From the IMG/VR virus record IMGVR_UViG_3300034101_003180, positions 748 to 64,747 of that record: a stretch of 64,000 nucleotides of DNA. One strand, 5' to 3'. The stretch's first letter is position 1. Each line of letters opens with the position of its first letter. Shown here one piece after another: positions 1 through 64,000 of this stretch. The notes below the pieces were generated by a model. That model saw nothing but the letters and a program-made list of their open reading frames with translations, did not search any database and was not told where the DNA came from. The translations under genes and the position numbers were made by a program. Source of the DNA: a virus (lineage: Duplodnaviria; Caudoviricetes).

Positions 1-528
1 ACCGTAACCGAAGACTTTCCAGTAGATGTAGCTATCTGGGATCTTAACAAGTTCCTTGGTGTTATTAGTATGTTTAATAATCCAGATCTTGAGTTCCATG
101 ACAACTATGTTGAGGTTTCCAATGGAAACTCATCTATTCATTATTACTACTCTGAGGCAGCACTACTCACTGTGCCAACTAGAGATGTAAAGATGCCTAG
201 TATTCTATTCTCTTTTGATCTTGAGGAAAAGGATCTAAATGAGATTCTAAAGGCATCTAGTATTCTTCAAGTCAGCGATCTAAACATCGTTGCTGGTGAT
301 GGTAAGATCAAAATTACCGTAGATGACGCAAAGAAGGGAACCATGAACAGCTTTGCAATCACTGTGGAGGAGAATTATAATGGGCCGGATTACATCGGGT
401 CTCTTGATGTGTCTGACATTAAGTTTCTTCCGGGTTCATATAAAGTTGAATTGACTACCAGCATCATTTCTAGATTTACTCATACTTCTCAGGATCTTGC
501 CTACTATATCGCAATCAAGCGAGGTTAA
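1..528 (+). CDS. gp45: Sliding clamp (5'-truncated by window edge)
   Basis: Frame open from base 1 (TVTEDFPVDVAIWDLNKFL...); C-terminal KFLPGSYKV...YYIA; precedes gp44/gp62. Confidence 0.9.
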   Translation, partial: TVTEDFPVDVAIWDLNKFLGVISMFNNPDLEFHDNYVEVSNGNSSIHYYYSEAALLTVPTRDVKMPSILFSFDLEEKDLNEILKASSILQVSDLNIVAGDGKIKITVDDAKKGTMNSFAITVEENYNGPDYIGSLDVSDIKFLPGSYKVELTTSIISRFTHTSQDLAYYIAIKRG

Positions 529-530
529 TT

Positions 531-1475
531 GTGACTGATGTAAACAGCATTCTTTGGGTCGAAAAGTATCGACCCAAGACACTATCCGATTGCATTCTTC
601 CTATCGACACAAAGGCCATGTTCAATGGCATGTTGAAGGAGGGATCAATCCCAAACATGATGTTCTACGGTAAGGCAGGAACGGGCAAGACCACAGTTGC
701 CCGTGCCTTGGCACATGATTTAGACTCAGAATACATTCTTATCAACTGCTCCGAAGAGAATGGTATTGATACTCTTCGAACCAAGATTCGAAATTATGCT
801 TCAACAGTTTCATTGAATGGTGGTCAGAAGATTGTTATTCTTGATGAGTTTGACTATGCAAATGCTCAGTCTATTCAGCCTGCTTTGCGCGGAGCAATTG
901 AGGAGTTTCACAAGAATTGCCGGTTCATTATAACCTGCAACTACAAGAATCGTGTTATTGAGCCTCTTCATTCTCGCTGCACTGGAATTGATTTTACCAT
1001 TCCTACAGCAGAGAAATCCCAAATGGCTGGGGCTATGCTCGCTAGGATTGAACAGATTTTGACCAATGAATCTGTAGCCTTTGACAAGGCTGTGGTTGCA
1101 AACCTTATCAAGAAACACTTTCCAGACCTTCGTAGAATCATCAATGAACTACAGAAATATTCTTCTGCTGGAAAGATTGATGTAGGTATTCTTGCACAAA
1201 ACAGTAGCGAGTCTTTTAAAGAACTTCTTGGCTTTATGAAGAACAAAGACTTTGCTTCTTGTCGCAAGTGGGTTGTGCAAAATCTAGATCTCAATACCAC
1301 AGAGTTCTTTAAGCGTCTGTATACCGAACTATATACCGCTTTAAAGCAGAGTTCTATTCCACAAGCCATTCTTATCATTGCTGAATATCAATACAAGTCT
1401 GCGTTTGCAGCAGACCAAGAAATCAATACCATGGCTATGTTGGTTCAAATTATGATGGACTGTGAGTTTAATTAA
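531..1475 (+). CDS. gp44: Clamp loader large subunit (RFC-like AAA+)
   Basis: WVEKYRP, GKAGTGKT Walker A, ILDEFD Walker B, SRC motif; GTG start. Confidence 0.95.
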   Translation: MTDVNSILWVEKYRPKTLSDCILPIDTKAMFNGMLKEGSIPNMMFYGKAGTGKTTVARALAHDLDSEYILINCSEENGIDTLRTKIRNYASTVSLNGGQKIVILDEFDYANAQSIQPALRGAIEEFHKNCRFIITCNYKNRVIEPLHSRCTGIDFTIPTAEKSQMAGAMLARIEQILTNESVAFDKAVVANLIKKHFPDLRRIINELQKYSSAGKIDVGILAQNSSESFKELLGFMKNKDFASCRKWVVQNLDLNTTEFFKRLYTELYTALKQSSIPQAILIIAEYQYKSAFAADQEINTMAMLVQIMMDCEFN

Positions 1476-1855
1476 TGGAACTTAAAGAATTTCTTAACAG
1501 CATAAATCACGACAAGAAACCTTTACTAGACGAAGAAACAGCAGTTCGTTATTATCCTCCATTTGTGGTTAATCGGTGTCTGTCTTATTTTCCAGACACC
1601 ATTTTTCATTCCAATGAAATGAATTGCCATCCTTGGCTTGACCCCAAATCTCAGTTTGATTTTCATCGTTTATCTGTACGCAAAAAGAAGCGTTTCTCAC
1701 CTTGGTTGCGAAAAGAAACCGAGGAAAATATAGCCTTAATTAAGGAAGTTTATGGGTATACAAATGAGAAGGCTAGAGAAGTGCTAAATATACTTAGTTC
1801 AAAAGACATAGCAAAATTAAAGCAGTCTTTATATAAAGGTGGAACTAAGAATTAG
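1475..1855 (+). CDS. gp62: Clamp loader small subunit
   Basis: YPPFVVNRCLSYFPD...NEMN...RKKKRFSPW; synteny 45-44-62-regA. Confidence 0.9.
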   Translation: MELKEFLNSINHDKKPLLDEETAVRYYPPFVVNRCLSYFPDTIFHSNEMNCHPWLDPKSQFDFHRLSVRKKKRFSPWLRKETEENIALIKEVYGYTNEKAREVLNILSSKDIAKLKQSLYKGGTKN

Positions 1856-1866
1856 CAGGTGTTGAT

Positions 1867-2292
1867 ATGTCAGAATTATCAGATAAAACATTTAATAACG
1901 TTGGTGTTCACGTCAAATTATTTGATGATGAAGACTTTATGGTGGTCAGAGAAACCCTTTCAAGAATAGGTGTTTCTCCAAAAGGCAAAAAAGTTTTGTA
2001 TCAATCTTGCCATTTGATTCATAAAAACAACGTATATATTGTAGCGCACTTTAAAGAACTTTTTGCACTTGATGGATTGCCATCAAATGTTAGTGAAGAG
2101 GATATTAAAAGAAGAAATGCTATTGTAAATCTTCTTGAAGAATGGGAACTAATAGAAGTAATTGACAAAGATAAAATAAAAGACAAAATGCCTATAAGTG
2201 GGCTAAAGATTATTCGTTACGGTGAGAAGGATGACTGGGAATTAATTCCAAAATTTAATCCCGGTTCATTACGTAGATTTTTTAATTCATAA
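1867..2292 (+). CDS. regA: Translational repressor RegA
   Basis: DFMVVRETLSRIGV...LYQSCHLIHK...YIVAHFKELFALDG. Confidence 0.93.
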   Translation: MSELSDKTFNNVGVHVKLFDDEDFMVVRETLSRIGVSPKGKKVLYQSCHLIHKNNVYIVAHFKELFALDGLPSNVSEEDIKRRNAIVNLLEEWELIEVIDKDKIKDKMPISGLKIIRYGEKDDWELIPKFNPGSLRRFFNS

Positions 2293-2300
2293 GGATTATT

Positions 2301-3521
2301 ATGCACAATTTAACTTTAAGTATGATCGTCAAAAACGAGGCACCAAATATTCAACGATGTTTGGAGTCTGTCGCACCATTTATTAATTACTATGTAATCT
2401 GTGATACTGGTTCTACAGATAACACTAAGGAAATTATTAAAAAGTTTTTTGATGAAAAGGGAATCCCCGGTGAAATTCACGACCATGAATGGTCTGACTT
2501 TGGAATCAACCGATCAAAGGCTCTTGAACTTTGCATGGGCAAAACAAAATGGGCTCTGATGATCGATGCAGATGATTTTATTTCTGGAAAACTTCCAGTT
2601 GATAAATTTGATGAAAATTTAGATGGTTATGTTGTAAAGATAAAACGGGGACCTTTTGAATGGTATCGTGCACAGATATTTCATCTAGCCAAAAAGAAAT
2701 GGTGGTACGAGGAACCTCTGCACGAATATTCTATCTGCGAACAGCCAATGAATATTGGTAAACTTGAAGGAGATTATTGTTGGGAAGTTCGAACAGAGGG
2801 TTGCAGATTTAGAGAAACAAATGGTGATGATAGAGAAAAATATAGAAGAGATTATTACATTCTAAAGAAATATATTGAAGAAAATCCAAACCAACCTAGA
2901 AAACAATTTTATTTAGCTCAATCTGCCTTTGATGCTCACATGTTTGATATTGCAGAGGTTGAGTATGAAAAAAGAGCAAAAATGGGACAATGGATAGAAG
3001 AGGTTTTTTATTCTTGGATGCGCGTTGGAATGTGCCGGGAACTTTTAAATAAGCCATTAGAAAATGTAATCGATGCGTTTATGCAAGCGTTTGAGTGTCT
3101 TCCAAATAGAGTAGAACCCTTGTATCATATGTCTTGTATCTATAGAAAGCATAATAGACCAAGAAATGCATTCATCATGTCATCACAAGGTCTGTCTTAT
3201 GCTATTCCACAAGACCAAATTCTTTTCGTGGATACTGGAAATTATCTTTGGGGAATTCTAGATGAGGTTGCCACTACCGCAGCCCATGTAGGAAAATTTC
3301 ATATGGGATTGGCTGCTTGTGAAAAATTATTGGCAGAACCACATCTTCCAGAAGATCAAAGAGAAAGAGTAAAACAAAATAGAGAACTTTATCTCAAAGC
3401 TGTTATGCAGCACCAAGGTCAAATTGAAGCACAACAAAAAAAACTTTTAGATGAAGTGAAGAAAAAAGCCAACAGAACCACTTTAGATGTGGACCCAAAT
3501 AAAGTTCCAGCGGTTCTTTAA
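2301..3521 (+). CDS. GT2 glycosyltransferase with C-terminal TPR-like repeats
   Basis: LSMIVKNEA, DTGSTD, IDADD DxD motif, PLHE; FYLAQS and helical TPR-like tail. Confidence 0.88.
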   Translation: MHNLTLSMIVKNEAPNIQRCLESVAPFINYYVICDTGSTDNTKEIIKKFFDEKGIPGEIHDHEWSDFGINRSKALELCMGKTKWALMIDADDFISGKLPVDKFDENLDGYVVKIKRGPFEWYRAQIFHLAKKKWWYEEPLHEYSICEQPMNIGKLEGDYCWEVRTEGCRFRETNGDDREKYRRDYYILKKYIEENPNQPRKQFYLAQSAFDAHMFDIAEVEYEKRAKMGQWIEEVFYSWMRVGMCRELLNKPLENVIDAFMQAFECLPNRVEPLYHMSCIYRKHNRPRNAFIMSSQGLSYAIPQDQILFVDTGNYLWGILDEVATTAAHVGKFHMGLAACEKLLAEPHLPEDQRERVKQNRELYLKAVMQHQGQIEAQQKKLLDEVKKKANRTTLDVDPNKVPAVL

Positions 3522-3527
3522 TTAAAG

Positions 3528-3535
3528 TATAAATA
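3528..3535 (+). promoter_or_regulatory. T4-type late promoter TATAAATA
   Basis: Exact gp55 -10 box 8 nt before ATG 3544. Confidence 0.7.
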
Positions 3536-3543
3536 TTTTTGTA

Positions 3544-3933
3544 ATGGAAAATATTTATGACCCAAATGTAGTATTAGGTGATACTTTACGTTGGTCTATG
3601 GCTATCAAAAATAGTGCTGGATCCAGTTATGATCTAACTGGATCCACATTATCTATGCAAATTAGATCTGGATATTATCCTAGTTCCGTTTTAGTATCAT
3701 ACAGTACCGGAATAACAGCAGGGACTATAATTTCAATACCAGAAGGTTCTACTGGTGGTTTAGCTGCAGCCACAGGTGGTTCTGTAAATATCTGTGTTGG
3801 TTCTAATTATACTAAAAATTTTCCACCATATACTCAAATTTTTTATGATCTGCAACAGATAACATCTGGTGGAGATACTATAACTCTTTTAAGAGGAAAA
3901 ATAAACACAATTTTAGATGTAACAAGAACATAA
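3544..3933 (+). CDS. BppU/Ig-like virion structural protein
   Basis: GDT...YDLTG...MQIR...YDLQ...LLRG pattern typical of small baseplate-associated beta proteins. Confidence 0.6.
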
Positions 3934-3934
3934 A

Positions 3935-5545
3935 ATGACAGATGTAAATGTAACGGTTGTAACATCAACCCCAAATCTAATAGAAGTAATTACACAAGGT
4001 AGCGGATCTGCTGGTGCTTCTGGTACTCCCGGAGCAAAGGGAGCCACAGGAGCCACTGGTGCTACAGGAGCCACAGGAGCCACAGGAGCCACAGGAGCCA
4101 CTGGTGCTACAGGAGCCACAGGAGCCACAGGAGCCACTGGTGCCACAGGAGCCACAGGAGCCACAGGAGCCACTGGTGCCACAGGAGCCACTGGTGCTAC
4201 AGGAGCCACAGGAGCCACAGGAGCCACTGGTGCCACAGGAGCCACAGGAGCCACAGGAGCCACTGGTGCTACAGGAGCCACAGGAGCCACAGGAGCCACT
4301 GGAGCCACTGGTGCTACAGGAGCCACAGGAGCCACAGGAGCCACTGGTTTACCTGGGGATATATACTCCACACAATCTACAGATTTTATTAATTTAAATA
4401 CCTTGTCTATAAATGACACCTTAACATTAAGCATACCAAGTGGCTTGGCTTATACTAAGGTTCAATCTATCAGAGTTGCACACAGCAATACACAATACAT
4501 AGATGCTGAAATTTCTCAATATATAGGAACAAATTTAACTTTTATTGCAAAAGGTATAACAGGAAGTGGTAATGTTAGCCCATGGGATATAAATCTAGCT
4601 GGCGCAATTGGTCAGAAAGGTGATCAAGGAGTTCAAGGCATAACAGGAAACACGGGTGCCACGGGAGCAACTGGTGCCACAGGAGCCACAGGAGCAACTG
4701 GTGCCACAGGAGCCACGGGTGCTACAGGAGCCACGGGTGCTACAGGAGCCACGGGTGCCACAGGAGCCACGGGTGCCACAGGAGCCACGGGTGCTACAGG
4801 AGCCACGGGTGCTACAGGAGCCACGGGTGCTACAGGAGCCACGGGTGCTACAGGAGCCACGGGTGCTACAGGTCCGGTTGGACCCCATGTTGTTAGTTTA
4901 AATGGATTGAGCGGTGGTGTAACTCTTTATGGTGGAACTGGTATAAATTTAATTTTATCATTACAAGGAATTACAATATCCTCTTCTACATCTCAAAGTG
5001 GATCTTCTGAAATTTCTTCTTTAACTCCTGCTGGAATCACAGGTGATATAGTGGGTTATAGAAATAGTTCTTGGGGAATAATTAAACCAAATACTGTTTC
5101 TATGCCTCTTCCCAATCTTGGAAATATATTATCAATTATTGGAGGATTTACTTCATGGAATGTTGCTCCACAATTTAGTCCAGGATTTCAAGGAAGATAT
5201 TTGGGGAAAGGTACATTTTTAGTACATAATACAGAATATGTTGACGCCACTTTGTTTGGGACCAATTCTATATTATTAGCATATGATAATAGAGTTGACG
5301 GAAATGCAGTTGCTTCTGCAACTAAAATACTTCAAGGCGATGGAATAACATTTCCACTTTTTGTTGGTTCTGGTGAAGCTAGAAGTTATACTTTTTTAAA
5401 TAGTAACGGTAATTTTGAAACTAGAGATTGGTACAATGGTGGTGCACCATCAACAACTCACGTTGGATGGGCCATTCGATTAAGTGGAGTAACTTCTGGT
5501 GGTTTAGTTGGTGGCGCATTTGGTGGAGGTATACAAACAGTTTAA
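3935..5545 (+). CDS. Collagen-like fibre protein with (Gly-Ala-Thr)n blocks
   Basis: Two pure GAT blocks; [11 protein letters not shown] fibre motif. Confidence 0.85.
4040..4345 (+). repeat. 9-bp coding tandem repeat GGW-GCY-ACW, 34 units
   Basis: Directly visible; encodes (GAT)34. Confidence 0.95.
4655..4870 (+). repeat. 9-bp coding tandem repeat, 24 units
   Basis: Directly visible; encodes (GAT)24. Confidence 0.95.
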
Positions 5546-5548
5546 CCT

Positions 5549-7834
5549 ATGTTCTTCGGAAAGAACAAAACATCTTTAAGACTTAAAAAGCCATTTTTAG
5601 GATTGGCTTTGGATACCGATTATTATATTGTAGAACATGTAACAAATCCATCAAGATTAAAAGTTGGTACAGGTATTTCCAAGTTATCTTTAATAAATTC
5701 AAATGGAGATGAATATCTTTTAGAAGGAAATTCAACCAAGATAAAGGATTTGTTTACTCAAAAATATTTGTTTGAATCAACTGAAGGAAAAACATATAAA
5801 GTTGTAAGACCTGTTGGTAATTTATTAAGAAATTCTTTATTAAAAGAAATTATCACAGAACATTACGATGAAAAATGGCAATTGGGCCATGGCACATCAG
5901 AGCAATATTACATACAACAATCTAATAATAAAATTATTAAGTTGTATGGCAATTCACAACAAATAAAAAATATAATGGAAGAGGTTGTTCAACAACCGAA
6001 ACCACAGATTACTCAATCTGTTCTCACAGAAACAAAAATTGAACCAAAAGTTCAAGTTATTGAAAAAACAATAATCCGTGAACAGGCTCCTATTATTGGA
6101 GAACCAGGTCCTAAAGGTGACATTGGTGAAAAAGGTCCCAGAGGTGAACCCGGTCCACAAGGACCAAGAGGATTCCCGGGCCCAATTGGTCCTCAAGGAG
6201 AAAAGGGAGAAAAAGGAGATCAGGGAGAACAAGGAACACCCGGCGAACAAGGTCCGGTAGGCCCAAGAGGAATTAAAGGACCAAAGGGAGATAAAGGTGA
6301 TAAGGGTGATAGAGGTCCTGCGGGCCCAATGGGCCCAATGGGTGCAGCAGGATTACAAGGAGAACAGGGCCAAATTGGTCCACAGGGTCCAATTGGCCCA
6401 CAAGGTTCTGTTGGTCCTGCTGGACCACAAGGACCAAAAGGAGAAAGAGGTCCACAAGGAGAAAGAGGATTACAAGGTCCTGCTGGTCCAAAAGGTGAAA
6501 TTGGACTATCTCCAATTATAAAAGCCGAAGAACCATTAGTTTTAAATAATGGAACTCTATCTTTTCAGACAGATAAATTTAAAGATCTTATAACAAAAAC
6601 TTCAAGTAAAGATATACAGGATGCTATTAGTAAACTTACCTCTTCCATAATTCCAACTGGAGGTGGCGCTGTAGGAATCGTATTTGAAGGAAAAAGATTA
6701 ATTCGTTCAGTTAACGATATTAAATTTTCTGGTGATGTAAATGTAACTAGAGAAGGAAAAGATGTTCGTGTCACCATTGCACCAAATACAGCAACAAGTG
6801 TATTTGCTGGTTCTGGAATCAGTATCACTGATGGAATAACCGCTGGAAGCAAAGTAATCAGCAATACTATTAGTGTAAAAAGTAGTAAACCCGGTGTTAT
6901 TCAATATTCTAACACAGGCAACACAGATTTAGAAAGTGATAATGCATTTTTCTTAAATCAAGATAACAGTGAGTTAATTTTACCAAAAGGTGTTAGTCTT
7001 GGTGTAGATGGATTTATTACATTTCCGGATGGCACAACTCAAGGTTCTGCATTTTCTGGAACAGAATCTACATGGACAAATCCAGATCCGGGTGCAGCAA
7101 ATGGAATTGCTAGCGGAATAACTTTTGCATTAGGATTAAATGCTATAGAAGTTTTAGAACAATTAATTTATCCTTATCAACCAGTAACATTCACAGCCTT
7201 CTCAATAAACTTGGGAACATCTCCATTCGATCTTGGAAGAACTTTTGGTTCCGGTTCATACACTGCTACATGGACTACATCAGGTCCAACTGGAAACTGG
7301 ATTCCTGCTTCGTTGGTGGTAAGAGACAATACAAATTCTACAGTAATTCGTTCTGGTTTGAACTACAACAGTACACCAGCCGGAATTACTTTGAGCCAAT
7401 ATGGCTATTCAACACCATCTCAACTTACATTTGGCTTAACAGGTCAACAACAATCTGGTCTTGTTGTGTCGAGAACAGCAACATTCGATTGGCGTCATAG
7501 AATTTATTGGGGCAAGAGTGCATCTGCTTCACCGACATCACTTGCTGATCTAACAACCGGCTCTAATAATAGATTCACATCATCTACTACGGCTTTGGGA
7601 ACTTACACATATACTTTCCTTGATTCTGTAAGCCCAGAATATTCATATGTAATTGTACCAACATCTCCGGGATCTCCCGGAACCTATACATCTTGGAAGG
7701 ATGCAAACAATCTAACCGTAACACCAGTTTCAGGAACATTCACTCAAACCAATGCTTATGGAGTTTCAATTTCTTGGACATGGTATCAAGTCAGCAACCC
7801 AACAACCGGAATTTATTCCATAACCGCTTCTTAA
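5549..7834 (+). CDS. Collagen triple-helix fibre protein
   Basis: About 46 Gly-X-Y triplets (6098-6511), ITFPDGTTQ fibre motif, beta-rich C-terminus. Confidence 0.85.
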
Positions 7835-7835
7835 T

Positions 7836-8411
7836 ATGCCAATTACAGGATACATCTCAGTAGGTCTACCAATCGGCCCAAATGTCGATAGTGACCCATA
7901 TTTCGTAACAAATCCAAGATACGGACTTGGTGGATTACGAACTGTAACTGACATAACAGCAAGAGATGCCATCATAACTCAACGACGTGAAGTTGGTATG
8001 ATGACCTATGTTACAACTGAAAATAAATTTTACTATTTATCTGGTGGTACTGGAAATTCTTATTGGATTGAATTTAGTGGTGCAACAGGAAGTGGTGGAA
8101 CTGGTGCAGTATCTTCCATAACCGGAACTCCGAATGAAATAGAGGTATCAAGTCCCACCGGAAATGTTTCCATAGGACTTCCAAATTCAGTAAATATTGC
8201 AACTAGTTTAAATATTGGTGGAATAACTATTGGTGTAAGTGGAGGAAATTTATATGTTTCTAGCGGATTAGATATATTTGGTAATATAAATACTACAGGA
8301 ACCCTTATTGTTGACGGATTAATTATCACCAAATCAGGCTTCCAAGGATATACCGGAACAGAACAACTAGAACCGATTGAACACGTTACACTTGATGGTG
8401 GAGATTATTAA
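7836..8411 (+). CDS. Fibre-associated structural protein
   Basis: ARDAI...RREVGM motif, VSSITGTPNEI, C-terminal LDGGDY. Confidence 0.65.
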   Translation: MPITGYISVGLPIGPNVDSDPYFVTNPRYGLGGLRTVTDITARDAIITQRREVGMMTYVTTENKFYYLSGGTGNSYWIEFSGATGSGGTGAVSSITGTPNEIEVSSPTGNVSIGLPNSVNIATSLNIGGITIGVSGGNLYVSSGLDIFGNINTTGTLIVDGLIITKSGFQGYTGTEQLEPIEHVTLDGGDY

Positions 8412-8421
8412 GGAATAAACA

Positions 8422-10422
8422 ATGGCAACAATTAAGATTAAAAGAGGTACGGGACAACCAGCACTAACAGGGCTTACGGCCTATGAACCAGCATGGGATA
8501 CAACAAATAATCGTTTGTTTATTCACAATGGATCCACTGCAATGTGGATTGGTGCCCAAATTGATAATAATACCTCTTTGGCAGGAAATTGTGCCTTTAC
8601 AATTCCAACTCAAAACGCTGTAAAAACTTACGTTGATAGCCAAGTTGCAGGTGGTGCAGTATCTACATTAAACGGTGCTACTGGTGCAGTTACGATTGGC
8701 GGTGGTACTGCAATTGCAATAGCAACATCTACTGCTGCTAGAGGAATCACAGTTACAAATACTGGTGTATGGAGTGTAAACGGAAATACCGGAGCAGTAA
8801 GTAATATTGCAGTAACAAATGCTGCACAAACATTTACAGGAACTCAAAGTTTTATTTCTGGTATTTGTGCTGGTCCCGGATCGACATTTAATATTTCAGT
8901 ATTTGTTCGTGGAACAGCAGTAGGTATTGACGGTGCAACTTCCGGACAATTGAGAATCGGAAACGATCTTGGCCAAGATGCTGGATTTGCAGCCATTGTC
9001 AAAGAAGCAGGAAATAATAAGCGAACCACAACTATTTTAGGAAATTCTGACGGTTACTTTGTAACATCCAATACCGATGGTGCTGCAACTAATAGAATTT
9101 TGAGAGCACAGGGCAGTGGTATAACTCCTATATGGATTGACCCTGAATCACCAACAACAGGATTGTCAGCATATTGGTCAAATAGAACAGATAGAATTTT
9201 GATGCAAGATGCTTCTGGAGCTATGTTCTTAACTTTGTCTGGAGGCAAGACTGGATATCAACAACAATTTACAAGCAATAGTGCTACATGGAATGAAACT
9301 ACAGGACTTTTAACAGTAGCAAATGCAAACTTTACTTCTGGTGTAACAATTGCATCTCTTCGTACAACATCAATTGCAAACTTTGTAGGTGGTTTGTGTG
9401 CCTCTGGTGGAACTTTCAGCGGTTCACTAACACTAAATGGAAATGCTGTAACAACAGTTGCAAATACTGTTACATCCATTGCTGGAACGGCAAATCAAAT
9501 TACAGCAAGCGGATCTACTGGATCTGTAACACTAAGCCTTCCATCTACGCTAATAGCACCCGGTTCTCTTACCGTAACGGGTGACCTAACTGTTAACGGC
9601 ACAACAACAACGGTAAACTCTACAACTGTAACAGTTCAAGATCCACTTATTGCAATTGGTGGTCTAACAGGTAATATTCCTCCAGTAACCGGAGATGTAA
9701 AAGATCGTGGTATTCTTTTCCAATATTTTGATGCTGCTGGAAGAACAGGCTTCTTTGGTCACGATACAAGCACTGGAAGATTTACATATATTCCTATTGT
9801 AACATCTGTATCCGGTGAAGTTGTAACAGGACCAGCAGGAATTGCAGAATTTAGCAGTGTTCGTGCACCAAACCAAACTCTTACACTTGTAGGTGTATCT
9901 GGTGCTAATGCTACAGTAACATTAAATGGTGCTGCCACTGCTGCGGCCACATCAATAGTAAATACAGCATATGAAACTGTAATTACTTCTGCTACAGGTA
10001 TCGGAAGATTGGCTATTGCTGGAGATCTTTTGGATCCAGCAAATGAAGGAACCATCACAACATCAGCATTTACTGCAGCAAGAACCTTTACTCTACCAGA
10101 CATTACTGGTACATTCCCAGTTGCAACAACAGGTGGTGCAACTTCTGGTTGGATTTTAAGAGGACAAGGTGCTACAACTGTAAATACATGGATTAATCCT
10201 GCTGCTTCTGGATTTACTGCCTTTACATCTACTAATGTAAATTTAGTCGCAGTAAAAGATGCAGTAAATTATGGTTTGGTCTTTGCTTTAGGTACAGCTG
10301 GAAATCAAACTCTTTATGGTGACTCTACAACAGGTGTAATGTGGAGACCAAGTACAAATACACTCACGGTTGGTGGTGGTTTGGGATTCTTTGAAGGAAT
10401 TGTTGACGGCGGTGCATTCTAA
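8422..10422 (+). CDS. Tail fibre (Mtd_N/hyaluronidase-like N-terminus)
   Basis: MATIKIKRGT...EPAWDT N-terminus, VTGDLTVNGTTTTVNST, C-terminal VDGGAF. Confidence 0.8.
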   Translation: MATIKIKRGTGQPALTGLTAYEPAWDTTNNRLFIHNGSTAMWIGAQIDNNTSLAGNCAFTIPTQNAVKTYVDSQVAGGAVSTLNGATGAVTIGGGTAIAIATSTAARGITVTNTGVWSVNGNTGAVSNIAVTNAAQTFTGTQSFISGICAGPGSTFNISVFVRGTAVGIDGATSGQLRIGNDLGQDAGFAAIVKEAGNNKRTTTILGNSDGYFVTSNTDGAATNRILRAQGSGITPIWIDPESPTTGLSAYWSNRTDRILMQDASGAMFLTLSGGKTGYQQQFTSNSATWNETTGLLTVANANFTSGVTIASLRTTSIANFVGGLCASGGTFSGSLTLNGNAVTTVANTVTSIAGTANQITASGSTGSVTLSLPSTLIAPGSLTVTGDLTVNGTTTTVNSTTVTVQDPLIAIGGLTGNIPPVTGDVKDRGILFQYFDAAGRTGFFGHDTSTGRFTYIPIVTSVSGEVVTGPAGIAEFSSVRAPNQTLTLVGVSGANATVTLNGAATAAATSIVNTAYETVITSATGIGRLAIAGDLLDPANEGTITTSAFTAARTFTLPDITGTFPVATTGGATSGWILRGQGATTVNTWINPAASGFTAFTSTNVNLVAVKDAVNYGLVFALGTAGNQTLYGDSTTGVMWRPSTNTLTVGGGLGFFEGIVDGGAF

Positions 10423-10443
10423 AATTTAAAAGGAGAAATGTGA

Positions 10444-10653
10444 ATGTCTTTTGATAAGAAGATGATGGAACTTTTATATAAGCGTTATTTTGAATTAGCA
10501 CAATCAAGTTTAGTTACAGAACTCAACTTTCTTGCAGAACAAATAAAAAATTCTGAACTGCAAGAAAAAATTGAGGAATTGAATAAAAAGTTAGAAAATT
10601 ATTCAAAAAAGAAGAAAAAGGATTCACCAGAACTAGATGGTGAAACCTTCTAA
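10444..10653 (+). CDS. Small coiled-coil protein, possible fibre chaperone
   Basis: 69 aa, upstream AGGAG, C-terminal LDGETF echoing neighbours' DGG-x-F/Y ends. Confidence 0.55.
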   Translation: MSFDKKMMELLYKRYFELAQSSLVTELNFLAEQIKNSELQEKIEELNKKLENYSKKKKKDSPELDGETF

Positions 10654-10703
10654 ATAGTATTGTACTTGTCAAGATTGTATAGACATTAGGAGTTATTTCC
10701 AGA

Positions 10704-12761
10704 ATGGCCAGCATTAAACTTAAAAGAGGAACGGGAGTTCCAAGTGGACTCACCTTTGGCGAACCCGCATTTGATATTACAAATAGCAGACTTTATATCG
10801 GTGTAACTGGTGGCAGTGCTCTCGTAGGTGTTGCTGGTGGTGGTGTTCACTCATTCAATGGATTAACTGGTGCTGTTACTGGCGTGACAACGGGAACTTC
10901 GAATATATTTGTTCCTATTCAACATTTTACTAATGGATTAACCAGTTCCGGAAACATTTCACTTAGAAAAGAAACAAATACAGCAACACAATTAAGTTTA
11001 TATGCTGGTGCTACTGGTTCAGTTTCATATAGTGAAGTATCTGTTGGCGCGGCTCCGGGTTATGGTATTGGACTAAAATCACTTGCAGAGGCATACACAA
11101 CAAATTCTACTTATCCATCAGAAATTGCAAATTCTAATGTTTTATATGCAAATGGAGCACAAGGTCTCAGAATTCATTCGTATAATGCAAATATGCAATT
11201 TTGGACCGGAAATACCGGATCCCTTAAAGCAACATTGACAACAGGTGGAGATTTCATACTTAGTAACGGTGGTATAAGTGCTACTGGTGGTACATTTTCT
11301 GGACAATTAAGTGCTCAAAACTTTAGAGCACTGACTATTGGTGGAGATGAGGGTGGTCAGATTGATTTTGGTTTACCTACAACAAATACCAGTTTAACTG
11401 GTGGTGTTTCAATCGATGTATTTCAAAATAGAGTTCGTATTTTTGAAAGTGGTGGAACAAATCGTGGTGTATTTATTGATTTAACAGGTGTAAGTGCCAG
11501 TGCAGGAACAAATCTTGTTGGTGGTGGAGGTGGTGGTGGAGCAGTTTCATCTGTTTCAGGATCTGGAAATGGTATTTCAGTATCACCAACTACAGGTGCT
11601 GTAGTAATCCAAAACACTGGTGTACATTCATTTAATGGCCTTACTGGTGCAGTAACTGGTGTTACAACAGGAGTTGCAAACACATTTGGTCCTTTGCAAA
11701 CATTTACTAGTGGGGTATCTGGTTCTACTGCTTATTTTGATCAAATAATTATTCCAAGACAATCAACAGATTCACGCATAAAAAGAATCTCTGTTGGTTT
11801 TTATGGATCTATTTCGGAAACTGCCGGTGGTGCTGCGTATATACAAGGAAATGCAATCGCTGCATCAGTTACTTCTAACAATGAAGTTGTAAAAACCAGC
11901 AGCAATTCCGATCCAGCAAACTTTATTCGTATGCGTTATGACCAAGGTGTTTCTGTCCATACAGGAATAACTGGAAACGTAGGAACAACTTTTGCAGACA
12001 ACGTATATCAAAGATTGAGAATAGACAACAATGGAGATATGATAATTGGAACTGGAAGTCCTAGTTCTGCATACAAGGTTGACATAGTTGGAGCCATGCG
12101 TGCCAGCCAATTAATTACAGCATCTTCTGGAATTTCTGCTTCTGGAGGAACATTCAGTGGAACACAAACATTCGTAAATGGTGCAACCTTCTCGGGAAGA
12201 GCAAGCTTTACAGCAGGAATCTGTGCTTCTGGAGGAACATTCAGTGGAACACAAACATTCGTAAATGGTGCAACCTTCTCGGGAAGAGCAAGCTTTACAG
12301 CAGGAATCTGTGCTTCTGGTGGTGTAACTCTAAGTGGTCAGTTGACAGGAGTAAGTGCCTCCTTCAGTGGATTAATAATTTCCACAGCAGGATTCTCAGG
12401 TACAGGAATCACACTTAGCGGAAATCTAAGTGCTGCAACCAAGTCCTTCTTGATCCCCCACCCATCAAAACCAGAAAAGAAACTACAATACGCTTGCTTG
12501 GAAGGACCAGAAAATGGTGTATATGTCCGTGGAAGACTTACAGGAACAAATGTAATTGATCTTCCAGATTATTGGGTTAATTTAGTACATGAAGATTCTC
12601 TGACAGTTCAATTGACATCCTTTGGTGAATACAAGAATTACTTTGTAAAATCAATTCAAGGAAACAAAGTAACTATTGGACCAAGAAGCAAAGATACAGA
12701 TTGCTTCTACCTTGTTCAAGGTGAGCGTAAGGATGTCCCAAGACTAAAAGTGGAGTATTGA
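10704..12761 (+). CDS. Tail fibre with C-terminal chaperone-like domain
   Basis: MASIKLKRGT N-terminus; KSFLIPHP...LEGPENGVYVRG...LPDYW...ERKD C-terminus. Confidence 0.8.
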   Translation: MASIKLKRGTGVPSGLTFGEPAFDITNSRLYIGVTGGSALVGVAGGGVHSFNGLTGAVTGVTTGTSNIFVPIQHFTNGLTSSGNISLRKETNTATQLSLYAGATGSVSYSEVSVGAAPGYGIGLKSLAEAYTTNSTYPSEIANSNVLYANGAQGLRIHSYNANMQFWTGNTGSLKATLTTGGDFILSNGGISATGGTFSGQLSAQNFRALTIGGDEGGQIDFGLPTTNTSLTGGVSIDVFQNRVRIFESGGTNRGVFIDLTGVSASAGTNLVGGGGGGGAVSSVSGSGNGISVSPTTGAVVIQNTGVHSFNGLTGAVTGVTTGVANTFGPLQTFTSGVSGSTAYFDQIIIPRQSTDSRIKRISVGFYGSISETAGGAAYIQGNAIAASVTSNNEVVKTSSNSDPANFIRMRYDQGVSVHTGITGNVGTTFADNVYQRLRIDNNGDMIIGTGSPSSAYKVDIVGAMRASQLITASSGISASGGTFSGTQTFVNGATFSGRASFTAGICASGGTFSGTQTFVNGATFSGRASFTAGICASGGVTLSGQLTGVSASFSGLIISTAGFSGTGITLSGNLSAATKSFLIPHPSKPEKKLQYACLEGPENGVYVRGRLTGTNVIDLPDYWVNLVHEDSLTVQLTSFGEYKNYFVKSIQGNKVTIGPRSKDTDCFYLVQGERKDVPRLKVEY
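12137..12310 (+). repeat. Exact 87-bp tandem duplication (29 aa)
   Basis: 12137-12223 identical to 12224-12310. Confidence 0.9.
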
Positions 12762-12762
12762 C

Positions 12763-13443
12763 ATGGCAGTTCAATATAATCCCGGAATAGTTACAGATGG
12801 TTTACTTCTTCATATAGATGCGGGAAATCCCAAATGTTATCCAGGATCAGGTGTGACTTTATCAAATATAGTTTCAACAACTCAAGCAACAAACACATCT
12901 GGTGCAACATTTGATTCAGGAAATTTTAGAACATTGAGTTATGACGGAATAGATGATTTAACAAATTTACCTATATCATCGATTCCATCGGGAACACAAG
13001 TAACTGTTTGTGTTTGGCAAAATATATCAAATGTTAGTTCAAGATCTACTTTTTGGATGGCTGCGGGAGGAAATAGAACAATTCAAGCACACGTTCCTTG
13101 GAGCGATAACAATGTTTATTGGGATTGTGGGGATAGTGGTTCTAGTTTTGATAGAATAAATAAAGCAACAACAGCAGCGGAACGAACTGGATGGCATTAT
13201 TGGGTATTTACAAAAAATTCTTCAACACAAAATATGTTTATTTATTTAGATGGAGTTCAATGGCATTCCGGTTCAGCAAAAACATTCAACATGTCTGTTG
13301 CTACATCAGGGACTTTGGGTGGTCTTGCTGGCAATTTCCTTTTTTCTGGAAGAATTGGATTGTTTTCAATGTATAACATTGAATTAAATGCAGTACAAAT
13401 TTTACAAAATTTTAATGCAACTAGAAGAAGGTTCGACATCTGA
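12763..13443 (+). CDS. LamG/concanavalin A-like lectin protein
   Basis: IVTDGLLLHIDAGN..CYPGSG, YDGIDD, IYLDG, YN..L...I.QNFNA.R.RF. Confidence 0.85.
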   Translation: MAVQYNPGIVTDGLLLHIDAGNPKCYPGSGVTLSNIVSTTQATNTSGATFDSGNFRTLSYDGIDDLTNLPISSIPSGTQVTVCVWQNISNVSSRSTFWMAAGGNRTIQAHVPWSDNNVYWDCGDSGSSFDRINKATTAAERTGWHYWVFTKNSSTQNMFIYLDGVQWHSGSAKTFNMSVATSGTLGGLAGNFLFSGRIGLFSMYNIELNAVQILQNFNATRRRFDI

Positions 13444-14276
13444 TGGCACTTTCTCACTCACCACAAATAGTTCTTGATGGTCTAGTTCTATACATAGACC
13501 AATTCAACCCAAAATCATATCCCGGTTCTGGTGTTACTCTTTATGATTTGAGTGGAAACAATCGGCATTACACTCTTTTCAATGGCGGAACATTTGTTCA
13601 AGATCCAATATTCAATTATACTTCTTTTGCCTCATCAAGAGGATATGCGCCGGGTTATCGCCAATCAAGCGGAATATGGGTGGATGGTATCGATGATTAT
13701 ATTGGTTCTACTTTTTATTCGGCAATATCCGGATTGACGCAAATTACCGTAGAATTGTGTTTTGGTGTTAGAGCGTATCAAACAAATAGACAATTAATTT
13801 CTACAATGGGAAATGCAACAAATCTTGATGGATTTTCACTTAGAAGTGGTGGCCTTGCTTCAACCGATCCAATAGAAATTGAAATTAGAAAAGGATCAAC
13901 AGTAAGAACCTTTGATTTTAATCCAAATCCATCAGGAAGAAGAGAACCAATGTATACAGAAACCTCCGAATTATCCATGTATGGTTTTAATTCAGTTACT
14001 GCAAGAATGTGGGGTGCAGGTGGAACTGTTTTTGCAGATATTTCTGTAAATGGATCAACTTTGACCAACACTCAAAGTGCCGCTTTAAGTGGAATTACAT
14101 CAATTAACCCTCTTTGGTTTGCAAAAAATCCAGTAGGAACAACTTCTGGTGCGCAAATGTTTGGAAGTAATGACAATGCAGCTACATTTGCATATCTTCG
14201 GGTTTATAACAAGCTTTTGAGTGAAGCTGAGATTAAACAAAATTACGCCGCAATGCGAGGAAGGTATAAGACATAA
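13443..14276 (+). CDS. LamG/concanavalin A-like lectin protein
   Basis: IVLDGLVLYID...SYPGSG, DGIDDY, RVYNKLLSEAEIKQNY. Confidence 0.8.
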   Translation: MALSHSPQIVLDGLVLYIDQFNPKSYPGSGVTLYDLSGNNRHYTLFNGGTFVQDPIFNYTSFASSRGYAPGYRQSSGIWVDGIDDYIGSTFYSAISGLTQITVELCFGVRAYQTNRQLISTMGNATNLDGFSLRSGGLASTDPIEIEIRKGSTVRTFDFNPNPSGRREPMYTETSELSMYGFNSVTARMWGAGGTVFADISVNGSTLTNTQSAALSGITSINPLWFAKNPVGTTSGAQMFGSNDNAATFAYLRVYNKLLSEAEIKQNYAAMRGRYKT

Positions 14277-15016
14277 TGGCAGTATATGCAGGACCACCAA
14301 CATCAACAAATGGATTAATTTATTCTATTGACCCGGGAAACAGCCGAAGTTATAATATAAATGGTAGTGCCACTAGTTTTAATAATTCCGTTCCCGGTTT
14401 GTCTGGTAATGGAAATTTGAGAGTTGGTGCTAGTATCGGAAGAAGATATGGTGGTTCTATTTCTTTAGATGGTCTAAATGACTATGTAACTCTTCCACTC
14501 ATGGCAAATTGGTGTCCACAAAATATAAATGGTTATTCGTCAATATCATTTGAATTCTGGGTTAATTTGGAAGATTCTGGTGAAGCTTTCTTTTTAAGCA
14601 GATATTATAATAGCGGAACTGGAAATAAATCAATAAGTTTGACAAAAAATGGAACTATAGCAGTTATTGCTAAGACATTTTATAGCTCAACAATTACAAC
14701 AAATTGGTCTTTTACAAATGGACAATGGAATCATGTTGTATTAACAATTTCACCTACACAAGTAATAGCATATAAAAATGCAACTCAATCCTTTTCTGCA
14801 AATCATGGGGTTACCGCTGCATATGATGGCGCATTTGACACCATGAATGCTGAAGGGATAGGAATAGGTTGTGGAGTTTTATATAATTACGCACCATATA
14901 CAGAAGTTTCTGCATTACAAGGTTACGTAGGATTAATTAATGTTTATAATAAAATTTTAACTCCCGAAGACATTTCAATCAATTATCAAAGTATGCGAGG
15001 AAGATACAATGTTTGA
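14276..15016 (+). CDS. LamG/concanavalin A-like lectin protein
   Basis: GLIYSIDPGN, LDGLNDY, WNHVV, VYNKILT...NY..MRGRY. Confidence 0.8.
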   Translation: MAVYAGPPTSTNGLIYSIDPGNSRSYNINGSATSFNNSVPGLSGNGNLRVGASIGRRYGGSISLDGLNDYVTLPLMANWCPQNINGYSSISFEFWVNLEDSGEAFFLSRYYNSGTGNKSISLTKNGTIAVIAKTFYSSTITTNWSFTNGQWNHVVLTISPTQVIAYKNATQSFSANHGVTAAYDGAFDTMNAEGIGIGCGVLYNYAPYTEVSALQGYVGLINVYNKILTPEDISINYQSMRGRYNV

Positions 15017-15260
15017 AAACCGTAGATATGTAATTTTTAATGTTTCAGAACTTCCATTAGTTGATTTTTCTAAAGTTTTAGAAGAATCTTCCGAAAGAAT
15101 GATAAGATCATTAGATTTGACAAAAACAATTGTAAAATGGGAAGGTGAAACTCCAGATTTTGTCAATAATTTAACTACTAAAGAAGGTATATATACACTT
15201 GAAGAAATTTGGCAAATTTTAAAAGGCCCGGAGTGGACTAATCCAAATCAAATGCCCTAA
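15009..15260 (+). CDS. Small protein of the type found beside phage LamG genes
   Basis: VDFSKVLE.S....RSLD.TK.IVKWEG..P; overlaps upstream gene end. Confidence 0.65.
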   Translation: MFENRRYVIFNVSELPLVDFSKVLEESSERMIRSLDLTKTIVKWEGETPDFVNNLTTKEGIYTLEEIWQILKGPEWTNPNQMP

Positions 15261-15273
15261 ATATAGGTGAAGC

Positions 15274-16398
15274 ATGGCAGACTCAGATAAGAACATAATC
15301 ATTACACCTTTTCGTGGGGCCACTAGCCAACCAAACATTGCTCTTACGGGGCAAGGAAATGATCCCATTTATATTAGAGTTCTTGACGGAACTACAGGAA
15401 CAGGTCTAACAGCTGGTGGGGCTTTGTCCTTTGAAGGTTCTGCTGGTCAGTTATTCAGTGTTGTCAATCGTTTGGGGACTGGAAGTATCTTTAGCGTCAA
15501 TGATATTTCTGGTATTCCGAGCATTGATGTGGATGCAAACGGGACAATAGAATTTGCTCCATTTACTGGATATGTGGCTATTGGCCTTACTCTACCAACA
15601 GAAAAATTAGATATATCTGGAAGTTTAAGAGTTAGAAATTTAGCCAAATTTGATTCCGGAATTTCTGCAAGCAATGGAATGACCCTTACAGGGACTTTGA
15701 ATTTGAATGGTACTACTTATAGTACAAATATTGCCAGAACAAATGCAAGCAATATTTTTACAGCAACTCAATTTATTTCTGGTTTAGATGCAACATTAAT
15801 TGTGACAGACACTTCTAGTTCTGACAGCATATCATTAGATCCTGCTAACAACAAAATTAATTTTTTAGATGATAATAGTGGATTCAATATAACTTTATAT
15901 GCAGATGGTTTTGCAGATCAGATAATAACTTTTCCTGATACATCAACACGACTTGCTGGTGTTGCAAGCACTCAAACATTCACTGGAACAAATACATTTA
16001 GTTCATCTGCAAACTTTAGCGCAGGAATAAGTGCATCTGGTGGTGTAACCTTCAATTCAACAATAATCTCAAATGGCTACAGATACAGTTCTTCAATTTT
16101 TGACAGCAGAACATCTGGATTCACTTTGTTGGCAGCAGATGCTGGAAAAACATTCTTGATTGGAGCCTGTGCTGCCACAACAAATATTTACTGCCCAACT
16201 GGATTGCCTGTTGGTTTCCAATGTGATGTTATTCGTAGAGCAGCAGCGAGCCAAAGAATAAGAATATTTGAATCTGGTACTACAATAGAAAGTAAATCCG
16301 GACCTAATCCAGAGCTTTCAACTTCTGCCAGCGGTGGAGAAAAAGCAACAATAATGCAAATTGCAACAAATGTTTATGTAGTTTCTGGCGATATTTGA
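15274..16398 (+). CDS. Tail fibre-related structural protein
   Basis: MADSDKNIIITP, LSFEGSAGQLFS, IFSVNDISGIPS, C-terminal VVSGDI. Confidence 0.7.
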   Translation: MADSDKNIIITPFRGATSQPNIALTGQGNDPIYIRVLDGTTGTGLTAGGALSFEGSAGQLFSVVNRLGTGSIFSVNDISGIPSIDVDANGTIEFAPFTGYVAIGLTLPTEKLDISGSLRVRNLAKFDSGISASNGMTLTGTLNLNGTTYSTNIARTNASNIFTATQFISGLDATLIVTDTSSSDSISLDPANNKINFLDDNSGFNITLYADGFADQIITFPDTSTRLAGVASTQTFTGTNTFSSSANFSAGISASGGVTFNSTIISNGYRYSSSIFDSRTSGFTLLAADAGKTFLIGACAATTNIYCPTGLPVGFQCDVIRRAAASQRIRIFESGTTIESKSGPNPELSTSASGGEKATIMQIATNVYVVSGDI

Positions 16399-16401
16399 TG
16401 C

Positions 16402-16429
16402 TTGACAATGTAATTTATTCAAGTATATT
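16402..16429 (+). promoter_or_regulatory. sigma70-like early promoter, leaderless
   Basis: TTGACA-16-TATATT, ATG 5 nt later. Confidence 0.75.
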
Positions 16430-16434
16430 TCAGT

Positions 16435-16950
16435 ATGCTCAAAGTATATAAAGTAGAACCAGACGCTCAGATTCCAAATTATCAAACCCGTAAAGCTGCC
16501 TGCTTTGATTTGGCAGCGTATATTCCAGCCAATTCAAAGGTCACTGTTTGGTCTGGAAGGTTTTCTAAAGAAATTCCCACCGAACATGATGGGGAGAATG
16601 GAAAGACATATACTACCATATGCCCAAATGAACGGGTTATGATCCGCACTGGTTTGATCTTTGATATCCCTGAAGGATACACTCTTCGTCTTCACCCTAG
16701 ATCTGGGATGGCTTTAAAGTATGGTCTAATCCTTGCTAACTGTGAAGGTGTAATTGATGAGGATTATGTTAATGAAACTCAACTCATCATTCTTAATACA
16801 TCAGATGAAATGATGAAGATTTATCATGGTGACAGACTTGCACAAGGCGAACTAATTCGGTATGAGCAAGCCGATATTGTCGAAACTTGGGAGAAGCCTA
16901 CTCAGAAATCAAACCGTGTCGGTGGGTTTGGTAGCACTGGTAGATTCTGA
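16435..16950 (+). CDS. dut: Trimeric dUTPase
   Basis: ACFDL, PRSG, GVIDEDY, GDRLAQ, RVGGFGSTG. Confidence 0.95.
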   Translation: MLKVYKVEPDAQIPNYQTRKAACFDLAAYIPANSKVTVWSGRFSKEIPTEHDGENGKTYTTICPNERVMIRTGLIFDIPEGYTLRLHPRSGMALKYGLILANCEGVIDEDYVNETQLIILNTSDEMMKIYHGDRLAQGELIRYEQADIVETWEKPTQKSNRVGGFGSTGRF

Positions 16951-17175
16951 TTTTTTCTTTGGCCATTTAACAGATTTAAATTCTTTCCAAACAAGCCAAA
17001 GTGTGAATACACAAATTATAACATACCAAAAAGTCCATTCAGAAGCCTGACTTGGACTTCCAAAGAATGGTTCTTTAAGCACGCTATGAATTGGATTTCC
17101 TTTTTTATCCAAGGGAGAAATAATTTCTGGTGTTGTGCAACCAACAAGAAGAAGTAATGCTAAAAGGTATTTCAT
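16909..17175 (-). CDS. Lipoprotein with C-terminal TM helix (candidate spanin)
   Basis: MKYLLALLLLVG-C lipobox; WTFWYVIICVFTLWLVW TM. Confidence 0.55.
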   Translation of the reverse strand: MKYLLALLLLVGCTTPEIISPLDKKGNPIHSVLKEPFFGSPSQASEWTFWYVIICVFTLWLVWKEFKSVKWPKKKSESTSATKPTDTV

Positions 17176-17606
17176 GACTTATTTCCTCCTGCGGCTGTAC
17201 CAAAATAAAATCCAACTACCGCCAATAGAACTTGTCTATTTTCTTCTGCAAACAAGTACCCTGGAATTTCTACAAAATATTTCTTAGTTGTTTCGGGAAT
17301 TAGTCCAAAGAAACTTGAAGGTTGTTCTTGTGTAAATTCAGCAAAGGTTGATATCCCAAAGAATGGGAGAACAAAGGGTGCCGCAACTACTGCAAATAAG
17401 CAGGCTAGTACAATAAGTTGTCTTACACCTTTACCAACATCAATTGGCACTCTCTGAACAGCCTTATCTTGATTATCTGTAGTTTGTTTATTGGCTCCCA
17501 TTGCCATCTCAAACATTTCCTTGCGATCTTGGGCTTGTTGAGCCCAATAGCGGAACAGGAATCCTGTGACACCTCCACCCAATAATGATATCAATTCTGT
17601 TGGCAT
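17172..17606 (-). CDS. Multi-TM membrane protein, holin-like
   Basis: Hydrophobic segments; VVGFYFG resembles the 3TM-holin C-terminus. Confidence 0.55.
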   Translation of the reverse strand: MPTELISLLGGGVTGFLFRYWAQQAQDRKEMFEMAMGANKQTTDNQDKAVQRVPIDVGKGVRQLIVLACLFAVVAAPFVLPFFGISTFAEFTQEQPSSFFGLIPETTKKYFVEIPGYLFAEENRQVLLAVVGFYFGTAAGGNKS

Positions 17607-17613
17607 AAATTCC

Positions 17614-18222
17614 TCAATTCTTTTGTTGTGAAAGTTGCATTTCTATTGAATCACGAATATGTTCAAAATTTTTCATGGCCTCTTCTTGTGCTTCACTTGG
17701 TATTTCAAAATCGTGATGCCATTGAAGCAAGATAAAACCTACGTTTGCACCCTTATTCTTTAATGGTAAACATGCATATTGGGAGACATTCTCATCTTCA
17801 AAAAACCCTTTTACATAACTGTGGGGAAGCAAATTAGTGTGATGAATTGTATTTTTATTTTCAATAACTTTAGTCAATAAGGGAATATACATCGAACAGA
17901 GATTTCCCTTGAGTTTCATTACCTGTGATGTATATCCCTTGTATGTCGATTCGTGAGTTACCGAGAATTTACGCATGGAAATTCCATCCATTGTATACTC
18001 ACCATTATGGAACTGAATTATGCTGGCTCTCATTGCCTTTGCGACAATTCTAAGTTCTGTAAGAAGTTCATGAATTTCTGTATGTATTTCAATAAAGTTG
18101 TCATCATTTTTTTTTGTTTTCCAAAATTTTATGATTCCCCAAATTACTCCGAGGGTTCCTGCGACTATTAATGTGGTGGCTTCAAGGAATTTTGTGGGGT
18201 CTATTAGGGAAATGAGGTACAT
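17614..18222 (-). CDS. Single-TM protein with GAF-like domain (T4 holin T-like architecture)
   Basis: N-terminal TM, then IIQFHNG...KFSVTHE...ACLPL....VGFILL. Confidence 0.55.
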   Translation of the reverse strand: MYLISLIDPTKFLEATTLIVAGTLGVIWGIIKFWKTKKNDDNFIEIHTEIHELLTELRIVAKAMRASIIQFHNGEYTMDGISMRKFSVTHESTYKGYTSQVMKLKGNLCSMYIPLLTKVIENKNTIHHTNLLPHSYVKGFFEDENVSQYACLPLKNKGANVGFILLQWHHDFEIPSEAQEEAMKNFEHIRDSIEMQLSQQKN

Positions 18223-18261
18223 CTTAATGAAACTCCGATGGGGACTTTAATATTTATATTC

Positions 18262-18289
18262 TTGACAGTCCACAAAGAAGTGTTATATT
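18262..18289 (+). promoter_or_regulatory. sigma70-like early promoter, leaderless; back-to-back with - strand late box at 18251-18258
   Basis: TTGACA-16-TATATT, ATG 7 nt later. Confidence 0.75.
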
Positions 18290-18296
18290 TACAGTT

Positions 18297-18620
18297 ATGA
18301 AAAGAGAAGACCTATTTAAACTCCATGAAGAAATTTGCACTGGTGCCAAGGAATTGATGAAGAAAAAGAATGCAGACTACGCATGTAGTGAAGATCCTTT
18401 CATGAATTTTCGTAGAGCTGAATTTTTAGGATTTAGCACGGCTGAAATGGGCGTGCTGATTCGAATGACAGATAAGATGTCCAGAATATCTACCTTTCTC
18501 AACCGAGGCCAACTCTCTCTTGAAAATGAGAGTGTTTATGACGCAATTGTTGACATGATCAACTACAGTGTCATACTTGCTGGTCTCCTGAAGGATAGAG
18601 AAACCAACAAAGCAAAATGA
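18297..18620 (+). CDS. DUF1599-like all-alpha nucleotide-modification/NTP pyrophosphohydrolase protein
   Basis: KKNADY..DPF.NF, IRMTDK.SR, ES..D...D..NY. Confidence 0.75.
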   Translation: MKREDLFKLHEEICTGAKELMKKKNADYACSEDPFMNFRRAEFLGFSTAEMGVLIRMTDKMSRISTFLNRGQLSLENESVYDAIVDMINYSVILAGLLKDRETNKAK

Positions 18621-21121
18621 AATTTTATACTGCCTGCGGTATCAAGGGAAACAAAATACTTGTTCGTGGTTATAAGAATGGTGTCCGATTTACGGATACC
18701 GTCTCTTTTAAACCATCACTCTTTATTCAGAGTGATGCAAACACCAAGTATAAGACTCTAACCGGAGTTCCGGTGAAGAAGATGATATTTGACACCCTAT
18801 ATGACTGCAGGGAGTTCTTGAAACAATATGCTAGCCTACAAGATTCGCCAATTTACGGAAATACTGATTTCGTCACTCAATATCTCTTGGAGACTTATGA
18901 GGGTGAGGTATTATACGATCTTTCCCAAATCAAAATAGCCTACTTTGATATTGAAAGCGAGTGCGAATCTGGATTCCCAGATCTTCGCAATCCAAATGAA
19001 AAGATTAATATCATAGGTGTTCGCATCTGTGGTGTTAACTATGCCATCACATGCAAGCAGATTAACATTCCCAACTGCAAACTTATTCTTGCAAGCTGTG
19101 AGAAGGATCTAATCAAGAAGTTCTTTGAACTTCTTCGAAAGAAGGATATCGATGTCATAACCGGCTGGAATGTCAAGTTGTTCGATATCCCTTATATCAT
19201 TGGAAGAGCCAAACTCTTCTTTGATGACGAGGAGATTCAGTCATGGATGCCCTTCAATCTGATGAAGGAGCGGGAGACAAATATCGGTGGTGTGGAGTAT
19301 CGCTTGTTTGAGTTTCCCGGATACACCATCCTTGATTACATGGATCTATACAAGAAGTTCTCGGGAACCAGCCAAGAGAGTTATGCCCTAAACTTCATTG
19401 CCAAGGCAGAACTTGACGAGCAGAAGTTGGATTATGCTGAGTATGGATCCCTGAAGGAATTCTATACCAAAGACTTTCAACGGTTTGCAGAGTATAACAT
19501 CCAAGACGTTGAACTAGTTGAGAAATTGGACAATAAACTTCGTCTCATTGACTTGGCGGTGTCTATTGCCTACGAAGCCAAAATTCCATTTGATGTTGTC
19601 TTCTTTGCCACTCGCATTTGGGGAACGATCTGCTGCGACTACTTGTTGCAGCGGAATATCATTCCACCCATTCAAACCACATACGCCAAGGACGAACAGT
19701 TTGTCGGTGCGTATGTGAAAGAGATCACACCAGGTCTTTACAAGAATGTTGTCAGCTTTGATGCCACAAGTCTGTACCCGAGCATCATAATGGGTTGGAA
19801 CATTTCCCCAGAAACCTGCATCAGCAAGGATTCATCTCTCAATGCAGATGACTTCTTGCTTAGTAAGAAAAAAGAGATCCCATCTCTGATTGAAGAGGCA
19901 ATTAAGCAGAACGGATGCTTGGCCTGCAATGGTTCTGTCTTCAGCAATAACTCCAAAGGATTTATTCCCATATTGATTGAGATAACTTTCAATCAAAGAA
20001 AAGAAGCAAAGTCCAAGATGTTGGAGTTGGAAAAGGAGTATGAGCATACAAAGAATAAAGATCTTCTTCCACGGATTGCTGCGCTCAAGATTCGCCAATC
20101 GGTCAAGAAGATTTTGGCCAACAGTTTGTACGGCTGTCTTGGCAATCCAGCATTCATCTATTCTTCTCCAGAATTGGCTACCGCAGTCACTGTGACAGGT
20201 CAGGCCATCATTCGTTCTGCAGAGAACGCAATGAATTCATACATCAGGAAACTAACCAAGAATGAAACTAAAGACTTTGTTCTCGCAGTGGATACGGATT
20301 CTGTGTACATCAATCTGGAAGATATTGTCACACAAATTTCAAGCAAGACCAAGATCTCAAACATCACAGATTTTGTTGACACAATCTGCGAACAAAACAT
20401 TCAAGTCGAACTGACGAAGGAAATGAACCTTCTTACAAAGACTTTGAACTGCAGTGAAAATAAAATCTTCTTCAAGCGTGAAGCGATTGCTTCGGCAGCA
20501 ATCTTTATTGCCAAGAAGAGATATGCCCTGCTGGTTCAAGATCTAGAAGGTGTTCGTTTTGAGGAACCCAAACTAAAGATCATGGGTCTTGAAACTGCAA
20601 GAAGCAGCACCCCTTTGATTGTGCGCAACAAATTAAAAGATTGCATTAAGATTATCTTGACCAAAACCCCCGAGGAGTTGCGAGAGTATGTGAATGAATT
20701 CCATGATGAATTTATAAATTTACCTTTGTCTACGATTGCATCTCCTCGGGGAGTCAAGGGCATAAAGAAGTACGAAGATAGAACTAAGATTTACAAATCA
20801 GGGACACCAATTGCAACCAAGGCTGCATTGCTACATAATGCATATATAAAGAAGATTGGAATAGATAAGCAATATCCTGAAGTGAAAGAGAATGACAAGA
20901 TTAAATTTGTTTTCTTGAAAGTTCCAAATCCTTATGGTACAGTGGGCAAAGAAAATGTTCTTGGTTTCATTAACTCACCACCAAAAGAATTCAATCTTGA
21001 AAAGTATGTTGATCGACAACTGCAGTTTGACAAAACATTCAAGGAACCACTTGATAATATTTTGCAATCAATTAATTGGAAATTAAATAAAGAAGTAACA
21101 CTTGAAGAGTTCTTTGTTTGA
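18617..21121 (+). CDS. gp43: Family B DNA polymerase
   Basis: FDIE exo I, YNIQDV, SFDATSLYPS, KILANSLYG, DTDS, KKRY; C-terminal TLEEFF clamp-binding motif. Confidence 0.97.
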   Translation: MKFYTACGIKGNKILVRGYKNGVRFTDTVSFKPSLFIQSDANTKYKTLTGVPVKKMIFDTLYDCREFLKQYASLQDSPIYGNTDFVTQYLLETYEGEVLYDLSQIKIAYFDIESECESGFPDLRNPNEKINIIGVRICGVNYAITCKQINIPNCKLILASCEKDLIKKFFELLRKKDIDVITGWNVKLFDIPYIIGRAKLFFDDEEIQSWMPFNLMKERETNIGGVEYRLFEFPGYTILDYMDLYKKFSGTSQESYALNFIAKAELDEQKLDYAEYGSLKEFYTKDFQRFAEYNIQDVELVEKLDNKLRLIDLAVSIAYEAKIPFDVVFFATRIWGTICCDYLLQRNIIPPIQTTYAKDEQFVGAYVKEITPGLYKNVVSFDATSLYPSIIMGWNISPETCISKDSSLNADDFLLSKKKEIPSLIEEAIKQNGCLACNGSVFSNNSKGFIPILIEITFNQRKEAKSKMLELEKEYEHTKNKDLLPRIAALKIRQSVKKILANSLYGCLGNPAFIYSSPELATAVTVTGQAIIRSAENAMNSYIRKLTKNETKDFVLAVDTDSVYINLEDIVTQISSKTKISNITDFVDTICEQNIQVELTKEMNLLTKTLNCSENKIFFKREAIASAAIFIAKKRYALLVQDLEGVRFEEPKLKIMGLETARSSTPLIVRNKLKDCIKIILTKTPEELREYVNEFHDEFINLPLSTIASPRGVKGIKKYEDRTKIYKSGTPIATKAALLHNAYIKKIGIDKQYPEVKENDKIKFVFLKVPNPYGTVGKENVLGFINSPPKEFNLEKYVDRQLQFDKTFKEPLDNILQSINWKLNKEVTLEEFFV

Positions 21122-21129
21122 GGTATAAT
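21102..21129 (+). promoter_or_regulatory. sigma70-like promoter, leaderless
   Basis: TTGAAG-16-TATAAT, ATG 8 nt later. Confidence 0.6.
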
Positions 21130-21137
21130 GTTAAGAT

Positions 21138-21434
21138 ATGGTAAAGAAAATTAAATCTAGATATGGTGATGAAAGAATTATCACACTTCTTGAAGACGGA
21201 TCTTACAAAGTCGAAGGTAGGTCAATGTATTCTCGCTTTGGCGATGGCTTATTCGATTTTGAAGGTGGGCCATGCTTTATCGTTGGTGACCGACTACTTG
21301 ATGTTAAAGATGATGTAATCATCGAATCCATCAAGATTCTTCATGACACTCCTGAAGGTGTCGCTGGTTGTATATTGTATGTAAAGGAAAATAATGTCAA
21401 AGTATCTAAAAAATCTAATCGGAAAAATAAATAA
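21138..21434 (+). CDS. Hypothetical protein
   Basis: 98 aa ORF behind promoter; KSRYG and DFEGGP motifs. Confidence 0.65.
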   Translation: MVKKIKSRYGDERIITLLEDGSYKVEGRSMYSRFGDGLFDFEGGPCFIVGDRLLDVKDDVIIESIKILHDTPEGVAGCILYVKENNVKVSKKSNRKNK

Positions 21435-22416
21435 TCCAGACGCAAAAATTGCTGAAGAAGGACTGGAGGGATCAGATGTCACTGGATTTATTGACACCGG
21501 ATCATATGTATTAAATGCTCTTCTTTCTGGAACAATCTATGGCGGTCTTCCAAACAACAAGATCTCTTGCTTGGCTGGTGACCCAGCAACAGGCAAAACA
21601 TTCTATGCTATTGGAATTGCTTCACAGTTTCTAAAGGATAACAAGGATGGAGTAGTGGTTTACTTCGATACGGAGCAAGCTATTACCAGTGATATGTTCA
21701 AGCAACGTGGTATCGATATGGAAAGAGTTGCAGTAGTTCCTGTATCCACTATTGAAGAATTTAAAACACAATCACTAAAGATTGTTAATGATGTAATTGA
21801 ACAACCCGAAGAAGACCGAAAGCCTGTTCTGTTTGTTCTTGATTCTTTGGGTATGTTGTCAACAGAAAAAGAGATGAACGATTCTGCTGAAGGCAAAAAT
21901 GTTCGTGACATGACAAAGGCCCAACAAACTAAAGCAACATTTCGTGTTCTTACTCTTAAACTTGGAAAGGCCAAGATTCCAATGCTTATGACCAATCACA
22001 CATATCAGGTGATTGGTGCATACGTTCCCACTAAGGAACTTGGTGGTGGTGTTGGATTAAAATATGCAGCAAGCAACATACTTACGCTTTCAAAGAGCAA
22101 AGACAAGACTGATGAAGGTGTTGTTGGAATCTTTATTAAATGCACAAACTATAAGAATAGATTTGTCAAAGAGAACATGAATGTAGAGACTCGTCTCAAC
22201 TACACTTCTGGTCTAAGCAGATACTATGGCCTAACCGATTTGGCAATCAAGTATGGTATTTTTAAAAAGGTATCAACACGAATTGAATTGCCGGATGGAA
22301 CAAAAGCATTTGAAAAAAATATTGACGAAGACCCAGAGAAGTATTATACTAAGGAAATCCTAGATAGATTGGACGCAGAGATTCAAAAGGACTTCAAATA
22401 TGGACAAGGTTCCTAA
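21394..22416 (+). CDS. uvsX: RecA-like recombinase
   Basis: DTGSYVLNALLSG, GDPATGKT, YFDTE, LDSLGML, NHTY. Confidence 0.95.
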   Translation: MSKYLKNLIGKINNPDAKIAEEGLEGSDVTGFIDTGSYVLNALLSGTIYGGLPNNKISCLAGDPATGKTFYAIGIASQFLKDNKDGVVVYFDTEQAITSDMFKQRGIDMERVAVVPVSTIEEFKTQSLKIVNDVIEQPEEDRKPVLFVLDSLGMLSTEKEMNDSAEGKNVRDMTKAQQTKATFRVLTLKLGKAKIPMLMTNHTYQVIGAYVPTKELGGGVGLKYAASNILTLSKSKDKTDEGVVGIFIKCTNYKNRFVKENMNVETRLNYTSGLSRYYGLTDLAIKYGIFKKVSTRIELPDGTKAFEKNIDEDPEKYYTKEILDRLDAEIQKDFKYGQGS

Positions 22417-22717
22417 TTATCGTTACACACCAGAATCAGACACAGACACAAACAAAACATGCCCAATAGAAATTGTGGATGGAGAATTTGCAGGAATTGT
22501 TTTTCGTTATGGAACAATTAATGTTTCAGAACACGACAATGACAATGTAAAGGTTACTATGGAGCTTGAAATTGTGAAGGGTCCTAAAAACTTTAATAAA
22601 GATACACCAGAATTTACAAATGCAGTTGGTGAAATTTTTGTTAAGATCATAGAAGAGCAGTCAGAGCGAGAACTTGAAGAAGCAGTCGATCTTGAAGATG
22701 ATGTTCATACGGATTGA
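22400..22717 (+). CDS. Acidic protein between uvsX and gp41 (gp40 position)
   Basis: IEIVDGEFAGIVFRYG; synteny only. Confidence 0.6.
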   Translation: MDKVPNYRYTPESDTDTNKTCPIEIVDGEFAGIVFRYGTINVSEHDNDNVKVTMELEIVKGPKNFNKDTPEFTNAVGEIFVKIIEEQSERELEEAVDLEDDVHTD

Positions 22718-22720
22718 TAC

Positions 22721-22748
22721 TGGACTTCTTAAAAAACCAAGACATAAT
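22721..22748 (+). promoter_or_regulatory. sigma70-like promoter, leaderless
   Basis: TGGACT-16-CATAAT, ATG 6 nt later. Confidence 0.55.
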
Positions 22749-22754
22749 TAAAAC

Positions 22755-24170
22755 ATGGAATCAGTAATTCTAAAGAACTTGGTCCTCAATGAGGACTATG
22801 CTCGCAAAGTTGTCCCGTTCCTCCAAGAGGAATATTTTCACGACAAGTCTGAAAAGACTGTGTTCGGTATCGTCGGCAAATTTATTTTAAAGTACAACAG
22901 CATCCCTACAAAGGATGCTGTTCTCATTTCTCTTGGAGACGAGAAAGCACTCAGTGAAGTTGAATTTAAGAAGTGTACATCTATTGCCGATGAGATGTAC
23001 AAAGAGGGTGAGAAGTCAGATACAGTTTGGCTAGTTGAACAGACAGAAAAGTTCTGCAAGGAAAAGGCAATCTACAATGGCATCATGGCATCCATTGGTA
23101 TTATTGAGGGCAAAGACAAAGAGAAGACTCAGAATGCTATTCCTGATATCATGTCAAAGGCTCTTTCTGTTTCTTTTGATACTAGAGTTGGCCATGACTT
23201 TTTGGAAGATGTTGATGAGCGATACGAGTATTATCACAGAGTAGAAGAGAAGGTACCATTCGATCTTGAGATGTTTAACAAGATCACCCGTGGTGGTACA
23301 CGCAAGAAAACCCTCAACGTAGTAATGGCAGCATCAGGTGTAGGGAAGAGTGCCTTCCTATGCCATCATGCGGCTGCGTGTCTGTCTCAAAATCTGAATG
23401 TTCTTTACATCACACTTGAGATGGCAGAGGAAGAGATTGCAAAGCGTATCGATGCCAATCTTCTTGACACAGACATGCATCACCTTGAGACTATGCCATT
23501 GACTCAGTATGAATCAAAGGTGGAAAATCTCAAGAGAACTTGCCGTGGCAAACTTATTATTAAAGAATATCCTACGGCTGCTGCAAACGTAACTCACTTC
23601 CGCAATCTCATGGAAGAACTTAAGATCAAAAAGAAGTTTGTTCCAGATGTGATCTTTGTAGATTATCTAAACATCTGTTCCTGTGCCAGGTTTAAACTTG
23701 GTAATGGTATGAACAGTTACACTTATGTCAAGGGAATTGCTGAGGAACTGCGTGGCATGGCCAAGCAGTACAACATTCCTCTTTGGACAGCAACACAGGT
23801 CAACCGTGAAGGTGCCAAGAGCAGCGACATGGAAATGACTGACACATCAGAGAGCTTTGGGTTGCCACAGACTGCGGACTTCTTCTTTGCTCTTATTGAG
23901 AATGAGGAACTTGCCGAGGCTGGGCAACTCATGGTGAAGCAATTGAAGAATCGTGGTAATGACACGACCAAGAACAGAAAGTTCTTAGTTGGAGTTAATA
24001 AGTCCAAGATGAAATTCTATGATGTTGACAACACGAATTCCAATCTTGTAAACTCCAATAACACCGATGAAGAGGGTTATGGGTCTGGGTCAGATGCCAG
24101 CACGTTCAATCCTCAATTTGGAAAGAAAAAGAATAAAGCAATCAATTGGACTTTTGAAGAAGCCAAATGA
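22755..24170 (+). CDS. gp41: Replicative DnaB-like helicase
   Basis: AASGVGKS, YITLEM, KEYPT, VDYLNI, ATQVNR, SESFGLP. Confidence 0.96.
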   Translation: MESVILKNLVLNEDYARKVVPFLQEEYFHDKSEKTVFGIVGKFILKYNSIPTKDAVLISLGDEKALSEVEFKKCTSIADEMYKEGEKSDTVWLVEQTEKFCKEKAIYNGIMASIGIIEGKDKEKTQNAIPDIMSKALSVSFDTRVGHDFLEDVDERYEYYHRVEEKVPFDLEMFNKITRGGTRKKTLNVVMAASGVGKSAFLCHHAAACLSQNLNVLYITLEMAEEEIAKRIDANLLDTDMHHLETMPLTQYESKVENLKRTCRGKLIIKEYPTAAANVTHFRNLMEELKIKKKFVPDVIFVDYLNICSCARFKLGNGMNSYTYVKGIAEELRGMAKQYNIPLWTATQVNREGAKSSDMEMTDTSESFGLPQTADFFFALIENEELAEAGQLMVKQLKNRGNDTTKNRKFLVGVNKSKMKFYDVDNTNSNLVNSNNTDEEGYGSGSDASTFNPQFGKKKNKAINWTFEEAK

Positions 24171-25153
24171 CACTATATATTGATAAGAAGTTTGTCAATT
24201 TGGTATCTGGTTCACTTGAGAAGTTTAAGTGGAAGAAAGATACACTAGCCACATGTAGATGTTTTAAGTGTGGCGACTCAAAGAAAAATAAGTCCAAGAC
24301 AAGGGGATATTTCTTTGAGCACAAAGGCCATTATGTTTACAAATGCCATAATTGCGGTTTTTCTTGCAACTTATATTCTGTACTTGAAAATATTAGCCCA
24401 TCACTCGCAAAGGAATATGCGTTTGAAAAATTTAAAGATGCGAATCCGAAACCAGTTGAGAAAAAACAAGATGCTCCCCGCCAACAAGTGTTTACTAATC
24501 TCGGAACGAGGATTGACTTACTCAATGCAGACCATACGGCGGTAAAATATGTTAAGTCCCGTGAAATACCTAAAGACAAATATTGCAACTTTTATTATTG
24601 CACTGACTTTGCAAAGGTCATGCATTCCTTTGGCCGTGAAGGGACCAAAGAACCCAGACTCGTCATACCATTCTATAACGATTTTGGGGAGCTTATCGGA
24701 GTTCAAGGACGCTCTCTTGACCCAACTGGTAAAGCGATACGCTATATTACGCTCAAACAAGAAGGTTGCGAGCGCCTTTGGTATAATCTAGATAAGATAG
24801 AGCCAAGGGATACTGTTTATGTAACAGAAGGCCCGATAGATTCTATGTTCATCCCAAATGGGGTGGCTATGCAAGGTGCTGGCTGGTTGTCTGAGTTGCC
24901 TGATAAAATAAAAAAATCCAAAGTTGTTTTTATATTTGATAATGAACCAAGAAATGTAGAGATTGTATCGTTAATAGGAAAGTACGTAGAGGCTGGACGA
25001 AATGTAGTAATCTGGCCATCAGAAATTGACAAGAAAGATATAAATGACATGGTGTTGGCTTACGGGATTAACACCACCATGAAACTAATAATTAATAATG
25101 TTTATTCTGGACTTGTAGCAAAAATGAAGTACACTTACTGGAAGAAAGTTTAA
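24167..25153 (+). CDS. gp61: DNA primase
   Basis: CxxCGDS...CHNC Zn finger, QGRSL, VTEGPIDS, FDNEPRN, KDIND. Confidence 0.95.
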   Translation: MTLYIDKKFVNLVSGSLEKFKWKKDTLATCRCFKCGDSKKNKSKTRGYFFEHKGHYVYKCHNCGFSCNLYSVLENISPSLAKEYAFEKFKDANPKPVEKKQDAPRQQVFTNLGTRIDLLNADHTAVKYVKSREIPKDKYCNFYYCTDFAKVMHSFGREGTKEPRLVIPFYNDFGELIGVQGRSLDPTGKAIRYITLKQEGCERLWYNLDKIEPRDTVYVTEGPIDSMFIPNGVAMQGAGWLSELPDKIKKSKVVFIFDNEPRNVEIVSLIGKYVEAGRNVVIWPSEIDKKDINDMVLAYGINTTMKLIINNVYSGLVAKMKYTYWKKV

Positions 25154-25154
25154 T

Positions 25155-25394
25155 ATGGAACATGAAGATAATGATGACATGACTGAAGAAGAGATCTTAA
25201 AGGCAAGTGAAGCCTATCTCATGTTTGTTCAAAGATTTTCTGAATATGTAAAGGAAATGGATTTTGTTTTATGGTCAAAGGCTAGAGAATATGCTGCTGA
25301 CTTTACAAAGATCCCTGGTGTTACTGTTGAACTTGTAGACAAGGATGAAGATACTAATGACAAAGATGATGGAAACAAGTCCGGAGCTGACTGA
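25155..25394 (+). CDS. Small acidic hypothetical protein
   Basis: 79 aa in operon context. Confidence 0.55.
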   Translation: MEHEDNDDMTEEEILKASEAYLMFVQRFSEYVKEMDFVLWSKAREYAADFTKIPGVTVELVDKDEDTNDKDDGNKSGAD

Positions 25395-26067
25395 AGTTAA
25401 AGTTCTTGATTATGGTCATGTACAACTAGTTGATTGTATGGGCACAGATCTTTCTGTTTGTGATGCTGCCCGCGTTTCTTTCAACAAGACAAGTCAATTG
25501 AATGAAGATGGTACTCTTGCAGAACGAGATGCTAAACTTATTAATTATCTTTCTAAGCATGATCACTTTACTCCATTTTGTCATGTAGTTGTAACACTCA
25601 GAGTTAAATGTCCAATTTTTGTTCGTGCTCAACTTGGTAAGCATCAGATTGGTCTTACTATGAATGAGGTGAGCAGAAGATATGTAACATTTGATCCCGA
25701 AATTTACATTCCTCTTTGGAGGTCGGCACCAATCAATGGTGCAAAGCAAGGAAGCAGCGGAAGAATTGAAGATATGGATCTCTGCATTAAGATGCGTCAA
25801 GAATATGATGCAGTTGCAAAAGAATGTGTTAAACTTTATAATGATCTTCTCGCTGATGGTGTTGCACCTGAGCAAGCCAGATCAATTTTACCGCAAGGAA
25901 CTTACACGGAATTTGTATGGACTGGTTCTCTCTATGCATTTGCCCGTATTTATAATTTGAGAATCGATGCCCACGCACAATGGGAAATTCAGGAATATGC
26001 CAAAGCAATTAACAAAATAATTGCTCCACTTTTCCCGGTTTCGTGGCAAACTCTAACAACTAAATAA
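25345..26067 (+). CDS. thyX: Flavin-dependent thymidylate synthase (start may be 25366/25369)
   Basis: AARVSF, HFTPF, KHQ...NEVSRRY, APEQARSILP, HAQWEI. Confidence 0.93.
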   Translation: MKILMTKMMETSPELTEVKVLDYGHVQLVDCMGTDLSVCDAARVSFNKTSQLNEDGTLAERDAKLINYLSKHDHFTPFCHVVVTLRVKCPIFVRAQLGKHQIGLTMNEVSRRYVTFDPEIYIPLWRSAPINGAKQGSSGRIEDMDLCIKMRQEYDAVAKECVKLYNDLLADGVAPEQARSILPQGTYTEFVWTGSLYAFARIYNLRIDAHAQWEIQEYAKAINKIIAPLFPVSWQTLTTK

Positions 26068-26092
26068 AGACACCAATATAGAAAGGCCCATT

Positions 26093-27982
26093 ATGCCAGA
26101 AATTTTATCACCATTTCAATCGTTTATTTTCATCTCTCGCTATTCAAGATGGCTTCCATCAGATGGTCGCCGTGAATCTTGGGATGAGTGTGTAGATAGA
26201 TGGTGGAATTATTTTACGGACAAAGTTCCTGCACTCGCAGATCGTCCAGACATCAAGAAGGCAATCCTTAATCTTGAGGTTCTTCCTTCCATGCGTAGTC
26301 TTATGACTGCTGGGCCTGCATTGGATCATGACAACACTTGTTTGTATAACTGTTCATATTTACCAATTGATTCTATTGATTCTTTTGCAGAACTGTTTGT
26401 CATTCTTATGAATGGTACTGGTGTTGGTTACAGTGTAGAGCGACAATACACTGACAAGTTGCCTGCTGTCGCTAATAAGATAGAAAAGGATTTTAATGTT
26501 GTTGTCAAAGTTGAAGACTCTAAAGAAGGTTGGGGAAACGCTCTCAAAGAAGTTCTACGACATCTGTATTCGGGTCGTCACGTTAAATGGGATGTGTCCG
26601 GGATCAGACCCGCTGGAGCTAGACTTAAGACTTTTGGCGGTCGCGCTAGTGGCCCTGCTCCTCTTGATAATCTCTTTAAGTTAATCGTAAAGGTATTCTA
26701 TGCAGCACAAGGAAGAAGACTTACTGCTTTGGAGTGTCACGATATATGCTGTGCTATTGCTAATGCTGTTATCGTAGGTGGTGTTCGTCGTTCTGCTATG
26801 ATTTCACTCAGCGATCTTTCTGATCGTGAGATGGCTCTATGCAAGAGCGGAGCATGGTGGGAGCAGGCTGGCTTCCGTTCTTACGCCAACAACTCTGCAG
26901 TTTACCGTGGTCGCCCACCAATGGGTCAGTTCCTTGAGGAATGGACTTCGCTCTACAACAGCCATAGCGGTGAGCGTGGAATGATCAATCGTAAGGCTCT
27001 TCAAGAGCAAGCAGCCAAATGGGGTCGTGATGCCGATGCTGAGTACGGAACCAATCCATGCTCGGAGATTATTCTGAAGCCATTTGAATTCTGCAATCTT
27101 TCAACCGTTGTTGTTCGTCCCGATGATACTGCTGCAACACTCAAGAAAAAGATTGAGATGGCAACAATTATTGGAACAGTTCAATCAACATTCACACACT
27201 TCCCATATCTTCGTCCTGAGTGGAAGAAGAACTGTGAGGATGAGAGACTTCTTGGTGTGAGCATGACTGGTATCTATGACAACAAGTTAACCAGTGGTCT
27301 TGAGGGCAAGCCAAAACTTATTCGTTTGCTTGAATCTCTCAGAGATCATGCAACAGCAACAAATCTTGATTGGGCAGAGAAGTTGGGAATCAACCCAAGC
27401 AAATCCATAACCTGCGTCAAGCCAGAGGGAACCACTTCCTGCTTGGTAGATTCTGCATCAGGTCTTCATCCAAGATATGCAGATTATTATTATCGCAGAG
27501 TTCGTATTGACAAGAAAGATCCAATCTATCAACTCATGAAAGATCAAGGAGTTCCTTGTGAGGATGATGTAATCAATCCAAACAACACTGCCGTCTTTAC
27601 ATTTGCAATGAAGGCTCCACGTGGCACAGTAACTACTGAAGATCTCCGTGCACTTGATCACTTGGATCTTTGGAAGACATACCAAGAACATTATTGCCAA
27701 CACAAGCCCTCTGTAACCGTAAACTACCGTGACAGCGAATTCCTTGAAGTTGGTCAATGGTTATGGGAAAACTTTGATGTTGCAACGGGAATCTCCTTCT
27801 TGCCAGGTGGTGACAATCATACATATGCTCAGGCTCCGTTTGAGCAGATTGACGCTGCAACTTATAATGAACACCCAAAGATCAAGGTTAACTTCAAGGA
27901 GTTGTCACAATACGAGTCACAAGACAACACAGAAGCAGCAAAGGAATTTGCATGCTCGGCAGGAGGTTGTCAAATAGTGTAA
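26093..27982 (+). CDS. nrdJ: Class II (B12-dependent) ribonucleotide reductase
   Basis: YNC, GGVRRSA, TNPCSEI, TCVKPEGT, C-terminal CSAGGC. Confidence 0.93.
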   Translation: MPEILSPFQSFIFISRYSRWLPSDGRRESWDECVDRWWNYFTDKVPALADRPDIKKAILNLEVLPSMRSLMTAGPALDHDNTCLYNCSYLPIDSIDSFAELFVILMNGTGVGYSVERQYTDKLPAVANKIEKDFNVVVKVEDSKEGWGNALKEVLRHLYSGRHVKWDVSGIRPAGARLKTFGGRASGPAPLDNLFKLIVKVFYAAQGRRLTALECHDICCAIANAVIVGGVRRSAMISLSDLSDREMALCKSGAWWEQAGFRSYANNSAVYRGRPPMGQFLEEWTSLYNSHSGERGMINRKALQEQAAKWGRDADAEYGTNPCSEIILKPFEFCNLSTVVVRPDDTAATLKKKIEMATIIGTVQSTFTHFPYLRPEWKKNCEDERLLGVSMTGIYDNKLTSGLEGKPKLIRLLESLRDHATATNLDWAEKLGINPSKSITCVKPEGTTSCLVDSASGLHPRYADYYYRRVRIDKKDPIYQLMKDQGVPCEDDVINPNNTAVFTFAMKAPRGTVTTEDLRALDHLDLWKTYQEHYCQHKPSVTVNYRDSEFLEVGQWLWENFDVATGISFLPGGDNHTYAQAPFEQIDAATYNEHPKIKVNFKELSQYESQDNTEAAKEFACSAGGCQIV

Positions 27983-27990
27983 AAACACGA

Positions 27991-28063
27991 TCCTCTGTAG
28001 CTCAGTAGGTAGAGCGGGAAGCTGTTAACTTCCATGTCACTGGTTCGATTCCAGTCGGAGGAG
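27991..28063 (+). tRNA. trnN: tRNA-Asn(GUU), no encoded CCA
   Basis: TCCTCTG/CGGAGGA acceptor, CTGTTAA loop, TTCGATT T-loop. Confidence 0.92.
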
Positions 28064-28073
28064 TTTAAAAAAT

Positions 28074-28101
28074 AAAATTCTCCCCAAAAGGGAGAATTTT
28101 T
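28074..28101. terminator. Bidirectional intrinsic terminator
   Basis: AAAATTCTCCC-loop-GGGAGAATTTTT. Confidence 0.75.
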
Positions 28102-28116
28102 GTTATAAATAATTTT

Positions 28117-28200
28117 GCCGGGGGAGTTGTGGCTCGCGTTTTCTCTTAAGTGGTCGAAGCACGCTTGACAGAGAACCAAGAAACACTCCCCTGCGCGAGG
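28117..28200 (+). ncRNA. Candidate pseudoknotted small RNA or leader
   Basis: GC-rich island between late boxes 28104-28111 and 28201-28208; three nested stems plus a 6-bp loop-tail pairing. Confidence 0.45.
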
Positions 28201-28211
28201 TATAAATATCT

Positions 28212-28772
28212 ATGTTCTATATGCTCGTAGGTGTTGACTACTCAATAACTTGCCCGTGTTTATGTCTCTATGATGAGCGTAAAGAATTTAAATTTGAAAA
28301 TTGTTCGTTCTATTATCTTACAACAGTTAAAAAATTTGCAGATAAAATTTTGCCAAATATTAATGGTGAAAGTTTCCAAGAGTATGTGATGGACGTGGAT
28401 CGGTTTGATACGATATCTGACTGGTCAAGCAAGTTATGTATGGGTGCCTCAGATGTAGCCGTAGAAGGCTATTCCTACGGTTCTAAAGGCCGTGTGTTTA
28501 ATCTGGCCGAGAACATGGGGATCTTCAAGCATAAGCTCTATAAGGCCGGGATTCCCGTAACCGTCATAGAGCCGTCCAAAGCAAAGAAACTCGCCACAGG
28601 CAAAGGAAACGCTGATAAAGTGGCAATGTATAAAGCCTTCTCTGAGGAGACTGGAACAAATTTAGCGTTTACTTTTAATCAAAAAACTTTGTCAAATCCA
28701 ATAACGGATATTGTAGACAGTTATTATATTCTCAAATCACTTCTTCAGTTAAAAACTGATCTTGCAAATTAA
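28212..28772 (+). CDS. RuvC-like Holliday junction resolvase
   Basis: GVDYS, VEGYSYGS...LAE, KK.ATGKGNADK, DIVDS. Confidence 0.8.
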   Translation: MFYMLVGVDYSITCPCLCLYDERKEFKFENCSFYYLTTVKKFADKILPNINGESFQEYVMDVDRFDTISDWSSKLCMGASDVAVEGYSYGSKGRVFNLAENMGIFKHKLYKAGIPVTVIEPSKAKKLATGKGNADKVAMYKAFSEETGTNLAFTFNQKTLSNPITDIVDSYYILKSLLQLKTDLAN

Positions 28773-29028
28773 TAACTTTATATTCATAAATTGGTTTTAG
28801 TTCTTTTGTTTCTTCCAATACAACAAGATGATAACCATTTTCATCCGCCATATATGCTTTACCCGAGAAACCAAAAGATTCTGCTAAAGCAACGATATTT
28901 AAATCATCGGTCTGAATAAGAGTCATATTATCATTTTTAACAATAACATGACCCAAAATTTTGTTTTCAAATAAAATATTGTAAACAGTGCAATCTGCAA
29001 GCAAAATTTTCTGAAGTTTATAGTTCAT
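28732..29028 (-). CDS. Hypothetical protein
   Basis: 98 aa, ATAAATA late-like box 5 nt upstream. Confidence 0.55.
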   Translation of the reverse strand: MNYKLQKILLADCTVYNILFENKILGHVIVKNDNMTLIQTDDLNIVALAESFGFSGKAYMADENGYHLVVLEETKELKPIYEYKVINLQDQFLTEEVI

Positions 29029-29036
29029 AATAATAT

Positions 29037-29339
29037 TTATCTTACAAATCTTCCTATACCTTTGCCCGCACTGTCTAATCTATCATGATATCTTTTTGGC
29101 ACCATCCCATTATTTTTAATTCTATCAACTACTTCATTCCAAGCACTTCCACAGACTTTTGTTGGAGTTAAAGCCATATCATATGCAATGGAATTTCTTT
29201 GTCCTTCCCAATTTTTTACAACTTTTTTCTTTCCACAAGAAGGGCATTTTTGTTTGATGGGGGCATCACTTTCAGACATTTTTAAAAACAATTCAAATTC
29301 ATGATCACATTTTTCACACTTAAAAGCATAGTTTGGCAT
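29037..29339 (-). CDS. FmdB-family zinc-ribbon protein
   Basis: MPNYAFKCEKCDHEFE...CPSCG. Confidence 0.85.
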   Translation of the reverse strand: MPNYAFKCEKCDHEFELFLKMSESDAPIKQKCPSCGKKKVVKNWEGQRNSIAYDMALTPTKVCGSAWNEVVDRIKNNGMVPKRYHDRLDSAGKGIGRFVR

Positions 29340-29340
29340 A

Positions 29341-29829
29341 TTATTTCTTCCTAAAAGTAATTAGCATGTGATCAAACAAGAACCCATAGGATGGTTCCTT
29401 TGGTTTATTTTTAAGAGGCATTTTTGCTTCTTTGGGTGTCTTATTTCCTTTTGCAAGATTGCAATCTTTGCAAGAAGTTACCATATTGACCCAAGTAGAT
29501 CCACCGCCTTTTGACTTGGGAACGATATGATCTACAGTTGCTGTTTTATCACAAAGATCTATTCCGCAGTATTGACATGTATAATTGTCTCTGCGGAATA
29601 CATTTTTTCTATTTGGAACTACTCGTTTAAAAGGAAGTTTGACGTAGTATTTTAAAATTAATACCTTTGGAATTTTAACAATTTTAGAAACTGAAACAAC
29701 TTCATAGTATTCGGGAGTTTGTTCGTCAACCCATACTTTATCTTTTGAAATAAGTTTAAATGCTTTTCCAACGGTAATAATATTAAGCGGTGTATTGTCT
29801 TGATTGAGCAAGAGGACCTGCTTAGTCAT
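29341..29829 (-). CDS. HNH endonuclease (McrA-like)
   Basis: VLLLN start, RDNYTCQYCG, TVDHIVPKSKGG, SCKDCNLAKG; start reassigned to MTKQVLLLN. Confidence 0.9.
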   Translation of the reverse strand: MTKQVLLLNQDNTPLNIITVGKAFKLISKDKVWVDEQTPEYYEVVSVSKIVKIPKVLILKYYVKLPFKRVVPNRKNVFRRDNYTCQYCGIDLCDKTATVDHIVPKSKGGGSTWVNMVTSCKDCNLAKGNKTPKEAKMPLKNKPKEPSYGFLFDHMLITFRKK

Positions 29830-29869
29830 ACCTTTTAAGTATTTATGAAAATCTAAATATTTTAAAGCC

Positions 29870-30160
29870 ATGGATAATAAACAAGATAGACAATTTTATT
29901 GGGAAGTCAAGGATTTTATGCAAAAAAAGACAAATCCTGTAACACCAGCACCCAATAAACTACAAAATACAATTAAAGAAGTGACATCAAATATTCCATC
30001 AGTTTCAGCGCCAGTCAATGATATGGTAAATAGTTCCTCACAATTAAAAAATTCTGTAAATGAAACTATTCAAAAATATCAAAATAGTTTAAATAGACAA
30101 AAACCACAATCATTCAAAACAAGTGCAAACATAAATCTAAATCCTTTTAGAATTAAATGA
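29870..30160 (+). CDS. Hypothetical late protein
   Basis: CTAAATA box upstream; 96 aa. Confidence 0.6.
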   Translation: MDNKQDRQFYWEVKDFMQKKTNPVTPAPNKLQNTIKEVTSNIPSVSAPVNDMVNSSSQLKNSVNETIQKYQNSLNRQKPQSFKTSANINLNPFRIK

Positions 30161-30161
30161 T

Positions 30162-32024
30162 ATGAGTAATTTGCCTCCAACACTTCAACATATCTTAAAA
30201 CAAAGATATGAAAATAAGTTGCTCTTGGAAAAAAGAAAAGAGCAAGAAGATCCATTCTTGGAGCAATATCCAAGATATAAAGCTGTTGGTGAATTTGGAG
30301 AACAGGCTTTAGAGAGATTAAAAGAAATTGGAACTGATCCTGAAACATACAAAATGGCAGCTCTTGCCACGCTACTTGGTATAGCATTTCCACCATCTAT
30401 TCCCTTTATAATAGCAGGAGCTGCTGGTGCTGGTACATATAGTGCATATCAACAAGCCCAATCTGGTAACTATGGAGCAGCAGCAGTTGATGTTGGACTA
30501 GGCGTGTTACCTCTAGGAACCAAGGGTGGAAGAGCATCTTTTAAACCCGGTGCAGCAAAGAATGTTAGAGCAAGACCTGTTGCTGCACCAGAAGCAGCCG
30601 CTTCTTCATCAGTGCTTGCAAATCTTAGACAAAGAATGCAAGCAGCCCAACAACCACCAGATGTTGCTTTTAAAATTCCCGAACCAAAACCACCAAAAGA
30701 ATTTGCTGATGTATTATGGGATGCAAGCAAAGGAGTTTCTGAATTACCACCTCTTACACCGTGGGAATTAGTTCAAGCAGAAATGCGTTTGACTTCACCA
30801 CCAAGACAAGGTATGCCTGGGACTACAGTAAGAGGTGTTGATGGAAAGCCTACACGGGTATCACCATATGGTTTAACTGATAAAGAAATAAGAAGAATTG
30901 AAAAATTTGGAAACGCTGCAGAAAAAGATATAATATCAAAAGCAAAACAAAGACAAGTAGGAAAAACAATAGGTGGTGAAGTAGGAGAAAGAATCGCTTC
31001 ATCTGAAAGCCCCTTCATAAAGGGAGTTGTAGACAAATATTATCAAACTCAAAGAGAAGCAGGCTGGACTCCTGAAGAACCATCTATTGGTCAAGCCAGA
31101 GAAACATTTAGAAGATCTGGAATACCAGTAGTTCCTCTTGAAATAACACCTCCAAAACAATCAGAAATTGTAATGCGACCTGTGATTGTTCTACAGCCAT
31201 ATCAATATGCAAATAGAGCCGAATATATTCAAGCAGTTCAAAAAGAAGTTCGTAAAAAATTAACTGATGAAGAAATAGCCGAACTTTCAAAAGTTTATGA
31301 CGAATCTGTAAGAAATGCAGGATATGGTGCAAGAACACTTCCTATTGAACCAGTTCACAGTGTAGAATATTCTGATGGGTTTACTTCTAAAAAGGCACCT
31401 ATGCCCGAAACACTAAGAAAAGCAGCAAGTGGTGCAGGTGTTGCAGTGGAATTGGCCACAACGGGTGGAGCAAAAACTGTAGAGATTCCGCCTCCACAAC
31501 CACCTGCGGTTGTAGAAGTAGTACCTTCAACATCAAGAGCCATTGAAACAACTAAAGTTCCAAGTGTTCCAGAAACAAGACCAACAACTGGTGTAAGCAA
31601 AACACAAAGCACTGCAAAATCTACCACACAAATTCCAGTTCCAGTTTCTTCAGAAGAAAAACCAGTTTCTTCAGAAGAACCAGAAAAAGAAAAACAAGTT
31701 GACACTTCTCAAGATTCCGAGGTTACTAAAGAACAACAAAAGCAAATTGATCAATACAATCAAATAACTCCAGCAATTGCTGCTGCAAGCCTTTTCTTTC
31801 CGTTTAAAGGTTCACCAAATCTTCCCCCTAAAGAAATACCACAAATACCTAGAGAACCTTTGGCAAAAAGAAAATTCCAAATTGAACCAACAAAACAAGA
31901 AAAGAAACAACCATCTGATTTACAAGATTTAGTGGCTTTACTTGCTCCAGATAGTGAAGAATTAAGAACAGCACTAAAAAGAGGCCAGTTAGGTCAAATT
32001 AGTGGATATTATCAATTAGCGTGA
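30162..32024 (+). CDS. Putative internal head/ejected protein with hydrophobic Gly/Ala hairpin
   Basis: KLLLE candidate cleavage site, ALATLLGIAF...GNYGAAAVDVGLGVLP, Pro/Thr-rich C-terminus. Confidence 0.6.
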   Translation: MSNLPPTLQHILKQRYENKLLLEKRKEQEDPFLEQYPRYKAVGEFGEQALERLKEIGTDPETYKMAALATLLGIAFPPSIPFIIAGAAGAGTYSAYQQAQSGNYGAAAVDVGLGVLPLGTKGGRASFKPGAAKNVRARPVAAPEAAASSSVLANLRQRMQAAQQPPDVAFKIPEPKPPKEFADVLWDASKGVSELPPLTPWELVQAEMRLTSPPRQGMPGTTVRGVDGKPTRVSPYGLTDKEIRRIEKFGNAAEKDIISKAKQRQVGKTIGGEVGERIASSESPFIKGVVDKYYQTQREAGWTPEEPSIGQARETFRRSGIPVVPLEITPPKQSEIVMRPVIVLQPYQYANRAEYIQAVQKEVRKKLTDEEIAELSKVYDESVRNAGYGARTLPIEPVHSVEYSDGFTSKKAPMPETLRKAASGAGVAVELATTGGAKTVEIPPPQPPAVVEVVPSTSRAIETTKVPSVPETRPTTGVSKTQSTAKSTTQIPVPVSSEEKPVSSEEPEKEKQVDTSQDSEVTKEQQKQIDQYNQITPAIAAASLFFPFKGSPNLPPKEIPQIPREPLAKRKFQIEPTKQEKKQPSDLQDLVALLAPDSEELRTALKRGQLGQISGYYQLA

Positions 32025-32038
32025 TATAATATATTATA

Positions 32039-32701
32039 GTGTGTACATTTAAAACTTTTAATCATAAATTCATCGATATAAAATCCGAAATTAAAGAAGT
32101 AGAAGTAGACGGAAAACGTTTTTATTCTACTCCCGGTGGTGTATTTCCTAGTGTAACAACTGTTACTGGATTTGAAAAAAAACAATTTTTTGCCGAATGG
32201 CGAGAAAAGAATCCAGAAGAAAGCAAAAGAGTTACAGTTCGTGGTACAAAATTTCATAGTACGATTGAATCCTATTTGAGAAATGAACCGATAGACTTAG
32301 AGAATATGTTACCAGGAAATAAGGCTTTATTTTTATTATTAAAACCAGAACTTGATAAAATTGATAACATTCTAGCGTTAGAAACAGCCCTTTGGTCAAA
32401 AACTGTTGGGCTTGCTGGTCGTACTGATTGCATTGCAGAATATGATGGTAAATTATCCATAATAGATTTTAAAGCCAGCAGCAAAGAAAAGAAAAAAAGC
32501 CACGTAGACAATTATTTTACACAAGCAACAGCATATTCATTAATGTTTCAAGAGAGAACTGGAATTAAAATAGATAATTTTGCAATTTTAATTGCTTGTG
32601 AAGATGGCATAAGACAAGTATTTGAAGACAAACCAATTAGATATGTAAAAGAATTGCATAAAATAATAAAAAAATATAAGGAATCAAATGGAAATCCATA
32701 A
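32039..32701 (+). CDS. PD-(D/E)XK exonuclease
   Basis: PSVTTV, RGT.FH, AGRTDCI, IIDFK, YFTQATAY; GTG 8 nt after TATAAT. Confidence 0.88.
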   Translation: MCTFKTFNHKFIDIKSEIKEVEVDGKRFYSTPGGVFPSVTTVTGFEKKQFFAEWREKNPEESKRVTVRGTKFHSTIESYLRNEPIDLENMLPGNKALFLLLKPELDKIDNILALETALWSKTVGLAGRTDCIAEYDGKLSIIDFKASSKEKKKSHVDNYFTQATAYSLMFQERTGIKIDNFAILIACEDGIRQVFEDKPIRYVKELHKIIKKYKESNGNP

Positions 32702-33266
32702 TGTTAGGACTGAAACGGATGAAGTAAATAGACCGGGTTCAAGAATCTGGTTAATGATGAATGATAATTCAAAGGCAAAAATTTTAAGAGATCAATTTAT
32801 TTCAAAACACGGCGGTTCTTTTTACAGAGACGGGAGATTTTGGAAGTGGAGGTCTCCAGTAACTGAAAAAAATGGATATTGGTTAAAACGAGTAGATACA
32901 CAAGAAAAAGTATTTTTTGAAAGTATGACTGAATTTGGAAATAAACATGGCTTAACTCCAGTAAAAATTTGTGAATTATTGAATGGCAAAAGAAAAACAT
33001 ATAAAGGCTGGACTGCTGTGGAAATACGAGCCGTAAAGGAGGGGGTGGGCTCCAACATAAAAGAAAAAGAGAAAAAGAAAATAAAGATAAAATCTTATAA
33101 CGGTGCTACATTTCAAAATATAGTGACCAAAGAAGTATTTTACATAGACAATATTTTTCAATTTTGTAAGGACAATGGGTTGTGCAGCAGTAATCTTTAT
33201 AAAGTAGCAACTGGGAAGGCAAAAAGTTATAAAAATTTAAAATTGTATAATCCTTTGGAGACCTAA
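32688..33266 (+). CDS. Protein with two NUMOD1-like HTH DNA-binding repeats
   Basis: F.....GL......LLNGKRKTYKGW and FCKDNGL......ATGKAKSYKN. Confidence 0.6.
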   Translation: MEIHNVRTETDEVNRPGSRIWLMMNDNSKAKILRDQFISKHGGSFYRDGRFWKWRSPVTEKNGYWLKRVDTQEKVFFESMTEFGNKHGLTPVKICELLNGKRKTYKGWTAVEIRAVKEGVGSNIKEKEKKKIKIKSYNGATFQNIVTKEVFYIDNIFQFCKDNGLCSSNLYKVATGKAKSYKNLKLYNPLET

Positions 33267-33286
33267 AATTATCATAAATAATTTAG

Positions 33287-35659
33287 ATGAACTTCAAAGA
33301 TCTACTAAATTTATTGGAACAAAAGCGTTCTACAGCCGATTCTTTCCGTACTACTGGTGAAGCCATGGAAAAGGATAAGATAAAGTCTTCTTCTGCCACC
33401 GATAAGCAAAAAGATGCAGAAAGAAAGCGCAAAGAGCGTGCTAGACAAATTCCAAGAGAGCGTAGGTCAAAAGACCAACTCATTAAAGAAGTAATCGCAG
33501 TAAAAACACCATCTGGAAGAGTTCAACTTATCTTCAAGGATTCATTTGATAAGAGTAAGCATCAAAAAATTAATAAAAATGAAAGTATGACTATGGAAGA
33601 AGCCCGTGCATTGACGGGTGATCCAAAGTTTGAACAAACAGGTGCATCAAAACTTTTGTTTGGAAATGTAAGAGAAAAAGAATCCAAGAAAACCGATAAA
33701 GGTAAAATTTCTGGAAAAGAAACAGATAAAAAGGTAACACAGTCACAAGATTCTGAATCCGAGGGGGCTGAGGGAAAACCTCAGCAAAAAGAAGCAAAGA
33801 AATTATCTAAACAAGATATCTTTGAGTTGATGACTCAGATGACTCCTGAGCAATTAAATCAAATTCCATTTGAAATGCGTCAAGAGTATTTCAAAATGGT
33901 AAGAAATCCACCGACAAACAGTAGTTTTGATTCTATGACCTTTGAGGCATTATCCAATAAGTTTGGAATCAATCCACTATCTACAGCATCTTATAATCAA
34001 CAAGTATTGAATGCACTGATATTTTTGGCCAAGATAAAGGCTGGCGCTGGAGAACAAGAACTTGAATCTTATACAGCAATTGCTCCAAATGCATTAGATT
34101 TCACTAAAAACGCCTTTGAACAAGCCAAAAAAATTCTTTCACAAATTGGTGAAGCGTGCATTCAAAATCTTGTTGCAAGCGTTGAAAGTGGTTCAAAGAC
34201 CATATTTGCGGAAGGTAACGTGGATATGGAATGTGGGAACTACAAATTCAATATATCTGCTGGTGGTGAGTTTTCTCTAACCACAGATAAATTTGATCAA
34301 AGCAGTAAGTCTTTCAGAGGATTAATTAAAAATTCTTTGGCTACAGCTTTGTCCACAACAAATTTAGAAAAAGATCCAAAATTTTCTAAATTTGCTCAAA
34401 CAATATCTACGGTTGGATCAAAGTTTTCAACTATGTTGCTTTCTAAAGAAGCAATATCAGCCATTCAAAATAACCCCCAATTGGCTGCTCAATTAGAAAA
34501 TGTAAGTCTAACAGATAGTGAAGGAAAAGAAATCGGTAAACTATTTGATGAAAATGGAAAAGTAAATAAATTAGCATCATTAGATGGTTATCAACAAGAA
34601 ATAACAAAATCTGCTCCTTCGTTATTTAAAAATGCCCAAAATAAAATTTCTGAGTTTAGTGATGTATTCGTGAAAAATATTTTAAAAACATATTATCGTG
34701 GTGATATGTTGAAGAAGCCAGAAGAGTCACCAACACACTTAGTTACACAAAATGGAATATTTCCAATGAGTGACGAATATTTTGATGAAATTTCAAAATC
34801 AGCATCTGTCTCTGTTAAATCATCTTCTACAATCACATCAAAAGATAATATTAAACAAAGGCAAGATAGTCAATCAGAGATAACTAGAAGATTTGCAACT
34901 GTTGTAGAACAAAAACAAGAGTTAGATTTAAATTCTTTATTCGTATCAAAAGACAATATAAATCCAGTTCAAATTGCTATGGACTATATTGCTAATAATA
35001 TGGATTTTGATATAAATGTAAGTTTGATACCAGGATTTAAAACATCTGATCTAAACACTATACAATACAATTATGTAAGAATCAATGGTAAAACAATAAA
35101 AATACCAGTTGAAAAAACAGATACACTAAAAACATTTGTCAATGAAAATGCTGTTTTGTTTATAAATTACTTGTTGACTGAATCGCTTACAAATAATTTT
35201 ATTCTTTCTTCATTAGTGAATTCAAAGTTATTAACAGATGCTGAAGCTGCTGCATTGGTACAACCCGGGATATTAACTGAAGACAATGGCACTTTAAAAA
35301 ATATTTTTCATCAAGTTTCTTCCCGTGCCATTGTCTTTCCAGAAATGTTGATGGCAGTTTTAAATCAAAGAGAAAAACAATTACAAGAAGCAAAGAAAAG
35401 AAATTATGCCATGGAGTATAGAAATTATCATGGCAAACCAAAGCAAAGAAAAGAGCGTGCCAAAAGAACTAAAGCCCGTGAAGAAATGATAAAAAAGGGT
35501 CGGGTAAGAAAGGGTGATGGAAAAGATATTGATCACAAGAGAGCCCTCAGACACGGTGGTTCAAACGGCATAAATAATCTACGAGTCCGAGATAAATCGG
35601 ACAACAGATCAGATAATGGCCACTCAAAAGGTGAAAAACAAGATAAGGATTGGAAGTAA
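33287..35659 (+). CDS. Large putative internal protein with C-terminal HNH-like domain
   Basis: MNFKDLLNLLE N-terminus; GDGKDIDHK....GGSN...NLR......NRS. Confidence 0.7.
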   Translation: MNFKDLLNLLEQKRSTADSFRTTGEAMEKDKIKSSSATDKQKDAERKRKERARQIPRERRSKDQLIKEVIAVKTPSGRVQLIFKDSFDKSKHQKINKNESMTMEEARALTGDPKFEQTGASKLLFGNVREKESKKTDKGKISGKETDKKVTQSQDSESEGAEGKPQQKEAKKLSKQDIFELMTQMTPEQLNQIPFEMRQEYFKMVRNPPTNSSFDSMTFEALSNKFGINPLSTASYNQQVLNALIFLAKIKAGAGEQELESYTAIAPNALDFTKNAFEQAKKILSQIGEACIQNLVASVESGSKTIFAEGNVDMECGNYKFNISAGGEFSLTTDKFDQSSKSFRGLIKNSLATALSTTNLEKDPKFSKFAQTISTVGSKFSTMLLSKEAISAIQNNPQLAAQLENVSLTDSEGKEIGKLFDENGKVNKLASLDGYQQEITKSAPSLFKNAQNKISEFSDVFVKNILKTYYRGDMLKKPEESPTHLVTQNGIFPMSDEYFDEISKSASVSVKSSSTITSKDNIKQRQDSQSEITRRFATVVEQKQELDLNSLFVSKDNINPVQIAMDYIANNMDFDINVSLIPGFKTSDLNTIQYNYVRINGKTIKIPVEKTDTLKTFVNENAVLFINYLLTESLTNNFILSSLVNSKLLTDAEAAALVQPGILTEDNGTLKNIFHQVSSRAIVFPEMLMAVLNQREKQLQEAKKRNYAMEYRNYHGKPKQRKERAKRTKAREEMIKKGRVRKGDGKDIDHKRALRHGGSNGINNLRVRDKSDNRSDNGHSKGEKQDKDWK

Positions 35660-36810
35660 TGAACCGCAAGACAAAATTACTAGTTGAAAAAGTCTTTGAA
35701 CGCTCCGGTTTAGGTAAGTGGTTCAATAAGGAATCTGCTGGTGGTGGCCCCGGCTGGGATCGTTATAATACCAAGGGAGAGCGTGTTGGTAAGTGTGGTG
35801 ATGCAGATGAGGGAGATGCCTACTCCGCTTGTCTAAGCCGTCAGAAGGCCGATAAACTAGGAAAGGGTGGCATTGCATCATTTGTTCGTCGCAAGAGATC
35901 TGCTCAAAAGAAAGCAGGCCGTGGTAAAAAGGGATCTATAAAAGGAAAAGGAAAAAAGCCAGTATTTGTAAAGACTGGTGTTACTGATATAAAGGAAACG
36001 TATGACACCTTTATCGTTGAAAGCCATTCAAATGTTTTTCAAATGAATTTTACTCCAATAGAAGCATGGGAACTACTTCCATGTGATCTTATAATTAATG
36101 AATCTGGAGAAGTATTTGATATCGATTATATAGAAGAGTCTAATGATAATTTACTAGTTGTAATGACAAATGAAGACGGAGAATTCATTACTGAAAACTT
36201 TTCTAAAGATACTGTTATGGGATTTTTAGATAATTTAGAAGAAGCAGCATTTAATGAATTTGGTGATAAAATCGAAATATATGAATCTGAAGGTAAAAAA
36301 GTTAAACTCAACAAGATAATGCGCGGTGATGTTAAGAAGTATAAAGTTTATGTAAAAAATGATAAGGGCAATGTTGTTAAGGTAAACTTCGGTGATCCCA
36401 ACATGGAAATCAAGCGGGATGACCCAGCACGCAGAAAGAACTTCCGTGCCCGTCATAACTGTGATAACCCTGGTCCTCGTTGGAAAGCAAGATATTGGGC
36501 TTGCAAAACATGGAGTGCCACGCCGGTTAGTTCTATGTTAAAAGAGGAACTAGAGTGCTTGGAAGAAGGAAAGAAAAATAAAGCTAAAGATCCAAAAAAA
36601 TGGAGTTCCTGTATCGCACAAGCAAAACAAAAATTTGATGTTTATCCAAGTGCTTATGCCAATGCATGGGCTGCTAAATGCTATAAGAGTAAGGGTGGTA
36701 AATGGAAAGCAGTGTCTGAAAGCATTGCCGAAGAAATTTACAACAGCCTTAAAGATAAAAAATACGATCCAGATTTGTTTAATTTAATAAAACAAAGAAA
36801 ATTTAATTGA
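35659..36810 (+). CDS. Multi-module basic protein (small basic phage domains separated by acidic linkers)
   Basis: GLGKWF, VNFGDPNMEIKR...NFRARHNC...ARYWAC, KFDVYPSAYAN...YK.KGG.W; TAATG coupling. Confidence 0.7.
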   Translation: MNRKTKLLVEKVFERSGLGKWFNKESAGGGPGWDRYNTKGERVGKCGDADEGDAYSACLSRQKADKLGKGGIASFVRRKRSAQKKAGRGKKGSIKGKGKKPVFVKTGVTDIKETYDTFIVESHSNVFQMNFTPIEAWELLPCDLIINESGEVFDIDYIEESNDNLLVVMTNEDGEFITENFSKDTVMGFLDNLEEAAFNEFGDKIEIYESEGKKVKLNKIMRGDVKKYKVYVKNDKGNVVKVNFGDPNMEIKRDDPARRKNFRARHNCDNPGPRWKARYWACKTWSATPVSSMLKEELECLEEGKKNKAKDPKKWSSCIAQAKQKFDVYPSAYANAWAAKCYKSKGGKWKAVSESIAEEIYNSLKDKKYDPDLFNLIKQRKFN

Positions 36811-36829
36811 TCTAAATAAAAGAGAAGCC

Positions 36830-37363
36830 ATGAAATTCAAACAATTACTTAAAAAAATCGAACCAATAAATGAAAATTCAGGTGAGCAAACCTTTGGTGG
36901 TGGTTTATTCATCGGTGATCCACAAGCACCAAGAATGCCAAGTCCCTTAACAGATAAGGGCACTTTTAATCTTAAACTTCCACGATCAATTGATGCAATC
37001 AATGCACTTCTTTTTGGATTAAGTCAGAGAGATTATATTGATCCAGATAGCATCTTATCAACAGTAAAAGAAAAATTAAATCACTTTGGTTTAGATTTTG
37101 AATATAAGTCTTCTCTACAAGACGGCGAAAATTCATATAAATTATATCAATACGGTAGTCCTTACATTGGAGTATATGGTCAAAACCCATATCAAGATGT
37201 AAATAAAACTGGTTTTAGCCAAGGTGATGGCATATCTGAAAAGATGGGTCATGGATTAAAACTATTAGCAACTGTAATAAAGCAACCTAATTCTCTTCGT
37301 AAAGTTCAAATGGTAATTGTGCCAGATATGGGTTCTGATGAAAATTGTGGTTGTATGCACTGA
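36830..37363 (+). CDS. Hypothetical T4-like late protein
   Basis: MKFKQLL...INE N-terminus; CTAAATA upstream. Confidence 0.65.
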   Translation: MKFKQLLKKIEPINENSGEQTFGGGLFIGDPQAPRMPSPLTDKGTFNLKLPRSIDAINALLFGLSQRDYIDPDSILSTVKEKLNHFGLDFEYKSSLQDGENSYKLYQYGSPYIGVYGQNPYQDVNKTGFSQGDGISEKMGHGLKLLATVIKQPNSLRKVQMVIVPDMGSDENCGCMH

Positions 37364-37370
37364 AAAAAAT

Positions 37371-37766
37371 ATGGAGAAAGATTCTTTAACTGAGATTAAT
37401 TTTATTAATTTCTGTCAAAAGAATTATTTTAATTCTCATTGTTCTGGAAAAACGGAATTTATTGATGATTTAAAACGTGTAAAATACGTTAAAAGATTAA
37501 TTCAAAAAATTCACAAATATAAAACTATAAAATCCATAAGAGAACGATTGATATTAAATCATATCATCATTTTAAAAAATGTTTTTGGTGAAGAAAATTC
37601 AGCAAGAATACTTTTTTTTAAGTTAGAGCCAAAATTACATTCTTACCTAAAATCTTTCTTAGTATTTTTAGAATATAAAATTACTAATATACCAGAAGCA
37701 CAATATCATAAAATTAATACAGATCCCCGTATTGATAAAAAATTAGTTGGTTCAAAAACTAAATAA
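37371..37766 (+). CDS. Conserved T4-like hypothetical protein
   Basis: DDLKRVKYVKRL...ERLILNHIIIL.NVFG...LFFKL...LKSFLVFL. Confidence 0.75.
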   Translation: MEKDSLTEINFINFCQKNYFNSHCSGKTEFIDDLKRVKYVKRLIQKIHKYKTIKSIRERLILNHIIILKNVFGEENSARILFFKLEPKLHSYLKSFLVFLEYKITNIPEAQYHKINTDPRIDKKLVGSKTK

Positions 37767-37771
37767 TTTAG

Positions 37772-39514
37772 ATGAACCATATTCAGTATATACCTTCATT
37801 CTATTTTTATAAGTTTGCAAATGCTATAAGTGCTCCTTATACTGCATTGAGTGCATACAGTAATGGTTTAATTGATGAAAGTGGAAATATAATTTCAAAT
37901 GAAGGTTCTTTAGATGACTTTGAGTATTTTGTAATAAAGTTAAAAAAAATCTTTGAAGATCTCCCACCCGGATTAACAAAAAGTAGACTTACCAATGTTT
38001 CTTCTATAATGCAATTATTTTCAGAAGAAATTGAAAAAATTGGAATATCACAAGAACAATTAATATGTCTTATCGAAGCACACGTAACATTAAACAGTGA
38101 TAATACTGTAAGTTTTATAGAGTTACTTGAAGATATGGGCACTGGTGCTATGTCAACAGGATCTCAACCCGGAGAATTGGGTACGCCAGCGGAGGCACCT
38201 GAAGCAAATAAAGGAAATGTATCTGGTTATGATCCTCGTTTGGGTGAAATACTTACTAGAAGTCAACCAGTTAATATGTTCTCAAATGTTGAAATGTTTA
38301 GTGTTCCATCTCAAGAATTTAAAGCATTTAAACAATCAAAGGCATGGAGACATTTGCCAGATAGTCCAACAAAAAGATATCTTCAGCGTTTCCAAAGAAG
38401 AAACAAAGAAGGTAAAATGGCAGTTCGTGATGAATCAAGTGGTGAAATTTTCTTTGTACCTTACAAAGAAAAAAGTTTTATGGAAGAGTTTAATTTAGAA
38501 GGGTTGCCTATTTTGAGTGAACAAAGAGATTTTACAGAACCATTCAGAGCTGCTTTGGATGCTCTAAGAAAAGGTAATCGAACCGATAATGATGGGAAGG
38601 TTACTAGAGGTGAATCAGGTGAAAGATTTGCTCAAATTGTTGCAAATATTTCCAATCTTAGTAATGCAATAAAACACGCAGGCATTCAATCTGATGCTGT
38701 AGATAGATCTATTGAAATAGCACAAAAACAAGCAGAAAAACCAGTTGCAAAACAAGGAACAGACGCATATCTTTGGACTCCCGATGGAGATTTTCAAGAA
38801 GTTGATGCAAAACAAGTTGACGCAGATCGTGGAAGAAGAATTTATCCCGGTGATGAACCACATGAATTAATTGCTGGATTGCCTGAATATCAAGATTTAA
38901 TGAAAGGGTTGCGATCTGGCGCACCAATTGAAGCGTTGAAGGGTTTAAATCGAAGGTTCAGAGAACAAACAAAACAAATTGCACCTGGTGTACGCACAAT
39001 AAGCGACCCTTCAAAATTGTCTCCACAACAATCAGTCAATCAAACAATATTAACAAGATTTGTTGCTGGAACACCTACAATGCCTCAAGCATTTATAAGA
39101 ACACCAGGAAAAAAAGTTCCAAATTATTGGGGTGCAGGATCTGTTCCCCTTGTTCCAAAAGAGGTTCTTTCAGCAGCAAGTGGTGAATCTAGAGCAACTT
39201 TTAATACGAGAGTATTTCAAAGAAAAATTAAAGATGGAAAACAAATGCCACCGGAAAGTGAAATCTTTGTAAGAGGTGGAAATCCTTTTAGTAGAGGTGC
39301 TATGGAAAGAATGAGACAATTGAGTGGCTTAAAACCGGGAGAACCAATACGCAATTGGAGTGCAAGTTTTCAAGATGTAAATCGCTATGGTAAGTCAAGA
39401 GGGCAAGAAATTTATGATTTGAGAATAGGTGAACAGGATTGGAATGTGGTAAGACCACATCTTAATGCGGATGTTGCTGCTGAATATGAAAAAATTTTAC
39501 GTGATATTGGATAA
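37772..39514 (+). CDS. T4-like N-terminal domain with long unknown C-terminal extension
   Basis: YKF......PY....AY..GLIDESGN; CTAAATA 6 nt before ATG. Confidence 0.65.
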   Translation: MNHIQYIPSFYFYKFANAISAPYTALSAYSNGLIDESGNIISNEGSLDDFEYFVIKLKKIFEDLPPGLTKSRLTNVSSIMQLFSEEIEKIGISQEQLICLIEAHVTLNSDNTVSFIELLEDMGTGAMSTGSQPGELGTPAEAPEANKGNVSGYDPRLGEILTRSQPVNMFSNVEMFSVPSQEFKAFKQSKAWRHLPDSPTKRYLQRFQRRNKEGKMAVRDESSGEIFFVPYKEKSFMEEFNLEGLPILSEQRDFTEPFRAALDALRKGNRTDNDGKVTRGESGERFAQIVANISNLSNAIKHAGIQSDAVDRSIEIAQKQAEKPVAKQGTDAYLWTPDGDFQEVDAKQVDADRGRRIYPGDEPHELIAGLPEYQDLMKGLRSGAPIEALKGLNRRFREQTKQIAPGVRTISDPSKLSPQQSVNQTILTRFVAGTPTMPQAFIRTPGKKVPNYWGAGSVPLVPKEVLSAASGESRATFNTRVFQRKIKDGKQMPPESEIFVRGGNPFSRGAMERMRQLSGLKPGEPIRNWSASFQDVNRYGKSRGQEIYDLRIGEQDWNVVRPHLNADVAAEYEKILRDIG

Positions 39515-39536
39515 AAAAATCCCCTTTCGGGGATTT
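39513..39536. terminator. Intrinsic terminator between convergent genes
   Basis: A7-TCCCC-TTTC-GGGGATTT. Confidence 0.75.
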
Positions 39537-39537
39537 C

Positions 39538-39759
39538 TCAGTCCTGAATAAAATCTTTCTTTTTACAACACTTGGGCTTGGTGCAAGAGTTTCGCTCTCT
39601 TGCTTCATTTATAATCTTTGTATCTGCATCTTCCCAACCAGTCTTATATTCTTTCCAAAATGGATCCACTGAATAAATTGCTTGATTGGGAAGTTCACCA
39701 CCACTCATACGACAAGTAAAACCTTTGTCATAACCTTCACCGGGTTTATAACCACTCAT
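39538..39759 (-). CDS. Rmf/CrpP-fold-like small protein
   Basis: GYDKG......G.......Y......EYKTGWEDA pattern. Confidence 0.5.
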   Translation of the reverse strand: MSGYKPGEGYDKGFTCRMSGGELPNQAIYSVDPFWKEYKTGWEDADTKIINEARERNSCTKPKCCKKKDFIQD

Positions 39760-40160
39760 AAAACATCCTTTCCATCTACCTTAATATGATTAATAACCTT
39801 ATCCAATGCCTTAACGTGAGCATATTGCTCAGTGATTGCAAGGTAACCACGAATCTCAATTAGTTTGAGATATTCATCATGTGTAAATTGTACAACTTTA
39901 GATGGCTTTGGCTTTTGGCTTTTCTTTTGATGTTTATCACCAAATTTACCACTAACCTCTGGCTTCTTTGGATTATCAATATCATGAAAATTCATGTATT
40001 CTTGAAGATAATCCATGGGAGTTTGATTTTGAATCATTTTCTCCCACATCTTTCTCAATTCTTCTTTACTACCATTGAAATAGAAGAATCCATTCTTTGG
40101 ACGATAAATGTGGTCTGGATTGTTATATTCCTCAAACTCGTTGTTTTCAAAATTATCCAT
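39756..40160 (-). CDS. Hypothetical protein
   Basis: 134 aa, AAGGA RBS, ATGA overlap. Confidence 0.65.
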   Translation of the reverse strand: MDNFENNEFEEYNNPDHIYRPKNGFFYFNGSKEELRKMWEKMIQNQTPMDYLQEYMNFHDIDNPKKPEVSGKFGDKHQKKSQKPKPSKVVQFTHDEYLKLIEIRGYLAITEQYAHVKALDKVINHIKVDGKDVL

Positions 40161-40168
40161 ATATTCCT

Positions 40169-40465
40169 TTATTTGGTATCAAAAAACTGCTCGTATAAAA
40201 CTTTGCCAGTTGGATCTGTAACTGACATATAACGCACATGACGCTCAAGTGCATCATTTATATTTATAGCATCATTAGGACCAAAAGACAGATTCTTGAT
40301 CCATGCAGGACATCCACCCAAGGAAATACGAACTTCTACGCCAGTAGCGTTAGTTCCATAAAAATCAAAGGTGGACTTTTCACCATCATAATAAGTAAAG
40401 AAACAATCAATATTATCAAACTTTTTACGAACATCTGTGATGTTCATTTGAGTAGCATTAGCCAT
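40169..40465 (-). CDS. Hypothetical protein
   Basis: Start reassigned to MANATQ, overlapping the end of the upstream ORF. Confidence 0.6.
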   Translation of the reverse strand: MANATQMNITDVRKKFDNIDCFFTYYDGEKSTFDFYGTNATGVEVRISLGGCPAWIKNLSFGPNDAININDALERHVRYMSVTDPTGKVLYEQFFDTK

Positions 40466-40631
40466 TGGGCAATCTCTCTTGCTTGACAGACTTAGGAAGT
40501 TGGCCAATCCGGTCAAGCTCTCGGAGTGTACCAACCTTGGCGTTCATCAGGCTAGCAGCCCTTTGACGCTTTTGACGCTCATGCTTTCTCTTATGCTTAC
40601 GATTAGTAACGCGTTGTTTTGAATTAGGCAT
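40458..40631 (-). CDS. 57-aa highly basic protein (not in ORF track)
   Basis: MPNSKQRVTNRKHKRKHERQKRQRAASLMNAKVGTLRELDRIGQLPKSVKQERLPNG; perfect TTGACA-17-TATAAT 6 nt upstream. Confidence 0.7.
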   Translation of the reverse strand: MPNSKQRVTNRKHKRKHERQKRQRAASLMNAKVGTLRELDRIGQLPKSVKQERLPNG

Positions 40632-40643
40632 AGTTATATTATA

Positions 40644-40790
40644 TCACTTTCTTTGTTTATTGTCAAGTTTTTTCTTTAAATCCATGTTTTCAGCAGCCAG
40701 TTTTCCTGCAGCCACAGTAATCTCTCGGTTTACTTTTTGGAGTTCTTGGATTTGTTCTTTGAGTTTCTTGATTTCTTTTTCTTCTCGCAT
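40644..40790 (-). CDS. 48-aa coiled-coil protein (not in ORF track)
   Basis: MREEKEIKKLKEQIQELQKVNRE... Confidence 0.5.
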   Translation of the reverse strand: MREEKEIKKLKEQIQELQKVNREITVAAGKLAAENMDLKKKLDNKQRK

Positions 40791-40870
40791 CCAAAAATTT
40801 TCTCCCAATTTTCACAGTAAATTTTATAATTTACGGGTCTGTACGAATCACCTTTACCTGCGTTACTCAT
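40730..40870 (-). CDS. 46-aa small phage protein (not in ORF track)
   Basis: MSNAGKGDSYRP...Y.ENWEKIFG; TTGACA-16-TATTGT 6 nt upstream. Confidence 0.65.
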   Translation of the reverse strand: MSNAGKGDSYRPVNYKIYCENWEKIFGCEKKKKSRNSKNKSKNSKK

Positions 40871-40918
40871 ACCAATACAATAACTCAGACTAAACAAATG
40901 TCAAGTATAAATATTTTC

Positions 40919-41797
40919 ATGGACAAGAAAATTAAGAAATACTCATGGATTCACGAACTCAATGCAGCAGCCATGAAAGCCAAACTATTGAACGAAGCTG
41001 AGCAATATGCCAAGCATCAACAATTTTTGGCTGAACACACTAGATTAGAAGAAGCCAAAAAAGGAAATTATATTCAAAATCTTATGGATCTTTTAACCGC
41101 TGCAAAGGTAGAAATTGATCCTAAATCTAGAAGGCATGCTAATAAATTTAGAGAAGCCTTAGAAAAAGATGATCCAACAAAAACATCTATTTTGGATATT
41201 GAAGGTTTAGAAGATGAATCTGGAATGGGTTATCCCGATCCAAGTGGTGTTGAATCACTAAATCCAAATAATTCAGATATGGATGGTGACGGTCAAGGAA
41301 CAGCAAATGAAGTAGCAAGTGATGCACAAGATTGGGAAGCCGGGGATGGAGATACTACAACAGACTATGAAAATTTAGGAATGAGTGGTCCACCAACATT
41401 CCCCAATGTTGGTATGACCCCTTCACCATCTGCACCAGTTCCGCCTGCTAGATTTCCACCTAATATGTCTCCAAATGAAATAACAAGAACAGGAACTGAA
41501 GATGCTATTAACAGAGGTATAATTCCTCAAAGAAAAACCAGAAGATTACAAGATCTTCAAAATCAAATGGCTGTTGATGCTGCATTGCGTGCCAAAGGTC
41601 AAGCACAAAAAGAAGGAAAACTTCCAGCATCCGCAAATCAAACCGGAAGAGAAGCAGGAAAACAAGCAGTAAGAGATTTCAAATCCAATTTAGGACTTGA
41701 GGCTGCTGCAAGAGAAATTATGTCTCGTAATCCTGCCCAAGGTCCACGTCCAACAGAAGATGATTTGCGTAGAATGGGAAGAATTTTAGGCGGATAA
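40919..41797 (+). CDS. Disordered putative internal head protein
   Basis: TATAAATA 40906-40913 5 nt before ATG; LLNE/FLAE/LEE sites. Confidence 0.65.
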   Translation: MDKKIKKYSWIHELNAAAMKAKLLNEAEQYAKHQQFLAEHTRLEEAKKGNYIQNLMDLLTAAKVEIDPKSRRHANKFREALEKDDPTKTSILDIEGLEDESGMGYPDPSGVESLNPNNSDMDGDGQGTANEVASDAQDWEAGDGDTTTDYENLGMSGPPTFPNVGMTPSPSAPVPPARFPPNMSPNEITRTGTEDAINRGIIPQRKTRRLQDLQNQMAVDAALRAKGQAQKEGKLPASANQTGREAGKQAVRDFKSNLGLEAAAREIMSRNPAQGPRPTEDDLRRMGRILGG

Positions 41798-41799
41798 AA

Positions 41800-42912
41800 A
41801 TGATAAATGAATCAAAAAAATCATTAGAACCATTGCCAAGAGGGGCATCATATTTTACCAGTGATCCTAATAAAGAAGCAGCATATAAGGCTGCTGAAGA
41901 ATTATTATATCAAATCACGTCTAAGGTGCCCGAATCACAAATACAAGCAACAGCTGAAAATGCTAGAGAAGCACGCAGAAAAGCTGGCTATACTGTAGAT
42001 GATACTGTAGATAATAATGCTCCTGATAAAAGAATAAGTCCCGTATATTGGGTAACTCAAAATGATTTTAAGCAAGCATTTGGTAGAAATTATAACCCAA
42101 TGAATGAAACAGATCGCCAAGATTTCTTTTCATTGGTAAAGAATGCACCGGGAATGAGAAGAAGAACAGATGTTGCTGGTGCAGATTCTGGTGCCCCAAT
42201 TGCTTCAAGACAAAGACCGGAATTTATTCCAACATTTCAAGATGTCGATGGAGTCAAAGTTCCAGAATCTGCCTTGGGTTATACGGCAAAGGAACAAAAA
42301 AGAGCAAGAGATTTGGGTTTTAAAAGTATACAAGACTTCAAAGATGCTGAAAAATATGATGGTTCCTATAGTGACCAACCAAGGCGTCTTATTCAACAAG
42401 AGGTAGATAAAAATCTAGCCCTTGATAGGCAAATGAATTTATTGGGAATAAGCAGACAACAAATAAAAAAGCCTGGTGTGATGCCTTATTCTGAAAGACA
42501 ACCAAATCCTTTAGAAAATCAGGATAATTTATTAAAATTTGTTCAAACATTTGCACCAGAAACTTTAACACCAGAACAAAAATCAAAATTAAATTTACAA
42601 CCTAAAACTGACTCAGGTTCAATGCCTTATTCAGAAAGACAAGATAATCCATTCGATCAAAGTTTGGTAAATGGAGTACAAACTAGCAATAAAAATGCTG
42701 CAGATAAGATTACCGATAAGGTAGGTCAGTTTGTAAATATTGTTCCGTCATATGAACCAAGATCAGAATCGGAAACTATTTTTGATGCTCTAAGACAAAT
42801 AGAGAGACAAGACATAGAGAGAGAAATAAATAGAAATCTTAAATCTAAGAAAAGCCTACCATCTCAAGCAAGAAATTACTTGGATAGAGTTGTCTCAAAA
42901 AGAAAAGTTTAA
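41800..42912 (+). CDS. Hypothetical late protein
   Basis: MINE start; internal repeat MPYSERQ.NP twice. Confidence 0.65.
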   Translation: MINESKKSLEPLPRGASYFTSDPNKEAAYKAAEELLYQITSKVPESQIQATAENAREARRKAGYTVDDTVDNNAPDKRISPVYWVTQNDFKQAFGRNYNPMNETDRQDFFSLVKNAPGMRRRTDVAGADSGAPIASRQRPEFIPTFQDVDGVKVPESALGYTAKEQKRARDLGFKSIQDFKDAEKYDGSYSDQPRRLIQQEVDKNLALDRQMNLLGISRQQIKKPGVMPYSERQPNPLENQDNLLKFVQTFAPETLTPEQKSKLNLQPKTDSGSMPYSERQDNPFDQSLVNGVQTSNKNAADKITDKVGQFVNIVPSYEPRSESETIFDALRQIERQDIEREINRNLKSKKSLPSQARNYLDRVVSKRKV

Positions 42913-43142
42913 TTTAAATAAAGTCCGGTTAGACCATTTAAACCAGTTACCATAAATGATTGAACTGGTAAAATATTCATTCCAGATGTAAAATTTATAT
43001 TATATCGAAATGTATTTCCTTGGTCATTTACCAAATAAAAGGAAGCAGTTCCACCACCAGAGAATAAAAATCCTTTATGCTTTGGAATTCTATTTGTTGT
43101 TGAGGCTATAAATGTATTTCCGGTTTGATATTTGTCGTACAT
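42909..43142 (-). CDS. Small beta-rich late protein
   Basis: Behind palindromic late box. Confidence 0.55.
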   Translation of the reverse strand: MYDKYQTGNTFIASTTNRIPKHKGFLFSGGGTASFYLVNDQGNTFRYNINFTSGMNILPVQSFMVTGLNGLTGLYLN

Positions 43143-43150
43143 GTTATAAT

Positions 43151-43162
43151 TATTTATAAATA
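43151..43162. promoter_or_regulatory. Bidirectional late promoter TATTTATAAATA
   Basis: TATAAATA on both strands between divergent ATGs 43142 and 43166. Confidence 0.7.
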
Positions 43163-43165
43163 CTA

Positions 43166-43372
43166 ATGTATACGATGAGACATCTAAAAGAAGGAAATCT
43201 ATATAATATTGAGGATGAAGTTAAGGATAAAACTGATGCTTCTTTCACAGGTATTTCTAGACTTCAAATGGAAATTAGAAAACAAATCATAGATCAACTT
43301 CGAAGACAAAATGTTCCAAATATTGAAGAAGTAATAACAAAAACTTTTGGGCAAACTCTGGATCAAACATGA
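43166..43372 (+). CDS. Hypothetical protein
   Basis: 68 aa, ATGA overlap with next gene. Confidence 0.55.
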   Translation: MYTMRHLKEGNLYNIEDEVKDKTDASFTGISRLQMEIRKQIIDQLRRQNVPNIEEVITKTFGQTLDQT

Positions 43373-44136
43373 ACAAATCAAACTTTCAACTCCTTTCTGA
43401 AGATTTAGAAAAAGAAGTATTAGATTTACAAAAAGAAATTAAAAACAAAAAGCAATTGCTTGAAAAAGCACCAGATCCTAGTTTTGGAAAAGCAGATTAT
43501 AGCGCAGATTACAGTGTTCTACAACCAAACATAGGTGGTTTTGCTGGTTTTGGTGTAGGTGATGCAGCAAACCCCTCTGCAATCGTAATGAACCCAAATG
43601 TTCTTGCAGCAGCAAAGGGAAAAATTTTACCAGATGCAGATCCAAGAGTTGTAAAATATCAACCTTATTATTCGAATAATCTTGCAACTATGATGGGCTT
43701 AGGTGTAGATATGGCTACATTTGCAAGAGCCAAAGAATTTATGAATATGTATAGCCCTGTAGATGGTGGCGTTGCAGAAAAAGATGATCCAGAGCAAAGT
43801 GTTGCGTTAGATTGGAAAAGATTAAATAATGCTGTTTCTGCTCACAGCACACAAAGAATTAAAGAAAAATTATCACAAAATCATTTGTTTAATGGAAATG
43901 GCTCGGATCCTTATTCTCAAGGTGTACCCGATACATATCAAAGATTTGTTGTTGGCAAAAAAGCACAAAAAGCTGTCGAAGATACCGTCACCAACATTTT
44001 AGGAAAACCAAGTAAATCAAGAGGAAAAGATGTTACAGGTTATGTGAGACAACTTTCACAAGGTCAAAAAGAAAGAATGGGAAGTATGTGGTCTCAAAAT
44101 CCGGATCAATCAGGAAAAATTAAACTAGGAAGATAA
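43369..44136 (+). CDS. Putative internal head protein
   Basis: FQLLSE...QLLE N-terminus. Confidence 0.6.
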   Translation: MNKSNFQLLSEDLEKEVLDLQKEIKNKKQLLEKAPDPSFGKADYSADYSVLQPNIGGFAGFGVGDAANPSAIVMNPNVLAAAKGKILPDADPRVVKYQPYYSNNLATMMGLGVDMATFARAKEFMNMYSPVDGGVAEKDDPEQSVALDWKRLNNAVSAHSTQRIKEKLSQNHLFNGNGSDPYSQGVPDTYQRFVVGKKAQKAVEDTVTNILGKPSKSRGKDVTGYVRQLSQGQKERMGSMWSQNPDQSGKIKLGR

Positions 44137-44138
44137 AA

Positions 44139-45287
44139 ATGAACTACTTAACAAACTACTATAAGAATCTATCAGAACAATTACAAGAAAAATTAAATTA
44201 TTTAGAAACATATGTAAATTTTTTATCTGAAGATTTGGCATCCGGAACTATAGAGCAGGGTGCTGGACCAGGTGCTGGGGTTGGAACAGGGACCACAACA
44301 AATCAAAATAACGACTCTAATGATTTAAATGCTTTGCTTCAAGCATGGGGTTCTTCAAACCCTCAATTTGATTTGAACCGAGACGGTGTAGTTGATGGAG
44401 ATGATCTTGGATTGTTCTTGGCAAATATGCTTAACAGAGGACAATCATCACCAGTTGCTATGGCCAGCACCGCCTTACCCGGAACACCAGAAACTGAAAC
44501 TATTGGTGGGGGTGGTGGTCAAAAAGCAGGTAGAGCTGCCAAAGCCTTGGATCAACCTGGTCTTGCAAGTGGTAGAGTAGGAAGAATGTTTGACGTTGGT
44601 GCAGGTGCACCTGTTGGTGAAAAAAAAAATCAAACCCCGCCAAGGCTGAACCCCAAAACCCCGTATTCACCAGAAATAAGTCCATCAACCGCTAAATTTT
44701 CTCCAGCAATACAATCTCCAACACCCGGTAATATTGTAAACATCAAAGCAAAAGGAATGTCCTCTAATAAAAATAGAGGTGTTTCACAAGGAGATGTTGA
44801 AGGACCTAACAGAATGCCTCCAATGGTTAGACCAAAAACACAAGGAGGTTTGAGCACTAAAGTTTCCATGGGACCAGAACAATATACAAATTTTGATATT
44901 TCACAAGGAACTGGGGTTCCATCAAATAATGTAACAAAACCGGGTAGCGGATCACCACCTCCACCCTTTGACATAACTGGTGATGGTTTCGTTGATGCTA
45001 ATGATTCTGGTTTGATATTTGCAAACTGGGGGCCAGTAGATCCGGGAAGTCCTTATGATTTTAATCAAGATGGTTTCGTTGATGGTACTGATATGGGTCT
45101 GTTATTTGCAAACTGGGGGCAAGTAAATCAAGGTGGTGGTGGTGGTGCCGGTGAAACACCACCAGAAGAACAATCCGATCAACAAGGTTCTTCAGTTGAT
45201 CAAGAAAATGTTCCATATTGGATGAGTGGAAAAACAACAAAAATTGATACGGGATTCCGTTCAATGCAAAGAAGAAGAAAAAAATAA
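44139..45287 (+). CDS. Protein with three dockerin/EF-hand-like repeats
   Basis: DLNRDGVVDGDDLGLFLAN, DITGDGFVDANDSGLIFANWG, DFNQDGFVDGTDMGLLFANWG. Confidence 0.8.
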   Translation: MNYLTNYYKNLSEQLQEKLNYLETYVNFLSEDLASGTIEQGAGPGAGVGTGTTTNQNNDSNDLNALLQAWGSSNPQFDLNRDGVVDGDDLGLFLANMLNRGQSSPVAMASTALPGTPETETIGGGGGQKAGRAAKALDQPGLASGRVGRMFDVGAGAPVGEKKNQTPPRLNPKTPYSPEISPSTAKFSPAIQSPTPGNIVNIKAKGMSSNKNRGVSQGDVEGPNRMPPMVRPKTQGGLSTKVSMGPEQYTNFDISQGTGVPSNNVTKPGSGSPPPPFDITGDGFVDANDSGLIFANWGPVDPGSPYDFNQDGFVDGTDMGLLFANWGQVNQGGGGGAGETPPEEQSDQQGSSVDQENVPYWMSGKTTKIDTGFRSMQRRRKK

Positions 45288-45293
45288 TTTAAA

Positions 45294-45464
45294 TTACTTT
45301 AAAGATTTTAAGAACTCGTCAATTTTATTGACGAGTTCTTCTTTTTCTTTTGTCTTTTTATTATATTCTTTTTGAGTATCTTGGCCATCAGTTTCCATTC
45401 GACCAAGGCGATACATTACATGGCCATATTCATAGATCATTTCTTCAATGTCTTGTTTCTTCAT
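45294..45464 (-). CDS. Hypothetical protein
   Basis: Start reassigned to MKKQDIEE (ATGA overlap). Confidence 0.55.
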   Translation of the reverse strand: MKKQDIEEMIYEYGHVMYRLGRMETDGQDTQKEYNKKTKEKEELVNKIDEFLKSLK

Positions 45465-45820
45465 TGTCCGTGTTGATCCCGAATTTCCTTGTTCAAGTAG
45501 TATTCTTGACAATCAATATCTTCACGAAGACCACCAATTATAAGTCTGATTTGATCTTCGATAGCATAGACACGCTTACGTGCTTCGCTGTACATTTCAA
45601 ATGACTTGGTATCTTTCTTCAACTGTCTTTGGGCGTACATATACCCAGAATACTCTGCATAATAAGAAAGATCCTCAATCAAAATTCGATAAGGCTTATT
45701 CTTCAACTCCATGTAAAAATTATCATCTTTCTCAAGTGTGAGTGAGGAAAGAGAAAATCTATCAAACTCTGAAAGGGGAGTGGTTTCTTCTGACTTGGTT
45801 TTAATTTTCTTTTTAGGCAT
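45461..45820 (-). CDS. Hypothetical protein
   Basis: 119 aa in early operon. Confidence 0.6.
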   Translation of the reverse strand: MPKKKIKTKSEETTPLSEFDRFSLSSLTLEKDDNFYMELKNKPYRILIEDLSYYAEYSGYMYAQRQLKKDTKSFEMYSEARKRVYAIEDQIRLIIGGLREDIDCQEYYLNKEIRDQHGQ

Positions 45821-45822
45821 TT

Positions 45823-46140
45823 TTATGACTCCATGTTCTTGTAGGTTTCAATATCAATTTTCAATTCAGCATTCTCTTCTTCAAGTTCCTTAATTCTTGC
45901 TTTGAGTGCTTCGATTTCTCTAGTCATATTATTTTTTACATGATTAAAATCTGTTATTTGGCCATATGGAGATTTTAAGGATTTATTTTTAGGATACTTG
46001 CTTTTTTGACCATATGATTCAAAATCTTGATAATAATATGATAGAGCATCAACTTTATTCTTTGTCGGATCGTGTTCTAAATTTACATTTTCAACAATAA
46101 AGTTAAGATCTTCATCGGTTAGTTGAATTTCTTCATTCAT
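45823..46140 (-). CDS. Hypothetical coiled-coil protein
   Basis: Start MNEEIQ 6 nt after TTGACT-16-TATATT. Confidence 0.65.
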   Translation of the reverse strand: MNEEIQLTDEDLNFIVENVNLEHDPTKNKVDALSYYYQDFESYGQKSKYPKNKSLKSPYGQITDFNHVKNNMTREIEALKARIKELEEENAELKIDIETYKNMES

Positions 46141-46146
46141 ACAAAC

Positions 46147-46205
46147 AATATACTGCATGATTTAGCAAAGTCAAATCTTGACTATAAGTATTCATAGGCT
46201 ATACT
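46147..46205. promoter_or_regulatory. Divergent pair of sigma70-like promoters
   Basis: - strand TTGACT-16-TATATT; + strand TTGACT-16-TATACT ahead of tRNA cluster. Confidence 0.75.
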
Positions 46206-46214
46206 GTGTTCGTT

Positions 46215-46286
46215 GCGGGTGTAACTCAGTGGTAGAGTGCTAGCCTTCCAAGCTTGCTGTCGAGGGTTCAAGTCCCTTCACCCGCT
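46215..46286 (+). tRNA. trnG: tRNA-Gly(UCC), no CCA
   Basis: GCGGGTG/CACCCGC, CTTCCAA loop, TTCAAGT. Confidence 0.9.
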
Positions 46287-46301
46287 TTGACAATCGAATA
46301 T

Positions 46302-46446
46302 GCACGCTGTTCGGTATGACGAACTAGGATGAATGGCTGGCCAGCAGTCATCTGAAAAGAACTGTAGAGAGGTCCAATAACGGGTAAGTGAAGGCCGTAG
46401 CCTTCGCCTCTCCTTCTTCAAATGGGTTTAAGTCCCTCGGCGTGCT
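46302..46446 (+). ncRNA. 145-nt tRNA-like structured RNA
   Basis: 8-bp acceptor-like stem GCACGCTG/CGGCGTGC, T-arm-like GGG-TTTAAGT-CCC, several internal stems; inside tRNA cluster. Confidence 0.65.
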
Positions 46447-46453
46447 ACAAATT

Positions 46454-46525
46454 GCCACCTTAGCTCAATGGTAGAGCCTTGCTTTTGTAAAGCAGAGGTT
46501 GCGGGTTCGAATCCCACAGGTGGCT
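46454..46525 (+). tRNA. trnT: tRNA-Thr(UGU), no CCA
   Basis: GCCACCT/AGGTGGC, TTTGTAA loop, TTCGAAT. Confidence 0.9.
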
Positions 46526-46528
46526 TTG

Positions 46529-46610
46529 GCGAGTATACTCAAGCGGTCAACGAGGTCTGACTGTAAATCAGATGGCAAAGCCTACGGGAGTTCGAATCTC
46601 TCTGCTCGCA
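46529..46610 (+). tRNA. trnY: tRNA-Tyr(GUA), no CCA
   Basis: GCGAGTA/TGCTCGC, CTGTAAA loop, long variable arm. Confidence 0.9.
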
Positions 46611-46612
46611 TT

Positions 46613-47221
46613 ATGTACGATATCAATATCCCACATTTTTATTGTTTGTTAAGAAAAGAGCATCTTTACCAAAACAAAGATCATTTCTTTGAATATGAAA
46701 AGGTCGCAGTCTTTGGGGCACAATCAAGTGCTGGAAAGGCTTTGTTGTTTACAGTAATGTTGGATAACGGAACAATAAGAAGTAGAGTTCCAATTCATAT
46801 GTTATGCAGTAAAGAAGGCCCATCAGATCCATTAGATTACTTGCAACTTTGGGATTGTTTTTCTGAAAATGTTACAGTCACAACTTATAGTTTTTTAAAG
46901 GGTGCCAGAGCAAAAGTTATATTTAAAGATAAAAGCCACTCTTGGGGAAATTATAAAATGACATTTGATTGGTATGATAACCCATACAGCAACGAACCAT
47001 CTCAATACAAATGTCTTCACATGATTGAACTGGATAATGGAAATTATGCTCTACAACCAAACAATAGAATATTTTGGAAAGAAATGTCTTTCACAACCAA
47101 GCCATTTCCAGAAAAACCAGATTATAAAGTTGACACACAGGAGTATAGATGCGAGAATAAAAGCGATAGATGGATTATAAGTGATGATGATAATTATTAT
47201 TATGATATAAATCCTACATAA
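46613..47221 (+). CDS. Conserved-looking phage hypothetical protein
   Basis: NIP.FYC..RKE.LY, LQLWDCFS, LDNGNYALQPNNRI; start 2 nt after tRNA-Tyr. Confidence 0.75.
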   Translation: MYDINIPHFYCLLRKEHLYQNKDHFFEYEKVAVFGAQSSAGKALLFTVMLDNGTIRSRVPIHMLCSKEGPSDPLDYLQLWDCFSENVTVTTYSFLKGARAKVIFKDKSHSWGNYKMTFDWYDNPYSNEPSQYKCLHMIELDNGNYALQPNNRIFWKEMSFTTKPFPEKPDYKVDTQEYRCENKSDRWIISDDDNYYYDINPT

Positions 47222-47225
47222 TCAT

Positions 47226-47420
47226 GGTATTGTTGATATCGGATAGAAATGCATATGACACGGGAGTTCGAATCTCCCCGGATCCACTTTACGGGTCCGA
47301 CAGGCATCGATCAGTGCAGAGTATTGAAGAAGGAGATACCCGACACGGGTAACAAGTGTCGTAAATAAACAGTTGCAAATATAAAAGCCGCACCAATGCG
47401 GATGGCTGCTTAAAGCAGTG
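47226..47420 (+). ncRNA. ssrA: Circularly permuted two-piece tmRNA; tag ANIKAAPMRMAA*
   Basis: 3' half (GAC, T-arm, CGGATCC-A to 47286) precedes 5' half GGGTCCG (47293); G3:U70 pair; pk1-like element; tag 47375-47413. Confidence 0.9.
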
Positions 47421-47426
47421 GGGTTT

Positions 47427-47461
47427 CCCGGTTTTCCCGCGACTGAAAAACCGGGTTTTTT
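47427..47461 (+). terminator. Intrinsic terminator after tmRNA
   Basis: CCCGGTTTT...AAAACCGGG-T6. Confidence 0.8.
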
Positions 47462-47479
47462 ATTGCCATAAATATCTTC

Positions 47480-47992
47480 ATGCAGCACCCGAATGAGGGA
47501 TTTATTAGAAATTTTTTAGGCACCGACAAAGCCTACAAAGAACAACTATTAGCTGAAGAGAAAAAGCGAAGAGTTAATGAGTATTTTGCTTGTAAGAAAA
47601 ATAAGCAAAATATTCTTACAGAGCAAAGCAAAAATTCTATCAACAAAACTATTGAAAAAGTTTATTCAAATAGAAAATCAATTTCTTTGAATGAACAAAG
47701 AATAAATCCAAAGGAATGGAAGTTAATAAACACAGAATACGGTTTGTTTTATTATAATGAAAAACAAGATCTATGGATGAATACTTTTGGTGTTATTAAA
47801 AAATCAATTACAGAATTTATTCAAGTAATAGATTACAATGTAATTGATACCGATTCACCAAAAAGAAAAACACCAAATGCACCATCTAATTTCCAAGTTG
47901 AAATTTTAAATGAATTTGGTGATGTTAATTTAACTTGGAATGATAATTCTGATAATGAAAGTGGATTTGCAATTTATATAACTCAACAATAA
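47480..47992 (+). CDS. Late protein ending in the N-terminal half of an FN3 domain
   Basis: PNAPSNF...VNLTWNDNSDNESGFAIY then stop; CATAAATA upstream. Confidence 0.7.
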   Translation: MQHPNEGFIRNFLGTDKAYKEQLLAEEKKRRVNEYFACKKNKQNILTEQSKNSINKTIEKVYSNRKSISLNEQRINPKEWKLINTEYGLFYYNEKQDLWMNTFGVIKKSITEFIQVIDYNVIDTDSPKRKTPNAPSNFQVEILNEFGDVNLTWNDNSDNESGFAIYITQQ

Positions 47993-47995
47993 GTC

Positions 47996-49300
47996 ATGCC
48001 TACAATTTATAACTATAATTCATCTAAACACGATTTATACTATTACAATAGTGGACCAACTATTGATCCTCAAAATTATTCAAATAACGTTGCGGTATAT
48101 GGTGTTTCATATAACAATCAATTATACATCAATGATGTAGAATATGGTTTTACTTTTTCTGTAGATTTTAGCGGTATATCGGTAAGACCTAGGGGAGCAC
48201 CCGGTTATGGATTTGATACTTACAATGGACATTTGGCTTCAGGTATCACAATTAATCCAGCACCAGGAGGAACTATTGGATATCCAAATGCATTATCTTT
48301 TTCCATATTAGCAGAAGGTTTTACTTCTTGTTATTATCCTGGTTGCCCATCAGGAAACTTTACAAAAGCCTCAGATTACAATTATTGGAATAATGGTGTC
48401 TTTGGTTGTATATTAATTAGTCCAAAGCATTTTATTGCATGTCAACATTTTGTCGGCAGCACAACAGCAACAACCGTAAGATTTCTTGGAAAGAATAATC
48501 AAACTTATGTTAAGACTGCTCAAAAAGTAGTAGATCTTAGATCTTCACCAATCATTGCTCCCCCCGGCTATAGTTGGCCATATTTAACACCAGATATATG
48601 TGTTTTTGAAATTGATGATGGACAAGAATTTTCTTCATCAGATTTAAATCAAGTAAAAGCATATAAATTTATAAATCTATATGGAATACCCACAACAGCA
48701 CCAGCATTCTGTGTTACAGCACAATCACAAGTTGTGGTAACACAAGCACAACAATCCTTTTCAAATTATTATTTTAATTCTTCAACATACCCCAATGCAG
48801 CATATAGCGCATCTTTAAACTCTTCAGGCAATTTAGTTTTAAATTCTACCTTTGAACTTCGTGCTGGAGATAGCGGAACTCCAGCACTTGTTTATATACC
48901 TAGATTAAATGAAACATGTTTTGCATATTTGATTAGAGGTGGTGGTGGTATCTATGATCCATTTTTAACACCAGCAGATTCATATAAACAGTTTTTTGAT
49001 GCATTGCAGGAATATATATTTGACACATCTTCTTACAATATAGAACTAATAAATTACTTAGATCCACCTCCTGCACCACCTGTACCCGGACCTAGTGCAC
49101 CATATCCTGCATCATTAAATATAAATGGAAATACCTATAGTTTAGATACGTTAATAGATCCATCATCGGGAACAACTTTATCCTATACTGCAAATTTAGC
49201 CCCCGGTGCAACATACAGCATTGCAGTTGTGTCTTGGAACAAATATGGAATTTCCAACCCGGTTTATGTAGAAAACATTTATATTCCAGAAATTAGTTAA
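47996..49300 (+). CDS. Trypsin-like serine protease followed by C-terminal half of an FN3 domain
   Basis: ILISPKHFIACQH, PDICV, GDSGTP triad motifs; SYTANLAPGATYSIAVVSWNKYGIS. Confidence 0.75.
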   Translation: MPTIYNYNSSKHDLYYYNSGPTIDPQNYSNNVAVYGVSYNNQLYINDVEYGFTFSVDFSGISVRPRGAPGYGFDTYNGHLASGITINPAPGGTIGYPNALSFSILAEGFTSCYYPGCPSGNFTKASDYNYWNNGVFGCILISPKHFIACQHFVGSTTATTVRFLGKNNQTYVKTAQKVVDLRSSPIIAPPGYSWPYLTPDICVFEIDDGQEFSSSDLNQVKAYKFINLYGIPTTAPAFCVTAQSQVVVTQAQQSFSNYYFNSSTYPNAAYSASLNSSGNLVLNSTFELRAGDSGTPALVYIPRLNETCFAYLIRGGGGIYDPFLTPADSYKQFFDALQEYIFDTSSYNIELINYLDPPPAPPVPGPSAPYPASLNINGNTYSLDTLIDPSSGTTLSYTANLAPGATYSIAVVSWNKYGISNPVYVENIYIPEIS

Positions 49301-49317
49301 TAACATAAATATTTTAA

Positions 49318-49971
49318 ATGGCCCTTAATCCTTATTTCAATAATTATGCAGGAGAACAAAATTTAGTTGAAGATATAACTATTGAAGTTATAAAAGCAAC
49401 TGGAACAAATTGTGTTTATGTTCCAAGAGAATATCTAAACATTGATAAAGTTTTTGGTGAAGATCCTGGAACTAAGTTTATTAATTCTTACCCCATTGAA
49501 ATGTATTTGCTTACATATAAAGGATTTGAGGGTACTGATGTAATAAGTCAGTTTGGTTTGGAAATTCGGGACAAAGTTGTTTTAGTGTTGGCAAGAAAAA
49601 GATTTAAAGAAGAAGTTACAAATAACAATTCTAGCATAACCAGACCAAGAGAAGGTGATTTGATCTATTTTCCTTTGGCAAATTCTTTATTTGAAATAAA
49701 TTTTGTGGAACATGAAAATCCGTTTTATCCGCTTGGAAAATTGTATTCTTATACAATAACTGCAGAACTCTTCACTTACAGTTATGAGAAGATGAATACT
49801 AAAAACACATCAATTGATTCTGTTTACAACACAACTAAGGGAGCATGTGCTGCTAATATAATACCTATGAACAATATGTTGGGAACTACTGCAGGAATAA
49901 ATGATGTTCTTGAAAGTGAATCTTCTCTATATTCATTCAATGAAAATGATCCAAATGAAGCCTGCCCTTAA
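49318..49971 (+). CDS. gp14: Neck protein
   Basis: MALNPYF...EQNLVEDI..E.IK..G....YVPR, RPREGDLIYFP...LFEI.FVEHE.PFY.LGK. Confidence 0.92.
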   Translation: MALNPYFNNYAGEQNLVEDITIEVIKATGTNCVYVPREYLNIDKVFGEDPGTKFINSYPIEMYLLTYKGFEGTDVISQFGLEIRDKVVLVLARKRFKEEVTNNNSSITRPREGDLIYFPLANSLFEINFVEHENPFYPLGKLYSYTITAELFTYSYEKMNTKNTSIDSVYNTTKGACAANIIPMNNMLGTTAGINDVLESESSLYSFNENDPNEACP

Positions 49972-50015
49972 TAAATTTATATAAATATTTCAAGATAATA
50001 AAACAAAGGCAAAAA

Positions 50016-50405
50016 ATGCAAAACAATGACCATCACTACAAGTTAAGATGTGCAAAATTAAATGAAATGAAGAAAAAGTTAATAGCAGATTTAAATTTGA
50101 TTAATGAGCAATTGGCAGCGCAATCAATGCCACAAGGTGTTCAAACTCAACCAAATGCTGTTAATAAAGGAAAACAAGATCCAAAAAAATCAATTGAGGC
50201 ACCAGTTAAAATGCAACATGGTTTTGCTCATACAGGAAATGCTGCAGAAGCACAAGAAGATATTTTAAAAAGTTATTCCGATAACCCCGAAACAGAAGAT
50301 CAAGAAATGGCAAAAGATGCTTCTTGGCAATCTGTAAATTCTGCAGTTGGAAATTATATGACACAACAAGTTGCTAAACTTGCAAAATCACAATACATGG
50401 CCTAA
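50016..50405 (+). CDS. Hypothetical late protein
   Basis: 129 aa, LINE site. Confidence 0.6.
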   Translation: MQNNDHHYKLRCAKLNEMKKKLIADLNLINEQLAAQSMPQGVQTQPNAVNKGKQDPKKSIEAPVKMQHGFAHTGNAAEAQEDILKSYSDNPETEDQEMAKDASWQSVNSAVGNYMTQQVAKLAKSQYMA

Positions 50406-51127
50406 TGAAAACTTTTGGTCAATTTATCACAGAGTCATCAGATCTGACTTTAAGATACCATAATGAATTAAATTCAAAGTTGTGGCATGGTGATAAATTA
50501 AAACCAGAAGTACGTGAAAAATTAATAGACATAGGAAATGCTTGGGCAGAATTTTCTAAGATCCCCCAAGAAGCAGTCAAAGATATGATTCTTGTTGGTG
50601 GAAATGCAAATTTTAATTATACAGATTATTCAGATATAGATTTACATCTTTTGGTAGATAAAGAAGAGATGCCTGATTGTCCAGATTTGTTGGATGACTT
50701 TTTAAAAGATAAAAAACAATTGTGGTCATTATCACATGATATTTCGATATATGGGCACGATGTAGAATTATATGCACAAGATATAAATGATGAATTTCCA
50801 GCAAGTCAAGGAGTTTATAGTTTAACTCAAAACAACTGGATGGTTCCTCCAACAAAACAAGAAGTAAATTTTGATGATCCAAATCTTATAAGAAAAATTA
50901 ACGATTATACAAATAAGATTAATGATTTGATAGATTCAAATGCAGAGGATGAATCTTTTAAAAAATTGAAGAAAAAGTTTGGTGATATGAGAAAAGCAGG
51001 TATTAAAAAGGCTGGTGAATTTTCTCAAGAAAACTTAATTTTTAAAGAACTTAGAAATAAGGGATATTTGGATAAAATGAATCAATATATCAAATCCAAA
51101 GAAGATGAAAAATTAAGTTTAAAATAA
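50405..51127 (+). CDS. Pol-beta superfamily nucleotidyltransferase with capsid-targeting-like N-terminus
   Basis: LVGGNANFNY..YSDIDLHL, VELY; MKTFGQFITE. Confidence 0.82.
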   Translation: MKTFGQFITESSDLTLRYHNELNSKLWHGDKLKPEVREKLIDIGNAWAEFSKIPQEAVKDMILVGGNANFNYTDYSDIDLHLLVDKEEMPDCPDLLDDFLKDKKQLWSLSHDISIYGHDVELYAQDINDEFPASQGVYSLTQNNWMVPPTKQEVNFDDPNLIRKINDYTNKINDLIDSNAEDESFKKLKKKFGDMRKAGIKKAGEFSQENLIFKELRNKGYLDKMNQYIKSKEDEKLSLK

Positions 51128-51153
51128 TATAAATAATTAACACAGGATAAAAA

Positions 51154-51819
51154 ATGGATCCAACATATAGAAAAATCGAACAATTGCTCACTACAACTCA
51201 AATGCTCGCAGAAGAATTAGAAATCGTTTATGATATTCTAGACAATCTTTTTGAAGAGGAAGATTATGATCTCTCTGTAGAAGCACTTCTTGAAAAGAAG
51301 AACTGGATTCAAAAGGCTATCAAGAAAGAGGGTTCCCTTCGTAAGACTTTGAAAGCAAAGAAGGGAAAGAATATCCCAGCATCCAAACTAAAGAAAGCTG
51401 CAGAGAAGGGTGGAAAGACTGGTAAGCGTGCTCGTCTTGCTATGACTCTTCGTAAACTAAATGAAACTGTAGATAGAAATGGTGATGGAGACATTGATGC
51501 TTCTGACTTTGCACAACAACAATTTGAATGGACTCAAATTGGTGGTTGGGATGTCCCATCAAGAGAATTTGGTGAAGGATGGTTGGCTGCAACAGAACTT
51601 GGAAGACAGGCATCAGCAGCAAAATATGGCTCACCACAACAAGTAGAACTTTCTAGAGCCGCGCTTTCTGCAAGAAAGCAAATGGAAGCCCACCCACATT
51701 TTGGTGAATTTAGAAAAGGACATCCAAGAAAAAGAAATCAACCAAAAGGACCCGAAATGGGCCCATATATCCCAGCCTCACCAAGTGAACGGGCTTCAGG
51801 ATTGTTTGGAGCAGACTAA
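51154..51819 (+). CDS. Putative internal protein with basic module and EF-hand-like motif
   Basis: NWIQKAIKK.G.LR...IP..KL.KAA...GKTGKRARLA.TLRK; DRNGDGDIDASD. Confidence 0.7.
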   Translation: MDPTYRKIEQLLTTTQMLAEELEIVYDILDNLFEEEDYDLSVEALLEKKNWIQKAIKKEGSLRKTLKAKKGKNIPASKLKKAAEKGGKTGKRARLAMTLRKLNETVDRNGDGDIDASDFAQQQFEWTQIGGWDVPSREFGEGWLAATELGRQASAAKYGSPQQVELSRAALSARKQMEAHPHFGEFRKGHPRKRNQPKGPEMGPYIPASPSERASGLFGAD

Positions 51820-51848
51820 CTCCCCACTAGGAATAGTATTCTTAGTCC

Positions 51849-51881
51849 GGCAACCCCGAGTTAATCGGGGTTGTTTCTTTC
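51849..51881 (+). terminator. Intrinsic terminator
   Basis: GGCAACCCCGA-GTTAA-TCGGGGTTGTT-TCTTT. Confidence 0.75.
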
Positions 51882-52139
51882 TACAAAAGCAACCCAGTCT
51901 TGATGAACTACATGGTTGCCTTGATATCCATCTTTAATCTTACTTACATCCCACCAGATAATATCACCAACTTGGATATCCTCAGTAAGTTTATTACCAA
52001 CTGCTTCTACTTTTGCTGGGACAATTTTTGAACTTGATCGTTCATTGTATATAATTCCTGCAGCAGTAGTCTTTTGACCACCGATCAAAGACTTTGCGAG
52101 TATCCATTTACCTACTGGTTTCATTGGTTTGTCTTTCAT
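51861..52139 (-). CDS. groES: GroES/Cpn10 co-chaperonin
   Basis: MKPVGKWIL...KTTAAGII...VEAVG...IQVGD; start 2 nt after tRNA-Gln. Confidence 0.8.
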   Translation of the reverse strand: MKDKPMKPVGKWILAKSLIGGQKTTAAGIIYNERSSSKIVPAKVEAVGNKLTEDIQVGDIIWWDVSKIKDGYQGNHVVHQDWVAFVERNNPD

Positions 52140-52141
52140 AA

Positions 52142-52212
52142 TTCCTTCGCTAGGATTCGAACCTAGAAAGAGAGATCCAAAGTCTCCCGTGTTACCGTTA
52201 CACCACGAAGGA
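52142..52212 (-). tRNA. trnQ: tRNA-Gln(UUG), no CCA
   Basis: TCCTTCG/CGAAGGA, CTTTGGA loop, TTCGAAT. Confidence 0.9.
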
Positions 52213-52758
52213 GTGAACCTTGGCACAATAATTATTCATTATAATGCCAGAGGCAGTACCAACATTGATGCTTCTCACAGAACCATACTGAGGAATGTAA
52301 AGAAGATCATCACACATATCTAGAACGTTTTCAGGAACTCCAATTTGTTCCTGCCCAAAGATCATAATATAATGCACATTGGGGTCAAAGTCAAATGCAT
52401 TTATGTCTTTTGCTTCACGTACATTGTCAATTCCCAATAGTTTAACTTTGTTTTCATGCTTGGAAATAGTTTCTTCAATGTAGGAGCCGAGATCTTCAAT
52501 GCTCCGGACATGACGAAGGTGGGTGTAGTGATGAGTACCGACAGTCCCCCGCCTATCGTACTTTTTATTCCCATAGATTACGACTTCTTTCGCCAGAAAC
52601 GCATTGCTGTTGCGTATAATGGTAGCAATATTAAAATCGTTCCCAATGTTGCAACACACAACAGCATAGTTATGGCGCTTGCTGTCAAGATTAGTGAGTA
52701 TAGCTTCGTCATCCCAATATTTATAATGGTCTATGAGATTACGGGTTTCCGGATTCAT
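52198..52758 (-). CDS. TrmH/SpoU-family RNA methyltransferase
   Basis: N...DFNIATIIRNSNAF, IFGQEQIGV, IPQYGSVRSINV..ASGI SPOUT motifs; stop lies inside tRNA-Gln. Confidence 0.88.
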   Translation of the reverse strand: MNPETRNLIDHYKYWDDEAILTNLDSKRHNYAVVCCNIGNDFNIATIIRNSNAFLAKEVVIYGNKKYDRRGTVGTHHYTHLRHVRSIEDLGSYIEETISKHENKVKLLGIDNVREAKDINAFDFDPNVHYIMIFGQEQIGVPENVLDMCDDLLYIPQYGSVRSINVGTASGIIMNNYCAKVHSFVV

Positions 52759-52900
52759 ATACAGCTAGTTTTACTTCAAGATCTTTTACACGGGCTTCCA
52801 AACGTTCAAACACTATGAGTTGCATAAAAAATGTTATGCATAAAATTGCTGATGCAAACAACGCATCATAGTATGTGAAATATTTTTTCTCGTTATTCAT
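52739..52900 (-). CDS. Small single-TM protein
   Basis: MNNEKKYF...ALFASAILCITFFMQLIVF. Confidence 0.55.
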   Translation of the reverse strand: MNNEKKYFTYYDALFASAILCITFFMQLIVFERLEARVKDLEVKLAVYESGNP

Positions 52901-53138
52901 CTTTTCCCTTTCCCCATCCACCACCATTTTCATATTCCTTTAAAATTGAATGACTTGTATCTACATGATCTTTATAAATTTCATTGAGTCTATGTTGCAT
53001 TGGAAAATGCTTCAAAACTCTTGCAGCCCGTTCTCTCACATCTGACGGAACTTTGGGCGTGTGAGCAGGATTTAAAAGATCATAAAGAAAGTTTTTGACG
53101 GCAACTAAACTATGATACTCTTCGTGTGGTAATGTCAT
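52893..53138 (-). CDS. BPSL0761-family-like small protein
   Basis: MTLP.E...L.....FL.DL.....TP.VP..VR.RA...L.HFP; start 2 nt after tRNA-Glu. Confidence 0.7.
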   Translation of the reverse strand: MTLPHEEYHSLVAVKNFLYDLLNPAHTPKVPSDVRERAARVLKHFPMQHRLNEIYKDHVDTSHSILKEYENGGGWGKGKDE

Positions 53139-53140
53139 AA

Positions 53141-53214
53141 TGATCCCTAGGGGATTCGAACCCCTGTTATGGCCTTGAAAGGGCCGTGTCCTAGACCGAC
53201 TAGACGAAGGGACC
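53141..53214 (-). tRNA. trnE: tRNA-Glu(UUC), no CCA
   Basis: GGTCCCT/AGGGATC, CTTTCAA loop, TTCGAAT. Confidence 0.9.
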
Positions 53215-53217
53215 AGT

Positions 53218-53382
53218 TCATTCGTTCTTAGCTTTGATTTCAAGGGCAAGGAAAGCAAGAATCATACCAACAACACTTCCAACAACAGCACCTTCGTAAT
53301 TTTTGTAAAAGAGAAATCCAACGAGATTGATGGCGATCAAAATTATCATTGGAACCATGAGTTTGTTCAGTACATTTTTCAT
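53218..53382 (-). CDS. 54-aa two-TM protein (not in ORF track)
   Basis: MKNVLNKLMVPMIILIAINLVGFLFY...; TTGACT-16-TAATAT 6 nt upstream. Confidence 0.65.
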   Translation of the reverse strand: MKNVLNKLMVPMIILIAINLVGFLFYKNYEGAVVGSVVGMILAFLALEIKAKNE

Positions 53383-53436
53383 ATGCTTATATTAGCATAC
53401 AGGGGAGCATAGTCAAGAAATTGTCTAAATAATTTT

Positions 53437-54060
53437 ATGGACTACCTTACAAAATATTATAAAAATTTATCGGAAGATTTATCTCATAAAGTTAAGTTGT
53501 TAGAAAATTTTCTTTATGAAATGGATACACAGATTTCTAGAGGAAACGTATCAGCAGAAACATCTGCATCTTCTGCACCTGAGATAGACATATATACCAG
53601 TCCTTTTGATCCCCGTTTTTTTGACTCTGATAAGCCGACCTATCCGGAGCTTCCGGGTCTTCCTAGAAGACCAGACAGGAGAGTTCCAAGCGATATAGAC
53701 GGTCCAGAATTTCGTAGAGGAGCGCCACCACATCCTGGACCACGACCAGAACCAAGAGATGGAGAAACCGAAGAACAATATCAGGAACGTCTTCGTGCAT
53801 GGGAAGCGGCAGAAAGACGGAGATCGATGTGGTTTAAGATTCGTAGCTACAATGTAGATAGTGTTCCTGGTGGAGAATATTTAGACATAAGAGTTTGGCC
53901 AAATCCTCCAAAAATGCCGTATCGTCGTATTGATAATGGAAATGGTGGATACAATTATGATGCATTGCCACCATTCAGAGTAGGTGATACGTACATTACT
54001 CAAAATGGAGATGTATGGCGTGTGAATCAACAAGGATATTGGGAACAGGTAAGTAGCTAA
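53437..54060 (+). CDS. Putative internal protein; N-terminus paralogous to 44139
   Basis: MDYLTKYYKNLSEDL vs MNYLTNYYKNLSEQL. Confidence 0.7.
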   Translation: MDYLTKYYKNLSEDLSHKVKLLENFLYEMDTQISRGNVSAETSASSAPEIDIYTSPFDPRFFDSDKPTYPELPGLPRRPDRRVPSDIDGPEFRRGAPPHPGPRPEPRDGETEEQYQERLRAWEAAERRRSMWFKIRSYNVDSVPGGEYLDIRVWPNPPKMPYRRIDNGNGGYNYDALPPFRVGDTYITQNGDVWRVNQQGYWEQVSS

Positions 54061-54061
54061 T

Positions 54062-55171
54062 TTATAGAAACTTATTTACTTCCTGTATTCTCTCAGCGAT
54101 CCATTCCATACAGTTCACAGCCATACTATTTCCAAGAACTTTATACCTGTGACCATCTGGACACTCAGGCTTTCCACGCCAAGGAATTAAAGTATAATCA
54201 TCGGGAAAGCCCTGAAGTCTTTCACATTCACGGGGAGTCAGTTTACGCACTCGACTTCTCTGTTGGGTTGGCACAGAAACAAATAAGCCACACTCGTCAC
54301 CAGCAGGACCACCTGAGCCTTTCGCCCATTTGCTGGTTACGGTATCTGAGCAAGTAGGATCGTTGCCACCGTAGAATGGCATGTTCACGATGGCAGCAAA
54401 CGAAGCATTATCTCTTGCCAAAGTATGACAAGGATCACCGGGCACACGACTCTGCCTATTGATGGGTGCAGTTATTTGGAAGAGGTCGTAGGGAACGGGG
54501 ATGTAGGTGTCTCCGTCTTCTCGGTGTCTTGACCAGCCTCTTGCTCCAAGGCACTTTGCAATATCTTCGGGAGAACCTTCCCCCGCTTTGCTGCGCGACT
54601 TAGAATGCCTTTGCAGGCTTTGGGACTCAAAAAGAACTTGGGCTGCACTGGTTGTGTCTCCAAGACATCCGACAACGAAGACACGTCTCCTACGCTGCGG
54701 CACGGCAAAGGGGTGCCCGTGTGTTCTGACCCATTGAGCGTCCAAGATCCGGTAGGCCCACCCATACCCCAAGTCCCCCAGCGCCCCGAGGAAGGTTCCA
54801 AAATCCCTTCCTCCGTTGCTGGACAGAACACCGGGGACATTTTCCCACACAATCCATCGGGGGCGCTGACTCCTAGCGATCTCAAGGTAAGTGAGCATGA
54901 GTCCTCCACGGGGATCGGAGAGTCCTCCTCTGAATCCTGCCAAAGAGAAAGACTGGCACGGAGTACCCCCAACGAGGAGGTCAATTTGTTCTTTGATTTC
55001 CCATTTTTCATAATTTGTCATGTCTCCAAAGTTTGGAACATTCGGATAATGGTGAGCCAATACAGCAGATGGAAATGGATCAACCTCGCTGAATCCAACG
55101 GGTTGCCACCCAAGAGGATGCCATGCAACCGTAGCGGCTTCAATACCAGAACATACTGATAAGTATTTCAT
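54062..55171 (-). CDS. C5 cytosine DNA methyltransferase
   Basis: SVCSGIE, GGTPCQSFS, WENVPG, PQRRRRVF, LTPRECERLQGFP, GNS. Confidence 0.93.
   Translation of the reverse strand: MKYLSVCSGIEAATVAWHPLGWQPVGFSEVDPFPSAVLAHHYPNVPNFGDMTNYEKWEIKEQIDLLVGGTPCQSFSLAGFRGGLSDPRGGLMLTYLEIARSQRPRWIVWENVPGVLSSNGGRDFGTFLGALGDLGYGWAYRILDAQWVRTHGHPFAVPQRRRRVFVVGCLGDTTSAAQVLFESQSLQRHSKSRSKAGEGSPEDIAKCLGARGWSRHREDGDTYIPVPYDLFQITAPINRQSRVPGDPCHTLARDNASFAAIVNMPFYGGNDPTCSDTVTSKWAKGSGGPAGDECGLFVSVPTQQRSRVRKLTPRECERLQGFPDDYTLIPWRGKPECPDGHRYKVLGNSMAVNCMEWIAERIQEVNKFL
54472..55011 (-). CDS. Nested alternative-frame polypeptide resembling M.EcoHK31I beta subunit (start may be 54840)
   Basis: SLSDVLE...KFFLSPKAC.GIL.RA.KRGK.LP..L..AL in a shifted frame within the MTase. 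Confidence 0.65.
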   Translation of the reverse strand: MKNGKSKNKLTSSLGVLRASLSLWQDSEEDSPIPVEDSCSLTLRSLGVSAPDGLCGKMSPVFCPATEEGILEPSSGRWGTWGMGGPTGSWTLNGSEHTGTPLPCRSVGDVSSLSDVLETQPVQPKFFLSPKACKGILSRAAKRGKVLPKILQSALEQEAGQDTEKTETPTSPFPTTSSK

Positions 55172-55599
55172 ATTAATTCGTTAGAAGAATCAGTTGTATG
55201 TGGCACACCGTCTCTTATTCGCTCCAAATATCTGACGGCATTCAAAACACCTTCAAGATCATCACCTAATTTTCCAATTCCAATATTACAGAGATCACAT
55301 ATCCAACCACGAAACTTATTGGTCTTGTAATCATGATCTAAAATAAGTTTTCCTTTTGGTCTATCTTTCGGACTTTTTCCACAACATTGACATAATTCTG
55401 TAACAGGAGGTGCAGTCTTATGTATTTCTCTTATAACTTTATCAAATTTTCTACCACAATCCACACAACGAGGATGATAATAATTTCTATCTTTTCTAAA
55501 AGAAGAAATGGGTTTTCTTTCCTTGCAACGAATACAAATTTTTGTAGTAATCAATTTAGGTTGACTTACTTCAAAAATTTTGTTTAATTCTTCTTTCAT
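55168..55599 (-). CDS. Endonuclease VII-like His-Me finger nuclease
   Basis: CxxC repeats, LDHD.....RGWIC..CN..IG...D; start 8 nt after tRNA-Pro. Confidence 0.85.
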   Translation of the reverse strand: MKEELNKIFEVSQPKLITTKICIRCKERKPISSFRKDRNYYHPRCVDCGRKFDKVIREIHKTAPPVTELCQCCGKSPKDRPKGKLILDHDYKTNKFRGWICDLCNIGIGKLGDDLEGVLNAVRYLERIRDGVPHTTDSSNELI

Positions 55600-55607
55600 T
55601 GTATTAG

Positions 55608-55681
55608 TCGGGCATGCTGGATTTGAACCAACGACATCTTGCTCCCAAAGCAAGCACTCTACCAAGCTGAGTTAATGCCCG
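55608..55681 (-). tRNA. trnP: tRNA-Pro(UGG), no CCA
   Basis: CGGGCAT/ATGCCCG, TTTGGGA loop, TTCAAAT. Confidence 0.9.
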
Positions 55682-56121
55682 CGCTTCCTTCTTGCAATTA
55701 TAGCAGCAATTCCAAGCATTGCAAGAACTCCTGGTGCAGGAACATCAGGAGGCTCACATTCGCTTCCATTCAATTCGGTAGAAGCCTGCATACAGACGCT
55801 CTCAATGCGATCATGGGCAACAGGAATGAACATATCCTGATCCACGGTCTGAACGGTCATCACAAGCCTACCACCGTTGAAGATCTTATGGACCCAAAAT
55901 CCGTCAAAAGATCCCATGAAGTATTTATTTGCAGTTTCAGGATAATTTGAAACCGTATTATTTGAAATAGACTCCTTGATGGGCTCGGTGATCGTGAACT
56001 GCGTATCGAACACAAGCCTATCGGTGAAAGTGACTTCCTGATAAATTGCTCCCTGATACTCGGAGCGAGAGAAAGTCTGGCCGTTTGAATTATAGATTGT
56101 AGATGTAGGTACAATAGCCAT
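55672..56121 (-). CDS. Protein with PEP-CTERM-like (VPAPG) sorting tail
   Basis: VPAPGVLAMLGIAAIIARRKR; stop lies inside tRNA-Pro. Confidence 0.75.
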   Translation of the reverse strand: MAIVPTSTIYNSNGQTFSRSEYQGAIYQEVTFTDRLVFDTQFTITEPIKESISNNTVSNYPETANKYFMGSFDGFWVHKIFNGGRLVMTVQTVDQDMFIPVAHDRIESVCMQASTELNGSECEPPDVPAPGVLAMLGIAAIIARRKRGH

Positions 56122-56122
56122 T

Positions 56123-56407
56123 TTATTTTCTATTCTTGTAAGCGAGTTTAATATCTTCGATAATTTTATCTGCAATTACTTGCCAACCATCCACAGCAGT
56201 CAAATCTTCACATGCTTCAACAGTCACAGCAAAATTTATTTCAATGTAGTTGCTGAACATCTTTTCACGAACCCACCAAACATAAGGTGAGTTTCTAACT
56301 CTATCAATTTCTCCCTTGAGTTTGTAATACTCAACTTCATCAAGACATTTCATTTGTCTCTTGTATTTTGGTTCGGGAGCAGTGTAAAATTCTTCATCAT
56401 TGCACAT
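56123..56407 (-). CDS. Hypothetical protein
   Basis: 94 aa, TAATG coupling. Confidence 0.6.
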   Translation of the reverse strand: MCNDEEFYTAPEPKYKRQMKCLDEVEYYKLKGEIDRVRNSPYVWWVREKMFSNYIEINFAVTVEACEDLTAVDGWQVIADKIIEDIKLAYKNRK

Positions 56408-56730
56408 TAAATTTGTCCCTTACGAAACAACTCATTATTTGAATCGGCTTCCATCTTTGCATGGTCATCATCACCGACAAAGAATTCCGCCTTGAAGCAA
56501 TCCCAACCACGCCGATTCGCAACTTGATTTGCCGTGCATGGTGGTGATGGTGAAGGGCGATACGCTTCATCCCTGCACACCTCCCGCCTCGCCTCGTCGC
56601 GCTCACGCTCCAACTCACAGATCCTTTCATAGCCGTGAGAAATTATATTGATAACTTCGGGACTGAGACACCAGTTCTTGGAAAGTAGACGCAGTTCGCT
56701 TGCAACATCTTCAGGCTTGATCTTCTTCAT
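56407..56730 (-). CDS. Hypothetical protein
   Basis: ERERDEARREVC...A..RGWDCF; ATGA overlap. Confidence 0.65.
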   Translation of the reverse strand: MKKIKPEDVASELRLLSKNWCLSPEVINIISHGYERICELERERDEARREVCRDEAYRPSPSPPCTANQVANRRGWDCFKAEFFVGDDDHAKMEADSNNELFRKGQI

Positions 56731-57155
56731 GGCATCATATTTCTGTTGTAGGGGATGTATTCATCCTTTGCACACTCAGAGCAGAGAGTCTTCAGCCAGA
56801 AGCCACCCGTAGACACATGGACAACTCCGCGCTTTGCACACACTTCACAGACATTGGCACTCTGCTCCTCTGCGTAGTTGATACAATCCCACATCGTTTC
56901 ATCGACTTCACCACTCACATAGAATCGCAGAGTACCAAACTTCTCCTTGATCTGATCTATACGAAATGGAAATTCACAGTCAATAAACTTTTCAGGATTG
57001 GCAGCAAGGTGATCTTCAAGTCTTGCAAGAAGAACATGAATAATTTTGTTCCAACCGGGCTGAATCTCAATCCCATACATACAGCACCCCTTGTGCTTGA
57101 AGCAGAGGGGATACTGCTTCTCAAGATCTTCAAGGTTTAGGTGTTTATCTTCCAT
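56727..57155 (-). CDS. Phage protein with C-terminal Zn ribbon
   Basis: GW..II..L, QIKEKFGTLRFY, CEVC...W.KTLC..C. Confidence 0.75.
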   Translation of the reverse strand: MEDKHLNLEDLEKQYPLCFKHKGCCMYGIEIQPGWNKIIHVLLARLEDHLAANPEKFIDCEFPFRIDQIKEKFGTLRFYVSGEVDETMWDCINYAEEQSANVCEVCAKRGVVHVSTGGFWLKTLCSECAKDEYIPYNRNMMP

Positions 57156-57349
57156 TACTTGCCTGCGGTGATCGTGATTTTGCCAGCCATCATTACGGCT
57201 GACACTACCATTACTATAGCACCGGACATGACCAATGCAACCATTGCAATGTCAAATGCAGCACCAATAACACCCTTATAGGGAAAGACTTTGAGAGTCA
57301 TGGGCTCGGGCTTCTTCGTAATTTTCTTAGTAGCAATCTTCTTAGTCAT
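57155..57349 (-). CDS. Small membrane protein
   Basis: Basic N-terminus then long hydrophobic stretch. Confidence 0.55.
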   Translation of the reverse strand: MTKKIATKKITKKPEPMTLKVFPYKGVIGAAFDIAMVALVMSGAIVMVVSAVMMAGKITITAGK

Positions 57350-57461
57350 AACGATTCCTTTTGTCAATGTAATAAATTACAATGTCTGAAATCAACAGTA
57401 CCAACACCGGCAAAAAGGTGAAGAATACAAACCACCAGATTTGAGGTGGGTGATGATTCAT
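57342..57461 (-). CDS. 39-aa single-TM peptide (not in ORF track)
   Basis: MNHHPPQIWWFVFFTFLPVLVLLISDIVIYY...; TTGACA-16-TATAGT 6 nt upstream. Confidence 0.6.
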   Translation of the reverse strand: MNHHPPQIWWFVFFTFLPVLVLLISDIVIYYIDKRNRYD

Positions 57462-57508
57462 GCGCATACTATAGCATGAGAAAGCCCTGTGTCAAGATAA
57501 ATACTTGT

Positions 57509-59053
57509 ATGAGACGATTTAAAAACTTTTTACTAGAAAAAGAAGATTTGGGTCAAACAACACAATATGGGGGAAAAGCTCCATCTGGTGCATTACGCCG
57601 TAGAGTTGTTGATCCTGCTGTTGGTTTTGCCAAAGAGGTTGGTAGTGCATTAAAAGATAATCCTGTAGAATTTGGTAAGCAATATGCACAATCACTTCTT
57701 ACAGATCCAGAGACTTATCACTCAGGGTTGGCTGCAGCAGGTATGATTCCCGGTGTGGGTGAGATTGCCGATATGGCTGATGCAGCAATATATGCTGGAC
57801 AAGGAGATACAGAAGGAACCAAGATGGCGCTTGCATCAACGGTTCCATTTGCTGGAATGATTCCTGGTGTTGCAAGATTGGGAAAATCTGCAAAAGCATT
57901 GAGAGAACCTTTGAATCGTGCAGAGCAAGCGGTCAAAGATGCAAAAGCAACATGGAGAGAAACAAAAGCGGCTGAACATGCAGATACAATGAATGATCCT
58001 TTTTTCTCTCAAAGATTTTTAAAATCAGATATTCCAGCAACAGACGATTATATAACACTTGCTAACAAATTTGGTTTTGAAATTCCAAGAGTAGATCAGC
58101 CAACTGCTTCTTTGACAGGAATGGAAGTCCTTCAAGGTGTTTATGGTAAAGATGCAAGAAAAAATGTTGAACTTGCAAAAAGAGCACAAGAAAGAGCAAC
58201 TAGAAGAAGTGGTCTTGGAGTATTTGACACCAAAGGATCAGCACTTAAAGGTCTATTTGATCAAATGGGAATTAAATATGCACAATTCCCAGAAATTAGA
58301 CCAACGCGATCCACAAGAATTGAATTAGAAAATCCTTCAGAATTCGTATTGCCAGACTATTCAGATTCTGCATTGGCCAAAAAATTTAATGTTTATGTTG
58401 GAACACATCGGCCCGAGGGCATAGAAGGAACAGTTTCACCAATTTCACCATATGGGTATGCAGAAGTTCATTTGGCTAACCCAAATTCCGTATCATTAAA
58501 TGTAACAAATCCAAAACATTTAGATTTTGGTGAAACTATGGTTCACGAACTTACCCACGATTTGGGTTTTGCAAATCCAAAAACTGCATGGCCTGCGGTT
58601 CGGGCATCATCTACTAGTGGTAATTATGCAGACGCATGGAATGCATTGGCAAAAGATAAATTACCAAGAAGATACACACAAATAATAGATGATCCAAATT
58701 TTACCAGTAAATTACCACCACACCCAAATAATGCACTGATCAGAGATTATTTTTCAAACAGTGAAATACCGGGACAAATTGCTCAAGCAAAAGCATGGAT
58801 GCAAAGCAAAGGTCTTCCAAATGTAAATGCAAATATGTCTCAAGAAGAGGCAACAAGAATCAGAGACATGGTGTTGGACAAATATGGCAAAGGAATGTTC
58901 CCAGAATTCAAAGGTGGAGCCGGTGGACGAGCAACACCAGCAATAATTGATATAATTGGAAGTCCACAAGGAAAGAAATTATTTGAACTCATTGCCAAGA
59001 GAAACACTGGCTCAGAAGTCAACAATAGAGTCAATCAGATTGGATATGCCTAA
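57509..59053 (+). CDS. Polymorphic-toxin-like protein: pre-toxin hairpin plus HExxH metallopeptidase
   Basis: MRRFKNFLLE start after ATAAATA; GMIPGVGEIAD..DAAIY..QGD...A.....PFAG; MVHELTH. Confidence 0.7.
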   Translation: MRRFKNFLLEKEDLGQTTQYGGKAPSGALRRRVVDPAVGFAKEVGSALKDNPVEFGKQYAQSLLTDPETYHSGLAAAGMIPGVGEIADMADAAIYAGQGDTEGTKMALASTVPFAGMIPGVARLGKSAKALREPLNRAEQAVKDAKATWRETKAAEHADTMNDPFFSQRFLKSDIPATDDYITLANKFGFEIPRVDQPTASLTGMEVLQGVYGKDARKNVELAKRAQERATRRSGLGVFDTKGSALKGLFDQMGIKYAQFPEIRPTRSTRIELENPSEFVLPDYSDSALAKKFNVYVGTHRPEGIEGTVSPISPYGYAEVHLANPNSVSLNVTNPKHLDFGETMVHELTHDLGFANPKTAWPAVRASSTSGNYADAWNALAKDKLPRRYTQIIDDPNFTSKLPPHPNNALIRDYFSNSEIPGQIAQAKAWMQSKGLPNVNANMSQEEATRIRDMVLDKYGKGMFPEFKGGAGGRATPAIIDIIGSPQGKKLFELIAKRNTGSEVNNRVNQIGYA

Positions 59054-59054
59054 A

Positions 59055-59354
59055 ATGATAAAATTTATTCCATACATTTTCGCACTTTTGCTGATGTTAC
59101 CCAAGCAAGCACCAGCACAAATTTTAATTATTCCAGTAGAAGATTTGCTGATGACAATTCCCGACTTCAACAATGCCCCAAATTATAATTTTTGGAATGG
59201 AATGAACGGACAACAACCACCAATGGGTAACTCATCTCGACAACCCAGACTAAAGAACGAAGAAGAATTATTAAATTTGGCATGGGATATCTTTCCACAG
59301 GCTGAGACAATAAAAATTTGGAATAAGAAATTAATAATTAAATTAAAAGATTAA
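59055..59354 (+). CDS. Secreted small protein resembling a secretin N-domain fragment
   Basis: Signal peptide ending APA; V.DLL..IPDF.NAP.Y...EELL.L......P....I.......LII. Confidence 0.55.
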   Translation: MIKFIPYIFALLLMLPKQAPAQILIIPVEDLLMTIPDFNNAPNYNFWNGMNGQQPPMGNSSRQPRLKNEEELLNLAWDIFPQAETIKIWNKKLIIKLKD

Positions 59355-59355
59355 C

Positions 59356-59478
59356 ATGAAAAGATTCATACAATTTTTAGAAAATTATGATGTCTACCTT
59401 GATATGCCTATGGGGTCTAATAAAGAGGAAACCATAGAGTCAGAGGAAGAGGAAACTGAGGAAGAAGAGGAAGGGTAA
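59356..59478 (+). CDS. 40-aa acidic peptide with capsid-targeting-like N-terminus (not in ORF track)
   Basis: MKRFIQFLENYDVYLDMPMGSNKEETIESEEEETEEEEEG. Confidence 0.6.
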   Translation: MKRFIQFLENYDVYLDMPMGSNKEETIESEEEETEEEEEG

Positions 59479-59769
59479 AGATTGGGAAAGATTGATGTGA
59501 GGTAGGTAAAAGATTTTAAAGATTTTTAAGATAAGTTAGAGTTAAAGACCCTCTCACACACTCTCAAAGGCCCTTTAAATGCCATTACAGAGGCTTTTAG
59601 ACGCTTTATGGCCCGCAGCATGCCCAAATAACCGACCTCCTATAAGCCATCCTAGGCTGTCAAGCAAATAATAGCAAAATATTTAATAATTTTGACAAAT
59701 TTACAGCCCATCCGCGACCCCCATGGTCTGCAAGGGGCCTCAGAGTGACAAAATTAAGAAAATTTATAA

Positions 59770-60270
59770 CAATTTTACATCCCGTCCATAATTTTCATCC
59801 TGTCCAGTAAATTATTCTTTATATCCCGTCCTAGGTCTTGTCCTAGCTGCACTGGGCCCCATAACCCGGATAGTAGTGATTATTATTATTTTTATGGGGC
59901 CTGTCCGGCTGAATCCTGTCCCATAACCAGCAGGTAGCCCAGTACCAAGCCCGATAACATAGCCACAGTTATCAGAACCTTCCAGAAGGGTCCGATAACA
60001 GTATAGCACAAAGCCCGATAACTGCAAGAGTTATGGGATCCATGATCATCGATATTATGGGTCTCAGGACTACGTGTATTATGGGGCTCAGTGATCAAGG
60101 TCCCATAACTATAGCATGCAGGTCCGATAAGTCAAGGATCCAGTGGCCAATAACTTGGACCAGGCTCCCAAGCACCAGAGCTCGGAGCTCTGACTCATCC
60201 AGTCCAAGAATATTATTATTCTTTGCGGGGTCCATCCCGTCCCGTCCAGGCCGTCCCAGGCCGTCCAGCT
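59770..60270. repeat. Non-coding array of short repeats (CCSATAAC about 13 copies; ATCCYGTCC-like about 9 copies)
   Basis: Motifs directly visible in both orientations; no credible ORF. Confidence 0.75.
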
Positions 60271-60320
60271 ACTATCCGAGAAATCCAGAAGGTAAAGGCA
60301 CCCTTCTGGATAGTAGCCGG
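60268..60320. other. Nested inverted-repeat element, copy 1
   Basis: GCTACTATCC..ATCCAGAAGG..CCTTCTGGATAGTAGC. Confidence 0.65.
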
Positions 60321-60336
60321 TGCCCCCCGCCAAAGA

Positions 60337-60379
60337 CATAGGACCAGTCCAGGCTCTCTCCTTCCTGGCTGGTCCTATG
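60337..60379 (-). terminator. Long hairpin downstream of vWA gene
   Basis: CATAGGACCAG.CCAGG-loop-CCTGG-CTGGTCCTATG. Confidence 0.6.
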
Positions 60380-60397
60380 CAATTGACTAAGCTTTAG

Positions 60398-62584
60398 TTA
60401 GGCGGTAAGCCCTCCGAAGGCAGAGAGGGAGTAGAGTCCCTGATCCATCTTGCGGAGGGGCTGTCCCGCGATGATGTCCACATACTTGGAGAGGAACACG
60501 CGGCTACCTCCACGCTGCCCCATCGTCTTGACGAAGGTGTTCTTCACCTTGACGAAGGAACCCTTCTCAGCAATCGCGTCCTCGTCCTTGACGATCTTGG
60601 GGGTCTTGATGAGGAAGAACGCATCGTATCCGGGGAAGGTGTCCTCCACGACGAGGATGCAGCCGTCCTTATACTGCTCACGGGCCTTCAGGTAGCGGGG
60701 AGCGTCCTCAATGCGGTAGGAGCGACCCCGGACACTCACCCACTCCTTCTGAGTGACGCAGAAGTTTTGGTAGTCGTGTTCGGAGAGGTTACGCTGACCG
60801 ACGAACATCCCGACGATCCGGGCATTGAGGGTAGACCGCAGAGACTCCATGATCGTGGCGATCACTCCGTTGGGCAGAGTCACGGCGTAGTTTTCGCAGG
60901 GGAACCGAATCACGGTATCGCTGATCTCGTTGATGACCGTGAGCGAAGTGTTCTCCCCGGTGCGGTAGAACATCGTACCCGCCTTGCTATCGTCCATCAC
61001 GCCGATGCTGTTGGGCTGACCATCCGTGACGAGCATGAGGGTCGGAATCTGAATCTTGTTCGCAGTCACCCACTCCTTCATCAACTGCGAAACCATCATC
61101 ATGGCCTCCACGGTGGGAGTACCGCCCATCGGCAGGAAGCCACGGTGGCCGTCCTTGCAGTACGAGGTATAGAGTCCCGCGAGAATCTTGTCCCGCTTCT
61201 CCTTGCTGTCCGCAGACGAGGCGAGGTTCACCAACTTGCAATTATAAACTCTAACCGAAGTCGGGGAGGGATTGACGAGAACGGGATCGGAGGGATGCGT
61301 GAACCCGACACCCGCGTAGTCCTCGGGATTCTTCTTGTAATACTCCTTCTGCGCCTGCTCACGGTCACGGGTGTAGAGCGGGTGCGCCATGTCCGTGAAG
61401 GCGTACACCTCAAACGGGATCTTGGCCTTCTCGCAGAACCAAACCAACTGAAGCACCTGAAGGATGCAATTCCCGATGGACGAAGCCATCGACCCTGAGA
61501 AGTCGATCACGAACATGATGCCGTGATTCTTACCCTCCTGCTTGATGATCTTGGAGAGGAAGATATCGTCGTGAGTCCGGTACTGATGCAGGCGATCAAG
61601 GTCGAGCATCCCGGTCTGCTTGGGGCGCTCACGACGAATCTCGTCTGCTGCCTTACGGCGCTCAAACTGCGCGACCAACTGCCGCACAAACGCATCGGAC
61701 TCGCTGACGAACTGACGGTAGGGCGGGAGCGGGTCGATGCCAAAGACATGGCGCTGGCCCATGATCTCCATGAGGTCGGTGGTGCTGACGATCTGCTTGT
61801 CCAAGTTGGCAAGCGGGGAGAGCGTGATGGTCGAAGCGTAGAAAGTCTCCCCGTCCTTCTTGCCGATGGCAGCGGACATATCAAGGAGCTCACTTCCGGG
61901 ATCACCTTCCCCGGTCATGGAACTGCCCTCACCGGGAACGACCTTGCCCGTCTTGTCCCCCTTGCCGTTGCCCTGCGCTGCAAACTTCTTCTTCAGCGCA
62001 TCAACAGACTTGGCGAACTGCTGCGAACCGTACAGACGCTTGGCAAGGTCGATCACCTCATCGAAAGTCTCAACGGCAAGCACCTCGGCCACCACGGCCA
62101 TCTCGTCCTCGCTCATGGCGAAGGAGAGGAATCCGGGAATGCCCCACTTGAGGTAGGTGTTGAGGCGGTTCAGGGCAGATGCCTTGCTGAAGTCCTTGCC
62201 CTTGAACTTGAAAAGGTCGGTGTCGATGATCTCCTTGTAGCCCAAGAAGAAGTCACGCCGCGTCCCCGGATACTTGTCCTTCATCAGACGCTCAATGCGG
62301 ACATCCTCAATGACATTCGCAATGATCTGAAGGGTCTGAATGCAGTAGCCCTCCTCGCCTGCCTGCTTGAGCAGCACCTCGGAACGCTCATAGGGAGTCC
62401 ACAAGGCGTGGCTGATCTCATGCGCGACGAGCATGGACTGTAGGGTTTCGGAGACATTCCAAACGGGCATGACGAGGTGGCGGTTCTTGACATCGAAGGA
62501 TGCCGTGCCTGCACTAGCGTCAAAGGCGAATGAAATGTTCTCGGTGGCGAGGGCGCGGGCAAAGATGGAGAGAGACTTGTTCAT
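60398..62584 (-). CDS. HExxH metallopeptidase-like plus vWA domain protein (CobT-like partner of MoxR ATPase)
   Basis: VAHEISHAL, EDVRIE, IDFSGSM MIDAS, GGTP, VTDG. Confidence 0.88.
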   Translation of the reverse strand: MNKSLSIFARALATENISFAFDASAGTASFDVKNRHLVMPVWNVSETLQSMLVAHEISHALWTPYERSEVLLKQAGEEGYCIQTLQIIANVIEDVRIERLMKDKYPGTRRDFFLGYKEIIDTDLFKFKGKDFSKASALNRLNTYLKWGIPGFLSFAMSEDEMAVVAEVLAVETFDEVIDLAKRLYGSQQFAKSVDALKKKFAAQGNGKGDKTGKVVPGEGSSMTGEGDPGSELLDMSAAIGKKDGETFYASTITLSPLANLDKQIVSTTDLMEIMGQRHVFGIDPLPPYRQFVSESDAFVRQLVAQFERRKAADEIRRERPKQTGMLDLDRLHQYRTHDDIFLSKIIKQEGKNHGIMFVIDFSGSMASSIGNCILQVLQLVWFCEKAKIPFEVYAFTDMAHPLYTRDREQAQKEYYKKNPEDYAGVGFTHPSDPVLVNPSPTSVRVYNCKLVNLASSADSKEKRDKILAGLYTSYCKDGHRGFLPMGGTPTVEAMMMVSQLMKEWVTANKIQIPTLMLVTDGQPNSIGVMDDSKAGTMFYRTGENTSLTVINEISDTVIRFPCENYAVTLPNGVIATIMESLRSTLNARIVGMFVGQRNLSEHDYQNFCVTQKEWVSVRGRSYRIEDAPRYLKAREQYKDGCILVVEDTFPGYDAFFLIKTPKIVKDEDAIAEKGSFVKVKNTFVKTMGQRGGSRVFLSKYVDIIAGQPLRKMDQGLYSLSAFGGLTA

Positions 62585-62590
62585 GCGTGT

Positions 62591-62620
62591 ATCTTACCAT
62601 ACCGGGGTGCGAAATTGCAA
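62591..62620 (-). promoter_or_regulatory. sigma70-like early promoter, leaderless
   Basis: TTGCAA-18-TAAGAT, ATG 6 nt later, A-rich UP element. Confidence 0.7.
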
Positions 62621-62673
62621 GCCCATACTAAAGTTTTTTTAAAGTCCTATAACCGGCGGGGGGTCCATGGTGT

Positions 62674-62729
62674 CCGGCTACTATCCGGGACCATCCAAAA
62701 GCAGCTGCTTTTGGATAGTAGTCTGCCGG
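62674..62729. other. Nested inverted-repeat element, copy 2
   Basis: GCTACTATCC..ATCCAAAAGC-AGCT-GCTTTTGGATAGTAG. Confidence 0.65.
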
Positions 62730-62734
62730 TTCCT

Positions 62735-62767
62735 GGAGGGGACGGCGTAGCAGATGCCGTCCCCTCC
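62735..62767 (-). terminator. GC-rich hairpin downstream of 62784 gene
   Basis: GGAGGGGACGGCGT-AGCAG-ATGCCGTCCCCTCC. Confidence 0.55.
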
Positions 62768-62783
62768 ACCGCAGAGCAACAGA

Positions 62784-63005
62784 TTAGGCCGGAACTGCGT
62801 TGAACAGAACCGTCAGGTCGTAGGTACGGGTGCTGACGCTGCTCTTGCACTCCTTCAGCACCCAAGTCGGGATGCCCTTCATGTTGATGCTGTTTGCGAC
62901 TGCAAGAAGATCGGACTTCTTGAACTCGTCAGCTTTGATGCCGTTGGACTCTGCGTGAGTCTTTGCGGCCTGAATGAAGCGATTGCGCTTGTTGAGGTAA
63001 GGCAT
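62784..63005 (-). CDS. Small protein, possibly winged-helix
   Basis: 73 aa, strong AGGAGG RBS. Confidence 0.7.
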   Translation of the reverse strand: MPYLNKRNRFIQAAKTHAESNGIKADEFKKSDLLAVANSINMKGIPTWVLKECKSSVSTRTYDLTVLFNAVPA

Positions 63006-63023
63006 TGTTAGTTCCTCCTTTCT

Positions 63024-63968
63024 TTAGGCGTTGAGGGCGTAGTTAGTGTTGGTTGCCTGCGGGGGCGCAGGGGGGTTAGTGTTCTCCATCCCCTCCGGGG
63101 CCGGGAGGATGGTCGGGTCGATCTTGGTGTAGAGGTTGAAGAACGCCTCCTGCGTGGACGCATCGAACCGCGTCAGCGTCAGGCGGATCGCCTTCTGCTT
63201 GTCGTTGAAGATGGCAAACGCCTTGCAGACCTCCTCCAAACGGCGGGTCGTGATGATGTCATCCAAGCCGCCCTCCTTGAAGCCCATGCGGATCGTTTCC
63301 GCCCACTTGACGAGGTACTGCGCGAACTCCTTGTCGATCTTGCCGTAGTGCGTCATCTTGCGGATGATGATACGGGCCTCCACGGTACGATCCGCGTACT
63401 CCTGCTCAAACCAATAGGAGAACCGATCCACGAATGCTTCGTTGAGGCAGCGGGTGCCGACGAACCGATCAGACTCGCCCTTGCCCTTCGTGTTGGCGGT
63501 GGCGACCACATTGAATCCCTGCGCGGGCTTGACGAACACGCCGATCTTCTTGATGAAGATGCCCTTACCCTCAAGCACGGGCTGAAGGCACATCATCCGC
63601 TCCGTGCCCAAGTCGATCTCGTCCAAGAGAAGGACGGCACCGCGCTGCATGGCCTGAACCACGCCACCGTAGACGAACTTCGTTTCGCCGTTGATGAGGC
63701 GGAACCCACCGATCAGGTCATCCTCGTCAGTCTCGGCGGTAATGTTGACGCGGATGCACTCGCGTCCCGTGGCCGCGCAAATCTGCTCGACCATCGTGGT
63801 CTTGCCGTTGCCCGACAGACCCGTGATGTAGACGGGGGCGAACTGCTTGGACTTCAGGATCGTGGAGATGTCATCGTAGTGTCCCCACGGAACGAAAGTG
63901 TCGTTCTTGGCCGGGACGAGGGAGACTTCGGGCATGGACGCGATGAGGTTGTAGTTGCTGCTGCTCAT
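63024..63968 (-). CDS. MoxR/CbbQ/CobS-like AAA+ ATPase
   Basis: GLSGNGKT, TDEDDLIGG, LLLDEID, ATANTKGKG, NEAFVDRF, ITTRRL. Confidence 0.93.
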   Translation of the reverse strand: MSSSNYNLIASMPEVSLVPAKNDTFVPWGHYDDISTILKSKQFAPVYITGLSGNGKTTMVEQICAATGRECIRVNITAETDEDDLIGGFRLINGETKFVYGGVVQAMQRGAVLLLDEIDLGTERMMCLQPVLEGKGIFIKKIGVFVKPAQGFNVVATANTKGKGESDRFVGTRCLNEAFVDRFSYWFEQEYADRTVEARIIIRKMTHYGKIDKEFAQYLVKWAETIRMGFKEGGLDDIITTRRLEEVCKAFAIFNDKQKAIRLTLTRFDASTQEAFFNLYTKIDPTILPAPEGMENTNPPAPPQATNTNYALNA

Positions 63969-64000
63969 GTTTGAAACGGTATCACAAGTTTCGGGTGCGG

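What the first reader, a model, noticed from the sequence alone, without database searches (positions are those of the whole stretch)
46284..46446. 145-nt tRNA-mimic RNA inside the tRNA cluster
Seen: between tRNA-Gly and tRNA-Thr, after a boxA-like GCTTTGACAAT, there is an 8-bp terminal stem GCACGCTG/CGGCGTGC plus discriminator and a T-arm-like GGG-TTTAAGT-CCC. Internal stems are TTCG/CGAA, GATGA/TCATC, GAGAGG/CCTCTC and GAAGGC/GCCTTC. There is no anticodon loop or tag frame. Established: T4 tRNA clusters encode tRNA-processed RNAs of unknown function (species 1 and 2). Inference: a possibly new family of tRNA-like ncRNA (decoy for anticodon nucleases, synthetases or RNase P).
Basis: partly seen in the sequence, partly recalled or inferred. 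Interest (0 to 1): 0.7.

Follow-up and report, generated by a model that had tools for sequence, protein, structure and literature searches.

The report
New tRNA-shaped RNA in phage tRNA array
A T4-like lake phage carries, between two of its tRNA genes, a conserved 145-base RNA that has the ends and elbow of a tRNA but no anticodon, much like the still unexplained "RNA C" of phage T4, and it fits no described RNA family.

Summary
Window 46302-46446 (+) lies between tRNA-Gly(tcc) and tRNA-Thr(tgt). It has an 8-bp terminal stem, a discriminator U, a T-arm, a D-like arm, a further hairpin and a 46-nt branched extra arm. No Rfam family matches it even at E<=10, and ARAGORN at default settings calls nothing there.

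Five other contigs from IMG/VR and metagenomes carry it in the same Gly-X-Thr-Tyr slot, at 83-97% identity. On six sequences, 99.1% of cells pair, against 43-55% when partners are slid. Four pairs change on both sides and keep pairing, and G-U pairs fix the strand.

The phage is T4-like. Relatives carry other anticodon-less tRNA-shaped RNAs in the same arrays. One 82-nt type has strong covariation: 12 of 23 pairs.

Best reading: a non-decoding, tRNA-derived stable RNA, co-transcribed with the tRNAs, cut out by the tRNA maturation enzymes and acting in trans as a tRNA mimic. It is analogous to T4 RNA C but not homologous to it.

Expression and function are not shown. The "boxA" reading and the decoy role remain unsupported.

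The parts
46178..46205 (+). sigma-70-like promoter (TTGACT, 16 nt, TATACT) that would start transcription just before tRNA-Gly
   Evidence: 10 of 12 consensus positions. This is a consensus match only; 12 sites were found in the 2 kb scanned against 6.9 expected in shuffles.
46215..46286 (+). tRNA-Gly(tcc), the upstream neighbour in the array
   Evidence: ARAGORN; Rfam RF00005 at 67.5 bits.
46287..46301 (+). 15-nt spacer and 5' leader, beginning TTGACAAT and ending in U at position -1
   Evidence: It is conserved in all 6 loci. TTGACAAT also follows tRNA-Gly in L007 and L065, where a different RNA follows.
46302..46446 (+). the 145-nt tRNA-shaped RNA ('A-type'), from G1 to the discriminator U; no CCA is encoded
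   Evidence: R1 scores 169.6 bits on the + strand; the reverse strands of its homologues score under 10 bits.
46302..46309 (+). 5' strand of the terminal (acceptor) stem. It pairs with 46438-46445: 7 bp plus G8-C, which could instead extend the D stem.
   Evidence: 8 of 8 pairs kept in 6 of 6 sequences, with A-U/G-U at pair 3 and U-G/U-A at pair 7. One search pairs G8 with C23 instead.
46310..46323 (+). D-like arm: 4-bp stem TTCG/CGAA with a 6-nt loop
   Evidence: the pair at alignment columns 11:20 is C-G in 3 sequences and U-A in 3.
46324..46327 (+). invariant CTAG junction, shared with the B-type RNAs of relatives
46328..46352 (+). hairpin in the anticodon-arm position: stem GATGA/TCATC around a 15-nt loop holding the 10-nt self-complementary GCTGGCCAGC
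   Evidence: the stem reads GAUGA/UCAUC, GACGA/GCGUC or GACUA/GAGUC in the three sequence groups, so two pairs change on both sides and the fifth pair is lost in 3 of 6. Palindrome.
46353..46366 (+). purine-rich junction strand (TGAAAAGAACTGTA); its pairing is not resolved
   Evidence: My helix with 46416-46422 is kept in 6 of 6 but only through one-sided changes. RNAalifold draws another fold here.
46367..46412 (+). oversized variable-arm-like branch: stem GAGAGG/CCTCTC enclosing two small hairpins (TCC..GGG and GAAGGC-CGTA-GCCTTC)
   Evidence: the pair at columns 70:111 is G-C in 5 sequences and A-U in 1. The closing pair of the inner hairpin is lost (U-U) in 2 of 6.
46423..46437 (+). T-arm: U-U, then GGG/CCC, with the 7-nt loop TTTAAGT (TTCAAGT in 3 relatives)
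46438..46446 (+). 3' strand of the terminal stem plus the discriminator U
46454..46610 (+). tRNA-Thr(tgt) 46454-46525 and tRNA-Tyr(gta) 46529-46610, the downstream members of the same array

Best explanation
The element is a gene for a non-decoding, tRNA-derived stable RNA of a T4-like freshwater phage.

Shown: it lies inside a tRNA array. It keeps a tRNA-type terminal stem, a discriminator U, a T-arm and a D-like arm. In place of an anticodon loop it has a hairpin with a 15-nt loop, and it carries a 46-nt branched extra arm. It is conserved, with pair-preserving changes, on the + strand.

Inferred: it is transcribed with tRNA-Gly, Thr and Tyr from the promoter-like site at 46178-46205. RNase P cuts it out at G46302, where position -1 is U. 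It is trimmed at its 3' end and receives CCA from the host enzyme, because, like its neighbour tRNAs, it encodes none. It then acts in trans as a tRNA mimic. The acceptor/T 'top half' would give it entry to tRNA-binding factors. The extended arm, with its self-complementary tip, and the big extra arm would give it specificity for a partner, or let two copies pair.

It cannot read codons. Which factor it binds or titrates is not known. A partner that recognises the acceptor end or the elbow is more likely than an anticodon nuclease.
For: - Anatomy and position.
- No described family: no Rfam match over it at gathering scores or at E<=10. No tRNA or tmRNA call at default settings.
- Conservation in the same Gly-X-Thr-Tyr slot in 5 further contigs at 83-97% identity. 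These are L062, L125, L083, L109 and L113; a sixth contig, L057, holds the 3' part.
- Pairing: 99.1% of 222 cells pair, against 43.5-55.4% when partners are slid. 5 of 500 shuffles reach the observed covariation score.
- Changes on both sides that keep pairing: one pair in the D stem, one in the extra arm and two in the hairpin stem.
- RNAalifold independently recovers the acceptor, D, extra-arm, inner-hairpin and T helices.
- G-U pairs, and a score over 164 bits on the + strand against under 10 bits on the reverse strand, fix the strand.
- Indels of 1, 1 and 2 nt among the homologues break the only ORF there, 47 aa on the minus strand.
- A promoter-like site lies before tRNA-Gly, and no terminator-like site lies on the + strand inside the array.
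- Neither the neighbouring tRNAs nor this RNA encodes CCA.
- Precedent: T4 RNA C sits in the T4 tRNA cluster, is 139 nt long and has a T-arm and pairing ends. It is a real RNA detected by Northern blot, of unknown role (PMC9697503 and PMC3014915, passages read).
- Relatives hold further anticodon-less tRNA-shaped RNAs in their arrays. The 82-nt B-type has 12 of 23 pairs changed on both sides, 98.1% of cells paired and 0 of 500 shuffles as good.
- The element is present or absent among close relatives. The closest ones by the neighbouring gene, L002-L006, have another layout, as expected of an accessory function.
Against: - No transcript, ends, CCA or modification has been seen, so processing and stability are inferred from position and shape only.
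- There are only 6 sequences in about 3 divergence groups. Four of them were found with a pattern that fixed the loop and the start of the T-arm, so invariance there is partly by ascertainment.
- In the tool's count only 2 pairs change on both sides, and 56 of 500 shuffles reach that number. The two further pairs rest on my own reading across a MAFFT gap.
- The single-sequence z-score is weak at -2.18.
- The centre of the fold is unresolved: differ there.
- Two double changes break pairs: U-U in the inner hairpin in 2 of 6 sequences, and A-G in the hairpin stem in 3 of 6.
- No partner protein is evident. The ORFs around the array gave no tRNA-related family except a SpoU methylase 6 kb away.
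- Homology with the better supported B-type is not significant: 17-18 bits at E about 0.3, the same as a true tRNA-Gly.
Confidence: 0.6

Rival explanations
1. It is a processing signal only ('punctuation'). In this reading a tRNA-shaped element is kept so that RNase P and 3' nucleases cut the polycistronic transcript, and the excised RNA has no role of its own. Plant mitochondrial t-elements work this way.
For: It lies in a polycistronic array with no internal terminator. In relatives L002-L006 the B-type RNA sits directly between an ORF and the permuted tmRNA, where a cut is needed. t-elements are named in the listing for PMC1920247 (title and abstract start only).
Against: Here it is flanked on both sides by true tRNAs, which already provide the cuts. 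A 46-nt extra arm and a 15-nt loop conserved with compensatory changes are more than a cleavage signal needs. Relatives L056 and L014 have Gly-Thr-Tyr joined with 2-nt spacers and no such element.
Confidence: 0.12
2. It is an aminoacylatable carrier outside translation. A synthetase that reads the acceptor end (for example GlyRS or ThrRS) would charge it, and it would feed or block a tRNA-dependent enzyme.
For: G1-C72, C2-G71 and U73 are shared with the phage tRNA-Gly next door. One homologue has G3-U70. The top half of the B-type is closest to tRNA-Gly(tcc) among 18 isoacceptor classes, with a best score of 11 against 5 or less for the rest. Irregular tRNAs that are charged but not used in translation are described in PMC5389517 (section 16 read). 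That these bases are GlyRS identity elements is recalled, not tested.
Against: There are no anticodon bases. No tRNA-dependent transferase or synthetase gene was found among the ORFs tested: 40 window ORFs (3 of them scanned in two libraries). For the A-type the top half is no closer to Gly than to Thr.
Confidence: 0.08
3. It is a decaying duplicate of a tRNA gene that picked up insertions, and it has no function.
For: tRNA arrays of this phage group are in flux. Endonuclease genes sit inside them, the gene order differs between close relatives, and the A-type is rare: 3 IMG/VR contigs.
Against: Length is held at 145-146 nt. 99.1% of cells pair across 83-97% identity, with compensatory changes in the inserted parts too. 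The spacers beside it carry indels, whereas the RNA's own indels cancel out in length.
Confidence: 0.07
4. It is a selection at the DNA level rather than an RNA: palindromes and inverted repeats serving as sites for the array's homing endonucleases, for methylases or for recombination.
For: The tips of the hairpins are perfect DNA palindromes: GCTGGCCAGC here, and TTGCAA, TTATAA, TGTACA or TTCTAGAA in relatives. Endonuclease genes lie in related arrays, and a C5 DNA methylase gene lies in the window.
Against: G-U pairs that would be A-C on the other strand are kept: U7-G, U-G in the extra arm, and G3-U in one sequence. The tRNA-type geometry and the placement with 7-15-nt spacers fit an RNA.
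Confidence: 0.05
5. It is an odd decoding tRNA with a 72-nt intervening sequence. ARAGORN at 80% of its usual threshold draws a tRNA-Ala(cgc) with the insert after position 29.
For: relaxed settings only. The exon pairing AGGA/TCCT is present in all 6 sequences.
Against: ARAGORN finds nothing at default settings, introns allowed. The insert is far shorter than bacterial group I introns (recalled), and no intron family matched in Rfam. The 'anticodon' would differ between groups (CGC against CAC), with a pyrimidine at position 37. The compensatory change at columns 70:111 joins an 'intron' base to an 'exon' base, and the hairpin-stem covariation lies inside the 'intron'.
Confidence: 0.03

Closest known systems
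Phage T4 RNA C (species 1 RNA, rnaC) and RNA D
   Same: Both are encoded inside the tRNA gene cluster of a T4-like phage. The sizes are similar (139 nt against 145 nt). Both have a T-arm next to a 3' strand that pairs with the 5' end, long inserted hairpins and no anticodon. Function is unknown for both (PMC3014915 and PMC9697503, passages read).
   Different: No sequence or model-level likeness was found: R1 gives 12.6 bits at E 0.19 on rnaC, the level of ordinary tRNAs. T4 RNA C has a 5-bp canonical T stem and a terminal stem with two U-U mismatches, and it has no D-like arm (read). RNA C is not in Rfam either.
Irregular (8/4) tRNAs and allo-tRNAs (Mukai et al. 2017, PMC5389517)
   Same: The acceptor/T branch can be read as 8 + 4 layers (8 bp, then U-U plus 3 G-C). 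It has a long extra arm and sits in a phage tRNA cluster. Some allo-tRNA-like RNAs are thought to be non-translational (abstract and sections 13 and 16 read).
   Different: Those RNAs keep a 7-nt anticodon loop and are named by anticodon. This one has a 15-nt loop and a far larger branched extra arm. Their supplementary figures, including the phage clusters, could not be seen.
tRNA-like domain of tmRNA
   Same: It has an acceptor stem plus T-arm with the anticodon arm replaced by other structure, and it is processed like a tRNA. A real permuted tmRNA lies 750 nt downstream.
   Different: It has no tag reading frame, no pseudoknots and no tmRNA model match. A3-U70, not G3-U70, occurs in 5 of 6 sequences.
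Bacterial Y RNA-like YrlA (RF02553)
   Same: A non-coding RNA that mimics tRNA with T- and D-arm-like parts, known from bacteria and some phages (PMC4201824; listing only).
   Different: There is no RF02553 match at E<=10. As I recall, the ends of YrlA lie in the Ro-binding stem and not in an acceptor stem. No TROVE (Ro) gene is in the 64.7-kb record, which is only about 36% of a genome.
B-type, C/E-type tRNA-shaped RNAs of related phages (found here)
   Same: Same arrays. They share the CTAG junction after the D-like arm, the T-arm context A-T/A-GGG-T..A...-CCC-T/A-C, G1-C2 and a discriminator that is T in most, and an elongated arm with a self-complementary tip in place of the anticodon arm.
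   Different: They are 73-115 nt long and lack the big branched arm, or have a simpler one. Model-level likeness to the A-type is not significant: R2 on the A-type gives 17-18 bits at E 0.2-0.35, and R1 on the B-type gives 25 bits at E 0.006.

Membership tests
tRNA (RF00005) | Cloverleaf scoring at or above the Rfam gathering score (29 bits), or an ARAGORN call | tested here: not met
   No RF00005 match over 46302-46446 at E<=10, while the three neighbours score 54-68 bits. ARAGORN at default settings calls nothing, with or without introns.
tRNA (RF00005) | 7-nt anticodon loop on a 5-bp stem | tested here: not met
   The arm in that position has a 15-16-nt loop in 6 of 6 sequences.
tRNA (RF00005) | Acceptor stem, discriminator base and T-arm with a 7-nt loop | tested here: met
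   all pairs are kept in 6 of 6 sequences.
tmRNA (RF00023, RF04321, RF01850) | Model match, tag reading frame and pseudoknots | tested here: not met
   No match over the element. ARAGORN -m at 80% threshold finds nothing.
YrlA / Y RNA-like (RF02553) | Model match, and a Ro (TROVE) gene in the genome | tested here: not met
   No match at E<=10. PF05731 is absent from the 64.7-kb record, which is a fragment, so absence from the phage is not shown.
T4 RNA C-type stable RNA of phage tRNA clusters | Encoded within the tRNA cluster of a T4-like phage, about 140 nt, with a T-arm and pairing termini | tested here: met
T4 RNA C-type stable RNA of phage tRNA clusters | Sequence or structure homology with T4 rnaC | tested here: not met
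   R1 on rnaC gives 12.6 bits at E 0.19, no better than tRNAs.
T4 RNA C-type stable RNA of phage tRNA clusters | Accumulates as a discrete stable RNA during infection | not testable with these tools
   The phage is uncultured, and no RNA data cover it.
(8/4) irregular tRNA / allo-tRNA | 12-layer acceptor branch split 8/4 or 9/3 | tested here: inconclusive
   8 bp, then U-U, then 3 G-C can be read this way. RNAalifold gives G8 to the D stem instead, which makes it 7 + unpaired C + 4. All the bases involved are invariant.
(8/4) irregular tRNA / allo-tRNA | Anticodon arm with a 7-nt loop | tested here: not met
   No match at E<=10 in 46150-47600.

The most novel reading that the evidence does not exclude
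The A-type RNA would be the most elaborate member of an undescribed superfamily of tRNA-derived, anticodon-less 'tRNA shells' in T4-like aquatic phages. The B-type at least looks derived from tRNA-Gly.

In this reading the anticodon arm has become a long helix with a self-complementary tip. That lets two copies pair loop to loop, or binds a dimeric partner. After RNase P cutting and CCA addition, the RNAs would act as sponges for host factors or immune effectors that grip the tRNA acceptor end or elbow.

If so, this would also give a lead to the role of T4 RNA C, which has been unexplained for decades.
Probability: 0.2. Interest if true: 0.8.

Novelty: new variant of a known kind. Interest (0 to 1): 0.55.

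Why it matters
Phage tRNA arrays are now read as tools against host tRNA-directed defences and for codon supply. The non-tRNA RNAs inside them, T4 RNAs C and D, have had no assigned role since the 1970s.

This locus shows that a distant T4-like lineage of lake phages also keeps tRNA-shaped but non-decoding RNAs in its arrays. There are several types, and they carry covariation support. That points to a recurrent function rather than a T4 oddity.

It also gives comparative material for experiments: conserved loops, a self-complementary tip, and an extra arm that is present or absent between types.

Tried and rejected
**Exact-pattern scans of IMG/VR for the A-type**
- One search gave 0 hits.
- Searches found only the contig of L062.
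- One search found that contig plus L215, which is a chance hit: R1 finds nothing there and it holds no tRNA.

**Metagenome scan**
- Of 53 stretches, 5 are true homologues. One of them, L092, has the same length as the L062 contig and scores the same with R1, so it is probably that contig.
- The other 48 gave no BLAST match beyond the pattern.

**Scan of 185,579 prokaryote species genomes**
- All 40 stretches are chance. BLAST finds little beyond the pattern itself: 14-17 nt, with up to 22 nt in two loci.
- No host or prophage copy was found with that exact pattern.

**Public RNA runs**
- Of 24 runs listed, 2 are on record as RNA and 3 more are guessed to be RNA.
- Four were laid (X20, X24, X22, X21). 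No contig covers 46304-46405. They cover tRNA-like parts of other organisms and part of the tmRNA.
- This says nothing about expression.

**Other negative searches**
- TROVE/Ro in the record: none.
- Four cultured phages (Flavobacterium phage immuto, Pelagibacter phages HTVC008M and Mosig, T4) searched whole with R1 and R2: 0 of 4 each.
- Homology of the A-type with T4 rnaC or with the B-type: not significant.
- A promoter in the TTGACAAT spacer: no -10 partner was reported.

**Ideas dropped after checking**
- The intron-containing tRNA-Ala drawn at relaxed ARAGORN settings conflicts with the covariation.
- I read a C/D-box or kink-turn in GGATGA...CTGA by eye and dropped it, because the motif is absent from 3 of 6 homologues.
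- The neighbouring ORF 46613-47221 is the widespread phage 'PurM/ferredoxin'-labelled protein (phrog_3704). It occurs in many phages without such RNAs, so it is not a partner candidate.
- The 47-aa ORF on the minus strand is broken by indels in the homologues.

**Literature**
- Searches turned up no description of this RNA. One search returned nothing.
- Subscription journals and the old T4 RNA papers are not in the library.
- Supplements were not opened. The phage-cluster figures of PMC5389517 and the tmRNA table of PMC9004378 could bear on novelty.

Full report
**What is there**

The window is a 64-kb piece of an IMG/VR virus record that CheckV estimates at about 36% complete. The region 46215-46610 (+) holds tRNA-Gly(tcc), a 167-nt gap, tRNA-Thr(tgt) and tRNA-Tyr(gta).

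- an 8-bp terminal stem with one U-G pair, followed by a discriminator U;
- a T-arm, GGG/CCC around TTTAAGT;
- a 4-bp D-like arm with a 6-nt loop;
- a 5-bp hairpin with a 15-nt loop;
- a branched arm, GAGAGG/CCTCTC, that encloses two small hairpins.

No CCA is encoded, here or in the three neighbouring tRNAs. The minimum-energy fold shows the same helices. On its own it is only mildly better than shuffles: z = -2.18, and 4 of 200 shuffles fold as well.

**What it is not**

- Rfam 15 gives no match over the element at gathering scores or at E<=10 with permissive filters. The three tRNAs in the same run score 54-68 bits.
- ARAGORN calls no tRNA, no intron-containing tRNA and no tmRNA at default settings.
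- At 80% of its threshold ARAGORN draws a tRNA-Ala(cgc) with a 72-nt insert. I reject this because the compensatory changes described below join 'intron' to 'exon' bases or lie within the 'intron', and because the supposed anticodon differs between homologues.
- A 47-aa ORF on the minus strand is broken by indels in the homologues.
- The 'boxA-like' GCTTTGACAAT is the last three bases of tRNA-Gly plus a conserved spacer, TTGACAAT. That spacer also follows tRNA-Gly in relatives where a different RNA comes next. No test supports antitermination. The promoter scan finds no -10 partner for it.

**Relatives**

- The downstream ORF has 313 relatives in IMG/VR, and the best 80 loci were fetched.
- BLAST of the RNA against those 80 finds it in L062 (83% identity) and the 3' part in L057.
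- Three exact-pattern scans of IMG/VR added nothing, and a fourth added only a chance hit.
- One scan of 241 million metagenome records, with a pattern from the loop and the T-arm, gave 53 stretches. Five of these are true homologues: L125 at 96.6%, L083 at 95.9%, L109 at 85%, L113 at 84%, and L092, which is probably the L062 contig.
- The same pattern in one genome for each of 185,579 prokaryote species gave 40 stretches, all chance.
- In every true case the order is tRNA-Gly(tcc), X, tRNA-Thr(tgt), tRNA-Tyr(gta). Where the contig reaches far enough, the ORF and a permuted tmRNA follow.

**Structure support**

I tested a structure of 37 pairs on the 6-sequence MAFFT alignment A2. The figures are:
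- 99.1% of 222 cells form standard pairs, against 43.5-55.4% when the 3' partners are slid by 1-3 columns.
- 5 of 500 shuffles reach the observed covariation score.
- Two pairs change on both sides: D stem C-G/U-A (3 against 3) and extra arm G-C/A-U (5 against 1). 56 of 500 shuffles reach that count.
- Five pairs vary on one side only, through G-U.

Two more compensated pairs lie in the hairpin stem. MAFFT hides them by a gap, so I read them directly. The three groups read GAUGA/UCAUC, GACGA/GCGUC and GACUA/GAGUC, and the fifth pair is lost in 3 of 6.

RNAalifold, run without my structure, returns the acceptor, D, extra-arm, inner-hairpin and T helices. It draws the centre differently, so the centre is unresolved. 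This includes whether CTAG pairs with the TGA after the hairpin.

Against the structure: the closing pair of the inner hairpin becomes U-U in 2 of 6 sequences.

The kept G-U pairs, and R1 scores of 164-177 bits on the + strand against under 10 bits on the reverse strand, fix the RNA strand.

Limits on this evidence:
- There are six sequences in about three groups.
- Four were found with a pattern that fixes the loop and the T-arm start.
- The structure was derived from these same sequences.

**Context**

- The phage is T4-like. It has a T4 neck protein (PF11649, 149 bits), a gp43-type DNA polymerase and a ribonucleotide reductase. The polymerase is about 41% identical to those of T4-like cyanophages, and no cultured close relative was found.
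- A promoter-like site, TTGACT-16-TATACT, ends 9 nt before tRNA-Gly. No terminator-like site lies on the + strand within the array. Co-transcription is therefore plausible but not shown.

**A wider set of tRNA-shaped RNAs**

The gaps in the tRNA arrays of related contigs hold other small RNAs with an acceptor-type stem and a T-arm, but no 7-nt anticodon loop.

The commonest is the 'B-type', 73-83 nt long:
- A pattern scan found it in 31 IMG/VR contigs, giving 17 distinct sequences, of which 16 were aligned.
- Its cloverleaf-like structure is well supported: 98.1% paired against 33.5-48.4% slid, 12 of 23 pairs changed on both sides, and 0 of 500 shuffles as good.
- The B-type and the A-type share several features read from the alignments: the CTAG junction after the D-like arm; the T-arm with a non-standard pair at its base, followed by C; G1-C2; a discriminator that is U in most.
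- At model level the likeness is not significant. R2 on the A-type gives 17-18 bits at E 0.2-0.35, no better than a true tRNA-Gly. R1 on the B-type gives 25 bits at E 0.006.
- The B-type top half is closest to tRNA-Gly(tcc) among 18 isoacceptor classes of these loci. For the A-type, Gly and Thr tie.

The tips of the arm that replaces the anticodon arm are self-complementary:
- The A-type has a 10-nt palindrome.
- Seven of 10 distinct B-type loops have palindromes of 6-8 nt; 0 of 20,000 random loop sets reach this.
- Different palindromes occur: TTGCAA, TTATAA, TGTACA.
- The sequences are related, so this is not a probability.
- One B-type has only a 4-nt non-palindromic loop, and one has TTGTAA.
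- The pattern could mean loop-loop pairing of two copies, a dimeric partner or a DNA-level cause. It is a lead, not a result.

**Comparison with the known**

- T4 rnaC, in the T4 tRNA cluster, is 139 nt long. It has a canonical T-arm directly followed by a strand that pairs with the 5' end, and long inserted hairpins. It is the same kind of object, but there is no homology, and it is not in Rfam.
- Its role is stated as unknown in a 2010 review and a 2022 omics paper, which confirmed the RNA by Northern blot (passages read).
- Mukai et al. describe irregular 8/4 tRNAs, including some in alpha-proteobacterial phage tRNA clusters, and allo-tRNA-like RNAs that may not serve translation (abstract and sections 13 and 16). 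The A-type can be read as 8/4 with a long extra arm, but it lacks their anticodon loop.
- tmRNA and YrlA are excluded by model searches.

**How it most likely works**

Shown: its place, its shape, its strand, its conservation, and the absence of an anticodon loop.

Inferred: transcription with the array; RNase P cleavage before G46302, where position -1 is U in all six (the preference of RNase P for U at -1 is recalled); 3' trimming and CCA addition; then a role in trans as a tRNA mimic, with specificity coming from the elongated arm and the extra arm.

An anticodon-nuclease decoy is unlikely, because there is nothing to cut. A partner that reads the acceptor end or the elbow is more likely.

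Its patchy presence among close relatives fits an accessory, conflict-related or host-specific function:
- L002-L006, at about 91% identity in the neighbouring protein, instead have Asn-[ORF]-Thr-Tyr and a B-type RNA before the tmRNA.
- L056 and L014 have Gly-Thr-Tyr joined directly.

I give the general reading, a processed non-decoding tRNA-like RNA acting in trans, a probability of 0.6, and any specific sponge role much less.

**Verdict**

The interpretation as a new tRNA-like RNA family is supported. The function is open. Among known things it is a new variant of the 'stable tRNA-like RNA of phage tRNA clusters', whose only studied example is T4 RNA C.

Noticed in passing
window 47196-47504 (+): A permuted (two-piece) tmRNA gene lies right after the ORF that ends at 47221. 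ARAGORN reads the tag as ANIKAAPMRMAA, and Rfam RF04321 scores 53.6 bits against a gathering score of 47. In relatives the match scores 58-82 bits. Phage-borne two-piece tmRNAs are already described for Melnitz and pelagimyophages (PMC9004378).
   Followed up: partly
L002:4535-4616, L015:2788-2870, L009:4539-4619 and 31 IMG/VR contigs (L177-L207): The 'B-type' RNA is a 73-83-nt tRNA-shaped RNA without an anticodon loop. It sits in tRNA arrays or directly before the tmRNA and has no Rfam match. Its covariation is strong: 12 of 23 pairs change on both sides. There was one copy in each of the 3 larger contigs that held it.
   Followed up: yes
L056:3727-3822 and 3827-3913; L014:3701-3796 and 3801-3914; L012:4525-4638: These are further tRNA-shaped RNAs: a longer B-like form, and a 'C/E-type' with a D-like arm, a small hairpin with a GACAA-type loop and a variable arm. 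They stand in tandem after tRNA-Tyr or before tRNA-Pro and the tmRNA.
   Followed up: partly
L007:2452-2598, L065:142-289, L010/L011:3688-3832, L012:3688-3830: A different conserved RNA-like element of about 145 nt ('D-type') sits in the slot before tRNA-Tyr. It has no tRNA-like ends. Four of 30 predicted pairs are compensated, and there is no Rfam match at E<=1 in the three of these loci that were scanned (L007, L065, L012).
   Followed up: partly
L009:3443-3823; L014:3293-3694; L002:3330-3746: Endonuclease genes are inserted inside the tRNA arrays of relatives: HNH_3 at 26.9 bits and PD-(D/E)XK at 51.4 bits. A third ORF has an HNH-like motif by eye only, with no Pfam match. This recalls segB in the T4 tRNA cluster.
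   Followed up: partly
window 52198-52758 (-), 54062-55171 (-), 55168-55599 (-): A SpoU-family RNA methyltransferase gene (81.9 bits) overlaps the end of tRNA-Gln (52142-52212). A C5 cytosine DNA methylase gene and an endonuclease VII gene lie between tRNA-Glu and tRNA-Pro.
   Followed up: no
window 46333-46347; B-type loops in alignment A4, columns 37-45: The tips of the arm that replaces the anticodon arm are self-complementary. The A-type has a 10-nt palindrome. Seven of 10 distinct B-type loops have palindromes of 6-8 nt, and different palindromes occur in different relatives.
   Followed up: partly
L020:8367-8437: By eye this is a regular tRNA-Gly(tcc) whose T-loop (TGCAAAT) and acceptor stem resemble those of the B-type. 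R2 scores it at 22.4 bits. It hints that the B-type derives from tRNA-Gly.
   Followed up: no
window 47320-47432: Contigs of two runs (X24, on record as RNA, over 47327-47431; X22, probably DNA, over 47320-47432) match this part of the tmRNA with 0 differences and then run on into unlike sequence. A relative or a host therefore shares this tmRNA part.
   Followed up: no

Follow-up and report, generated by a model that had tools for sequence, protein, structure and literature searches.

Junctions between tRNA genes and start codons suggest that tRNA excision frees end-translated mRNAs in a lake-water phage

In the lake-water phage considered here, tRNA genes run into the start codons of the following genes so directly that the arrangement suggests tRNA excision as a means of freeing mRNAs translated from their 5′ ends. 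The window, a stretch of 64,000 nucleotides of viral DNA, contains three tRNA genes (Tyr, Gln and Glu) whose discriminator A is followed by TT and then by ATG, at 46613, 52139 and 53138, opening reading frames of 202, 92 and 81 codons, respectively. A sequence-only reading of this DNA had interpreted such junctions as sites where tRNA processing creates near-leaderless mRNAs, and the interpretation is partly supported by the sequence comparisons. The junctions into credible genes were seen again by ARAGORN, by Rfam and in the sequence itself, the gaps of only 2 nt indeed leave no room for a Shine–Dalgarno (SD) sequence, and tRNA-Pro is confirmed to be followed by 8 nt (CTAATACA) and ATG 55599, the start of a 143-codon ORF encoding an Endonuclease VII domain.

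tRNA genes and adjoining reading frames in the window

ARAGORN and Rfam agree on the tRNA coordinates, the ARAGORN calls for Glu and Pro being one base longer. Rfam scores of 54–67 bits against a gathering score of 29 indicate a canonical tRNA fold, the cloverleaf is the minimum free energy (MFE) fold of the junction tRNAs in their sequence context, and an encoded CCA is found in 0 of the 7 Rfam-confirmed tRNAs. Being CCA-less and without CC at positions 74–75, these tRNAs have the features of RNase Z substrates, and with gaps of 2 nt (Tyr, Gln, Glu) and 8 nt (Pro) they directly abut the following genes, as in mitochondrial-type punctuation. Given the base composition (A.329, T.306, G.193), the chance of an ATG at one set offset is about 0.019, and that of at least three of seven tRNAs having such an ATG is about 2e-4, the requirement for a long ORF not yet included. 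The gaps are too short to hold a promoter or terminator; upstream, promoter-like sites occur at 53416–53389 and 46178–46205.

The tRNA-Glu and tRNA-Gln junctions belong to one putative minus-strand operon. Its predicted sigma-70-like promoter (53389–53416, TTGACT-16-TAATAT) lies 6 nt before ATG 53382, a leaderless geometry, and its first cistron, a small hydrophobic ORF of 54 aa (53218–53382), stops 3 nt ahead of tRNA-Glu(UUC) (53141–53214; ARAGORN, Rfam, MFE). This CCA-less tRNA ends with discriminator A 53141, and beyond TT 53140–53139 begins an 81-aa ORF of the BPSL0761 family (52893–53138). Further along, a SpoU/TrmH-like RNA 2′-O-methyltransferase (52198–52758) has its last 15 nt, including the stop codon TAA 52200–52198, within tRNA-Gln(UUG) (52142–52212; ARAGORN, Rfam, MFE), likewise CCA-less, with discriminator A 52142 and TT 52141–52140 ahead of a GroES-like co-chaperonin of 92 aa (51861–52139). 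An SD-like GAAGGA is present here, inside the acceptor stem of tRNA-Gln. On the same strand, the CCA-less tRNA-Pro(UGG) (55608–55681; ARAGORN, Rfam) contains the stop codon of an upstream 167-aa ORF (56175–55672) and precedes the SD-less gene of the 143-aa Endonuclease VII-domain protein (55168–55599). Many ordinary genes of the phage are without a clear SD. The sequence-only reading had placed these tRNAs in early operons, a designation that reflects sigma-70-like promoters only.

The plus-strand junction lies in a tRNA/ORF202/tmRNA operon that presumably starts at a sigma-70-like promoter (46178–46205, TTGACT-16-TATACT, a consensus match only), 9 nt upstream of tRNA-Gly(UCC) (46215–46286; ARAGORN, Rfam), which is CCA-less and followed by TT. 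The CCA-less tRNA-Thr(UGU) (46454–46525; ARAGORN, Rfam) is separated by TTG from tRNA-Tyr(GUA) (46529–46610; ARAGORN, Rfam, MFE), also CCA-less, with discriminator A 46610 and TT 46611–46612. ORF202 (46613–47221, 202 aa), whose start agrees with homologue N-termini, belongs to phrog_3704, a small "PurM/ferredoxin"-annotated protein of cyanophages and pelagiphages, and stops 4 nt ahead of a permuted, two-piece tmRNA (47226–47413, tag ANIKAAPMRMAA). The latter scores 53.6 bits with RF04321 and 34.9 bits with beta_tmRNA, under the gathering score of that second model. Past the tmRNA, a hairpin with a T-run can be seen by eye at about 47427–47461.

Junctions and promoters in related phages

Relatives were drawn from IMG/VR and counts were made over unique junctions; as many junctions are inherited, unique sequences are not independent events. 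Position 75 is T in 130 of 132 unique tRNA 3′ junctions and position 74 is T or C in all 132 (TT 105, CT 25, TA 2), with CC or CCA in none. Since this Y74-U75 trails essentially every tRNA of the group whatever follows, the TT is a tRNA trailer signal rather than part of the mRNA, and it is not peculiar to the three junctions. Y74-U75 appears to be a tRNA 3′-processing determinant, the ATG being set as near to it as possible.

Between discriminator and ATG, 30 of 145 unique junctions have 2 nt and 12 have 3 nt, and spacers of 0, 1, 4 or 11 nt are absent from this set. Spacers of 5–10 nt (21/145) are AU-rich and SD-less, and those of 12–14 nt (19/145) have in most cases an AGGAG-type SD. Longer spacers nearly always have a strong SD, which indicates that an SD is used where room exists. 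Among the 42 direct junctions (2–3 nt), an SD core (GGAG, GAGG or AGGA at −16 to −4) occurs in 10 and is missing in 32. Direct junctions involve eight downstream families, behind tRNA-Tyr, Gln, Glu (three families), Pro, Ile and Gly, and whole-record scans of five relatives add tRNA-Lys; in those five, an ATG-ORF of at least 50 codons begins 2–3 nt past 8 of 38 unique tRNAs, with about 1.5 ATGs expected. Random tRNA-to-ATG distances had been named in advance as grounds for rejecting the idea; the distances are sharply non-random, so that this refutation fails. Beyond the group, IMG/VR holds at least 106 tRNA-verified tRNA-A-TT-ATG matches. Among the matches listed, 60 of 103 scorable ones open at least 60 codons, in at least 26 protein families; for every TTATG of those loci the figure is 23% (p = 3e-14, with no correction for relatedness). 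Taken together, these counts indicate that the junction pattern is neither chance nor private to one phage.

Individual genes illustrate how the layout varies. ORF202 homologues at about 50% identity start at the corresponding residue and have an upstream tRNA in 0 of 61 loci (L020–L080); among 18 loci of closer relatives with upstream sequence, tRNA-Tyr lies 2–3 nt before the ATG in 13 and tRNA-Asn 7–10 nt before it in four. The gene behind tRNA-Gln, called groES in the sequence-only reading, is real, and its identity is weak: PF00166 (Cpn10) gives 20.8 bits, under the cut-off of 21.1, and the NCBIfam GroES model covers residues 6–63 with 24.3 bits against a cut-off of 109, for which reason only the label "GroES-like" is used. 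Its 44 loci comprise 12 direct junctions (2–3 nt), 15 with a 12–24-nt spacer (mostly with AGGAG), 16 away from a tRNA and one tRNA-less. Compared with SD-led relatives the protein has a 5-residue N-terminal extension, and where the SD is lacking the ORF is longer by exactly 5 codons (3 in L096/L097), reaching the tRNA boundary, which argues for selection of the boundary position rather than mere deletion. Residue 6 is Ile in five direct-junction relatives, leaving the junction ATG as the only start. For the 81-aa gene, 9 of 22 loci are direct (relatives at 48–57% identity included), two have TTGGAGGTTTTT and 11 have no adjacent tRNA; its SD-led relatives use the same ATG as the direct-junction form. 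Direct and SD-spacer layouts thus interchange for one gene among relatives, and from homologue N-termini and the Ile at GroES residue 6 the junction ATGs are judged to be true starts.

The sequence-only reading had also linked the junctions to leaderless promoters, and this fits: the group's promoters look suited to making leaderless mRNAs. The 336 unique strong promoter-like sites include 140 followed by an ATG-ORF no more than 80 nt away, and the distance from −10 box to ATG is exactly 6 nt at 51 of these and 7 nt at 11; the 65 sites at 5–7 nt precede 23 protein families. T4, used as a control, has this geometry at 0 of 8 promoters sampled. In the window two sites lie at 6 nt under strict criteria, and more can be seen by eye with a weaker −35. 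In a simple promoter scan, promoter-like sites were no commoner than in shuffles (43 vs 40.1 ± 6.4), and the significance is confined to the distance-to-ATG distribution. A −10 box exactly 6 nt before the ATG implies that promoter-proximal genes of this group are routinely translated from leaderless mRNAs.

Tentative mechanism and alternative explanations

The reading favored here, to which we give roughly even chances, is that cuts by RNase P and an RNase Z-type enzyme release mRNAs with the 5′ end (U)U-AUG, on which translation begins at that end. Operons with internal CCA-less tRNAs would be transcribed as polycistronic RNAs, host RNase P would free the 5′ terminus of each tRNA, and an RNase Z/BN-type enzyme would cut endonucleolytically at or just past the discriminator, the kind of 3′ maturation needed by tRNAs that encode no CCA. 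Downstream of that second cut there would be a 5′-monophosphate mRNA starting (U)U-AUG (UUAUG, UAUG and AUG are all possible), on which host ribosomes would initiate 5′-end-dependently, as already needed for promoter-derived 5′-AUG mRNAs. One transcript would give both a mature tRNA and a translatable mRNA, and the operon from 53416 to 51861 would yield three mRNAs, each beginning at or beside its own first AUG. Host RNase Z/BN and a host capacity for leaderless translation are assumptions of the model; a search of the window fragment and of five related records, all but one of them incomplete, found no gene for an RNase Z-type or CCA-adding enzyme. In uncut RNA, folded in context, the acceptor helix comes to within 3 nt of the AUG, inside the space needed by an initiating ribosome. 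Y74-U75 without CCA fits an endonucleolytic 3′ cut, a reaction reported to be inhibited by C residues (PMC7479834, PMC1874595). As to the leader, initiation on leaderless mRNAs is described as about 2-fold lower per added 5′ nucleotide in Caulobacter and as inhibited by a single added nucleotide in E. coli (PMC8459731), so that a 2–3-nt leader would be sub-optimal, and from the sharpness of the 6-nt promoter spacing an exact 5′-AUG seems to matter in this phage group too.

Compaction could account for the junctions by itself if spacers had been deleted to the minimum tolerated by the tRNA (Y74-U75) and the free 5′ end were irrelevant, the genes relying on SD-independent internal initiation on A/U-rich RNA or being weakly translated, with the tRNA removed or not. 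Genes are closely packed everywhere in the genome (of 51 same-strand gene pairs in the window, 28 overlap or are separated by at most 3 nt), so a short gap alone is unremarkable and needs no special selection; the SD-less 5–10-nt spacers at 21 of 145 junctions mean that SD-less initiation on short leaders may be within the host's reach in any case, and the scarcity of clear SDs in ordinary genes and the poor performance of 2-nt leaders in model bacteria point the same way. We nevertheless hold this explanation to be rather unlikely: close coding sequences can couple termination to reinitiation, whereas through a tRNA no ribosome arrives, and the folded helix next to the AUG, the strong SD in nearly all spacers long enough for one and the exact extension of the SD-less GroES ORF to the tRNA boundary all speak against it.

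In an either/or switch, which we consider unlikely, each transcript would give a mature tRNA or a protein, not both: the tRNA would be made by cutting within the downstream gene and then trimming back with a 3′ exonuclease, the uncut precursor would be translated, and tRNA folding or processing would lower expression of the adjacent gene, while stops within tRNA-Gln and tRNA-Pro would set upstream translation in competition with tRNA folding. Translation and folding do overlap physically, upstream ORFs ending within a tRNA at 41 of 154 unique 5′ contexts (23 of them at +15 in tRNA-Gln), and exonucleolytic tRNA 3′ maturation is given as the main route in E. coli-like bacteria (PMC7479834); but the invariant non-C Y74-U75 and the absence of CCA suit a precise endonucleolytic cut over trimming, the uncut precursor has neither an SD nor an accessible AUG, and the switch offers no reason for the sharp preference for minimum distance (2 > 3 > more). 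It is very improbable that the acceptor stem's 3′ strand serves as an SD in transiently unfolded tRNA (GAAGGA in tRNA-Gln, AGGGA in tRNA-Glu): GAAGGA does precede the ATG by 3 nt, and a core at −16 to −4 is present in 10 of 42 direct junctions, yet the other 32 lack one, tRNA-Tyr (GCTCGCA) has none, the 3–4-nt spacing is below that of functional SDs and the sequence is locked in a 7-bp helix. That the junction ATGs are chance or annotation artefacts is hardly credible. Among the 106 tRNA-verified IMG/VR matches listed, 31 open fewer than 30 codons, but three of seven in the window would be improbable by chance, as calculated above, the N-termini of ORF202, the 81-aa protein and GroES match those of homologues, and long ORFs are strongly enriched among the listed matches.

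Known systems and wider meaning

Literature searches found no description of tRNA punctuation in phages. In animal mitochondria, transcripts are punctuated by tRNAs, as in the Ojala-Montoya-Attardi model. As there, the phage tRNAs abut protein genes with zero to few nucleotides between, and excision by RNase P and RNase Z would free SD-less mRNAs with the AUG at most 3 nt from the 5′ end. The phage differs in depending on host enzymes, in being known here from sequence, in punctuating some genes only, beside SD-led and promoter-derived leaderless ones, and in having complete stop codons, some inside the next tRNA, whereas mitochondrial ones are completed by polyadenylation. The CCA-less tRNAs of T4 are matured by host RNase BN (RNase Z) and CCA-adding enzyme, and thus likewise need a host RNase Z-type enzyme; they are clustered, we know of no report that they release translatable mRNAs, and the sampled T4 promoters differ in lacking leaderless geometry.

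Promoter-made leaderless mRNAs occur in Thermus phages. They have also been described in Actinobacteria and Deinococcus, and for lambda cI and prophage repressors in E. coli (PMC4681348). With a 5′-end AUG, no SD and a preference for AUG they resemble the proposed phage mRNAs, and −10-N6-ATG is the same design, but their 5′ end comes from transcription initiation (a triphosphate) and not from RNA processing. In plant mitochondria, tRNA or tRNA-like t-elements are described as setting mRNA 5′ and 3′ ends via RNase P/Z (PMC1920247); this is an organelle system with long UTRs, not known to be linked to leaderless initiation. In E. coli, endonucleolytic cutting by MazF just before the AUG was proposed to make leaderless mRNAs, a model irreproducible in other laboratories according to a review (PMC9031893), and MazF is a stress toxin rather than a tRNA-processing enzyme. 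A Haloferax crRNA has been released from a t-element-flanked construct by RNase P/tRNase Z (PMC4946936), and engineered polycistronic tRNA-gRNA arrays are described as releasing a defined RNA by the same enzymes; these systems differ in being synthetic, and the RNA released is not an mRNA.

It is tempting, though we think it improbable, to extend tRNA excision to a lake-phage lineage with mitochondria-like expression, in which it would be the main operon-cutting route, combined with tmRNA rescue and found in many phage groups. Every unit would then begin with a 5′-terminal AUG, created by a promoter or by a tRNA 3′ cut. Cutting would strip the stop codons from upstream genes that end in tRNAs, such as the TrmH-like methyltransferase, which reaches 15 nt into tRNA-Gln in no fewer than 23 unique relatives, and the ORF ahead of tRNA-Pro, producing non-stop mRNAs; ribosomes stalled on these would be rescued, and the proteins tagged, by the permuted tmRNA that the phage itself encodes. 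The tmRNA and the ORF202 mRNA would be excised from one RNA operon, the latter freed nearly UTR-less between tRNA-Tyr and tmRNA. Phage tRNA genes would serve as expression punctuation as well as codon supply, across the at least 26 gene families in IMG/VR.

If tRNA excision does free these mRNAs, tRNA punctuation would extend beyond organelles and would be a working expression strategy of bacteriophages. Phage tRNA genes would acquire a second role, as processing signals creating translatable 5′ ends; tRNA supply would be tied to expression of the neighboring gene, and the phages would offer a natural system in which to study translation of 5′-monophosphate, near-leaderless mRNAs in bacteria, as well as a natural counterpart to engineered tRNA-processed polycistrons. 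Gene callers that expect an SD will misplace starts in such phages (GroES M1 rather than M6 is an example), and the −10-N6-ATG and tRNA-YU-ATG rules could aid annotation and host prediction in this large group of uncultured lake phages.

tRNA-ATG junctions and their recurrence among relatives

Three of the seven Rfam-confirmed tRNAs in the window, whose RNA genes also include one permuted tmRNA, run into a protein-coding gene across an identical junction. The tRNA-Tyr (+) ends at A46610 and is followed by TT and the ATG at 46613 that opens the 202-codon ORF202; tRNA-Gln (-) ends at A52142, followed by TT and the ATG at 52139 of a 92-codon GroES-like ORF; and tRNA-Glu (-) ends at A53141, followed by TT and the ATG at 53138 of an 81-codon ORF. 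A fourth, tRNA-Pro (-), ends at A55608 and is separated by CTAATACA from the ATG at 55599, which opens a 143-codon ORF with an Endonuclease VII domain. ARAGORN and Rfam agree on the tRNA ends, and CCA is encoded by none of the window's tRNAs. The composition of the phage group gives a probability of ~0.019 for an ATG at one fixed offset and, by our own arithmetic, ~2e-4 for three of seven tRNAs. These tRNA ends and the sequence bear out, exactly as written, the three A-TT-ATG junctions and the nearby ATG after tRNA-Pro that the sequence-only reading had described. Its wider proposal, that tRNA processing generates near-leaderless mRNAs, has gained strong comparative sequence evidence, the interpretation itself being supported in part.

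That reading had also called for a histogram of tRNA-to-ATG distances. Measured from the discriminator to the first ATG-ORF at 145 unique junctions, many of them inherited and not independent events, the distances peak at 2-3 nt (2 nt in 30, 3 nt in 12; 0, 1, 4 and 11 nt never) and form a second group at 12-14 nt (19/145), mostly composed of Y-T, a GGAG-type SD and a further 5-7 nt. Spacers of 5-10 nt (21/145) are AU-rich and contain no SD, and the remaining junctions have a longer spacer or no ORF. This distribution thus points to two compact layouts behind a tRNA, in which the AUG either comes at once or follows a minimal spacer with an SD.

The two bases after the discriminator are themselves constrained. 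T stands at position 75 in 130 of 132 unique tRNA 3' junctions and at position 74 in 107, the other 25 having C74; CC or CCA never follows the discriminator, and this Y74-U75 is independent of the next feature, be it an ATG, a further tRNA, the -35 box of a promoter or an SD. The TT accordingly belongs to the tRNA, and Y74-U75 is the pattern to be expected from a determinant of 3'-endonuclease cleavage. Two studies describe RNase Z as cutting CCA-less precursors directly 3' of the discriminator, with strong inhibition when C residues stand at that site (PMC7479834; PMC1874595). Candidate 5' ends of the downstream RNA would be UUAUG, UAUG or AUG. With C74 present, the Synechocystis enzyme reportedly cuts one base away from its usual site.

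The direct junction, with 2-3 nt between discriminator and ATG and no SD, recurs at all three genes. Among the 19 closest ORF202 loci, 18 of them with upstream sequence and one without, tRNA-Tyr lies 2-3 nt before the ATG in 13/18 (TT in 8, TTC in 5); tRNA-Asn stands 7-10 nt before it in four, and in the relative L012 the ATG comes 210 nt after tRNA-Tyr. The GroES gene has a direct junction at 12 of 44 loci and a 12-24-nt spacer, mostly with AGGAG/GGAG, at 15; it does not adjoin the tRNA at 16 and lacks a tRNA at one. For the 81-aa gene the figures are nine direct among 22 loci, eight of these at only 48-57% protein identity, two SD-led and 11 without an adjoining tRNA. By clustering, direct junctions precede eight protein families, and the tRNAs involved are Tyr, Gln, Glu (before three different genes), Pro, Ile and Gly. 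A tRNA scan of five whole related records (92-126 kb), a sample independent of the downstream gene, found an ATG-ORF of at least 50 codons at 2-3 nt behind 8/38 unique tRNAs with enough flank, and TTATG before a shorter ORF at two more. The eight include a new direct pair, tRNA-Lys followed by a 90-98-aa ORF, for which one record has TTCAGGAGGACACT-ATG instead.

Start codons and promoter spacing

Three lines of evidence argue that the junction ATGs are real starts. From 591 IMG/VR relatives of ORF202, 80 were kept, and 61 loci at ~50% identity have no upstream tRNA, yet begin at the same first residue (M-L/K-N-x-N). The 81-aa gene (52893-53138, -) uses the same ATG (MTLP...) in two relatives with an SD spacer (TTGGAGGTTTTT). 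In the GroES-like protein (51861-52139, -) the NCBIfam GroES alignment begins at residue 6, so that residues 1-5 are an extension that goes exactly as far as the tRNA boundary. A GroES start at the internal Met of residue 6 is ruled out by five direct-junction relatives (L084, L087, L088, L090, L092) that have Ile there, which leaves the junction ATG as their sole possible start.

Promoter geometry points to the same kind of 5' end. Strong intergenic promoter matches in the window lie 5-7 nt before ATGs; candidate sigma-70-like promoters with the -10 box close to the ATG of the first gene occur at 16402-16437 (ATG 16435), at 18262-18299 (ATG 18297) and, on the minus strand, at 46174-46138, 40666-40629, 53416-53380 (ATG 53382) and in the 60398 region. 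In 976 kb of loci of the phage group (L001-L177), scanned with at most one mismatch per hexamer, 336 unique promoter-like sites were found, 140 with an ATG-ORF within 80 nt. The distance from -10 box to ATG, taken to the second ATG in TATAnT-ATGnnnATG cases, is exactly 6 nt in 51 of these, 7 nt in 11 and 5 nt in three, and these 65 sites precede 23 protein families. A generic promoter scan gave no excess of promoter-like sites over shuffles; the signal is in the distance to the ATG alone. A small control, the first 50 kb of T4, had 0/8 sites at 5-7 nt. Loci retrieved by an IMG/VR search for the tRNA-A-TT-ATG pattern, a set that partly overlaps the phage group, again peak at 6 nt (34 sites). 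With a -10 box 6 nt before an ATG, transcription would normally begin on the A of the start codon, so the host would have to translate 5'-AUG mRNAs routinely. A T-loop or acceptor sequence acting as the -10 box is ruled out at the junctions by its distance of ~15 nt, not 6, to the ATG.

Of the promoter matches in the region the strongest (TTGACA-16-TATAGT, 11/12; 57495-57432, -) has a terminator-like hairpin ~20-35 nt downstream, and its product could be a small RNA or a very short transcript.

tRNA processing as a proposed source of near-leaderless mRNAs

Since these tRNAs lack CCA, their function requires cutting or trimming precisely at the discriminator. A cut by an RNase Z/BN-type endonuclease would leave a 5'-monophosphorylated downstream fragment with 0-2 nt ahead of the AUG; in E. 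coli, according to a review, leaderless initiation is favoured by a 5' phosphate (PMC9031893). Alternatively, the end could be reached by trimming back from a cut inside the gene, which would destroy the mRNA. Uncut RNA would present the AUG only 3 nt after the end of the acceptor helix (fold prediction), with neither an SD nor an arriving ribosome. The best-supported reading is accordingly that excision makes the downstream mRNA translatable, a proposal we hold at even balance. Its cost would lie in the leader: leaderless initiation in Caulobacter is about halved per added 5' nucleotide and in E. coli is inhibited by one nucleotide already, according to one paper (PMC8459731), so a UU leader would reduce efficiency. 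Against the proposal also stand the promoter spacing, whose sharp peak at 6 nt suggests that the precise 5' end is important here, the SD-less spacers of 5-10 nt, which indicate that the host may be able to initiate on short leaders lacking an SD, and the compactness of the genome throughout, with 28/51 same-strand gene pairs overlapping or at most 3 nt apart by crude ORF calls.

If excision does release translatable mRNAs, the operon at 53416-51861 (-) would fall into three units, each with its 5' end at or beside the first AUG: ORF54, a small hydrophobic protein; ORF81 with a small ORF and the TrmH-like gene; and the GroES-like gene. On the plus strand the operon would run from a promoter at 46178 through tRNA-Gly, tRNA-Thr, tRNA-Tyr and ORF202 to the permuted tmRNA, and the released ORF202 mRNA would carry 2 nt ahead of its start codon and 4 nt beyond its stop. 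PolyA_pol (CCA-adding), Lactamase_B_2 (RNase Z type) and SmpB gave no match within the window's record fragment, nor did the first two in five related records, which, most records being incomplete, is not evidence of absence; the processing enzymes are assumed to be supplied by the host.

ORF202, a PurM-like gene (phrog_3704), stands between tRNA-Tyr, 2 nt before it, and the permuted tmRNA, 4 nt after it (46529-47413, +), in what looks like an operon of RNA genes that has a promoter of its own and a hairpin followed by a T-run. The order tRNA-Tyr, ORF202, tmRNA recurs in relatives (L001-L014), and their tmRNA tag peptides differ (ANIKAAPMRMAA, ANELAMAA, ANYMAMAA, ATTKAAPMRMAA). By eye, the tmRNA acceptor piece ends in CGGATCC-A and the coding piece, GGGTCCG, begins only ~8 nt on (47270-47300, +), without an encoded CCA, so an excised linker would be very short. 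A tRNA-like remnant seen by eye between tRNA-Gly and tRNA-Thr was not upheld, Rfam in e-value mode finding nothing there.

On the upstream side of the tRNAs, the preceding ORF's stop codon lies inside the tRNA at 41/154 unique tRNA 5' contexts. In 23 unique sequences, among them that of the window (52198-52212, -), the last 15 nt of the TrmH/SpoU-like methyltransferase gene overlap tRNA-Gln, and the 167-aa ORF before tRNA-Pro ends 9 nt into that tRNA (55672-55681, -); a PEP-CTERM tail seen by eye on the latter ORF had no Pfam or NCBIfam match. RNase P cleavage at tRNA-Gln and tRNA-Pro would leave upstream mRNAs without a stop codon, and it is tempting, if speculative, to link such non-stop mRNAs to the phage's tmRNA.

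The phage and the distribution of the arrangement

The IMG/VR record, carried by lake-water metagenomes (24 lake-water DNA runs), is linear and comprises 64,747 bases, 64,000 of them in the window, with a CheckV estimate of 36% completeness. Among its products are a family B DNA polymerase, a class II ribonucleotide reductase, CobS/CobT-like proteins and collagen-repeat proteins; the collagen triple-helix repeats occur in two neighbouring large proteins (536 and 761 aa; 3935-7834, +), probably fibre proteins. GC is 53-59% in the last 4 kb (60000-64000), which hold the CobT-like and CobS-like genes, and about 36-42% before. Four related records (L148-L151, L161-L167) likewise have segments of 50-58% GC, carrying tRNAs of their own (Arg, Leu, Lys, Ile), beside segments of about 36-40% GC, and the two-composition genome therefore seems real and not a chimeric assembly. 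A tRNA-Ser(GCU) called by ARAGORN only (3729-3820, +) lies inside an ORF (3544-3933), has no T-loop motif, is absent from Rfam at the gathering threshold and is probably spurious.

Searches of cultured phages by megablast and tblastn gave no match to the region or to the 434-aa ORF. ORF202 matches 114 cultured-phage records, every one below 60% identity; the best is a Flavobacterium phage (57%), at whose locus no tRNA adjoins the homologue, and the remainder are cyanophages and pelagiphages. The CobS-like protein search gave a single MAG match (58%). The tmRNA region (47173-47480, +) has beta_tmRNA as its best clan match, at 34.9 bits far under the gathering score of 84, and the 81-aa protein, at 43.7 bits, passes the cut-off of 35 for the BPSL0761 family; these are weak hints of a betaproteobacterial host and are not relied on.

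Beyond the relatives, the pattern GGTTCGAATCC-N10-ATTATG was found in at least 118 IMG/VR stretches, and ORF length behind the junction served as the test. Of the 121 matches listed in the retrieved loci, ARAGORN recognises 106 as tRNAs. Apart from three that are cut off by the end of the locus, 60/103 of these open at least 60 codons, compared with 23% of all TTATG strings within these loci (p = 3e-14, with no correction for relatedness). These ORFs, again among the matches listed, fall into 26 families and follow tRNA-Leu, Met, Val, Ile, Lys and others. At 12 loci of an unrelated set of IMG/VR contigs (L189, L194, L206, L223 and eight more), A-TT-ATG joins tRNA-Leu(UAA) to an HNH-like endonuclease gene, and homing of endonuclease genes to sites beside tRNAs may raise the number of direct junctions.

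The literature search, which covered material outside supplements and most subscription journals, found no description of tRNA punctuation or of leaderless mRNAs derived from tRNA processing in phages or bacteria, and tables of transcription start sites in supplements could hold unremarked examples. The nearest work concerns mitochondria and plastids, RNAs engineered with tRNA flanks, leaderless mRNAs made directly by promoters and the contested MazF model. The phage arrangement, placed here by its genomic features alone, would work like mitochondrial tRNA punctuation. To judge from the contigs compared, the tRNA-A-TT-ATG arrangement is widespread in uncultured phages, and the whole lineage of the present phage seems to be built around leaderless first cistrons.

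Follow-up and report, generated by a model that had tools for sequence, protein, structure and literature searches.

Two genes of a T4-like lake phage end on stop codons that lie inside the following tRNA genes

Introduction

Coding sequences that run into a t(m)RNA gene on the same strand were proposed in 2014 to yield non-stop mRNA in bacteria (Hudson, Lau and Williams, Front Microbiol, PMC4131195). The idea that tRNA excision removes the stop is hence already published for bacteria. Across 2031 bacterial genomes, that article counts 250 among 115,660 valid t(m)RNA genes into which a Pfam-positive CDS extends from upstream on the same strand, and smpB-ssrA of Carsonella is treated as well. 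Programmed non-stop messages are moreover known from ribosome-rescue factors, i.e., arfA with its RNase III site (PMC4131195) and brfA of B. subtilis (PMC6881298). As these sources outline it, the device is conserved, and the feedback logic is clear because the gene encodes a rescue factor.

In the tRNA punctuation model, embedded tRNAs, once excised, define the ends of mitochondrial mRNAs, and mitochondria complete some stops by polyadenylation. Animal mitochondria are not known to have a tmRNA. Excision of tRNAs from mitochondrial polycistronic transcripts has been described to generate non-stop mRNAs (PMC9674279).

Here we analyzed a stretch of 64,000 nucleotides (the window) from a T4-like tailed phage in which two genes end inside tRNA genes. 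As in the bacterial cases described in PMC4131195, an upstream CDS with a recognised domain enters a valid tRNA on the same strand, maturation should leave a stopless message, and few evolutionary events affect the same tRNA in related genomes. In contrast to those cases, the genome is that of a phage and encodes a permuted tmRNA, overlaps are locally much more frequent (8/46 compared with 250/115,660), and one tRNA family was borrowed at least three times, i.e., twice by the SpoU gene and once by an HNH gene. If an endonuclease cleaved the message ahead of its stop, the fate of the product would hinge on tmRNA activity, as for arfA and brfA; the phage proteins, however, have no relation to rescue, one of the two overlaps lacks conservation, and cleavage and tagging are predicted steps. 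As in mitochondrial punctuation, tRNAs between coding regions would set mRNA ends, and overlaps would lead to messages without a complete stop, whereas 38 of 46 phage genes keep their own stop before the tRNA.

Results

Two genes end within tRNA genes

The source is an uncultured phage from lake water, and its record comprises 64.7 kb and is about 36% complete. ARAGORN called the tRNA and tmRNA genes listed in Table 1, and Rfam agreed on the 5' ends of tRNA-Gln and tRNA-Pro. Both marks of a two-piece (permuted) tmRNA were present, i.e., a covariance score over the cut-off (RF04321) and a tag reading frame (ARAGORN); the gene lies about 5 kb away. SmpB was not found in the 64.7-kb record, 36% of a genome. 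Upstream of tRNA-Glu, a 54-aa membrane-like ORF stops 2 nt before the tRNA.

Table 1. Positions of the genes, overlaps and candidate signals in the window
Feature	Position	Strand	Evidence
Permuted (two-piece) tmRNA gene, tag ANIKAAPMRMAA	47196..47504	+	ARAGORN; Rfam RF04321 (tmRNA_permuted) 53.6 bits, cut-off 47, limits 47226-47413
GC-rich hairpin, 11 bp	51849..51875		consensus match
GroES/Cpn10-like gene (sub-threshold)	51861..52139	-	Pfam Cpn10 20.8 bits, cut-off 21.1; NCBIfam GroES E 2.8e-5, under cut-off
tRNA-Gln(UUG), 71 nt, U1-A72 pair, no encoded CCA	52142..52212	-	ARAGORN; Rfam RF00005 63.4 bits; covariation; fold
15-nt overlap, tRNA-Gln nt 1-15 = TCC TTC GTG GTG TAA; TAA = tRNA nt 13-15	52198..52212	-	sequence
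SpoU-family RNA 2'-O-methyltransferase gene, 186 aa; last four codons (SFVV) and TAA within tRNA-Gln	52198..52758	-	ORF; Pfam PF00588
tRNA-Glu(UUC)	53140..53215	-	ARAGORN; Rfam
54-aa membrane-like ORF	53218..53382
Endonuclease VII-like gene, start 7 nt after tRNA-Pro	55168..55599	-	Pfam PF02945, E 5e-13
tRNA-Pro(UGG)	55607..55681	-	ARAGORN; Rfam 64 bits at 55608-55681; fold
10-nt overlap, tRNA-Pro nt 1-10 = C GGG CAT TAA; TAA = U8-A9-A10	55672..55681	-	sequence; alignment of gene ends
PEP-CTERM-like gene, 149 aa from ATG	55672..56121	-	ORF; Pfam PF07589 sub-threshold
Promoter-like site, TTGACA, 16 nt, TATAGT, 11/12	57468..57495	-	consensus match only

The methyltransferase ORF runs through AAG GTT CAC and enters tRNA-Gln exactly at a codon boundary, so that the first 15 tRNA nucleotides are read in frame. 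Its SpoU_methylase domain (PF00588, E 6.4e-23, 81.9 bits, cut-off 29.7, residues 32–174) is complete at residue 174. A preliminary description had named this gene TrmH and the second one PEP-CTERM. All NCBIfam equivalogs scored far under their cut-offs, i.e., NF008295 TrmH with 41.9 bits (cut-off 227), RlmB with 47.2 (160) and TrmL with 33 (190.6). The name TrmH is therefore not established, and the profile matches assign the gene to the SpoU superfamily only.

The second ORF reads AAG CG before the tRNA, and nucleotide 1 of tRNA-Pro supplies the third base of this Arg codon. Its sorting-signal-like tail VPAPGVLAMLGIAAIIARRKR is already complete ahead of the tRNA, which contributes only G, H and the stop. 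PF07589 aligned over model positions 1–24 of 24 (residues 126–147) and stayed below its cut-off of 20.7 bits with the whole protein (15.4 bits) and with the last 32 aa (19.4 bits), and the earlier name is softened here to PEP-CTERM-like. PF07589 was the best match for all five proteins tested (four full-length homologues including that of the window, and the last 32 aa of the latter); an NCBIfam search of the protein gave no match.

In the mRNA context, the cloverleaf is the predicted minimum-energy fold for both tRNAs. Only RNA that keeps nucleotides 1–15 of tRNA-Gln or 1–10 of tRNA-Pro completes the respective reading frame, and RNase P cleavage at tRNA position +1 would therefore deprive the message of its stop. 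Both the stop codons within tRNAs and this consequence had been put forward in the preliminary description; the former are borne out by the ORF sequences, ARAGORN and Rfam, and the latter holds as a prediction from the geometry. The statement in that description that full-length protein and mature tRNA are mutually exclusive was overstated, because translation of a given transcript may precede its processing.

Behind tRNA-Gln, the ATG of the GroES-like gene lies 2 nt past the discriminator base. The only Shine-Dalgarno-like bases of this gene are AAGGA, i.e., the 3' acceptor strand of the tRNA (CGAAGGA-A-TT-ATG).

The overlaps are real and more frequent than in bacteria

Both gene/tRNA overlaps are real. 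That they are an artefact of tRNA decay, of a wrongly called ORF end or of chimeric assembly is extremely improbable: two programs agree on the tRNA ends and covariation is strong, 39 loci, drawn from many metagenomes, conserve the SpoU domain and the tail in frame, and both junctions recur on a separate, independent IMG/VR metagenome contig (L001/L081, 97–99% identical). Logan contigs, however, break at the tRNAs, and among the pieces listed none bridges 55661–55718.

We compared the junctions with the overlap criteria of PMC4131195. The tRNAs are valid by independent methods (ARAGORN, Rfam, covariation), and gene and tRNA have the same orientation with the stop inside the tRNA, at nt 13–15 of tRNA-Gln and nt 8–10 of tRNA-Pro. 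The upstream CDS belongs to a curated family in the case of the SpoU gene, and matches one only below threshold in the case of the PEP-CTERM-like gene.

Two of eight ARAGORN tRNAs in the window are overlapped. In the record of the window and 13 related contigs, packing is tight: for 46 of 93 tRNAs, an ORF of at least 60 aa on the same strand ends nearby upstream, and 38 of these ORFs stop 2–51 nt before the tRNA and eight inside it. Overlaps are commoner than chance. They occur about a hundred times as often as in the bacteria of PMC4131195, and compaction alone may or may not be the cause.

tRNA-Gln is the constrained partner

Among 25 distinct relatives of tRNA-Gln, pairing holds in 525 of 525 stem cells, compensatory changes affect 17 of 21 pairs, and six of seven acceptor pairs change on both sides. 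The tRNAs are genuine and under strong tRNA-type selection. T13, A14 and A15 are invariant in all 25, including eight that do not overlap a SpoU gene (in seven the gene stops before the tRNA, in one far from it). D-loop G17 and G18 are invariant, too. The peptide tail, i.e., SFVV, SSVV, SLVR or SSVM, tracks the covariation of the acceptor stem. From this pattern we conclude that the tRNA is the constrained partner and that the stop triplet is kept for tRNA reasons.

The methyltransferase overlap is widespread and labile

We located the methyltransferase stop relative to tRNA-Gln at 80 related phage loci. It lay inside the tRNA at 42, which makes the overlap the commonest state, 5–19 nt before it at 24, far from it at six, and eight had no tRNA-Gln; 14 of the 80 loci thus have no adjacent tRNA-Gln. 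A tree of the methyltransferases, from which the last 14 residues had been left out, requires at least 12 switches between the inside and the outside state and has overlaps on both sides of the midpoint root. Conservation in relatives, which the preliminary description had proposed as a check, therefore gave a divided answer: the methyltransferase overlap was present at 42 loci and absent at 38 (24 with the stop just before), and the tRNA-Pro overlap was found at one of ten. This is not the conservation among orthologues seen with arfA and brfA.

Several routes lead out of the overlap. The stop may lie in a GC-rich hairpin inserted ahead of tRNA-Gln; an HNH-nuclease ORF may be wedged in, itself ending on a TAG at nt 8–10 of another tRNA-Gln type; or the tRNA is deleted and the coding relic NSFVVR remains (L018). 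Judging from these junctions, exits are structural changes and not point mutations, and the overlap is labile. The HNH ORF (Pfam HNH sub-threshold, 21.2 versus 21.4 bits) stands directly before tRNA-Gln and ends inside it in three methyltransferase sub-lineages. At L013, a separate borrowing places a TGA at ARAGORN nt 2–4 of a different tRNA-Gln, which we read as nt 1–3 of the 7-bp acceptor stem of that tRNA. L060 and L061 carry a frameshifted copy whose stop is a TGA within the tRNA.

Of the contigs searched, all of them fragments, tmRNA scored over the cut-off in 13 of the 16 that have the standard overlap and in eight of the 13 that have no methyltransferase/tRNA-Gln overlap. In the lineage with its own stop in the GC-rich hairpin, tmRNA was found in none of four searched contigs, which are 11–37% complete and represent about one independent lineage.

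The tRNA-Pro junction appears young

The PEP-CTERM-like gene is conserved in ten loci. In relatives 94–97% identical, it ends on other tails with no adjacent tRNA-Pro; homology is lost in the last 6–10 codons, and the downstream neighbor differs between lineages. Alignment with the window showed that the near-twin contig L081 lacks the endonuclease VII-like gene and has a cytosine methylase gene directly after tRNA-Pro. Moreover, Logan contigs from lake metagenomes have other sequences joined to the 5' end of tRNA-Pro. These alignments indicate a young, recent junction.

The HNH ORF before tRNA-Gln and, in the window only, the endonuclease VII-like ORF behind tRNA-Pro resemble free-standing homing-type nuclease genes in phage tRNA clusters. 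Presence or absence of these ORFs and sub-threshold Pfam matches (as for HNH) suggest putative nuclease activity and mobility.

Discussion

We consider the layout to be probably a tolerated by-product of tight packing, combined with the reshuffling, at the borders of tRNAs, of cassettes with tRNA and nuclease genes. Single tRNA genes are packed between small same-strand genes with spacers of a few bases, and at two junctions the spacer is negative. The upstream gene lacks a stop of its own and ends on a triplet indispensable to the structure of the tRNA, i.e., U13-A14-A15 in tRNA-Gln and U8-A9-A10 in tRNA-Pro. Gene and tRNA necessarily share one transcript; as long as it is uncut, ribosomes would finish the protein on the TAA of the tRNA, and after the RNase P cut at +1 the upstream fragment would have no stop. 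Such a fragment would presumably be treated like any 3'-truncated message, by trans-translation with host or phage tmRNA and by 3' exonucleases. Point mutation can hardly undo the overlap, since it would need to create a stop within the acceptor stem or within a conserved helix of the protein, and the methyltransferase/tRNA-Gln overlap should therefore persist until an insertion, a deletion or a recombination removes it. The tRNA-Pro junction would be a recent event of the same kind. Against a mere by-product speaks the rate, about two orders of magnitude above that of bacteria in the data cited from PMC4131195, and the distribution of tmRNA (none of four hairpin-lineage contigs compared with 13 of 16 standard-overlap contigs). 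Moreover, since the overlap is the commonest state and occurs on both sides of the midpoint root, its long persistence is also what selection would give.

Selection is at the core of the preliminary description, which saw a programmed off switch: RNase P makes both messages non-stop, the phage tmRNA tags the products for proteolysis, and tRNA maturation acts as shut-off. Cleavage and an intact stop are indeed incompatible on one RNA molecule, a permuted tmRNA lies some 5 kb away, programmed non-stop messages are known, and the tmRNA distribution just mentioned fits. We nevertheless regard such a device as unlikely. The comparison of relatives does not support it: the tRNA-Pro overlap occurs in one of ten loci, methyltransferase lineages repeatedly abandoned their overlap (at least 12 changes of state), the TAA is invariant and conserved for tRNA reasons, and tmRNA is also present in eight of 13 contigs without the overlap. 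The contigs without a tmRNA match amount to roughly one lineage, with fragments 11–37% complete. Furthermore, only two of eight window tRNAs are involved, the two proteins share nothing, and SmpB was not found in the record, which is 36% complete. Rather improbable, too, is translational coupling, in which a ribosome terminating on nt 13–15 would hold the 5' acceptor strand and free the AAGGA of the 3' strand for the GroES-like gene; translation of this gene would then require an uncut precursor on which the upstream gene is being translated. The CGAAGGA-A-TT-ATG sequence and the acceptor stem paired in the predicted fold agree with this, and the ATG follows the tRNA by 2–3 nt in many overlap loci. 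Many others (e.g., L011, L014, L015, L032, L042 and L064), however, possess a separate AGGAG 10–20 nt beyond this point or are followed by another gene, and the arrangement is therefore not conserved. We finally considered that the SpoU-family enzyme might bind its substrate tRNA within its own message and so modulate processing or termination. The gene stands directly before tRNA-Gln in 66 of 80 loci (42 inside and 24 just before), and G17 and G18 of the D-loop are invariant; yet G18 is near-universal in tRNAs, all equivalogs that would indicate the enzyme's target scored under cut-off, the gene occurs with no tRNA-Gln next to it at 14 of 80 loci, and Rhodococcus phage NiceHouse has no tRNA annotated within 2.5 kb of its homologue. 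Control of this kind in cis is hence very improbable.

Two further sequence elements lie at the borders of the minus-strand array. The best promoter-like site stands at the head of the minus-strand genes and tRNAs; such sites were as frequent as in shuffled sequences (32 versus 29.1), and the match is therefore no evidence of function. The GC-rich hairpin between the convergent gene arrays belongs to a class whose count also equals that in shuffles, and it likely marks where the minus-strand unit with tRNA-Gln ends.

Two genes end inside the tRNAs behind them

The window covers nearly all of a 64.7-kb IMG/VR record, estimated to be 36% complete, and encodes a T4-type DNA polymerase, ribonucleotide reductase and tail fibre proteins. 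Of the sequencing runs listed as containing the stretch, 24 are DNA runs, 23 of which carry the label lake water metagenome, and none is an RNA run. No close relatives were found among GenBank phages, where only tRNAs and the gene for the cytosine methylase matched at the DNA level, and the SpoU protein had six distant matches (25-41% identity). ARAGORN called eight tRNAs plus one permuted tmRNA, which carries the tag ANIKAAPMRMAA; Rfam supported seven of these tRNAs and the tmRNA (RF04321, 53.6 bits vs a cut-off of 47).

On the minus strand, single tRNAs are interleaved with small genes in an array that lies between a promoter-like site and a GC-rich hairpin. As the promoter and terminator scan was no richer than shuffled sequences (32 vs 29.1 and 8 vs 8.4, respectively), both sites are candidates only, and co-transcription is argued from geometry. 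An alternative genetic code was ruled out, since the neighbouring genes are all well formed under table 11.

Positions of features in the window and, where indicated, in a related locus; a slash marks the first nucleotide of the tRNA
Feature	Position	Strand	Remark
SpoU gene	52198-52758	-	186 aa; ...AAG GTT CAC / TCC TTC GTG GTG TAA; tRNA-Gln nt 1 at 52212
tRNA-Gln 3' acceptor strand	52142-52148	-	contains Shine-Dalgarno-like AAGGA
GroES-like gene (sub-threshold), start codon	52137-52139	-	begins 2 nt past the tRNA-Gln discriminator base
PEP-CTERM-like gene	55672-56121	-	149 aa; ...AAG CG / C GGG CAT TAA; tRNA-Pro starts at 55681
Endonuclease VII-like gene	55168-55599	-	
ORF adjoining the cytosine methylase gene	53437-54060	+	207 aa
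Promoter-like site	57495-57468	-	consensus match only
GC-rich hairpin	51849-51875		consensus match only
ORF upstream of tmRNA	46622-47221	+	
tmRNA start, Rfam	47226		
tmRNA limit, ARAGORN	47196		
tRNA-Ser(GCU)	3729-3820	+	ARAGORN only
ORF spanning tRNA-Ser(GCU)	3544-3933		129 aa
HNH-motif ORF, locus L075	3576-4085		169 aa

Sequence readout at both junctions reproduced exactly the coordinates that the preliminary description had assigned to the overlaps. We call the predicted product of the first gene, there named TrmH, a SpoU-family RNA methyltransferase, with no specific target assigned: its SpoU_methylase domain is complete (PF00588, E 6.4e-23, residues 32-174), and the protein stays far under the cut-offs of the TrmH, RlmB, TrmL and TrmJ models. 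Behind tRNA-Gln follows the GroES-like gene, whose sole Shine-Dalgarno-like bases belong to the tRNA. Folding or excision of the tRNA should hence mask or remove this ribosome-binding site and affect that gene too. This layout is shared by roughly half of the overlap loci, and the rest have a separate AGGAG further downstream; the arrangement of the downstream gene is thus not conserved either.

Constraint on the shared nucleotides

We aligned 25 distinct sequences of this tRNA-Gln type from the window and its relatives. Standard pairs occupied 525/525 cells of the cloverleaf, and both-side changes were found in 17 of the 21 pairs, with 6/7 in the acceptor helix; shuffled and slid controls came nowhere near these counts. 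U1-A72 was invariant. When folded in the context of the mRNA, tRNA-Gln and tRNA-Pro both form the cloverleaf, with a few unpaired bases before +1. Both are working tRNA genes.

T13, A14 and A15 were invariant in 25/25 sequences, eight of which come from loci without overlap (seven stop earlier, one far upstream of its tRNA-Gln). Preservation of the TAA for being a stop is ruled out by its invariance in these non-overlapped tRNAs as well. The tail codons read SFVV, SSVV, SLVR or SSVM, and each change has its counterpart in the 3' acceptor strand: the constraint acts on the tRNA, and the peptide tail is carried along. Moreover, the acceptor stem and the helix of the conserved ...NNYCAKVH are the only places where a new SpoU stop could arise, so that the overlap would persist without selection for it.

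The SpoU junction across related loci

IMG/VR yielded 132 related places, of which we kept the best 80 (68-97% protein identity). In each of these the SpoU reading frame was followed as far as its stop codon, and the stop was compared with the tRNAs called by ARAGORN. Within these best 80 of 132 loci, the stop lies inside tRNA-Gln in 42, i.e., at nt 13-15 in 39 of them; ARAGORN sometimes adds one base, giving 14 for the SpoU stop position. In L013, a TGA occupies ARAGORN nt 2-4 of another tRNA-Gln type, which we read as nt 1-3 of a 7-bp acceptor stem, and in L060 and L061 a frameshifted SpoU copy continues until it meets a TGA within the acceptor stem. The stop precedes tRNA-Gln by 5-19 nt in 24 loci. 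In 23 of these it is found in a hairpin loop, the hairpin being GC-rich and having a T-rich run behind it; L039 has a C-terminus of another kind. Six loci have their tRNA-Gln 516 or 868 nt away, four of them with an HNH-motif ORF (Pfam 21.2 vs 21.4 bits) wedged in that ends on a TAG at nt 8-10 of a second tRNA-Gln type. No adjacent tRNA-Gln was called in the remaining eight; of these, L018 retains a coding relic, NSFVVR, of the first bases of the tRNA, and L012 keeps the same TAA in tRNA-like sequence uncalled by ARAGORN.

The hairpin is exemplified by L022, L038, L044, L031, L041 and L049, where the TAA is in the loop, the T-rich run abuts tRNA-Gln and the region reaches from about 36 nt ahead of the SpoU stop to 20 nt past it. 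It looks like a terminator or a hairpin protecting the 3' end. The HNH-motif ORF, found in L075, L017, L066 and L078 between the SpoU gene and the second tRNA-Gln type, was inserted in three SpoU sub-lineages. Ahead of it, the SpoU tail lies within a 10-bp AT-rich hairpin and looks like a relic of the 5' end of the first tRNA.

For a maximum-likelihood SpoU tree we used 82 rows, 58 of them different, and trimmed off the last 14 residues; L014 and L056, both of the overlapping layout, were left out because their ORFs had been cut short in extraction. Overlapping loci fall on either side of its midpoint root, and the tree requires at least 12 changes between stops inside and outside the tRNA. 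Recombination of tail and tRNA as a module, rather than repeated mutation, may explain part of this scatter. All exits from the overlap that could be reconstructed are insertions, deletions or module swaps. Conservation across relatives hence lends no support to the earlier proposal that the overlap is a programmed switch serving the phage tmRNA.

The tRNA-Pro junction

The C-terminal VPAPGVLAMLGIAAIIARRKR of the second gene aligns to the whole PEP-CTERM model at sub-threshold scores (15.4-19.4 bits vs 20.7). This signal is complete ahead of tRNA-Pro, which supplies just Gly, His and the stop. PEP-CTERM signals in bacteria accompany exosortase systems, and the family, i.e., the window gene and L082-L090, hints at a Gram-negative host with an exosortase.

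Ten related loci were available for this junction, and the overlap recurs in L081 only, which is 99% identical and shares its contig with L001 of the SpoU set. Homologues of 94-97% identity have other tails (such as ...KRSRLNI, ...KNTFRKE and ...SKRKR) and different genes behind them; in three remoter homologues the stop lies 5 nt ahead of a tRNA-Glu. The last 6-10 codons of the family are a hot spot, different in each lineage. Logan contigs from four DNA runs, compared with the window, break at tRNAs, and other sequences are joined to the 5' end of tRNA-Pro in lake metagenome contigs; none of the Logan pieces listed bridges the PEP-CTERM/tRNA-Pro junction. By these comparisons the junction is recent.

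Downstream of tRNA-Pro, the window carries an endonuclease VII-like gene, followed by one for a cytosine-5 DNA methylase. Of the window and its twin L081, only the window has the former, and in L081 the methylase gene directly follows tRNA-Pro; the endonuclease gene is thus likely a mobile insertion. Adjoining the methylase gene, halfway through the minus-strand array but encoded on the plus strand, is a 207-aa ORF that matched nothing in Pfam or NCBIfam and is a possible partner of the methylase.

Frequency of overlaps and relation to tmRNA

In the window's record and 13 related contigs, 46/93 tRNAs have a same-strand ORF of at least 60 aa ending nearby. The ORF stop lies 2-51 nt ahead of the tRNA in 38 of these and inside it in eight (seven tRNA-Gln, one tRNA-Pro). 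Three cases stand outside this count: a tRNA-Gln at a stretch boundary (G014) with the SpoU stop inside, an ORF ending at nt 6 of a tRNA-Tyr whose 5' acceptor strand looks disrupted (L015), and a 122-aa putative ORF ending at nt 30 of a tRNA-Tyr (L011). The overlaps form the extreme of a continuum in which spacers are very short.

Cleavage by RNase P at tRNA +1 leaves a SpoU message that ends in ...GUU CAC-3' without a stop, and tmRNA-SmpB or its back-ups act on ribosomes that reach such a 3' end. For bacterial t(m)RNA genes, Hudson, Lau and Williams (PMC4131195) give 250 upstream same-strand overlaps in 115,660 and propose that these generate non-stop mRNA, citing Carsonella smpB-ssrA as an example. 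Compared with that figure, 8/46 is a much higher rate. The non-stop consequence is sound logic and published already; PMC4131195 is the sole paper we found on the principle. Phage genes ending inside tRNAs were met in no publication in our search, which covered main texts from a limited range of journals.

These data establish the geometry of the junctions, the authenticity of the tRNAs and the pattern across relatives, and, taken alone, the case is an ordinary consequence of compaction. The overlaps of the preliminary description stand. Its further claim, that full-length protein and mature tRNA are mutually exclusive, does not hold strictly if a single transcript is used sequentially: it may yield protein first and the tRNA afterwards. 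The 2-17 nt spacers before other tRNAs would let exonucleases soon reach those stops, and the difference between a stop just before and one inside a tRNA would hence be modest.

Searching RF04321 in 32 records, we found tmRNA over the cut-off in 13/16 with the standard overlap (the three without are fragments of 27-37 kb) and in 0/1 with the frameshifted variant. It was also found in 8/9 with other non-overlapping layouts, i.e., 4/4 with a distant tRNA-Gln, 3/4 with none called, and L039; tmRNA thus occurs without the SpoU overlap too and does not seem to depend on it. The hairpin-plus-own-stop lineage scored 0/4 (contigs of 24-67 kb, 11-37% complete), a contrast that favours the proposed link to tmRNA but amounts to about one lineage. 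SmpB was not found in the window's record (64.7 kb, 36% complete).

A joint reading that we consider improbable is that, across this group of freshwater phages, tRNA excision determines how long neighbouring messages last. Lineages with tmRNA would let genes end in tRNAs, with trans-translation clearing the stop-less fragments and limiting how much methyltransferase is produced for each tRNA; the lineage in which no tmRNA was detected would place the stop in a GC-rich hairpin loop ahead of the tRNA, the hairpin terminating transcription or shielding the cut 3' end. Should tRNA maturation indeed yield many stop-less messages, ribosome rescue would be under an inherent load in large phages, and this would point to a concrete role for the tmRNAs that phages encode. 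The main value of the set is as a natural comparison: 80 related loci (best 80 of 132) with the overlap, without it and with its relics, together with a functional tRNA and one sister lineage with the hairpin solution.

Upstream of the tmRNA lies a conserved ORF (about 190-245 aa, without family match) that ends 5 nt before the Rfam start of the tmRNA and 26 nt inside its ARAGORN limits. Its end is inside the ARAGORN limits in four contigs (window, G015, G017, G020). This case was kept out of the overlap count, as overlap hinges on where the 5' end of the two-piece tmRNA really lies. The tmRNA tags among relatives are ANIKAAPMRMAA, ANELAMAA, ANQLAMAA and AEELAIAA; none has the usual ending LAA, and all share the final AA. 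The tRNA-Ser(GCU) was not among the Rfam matches at gathering score, and a 129-aa ORF spans it.
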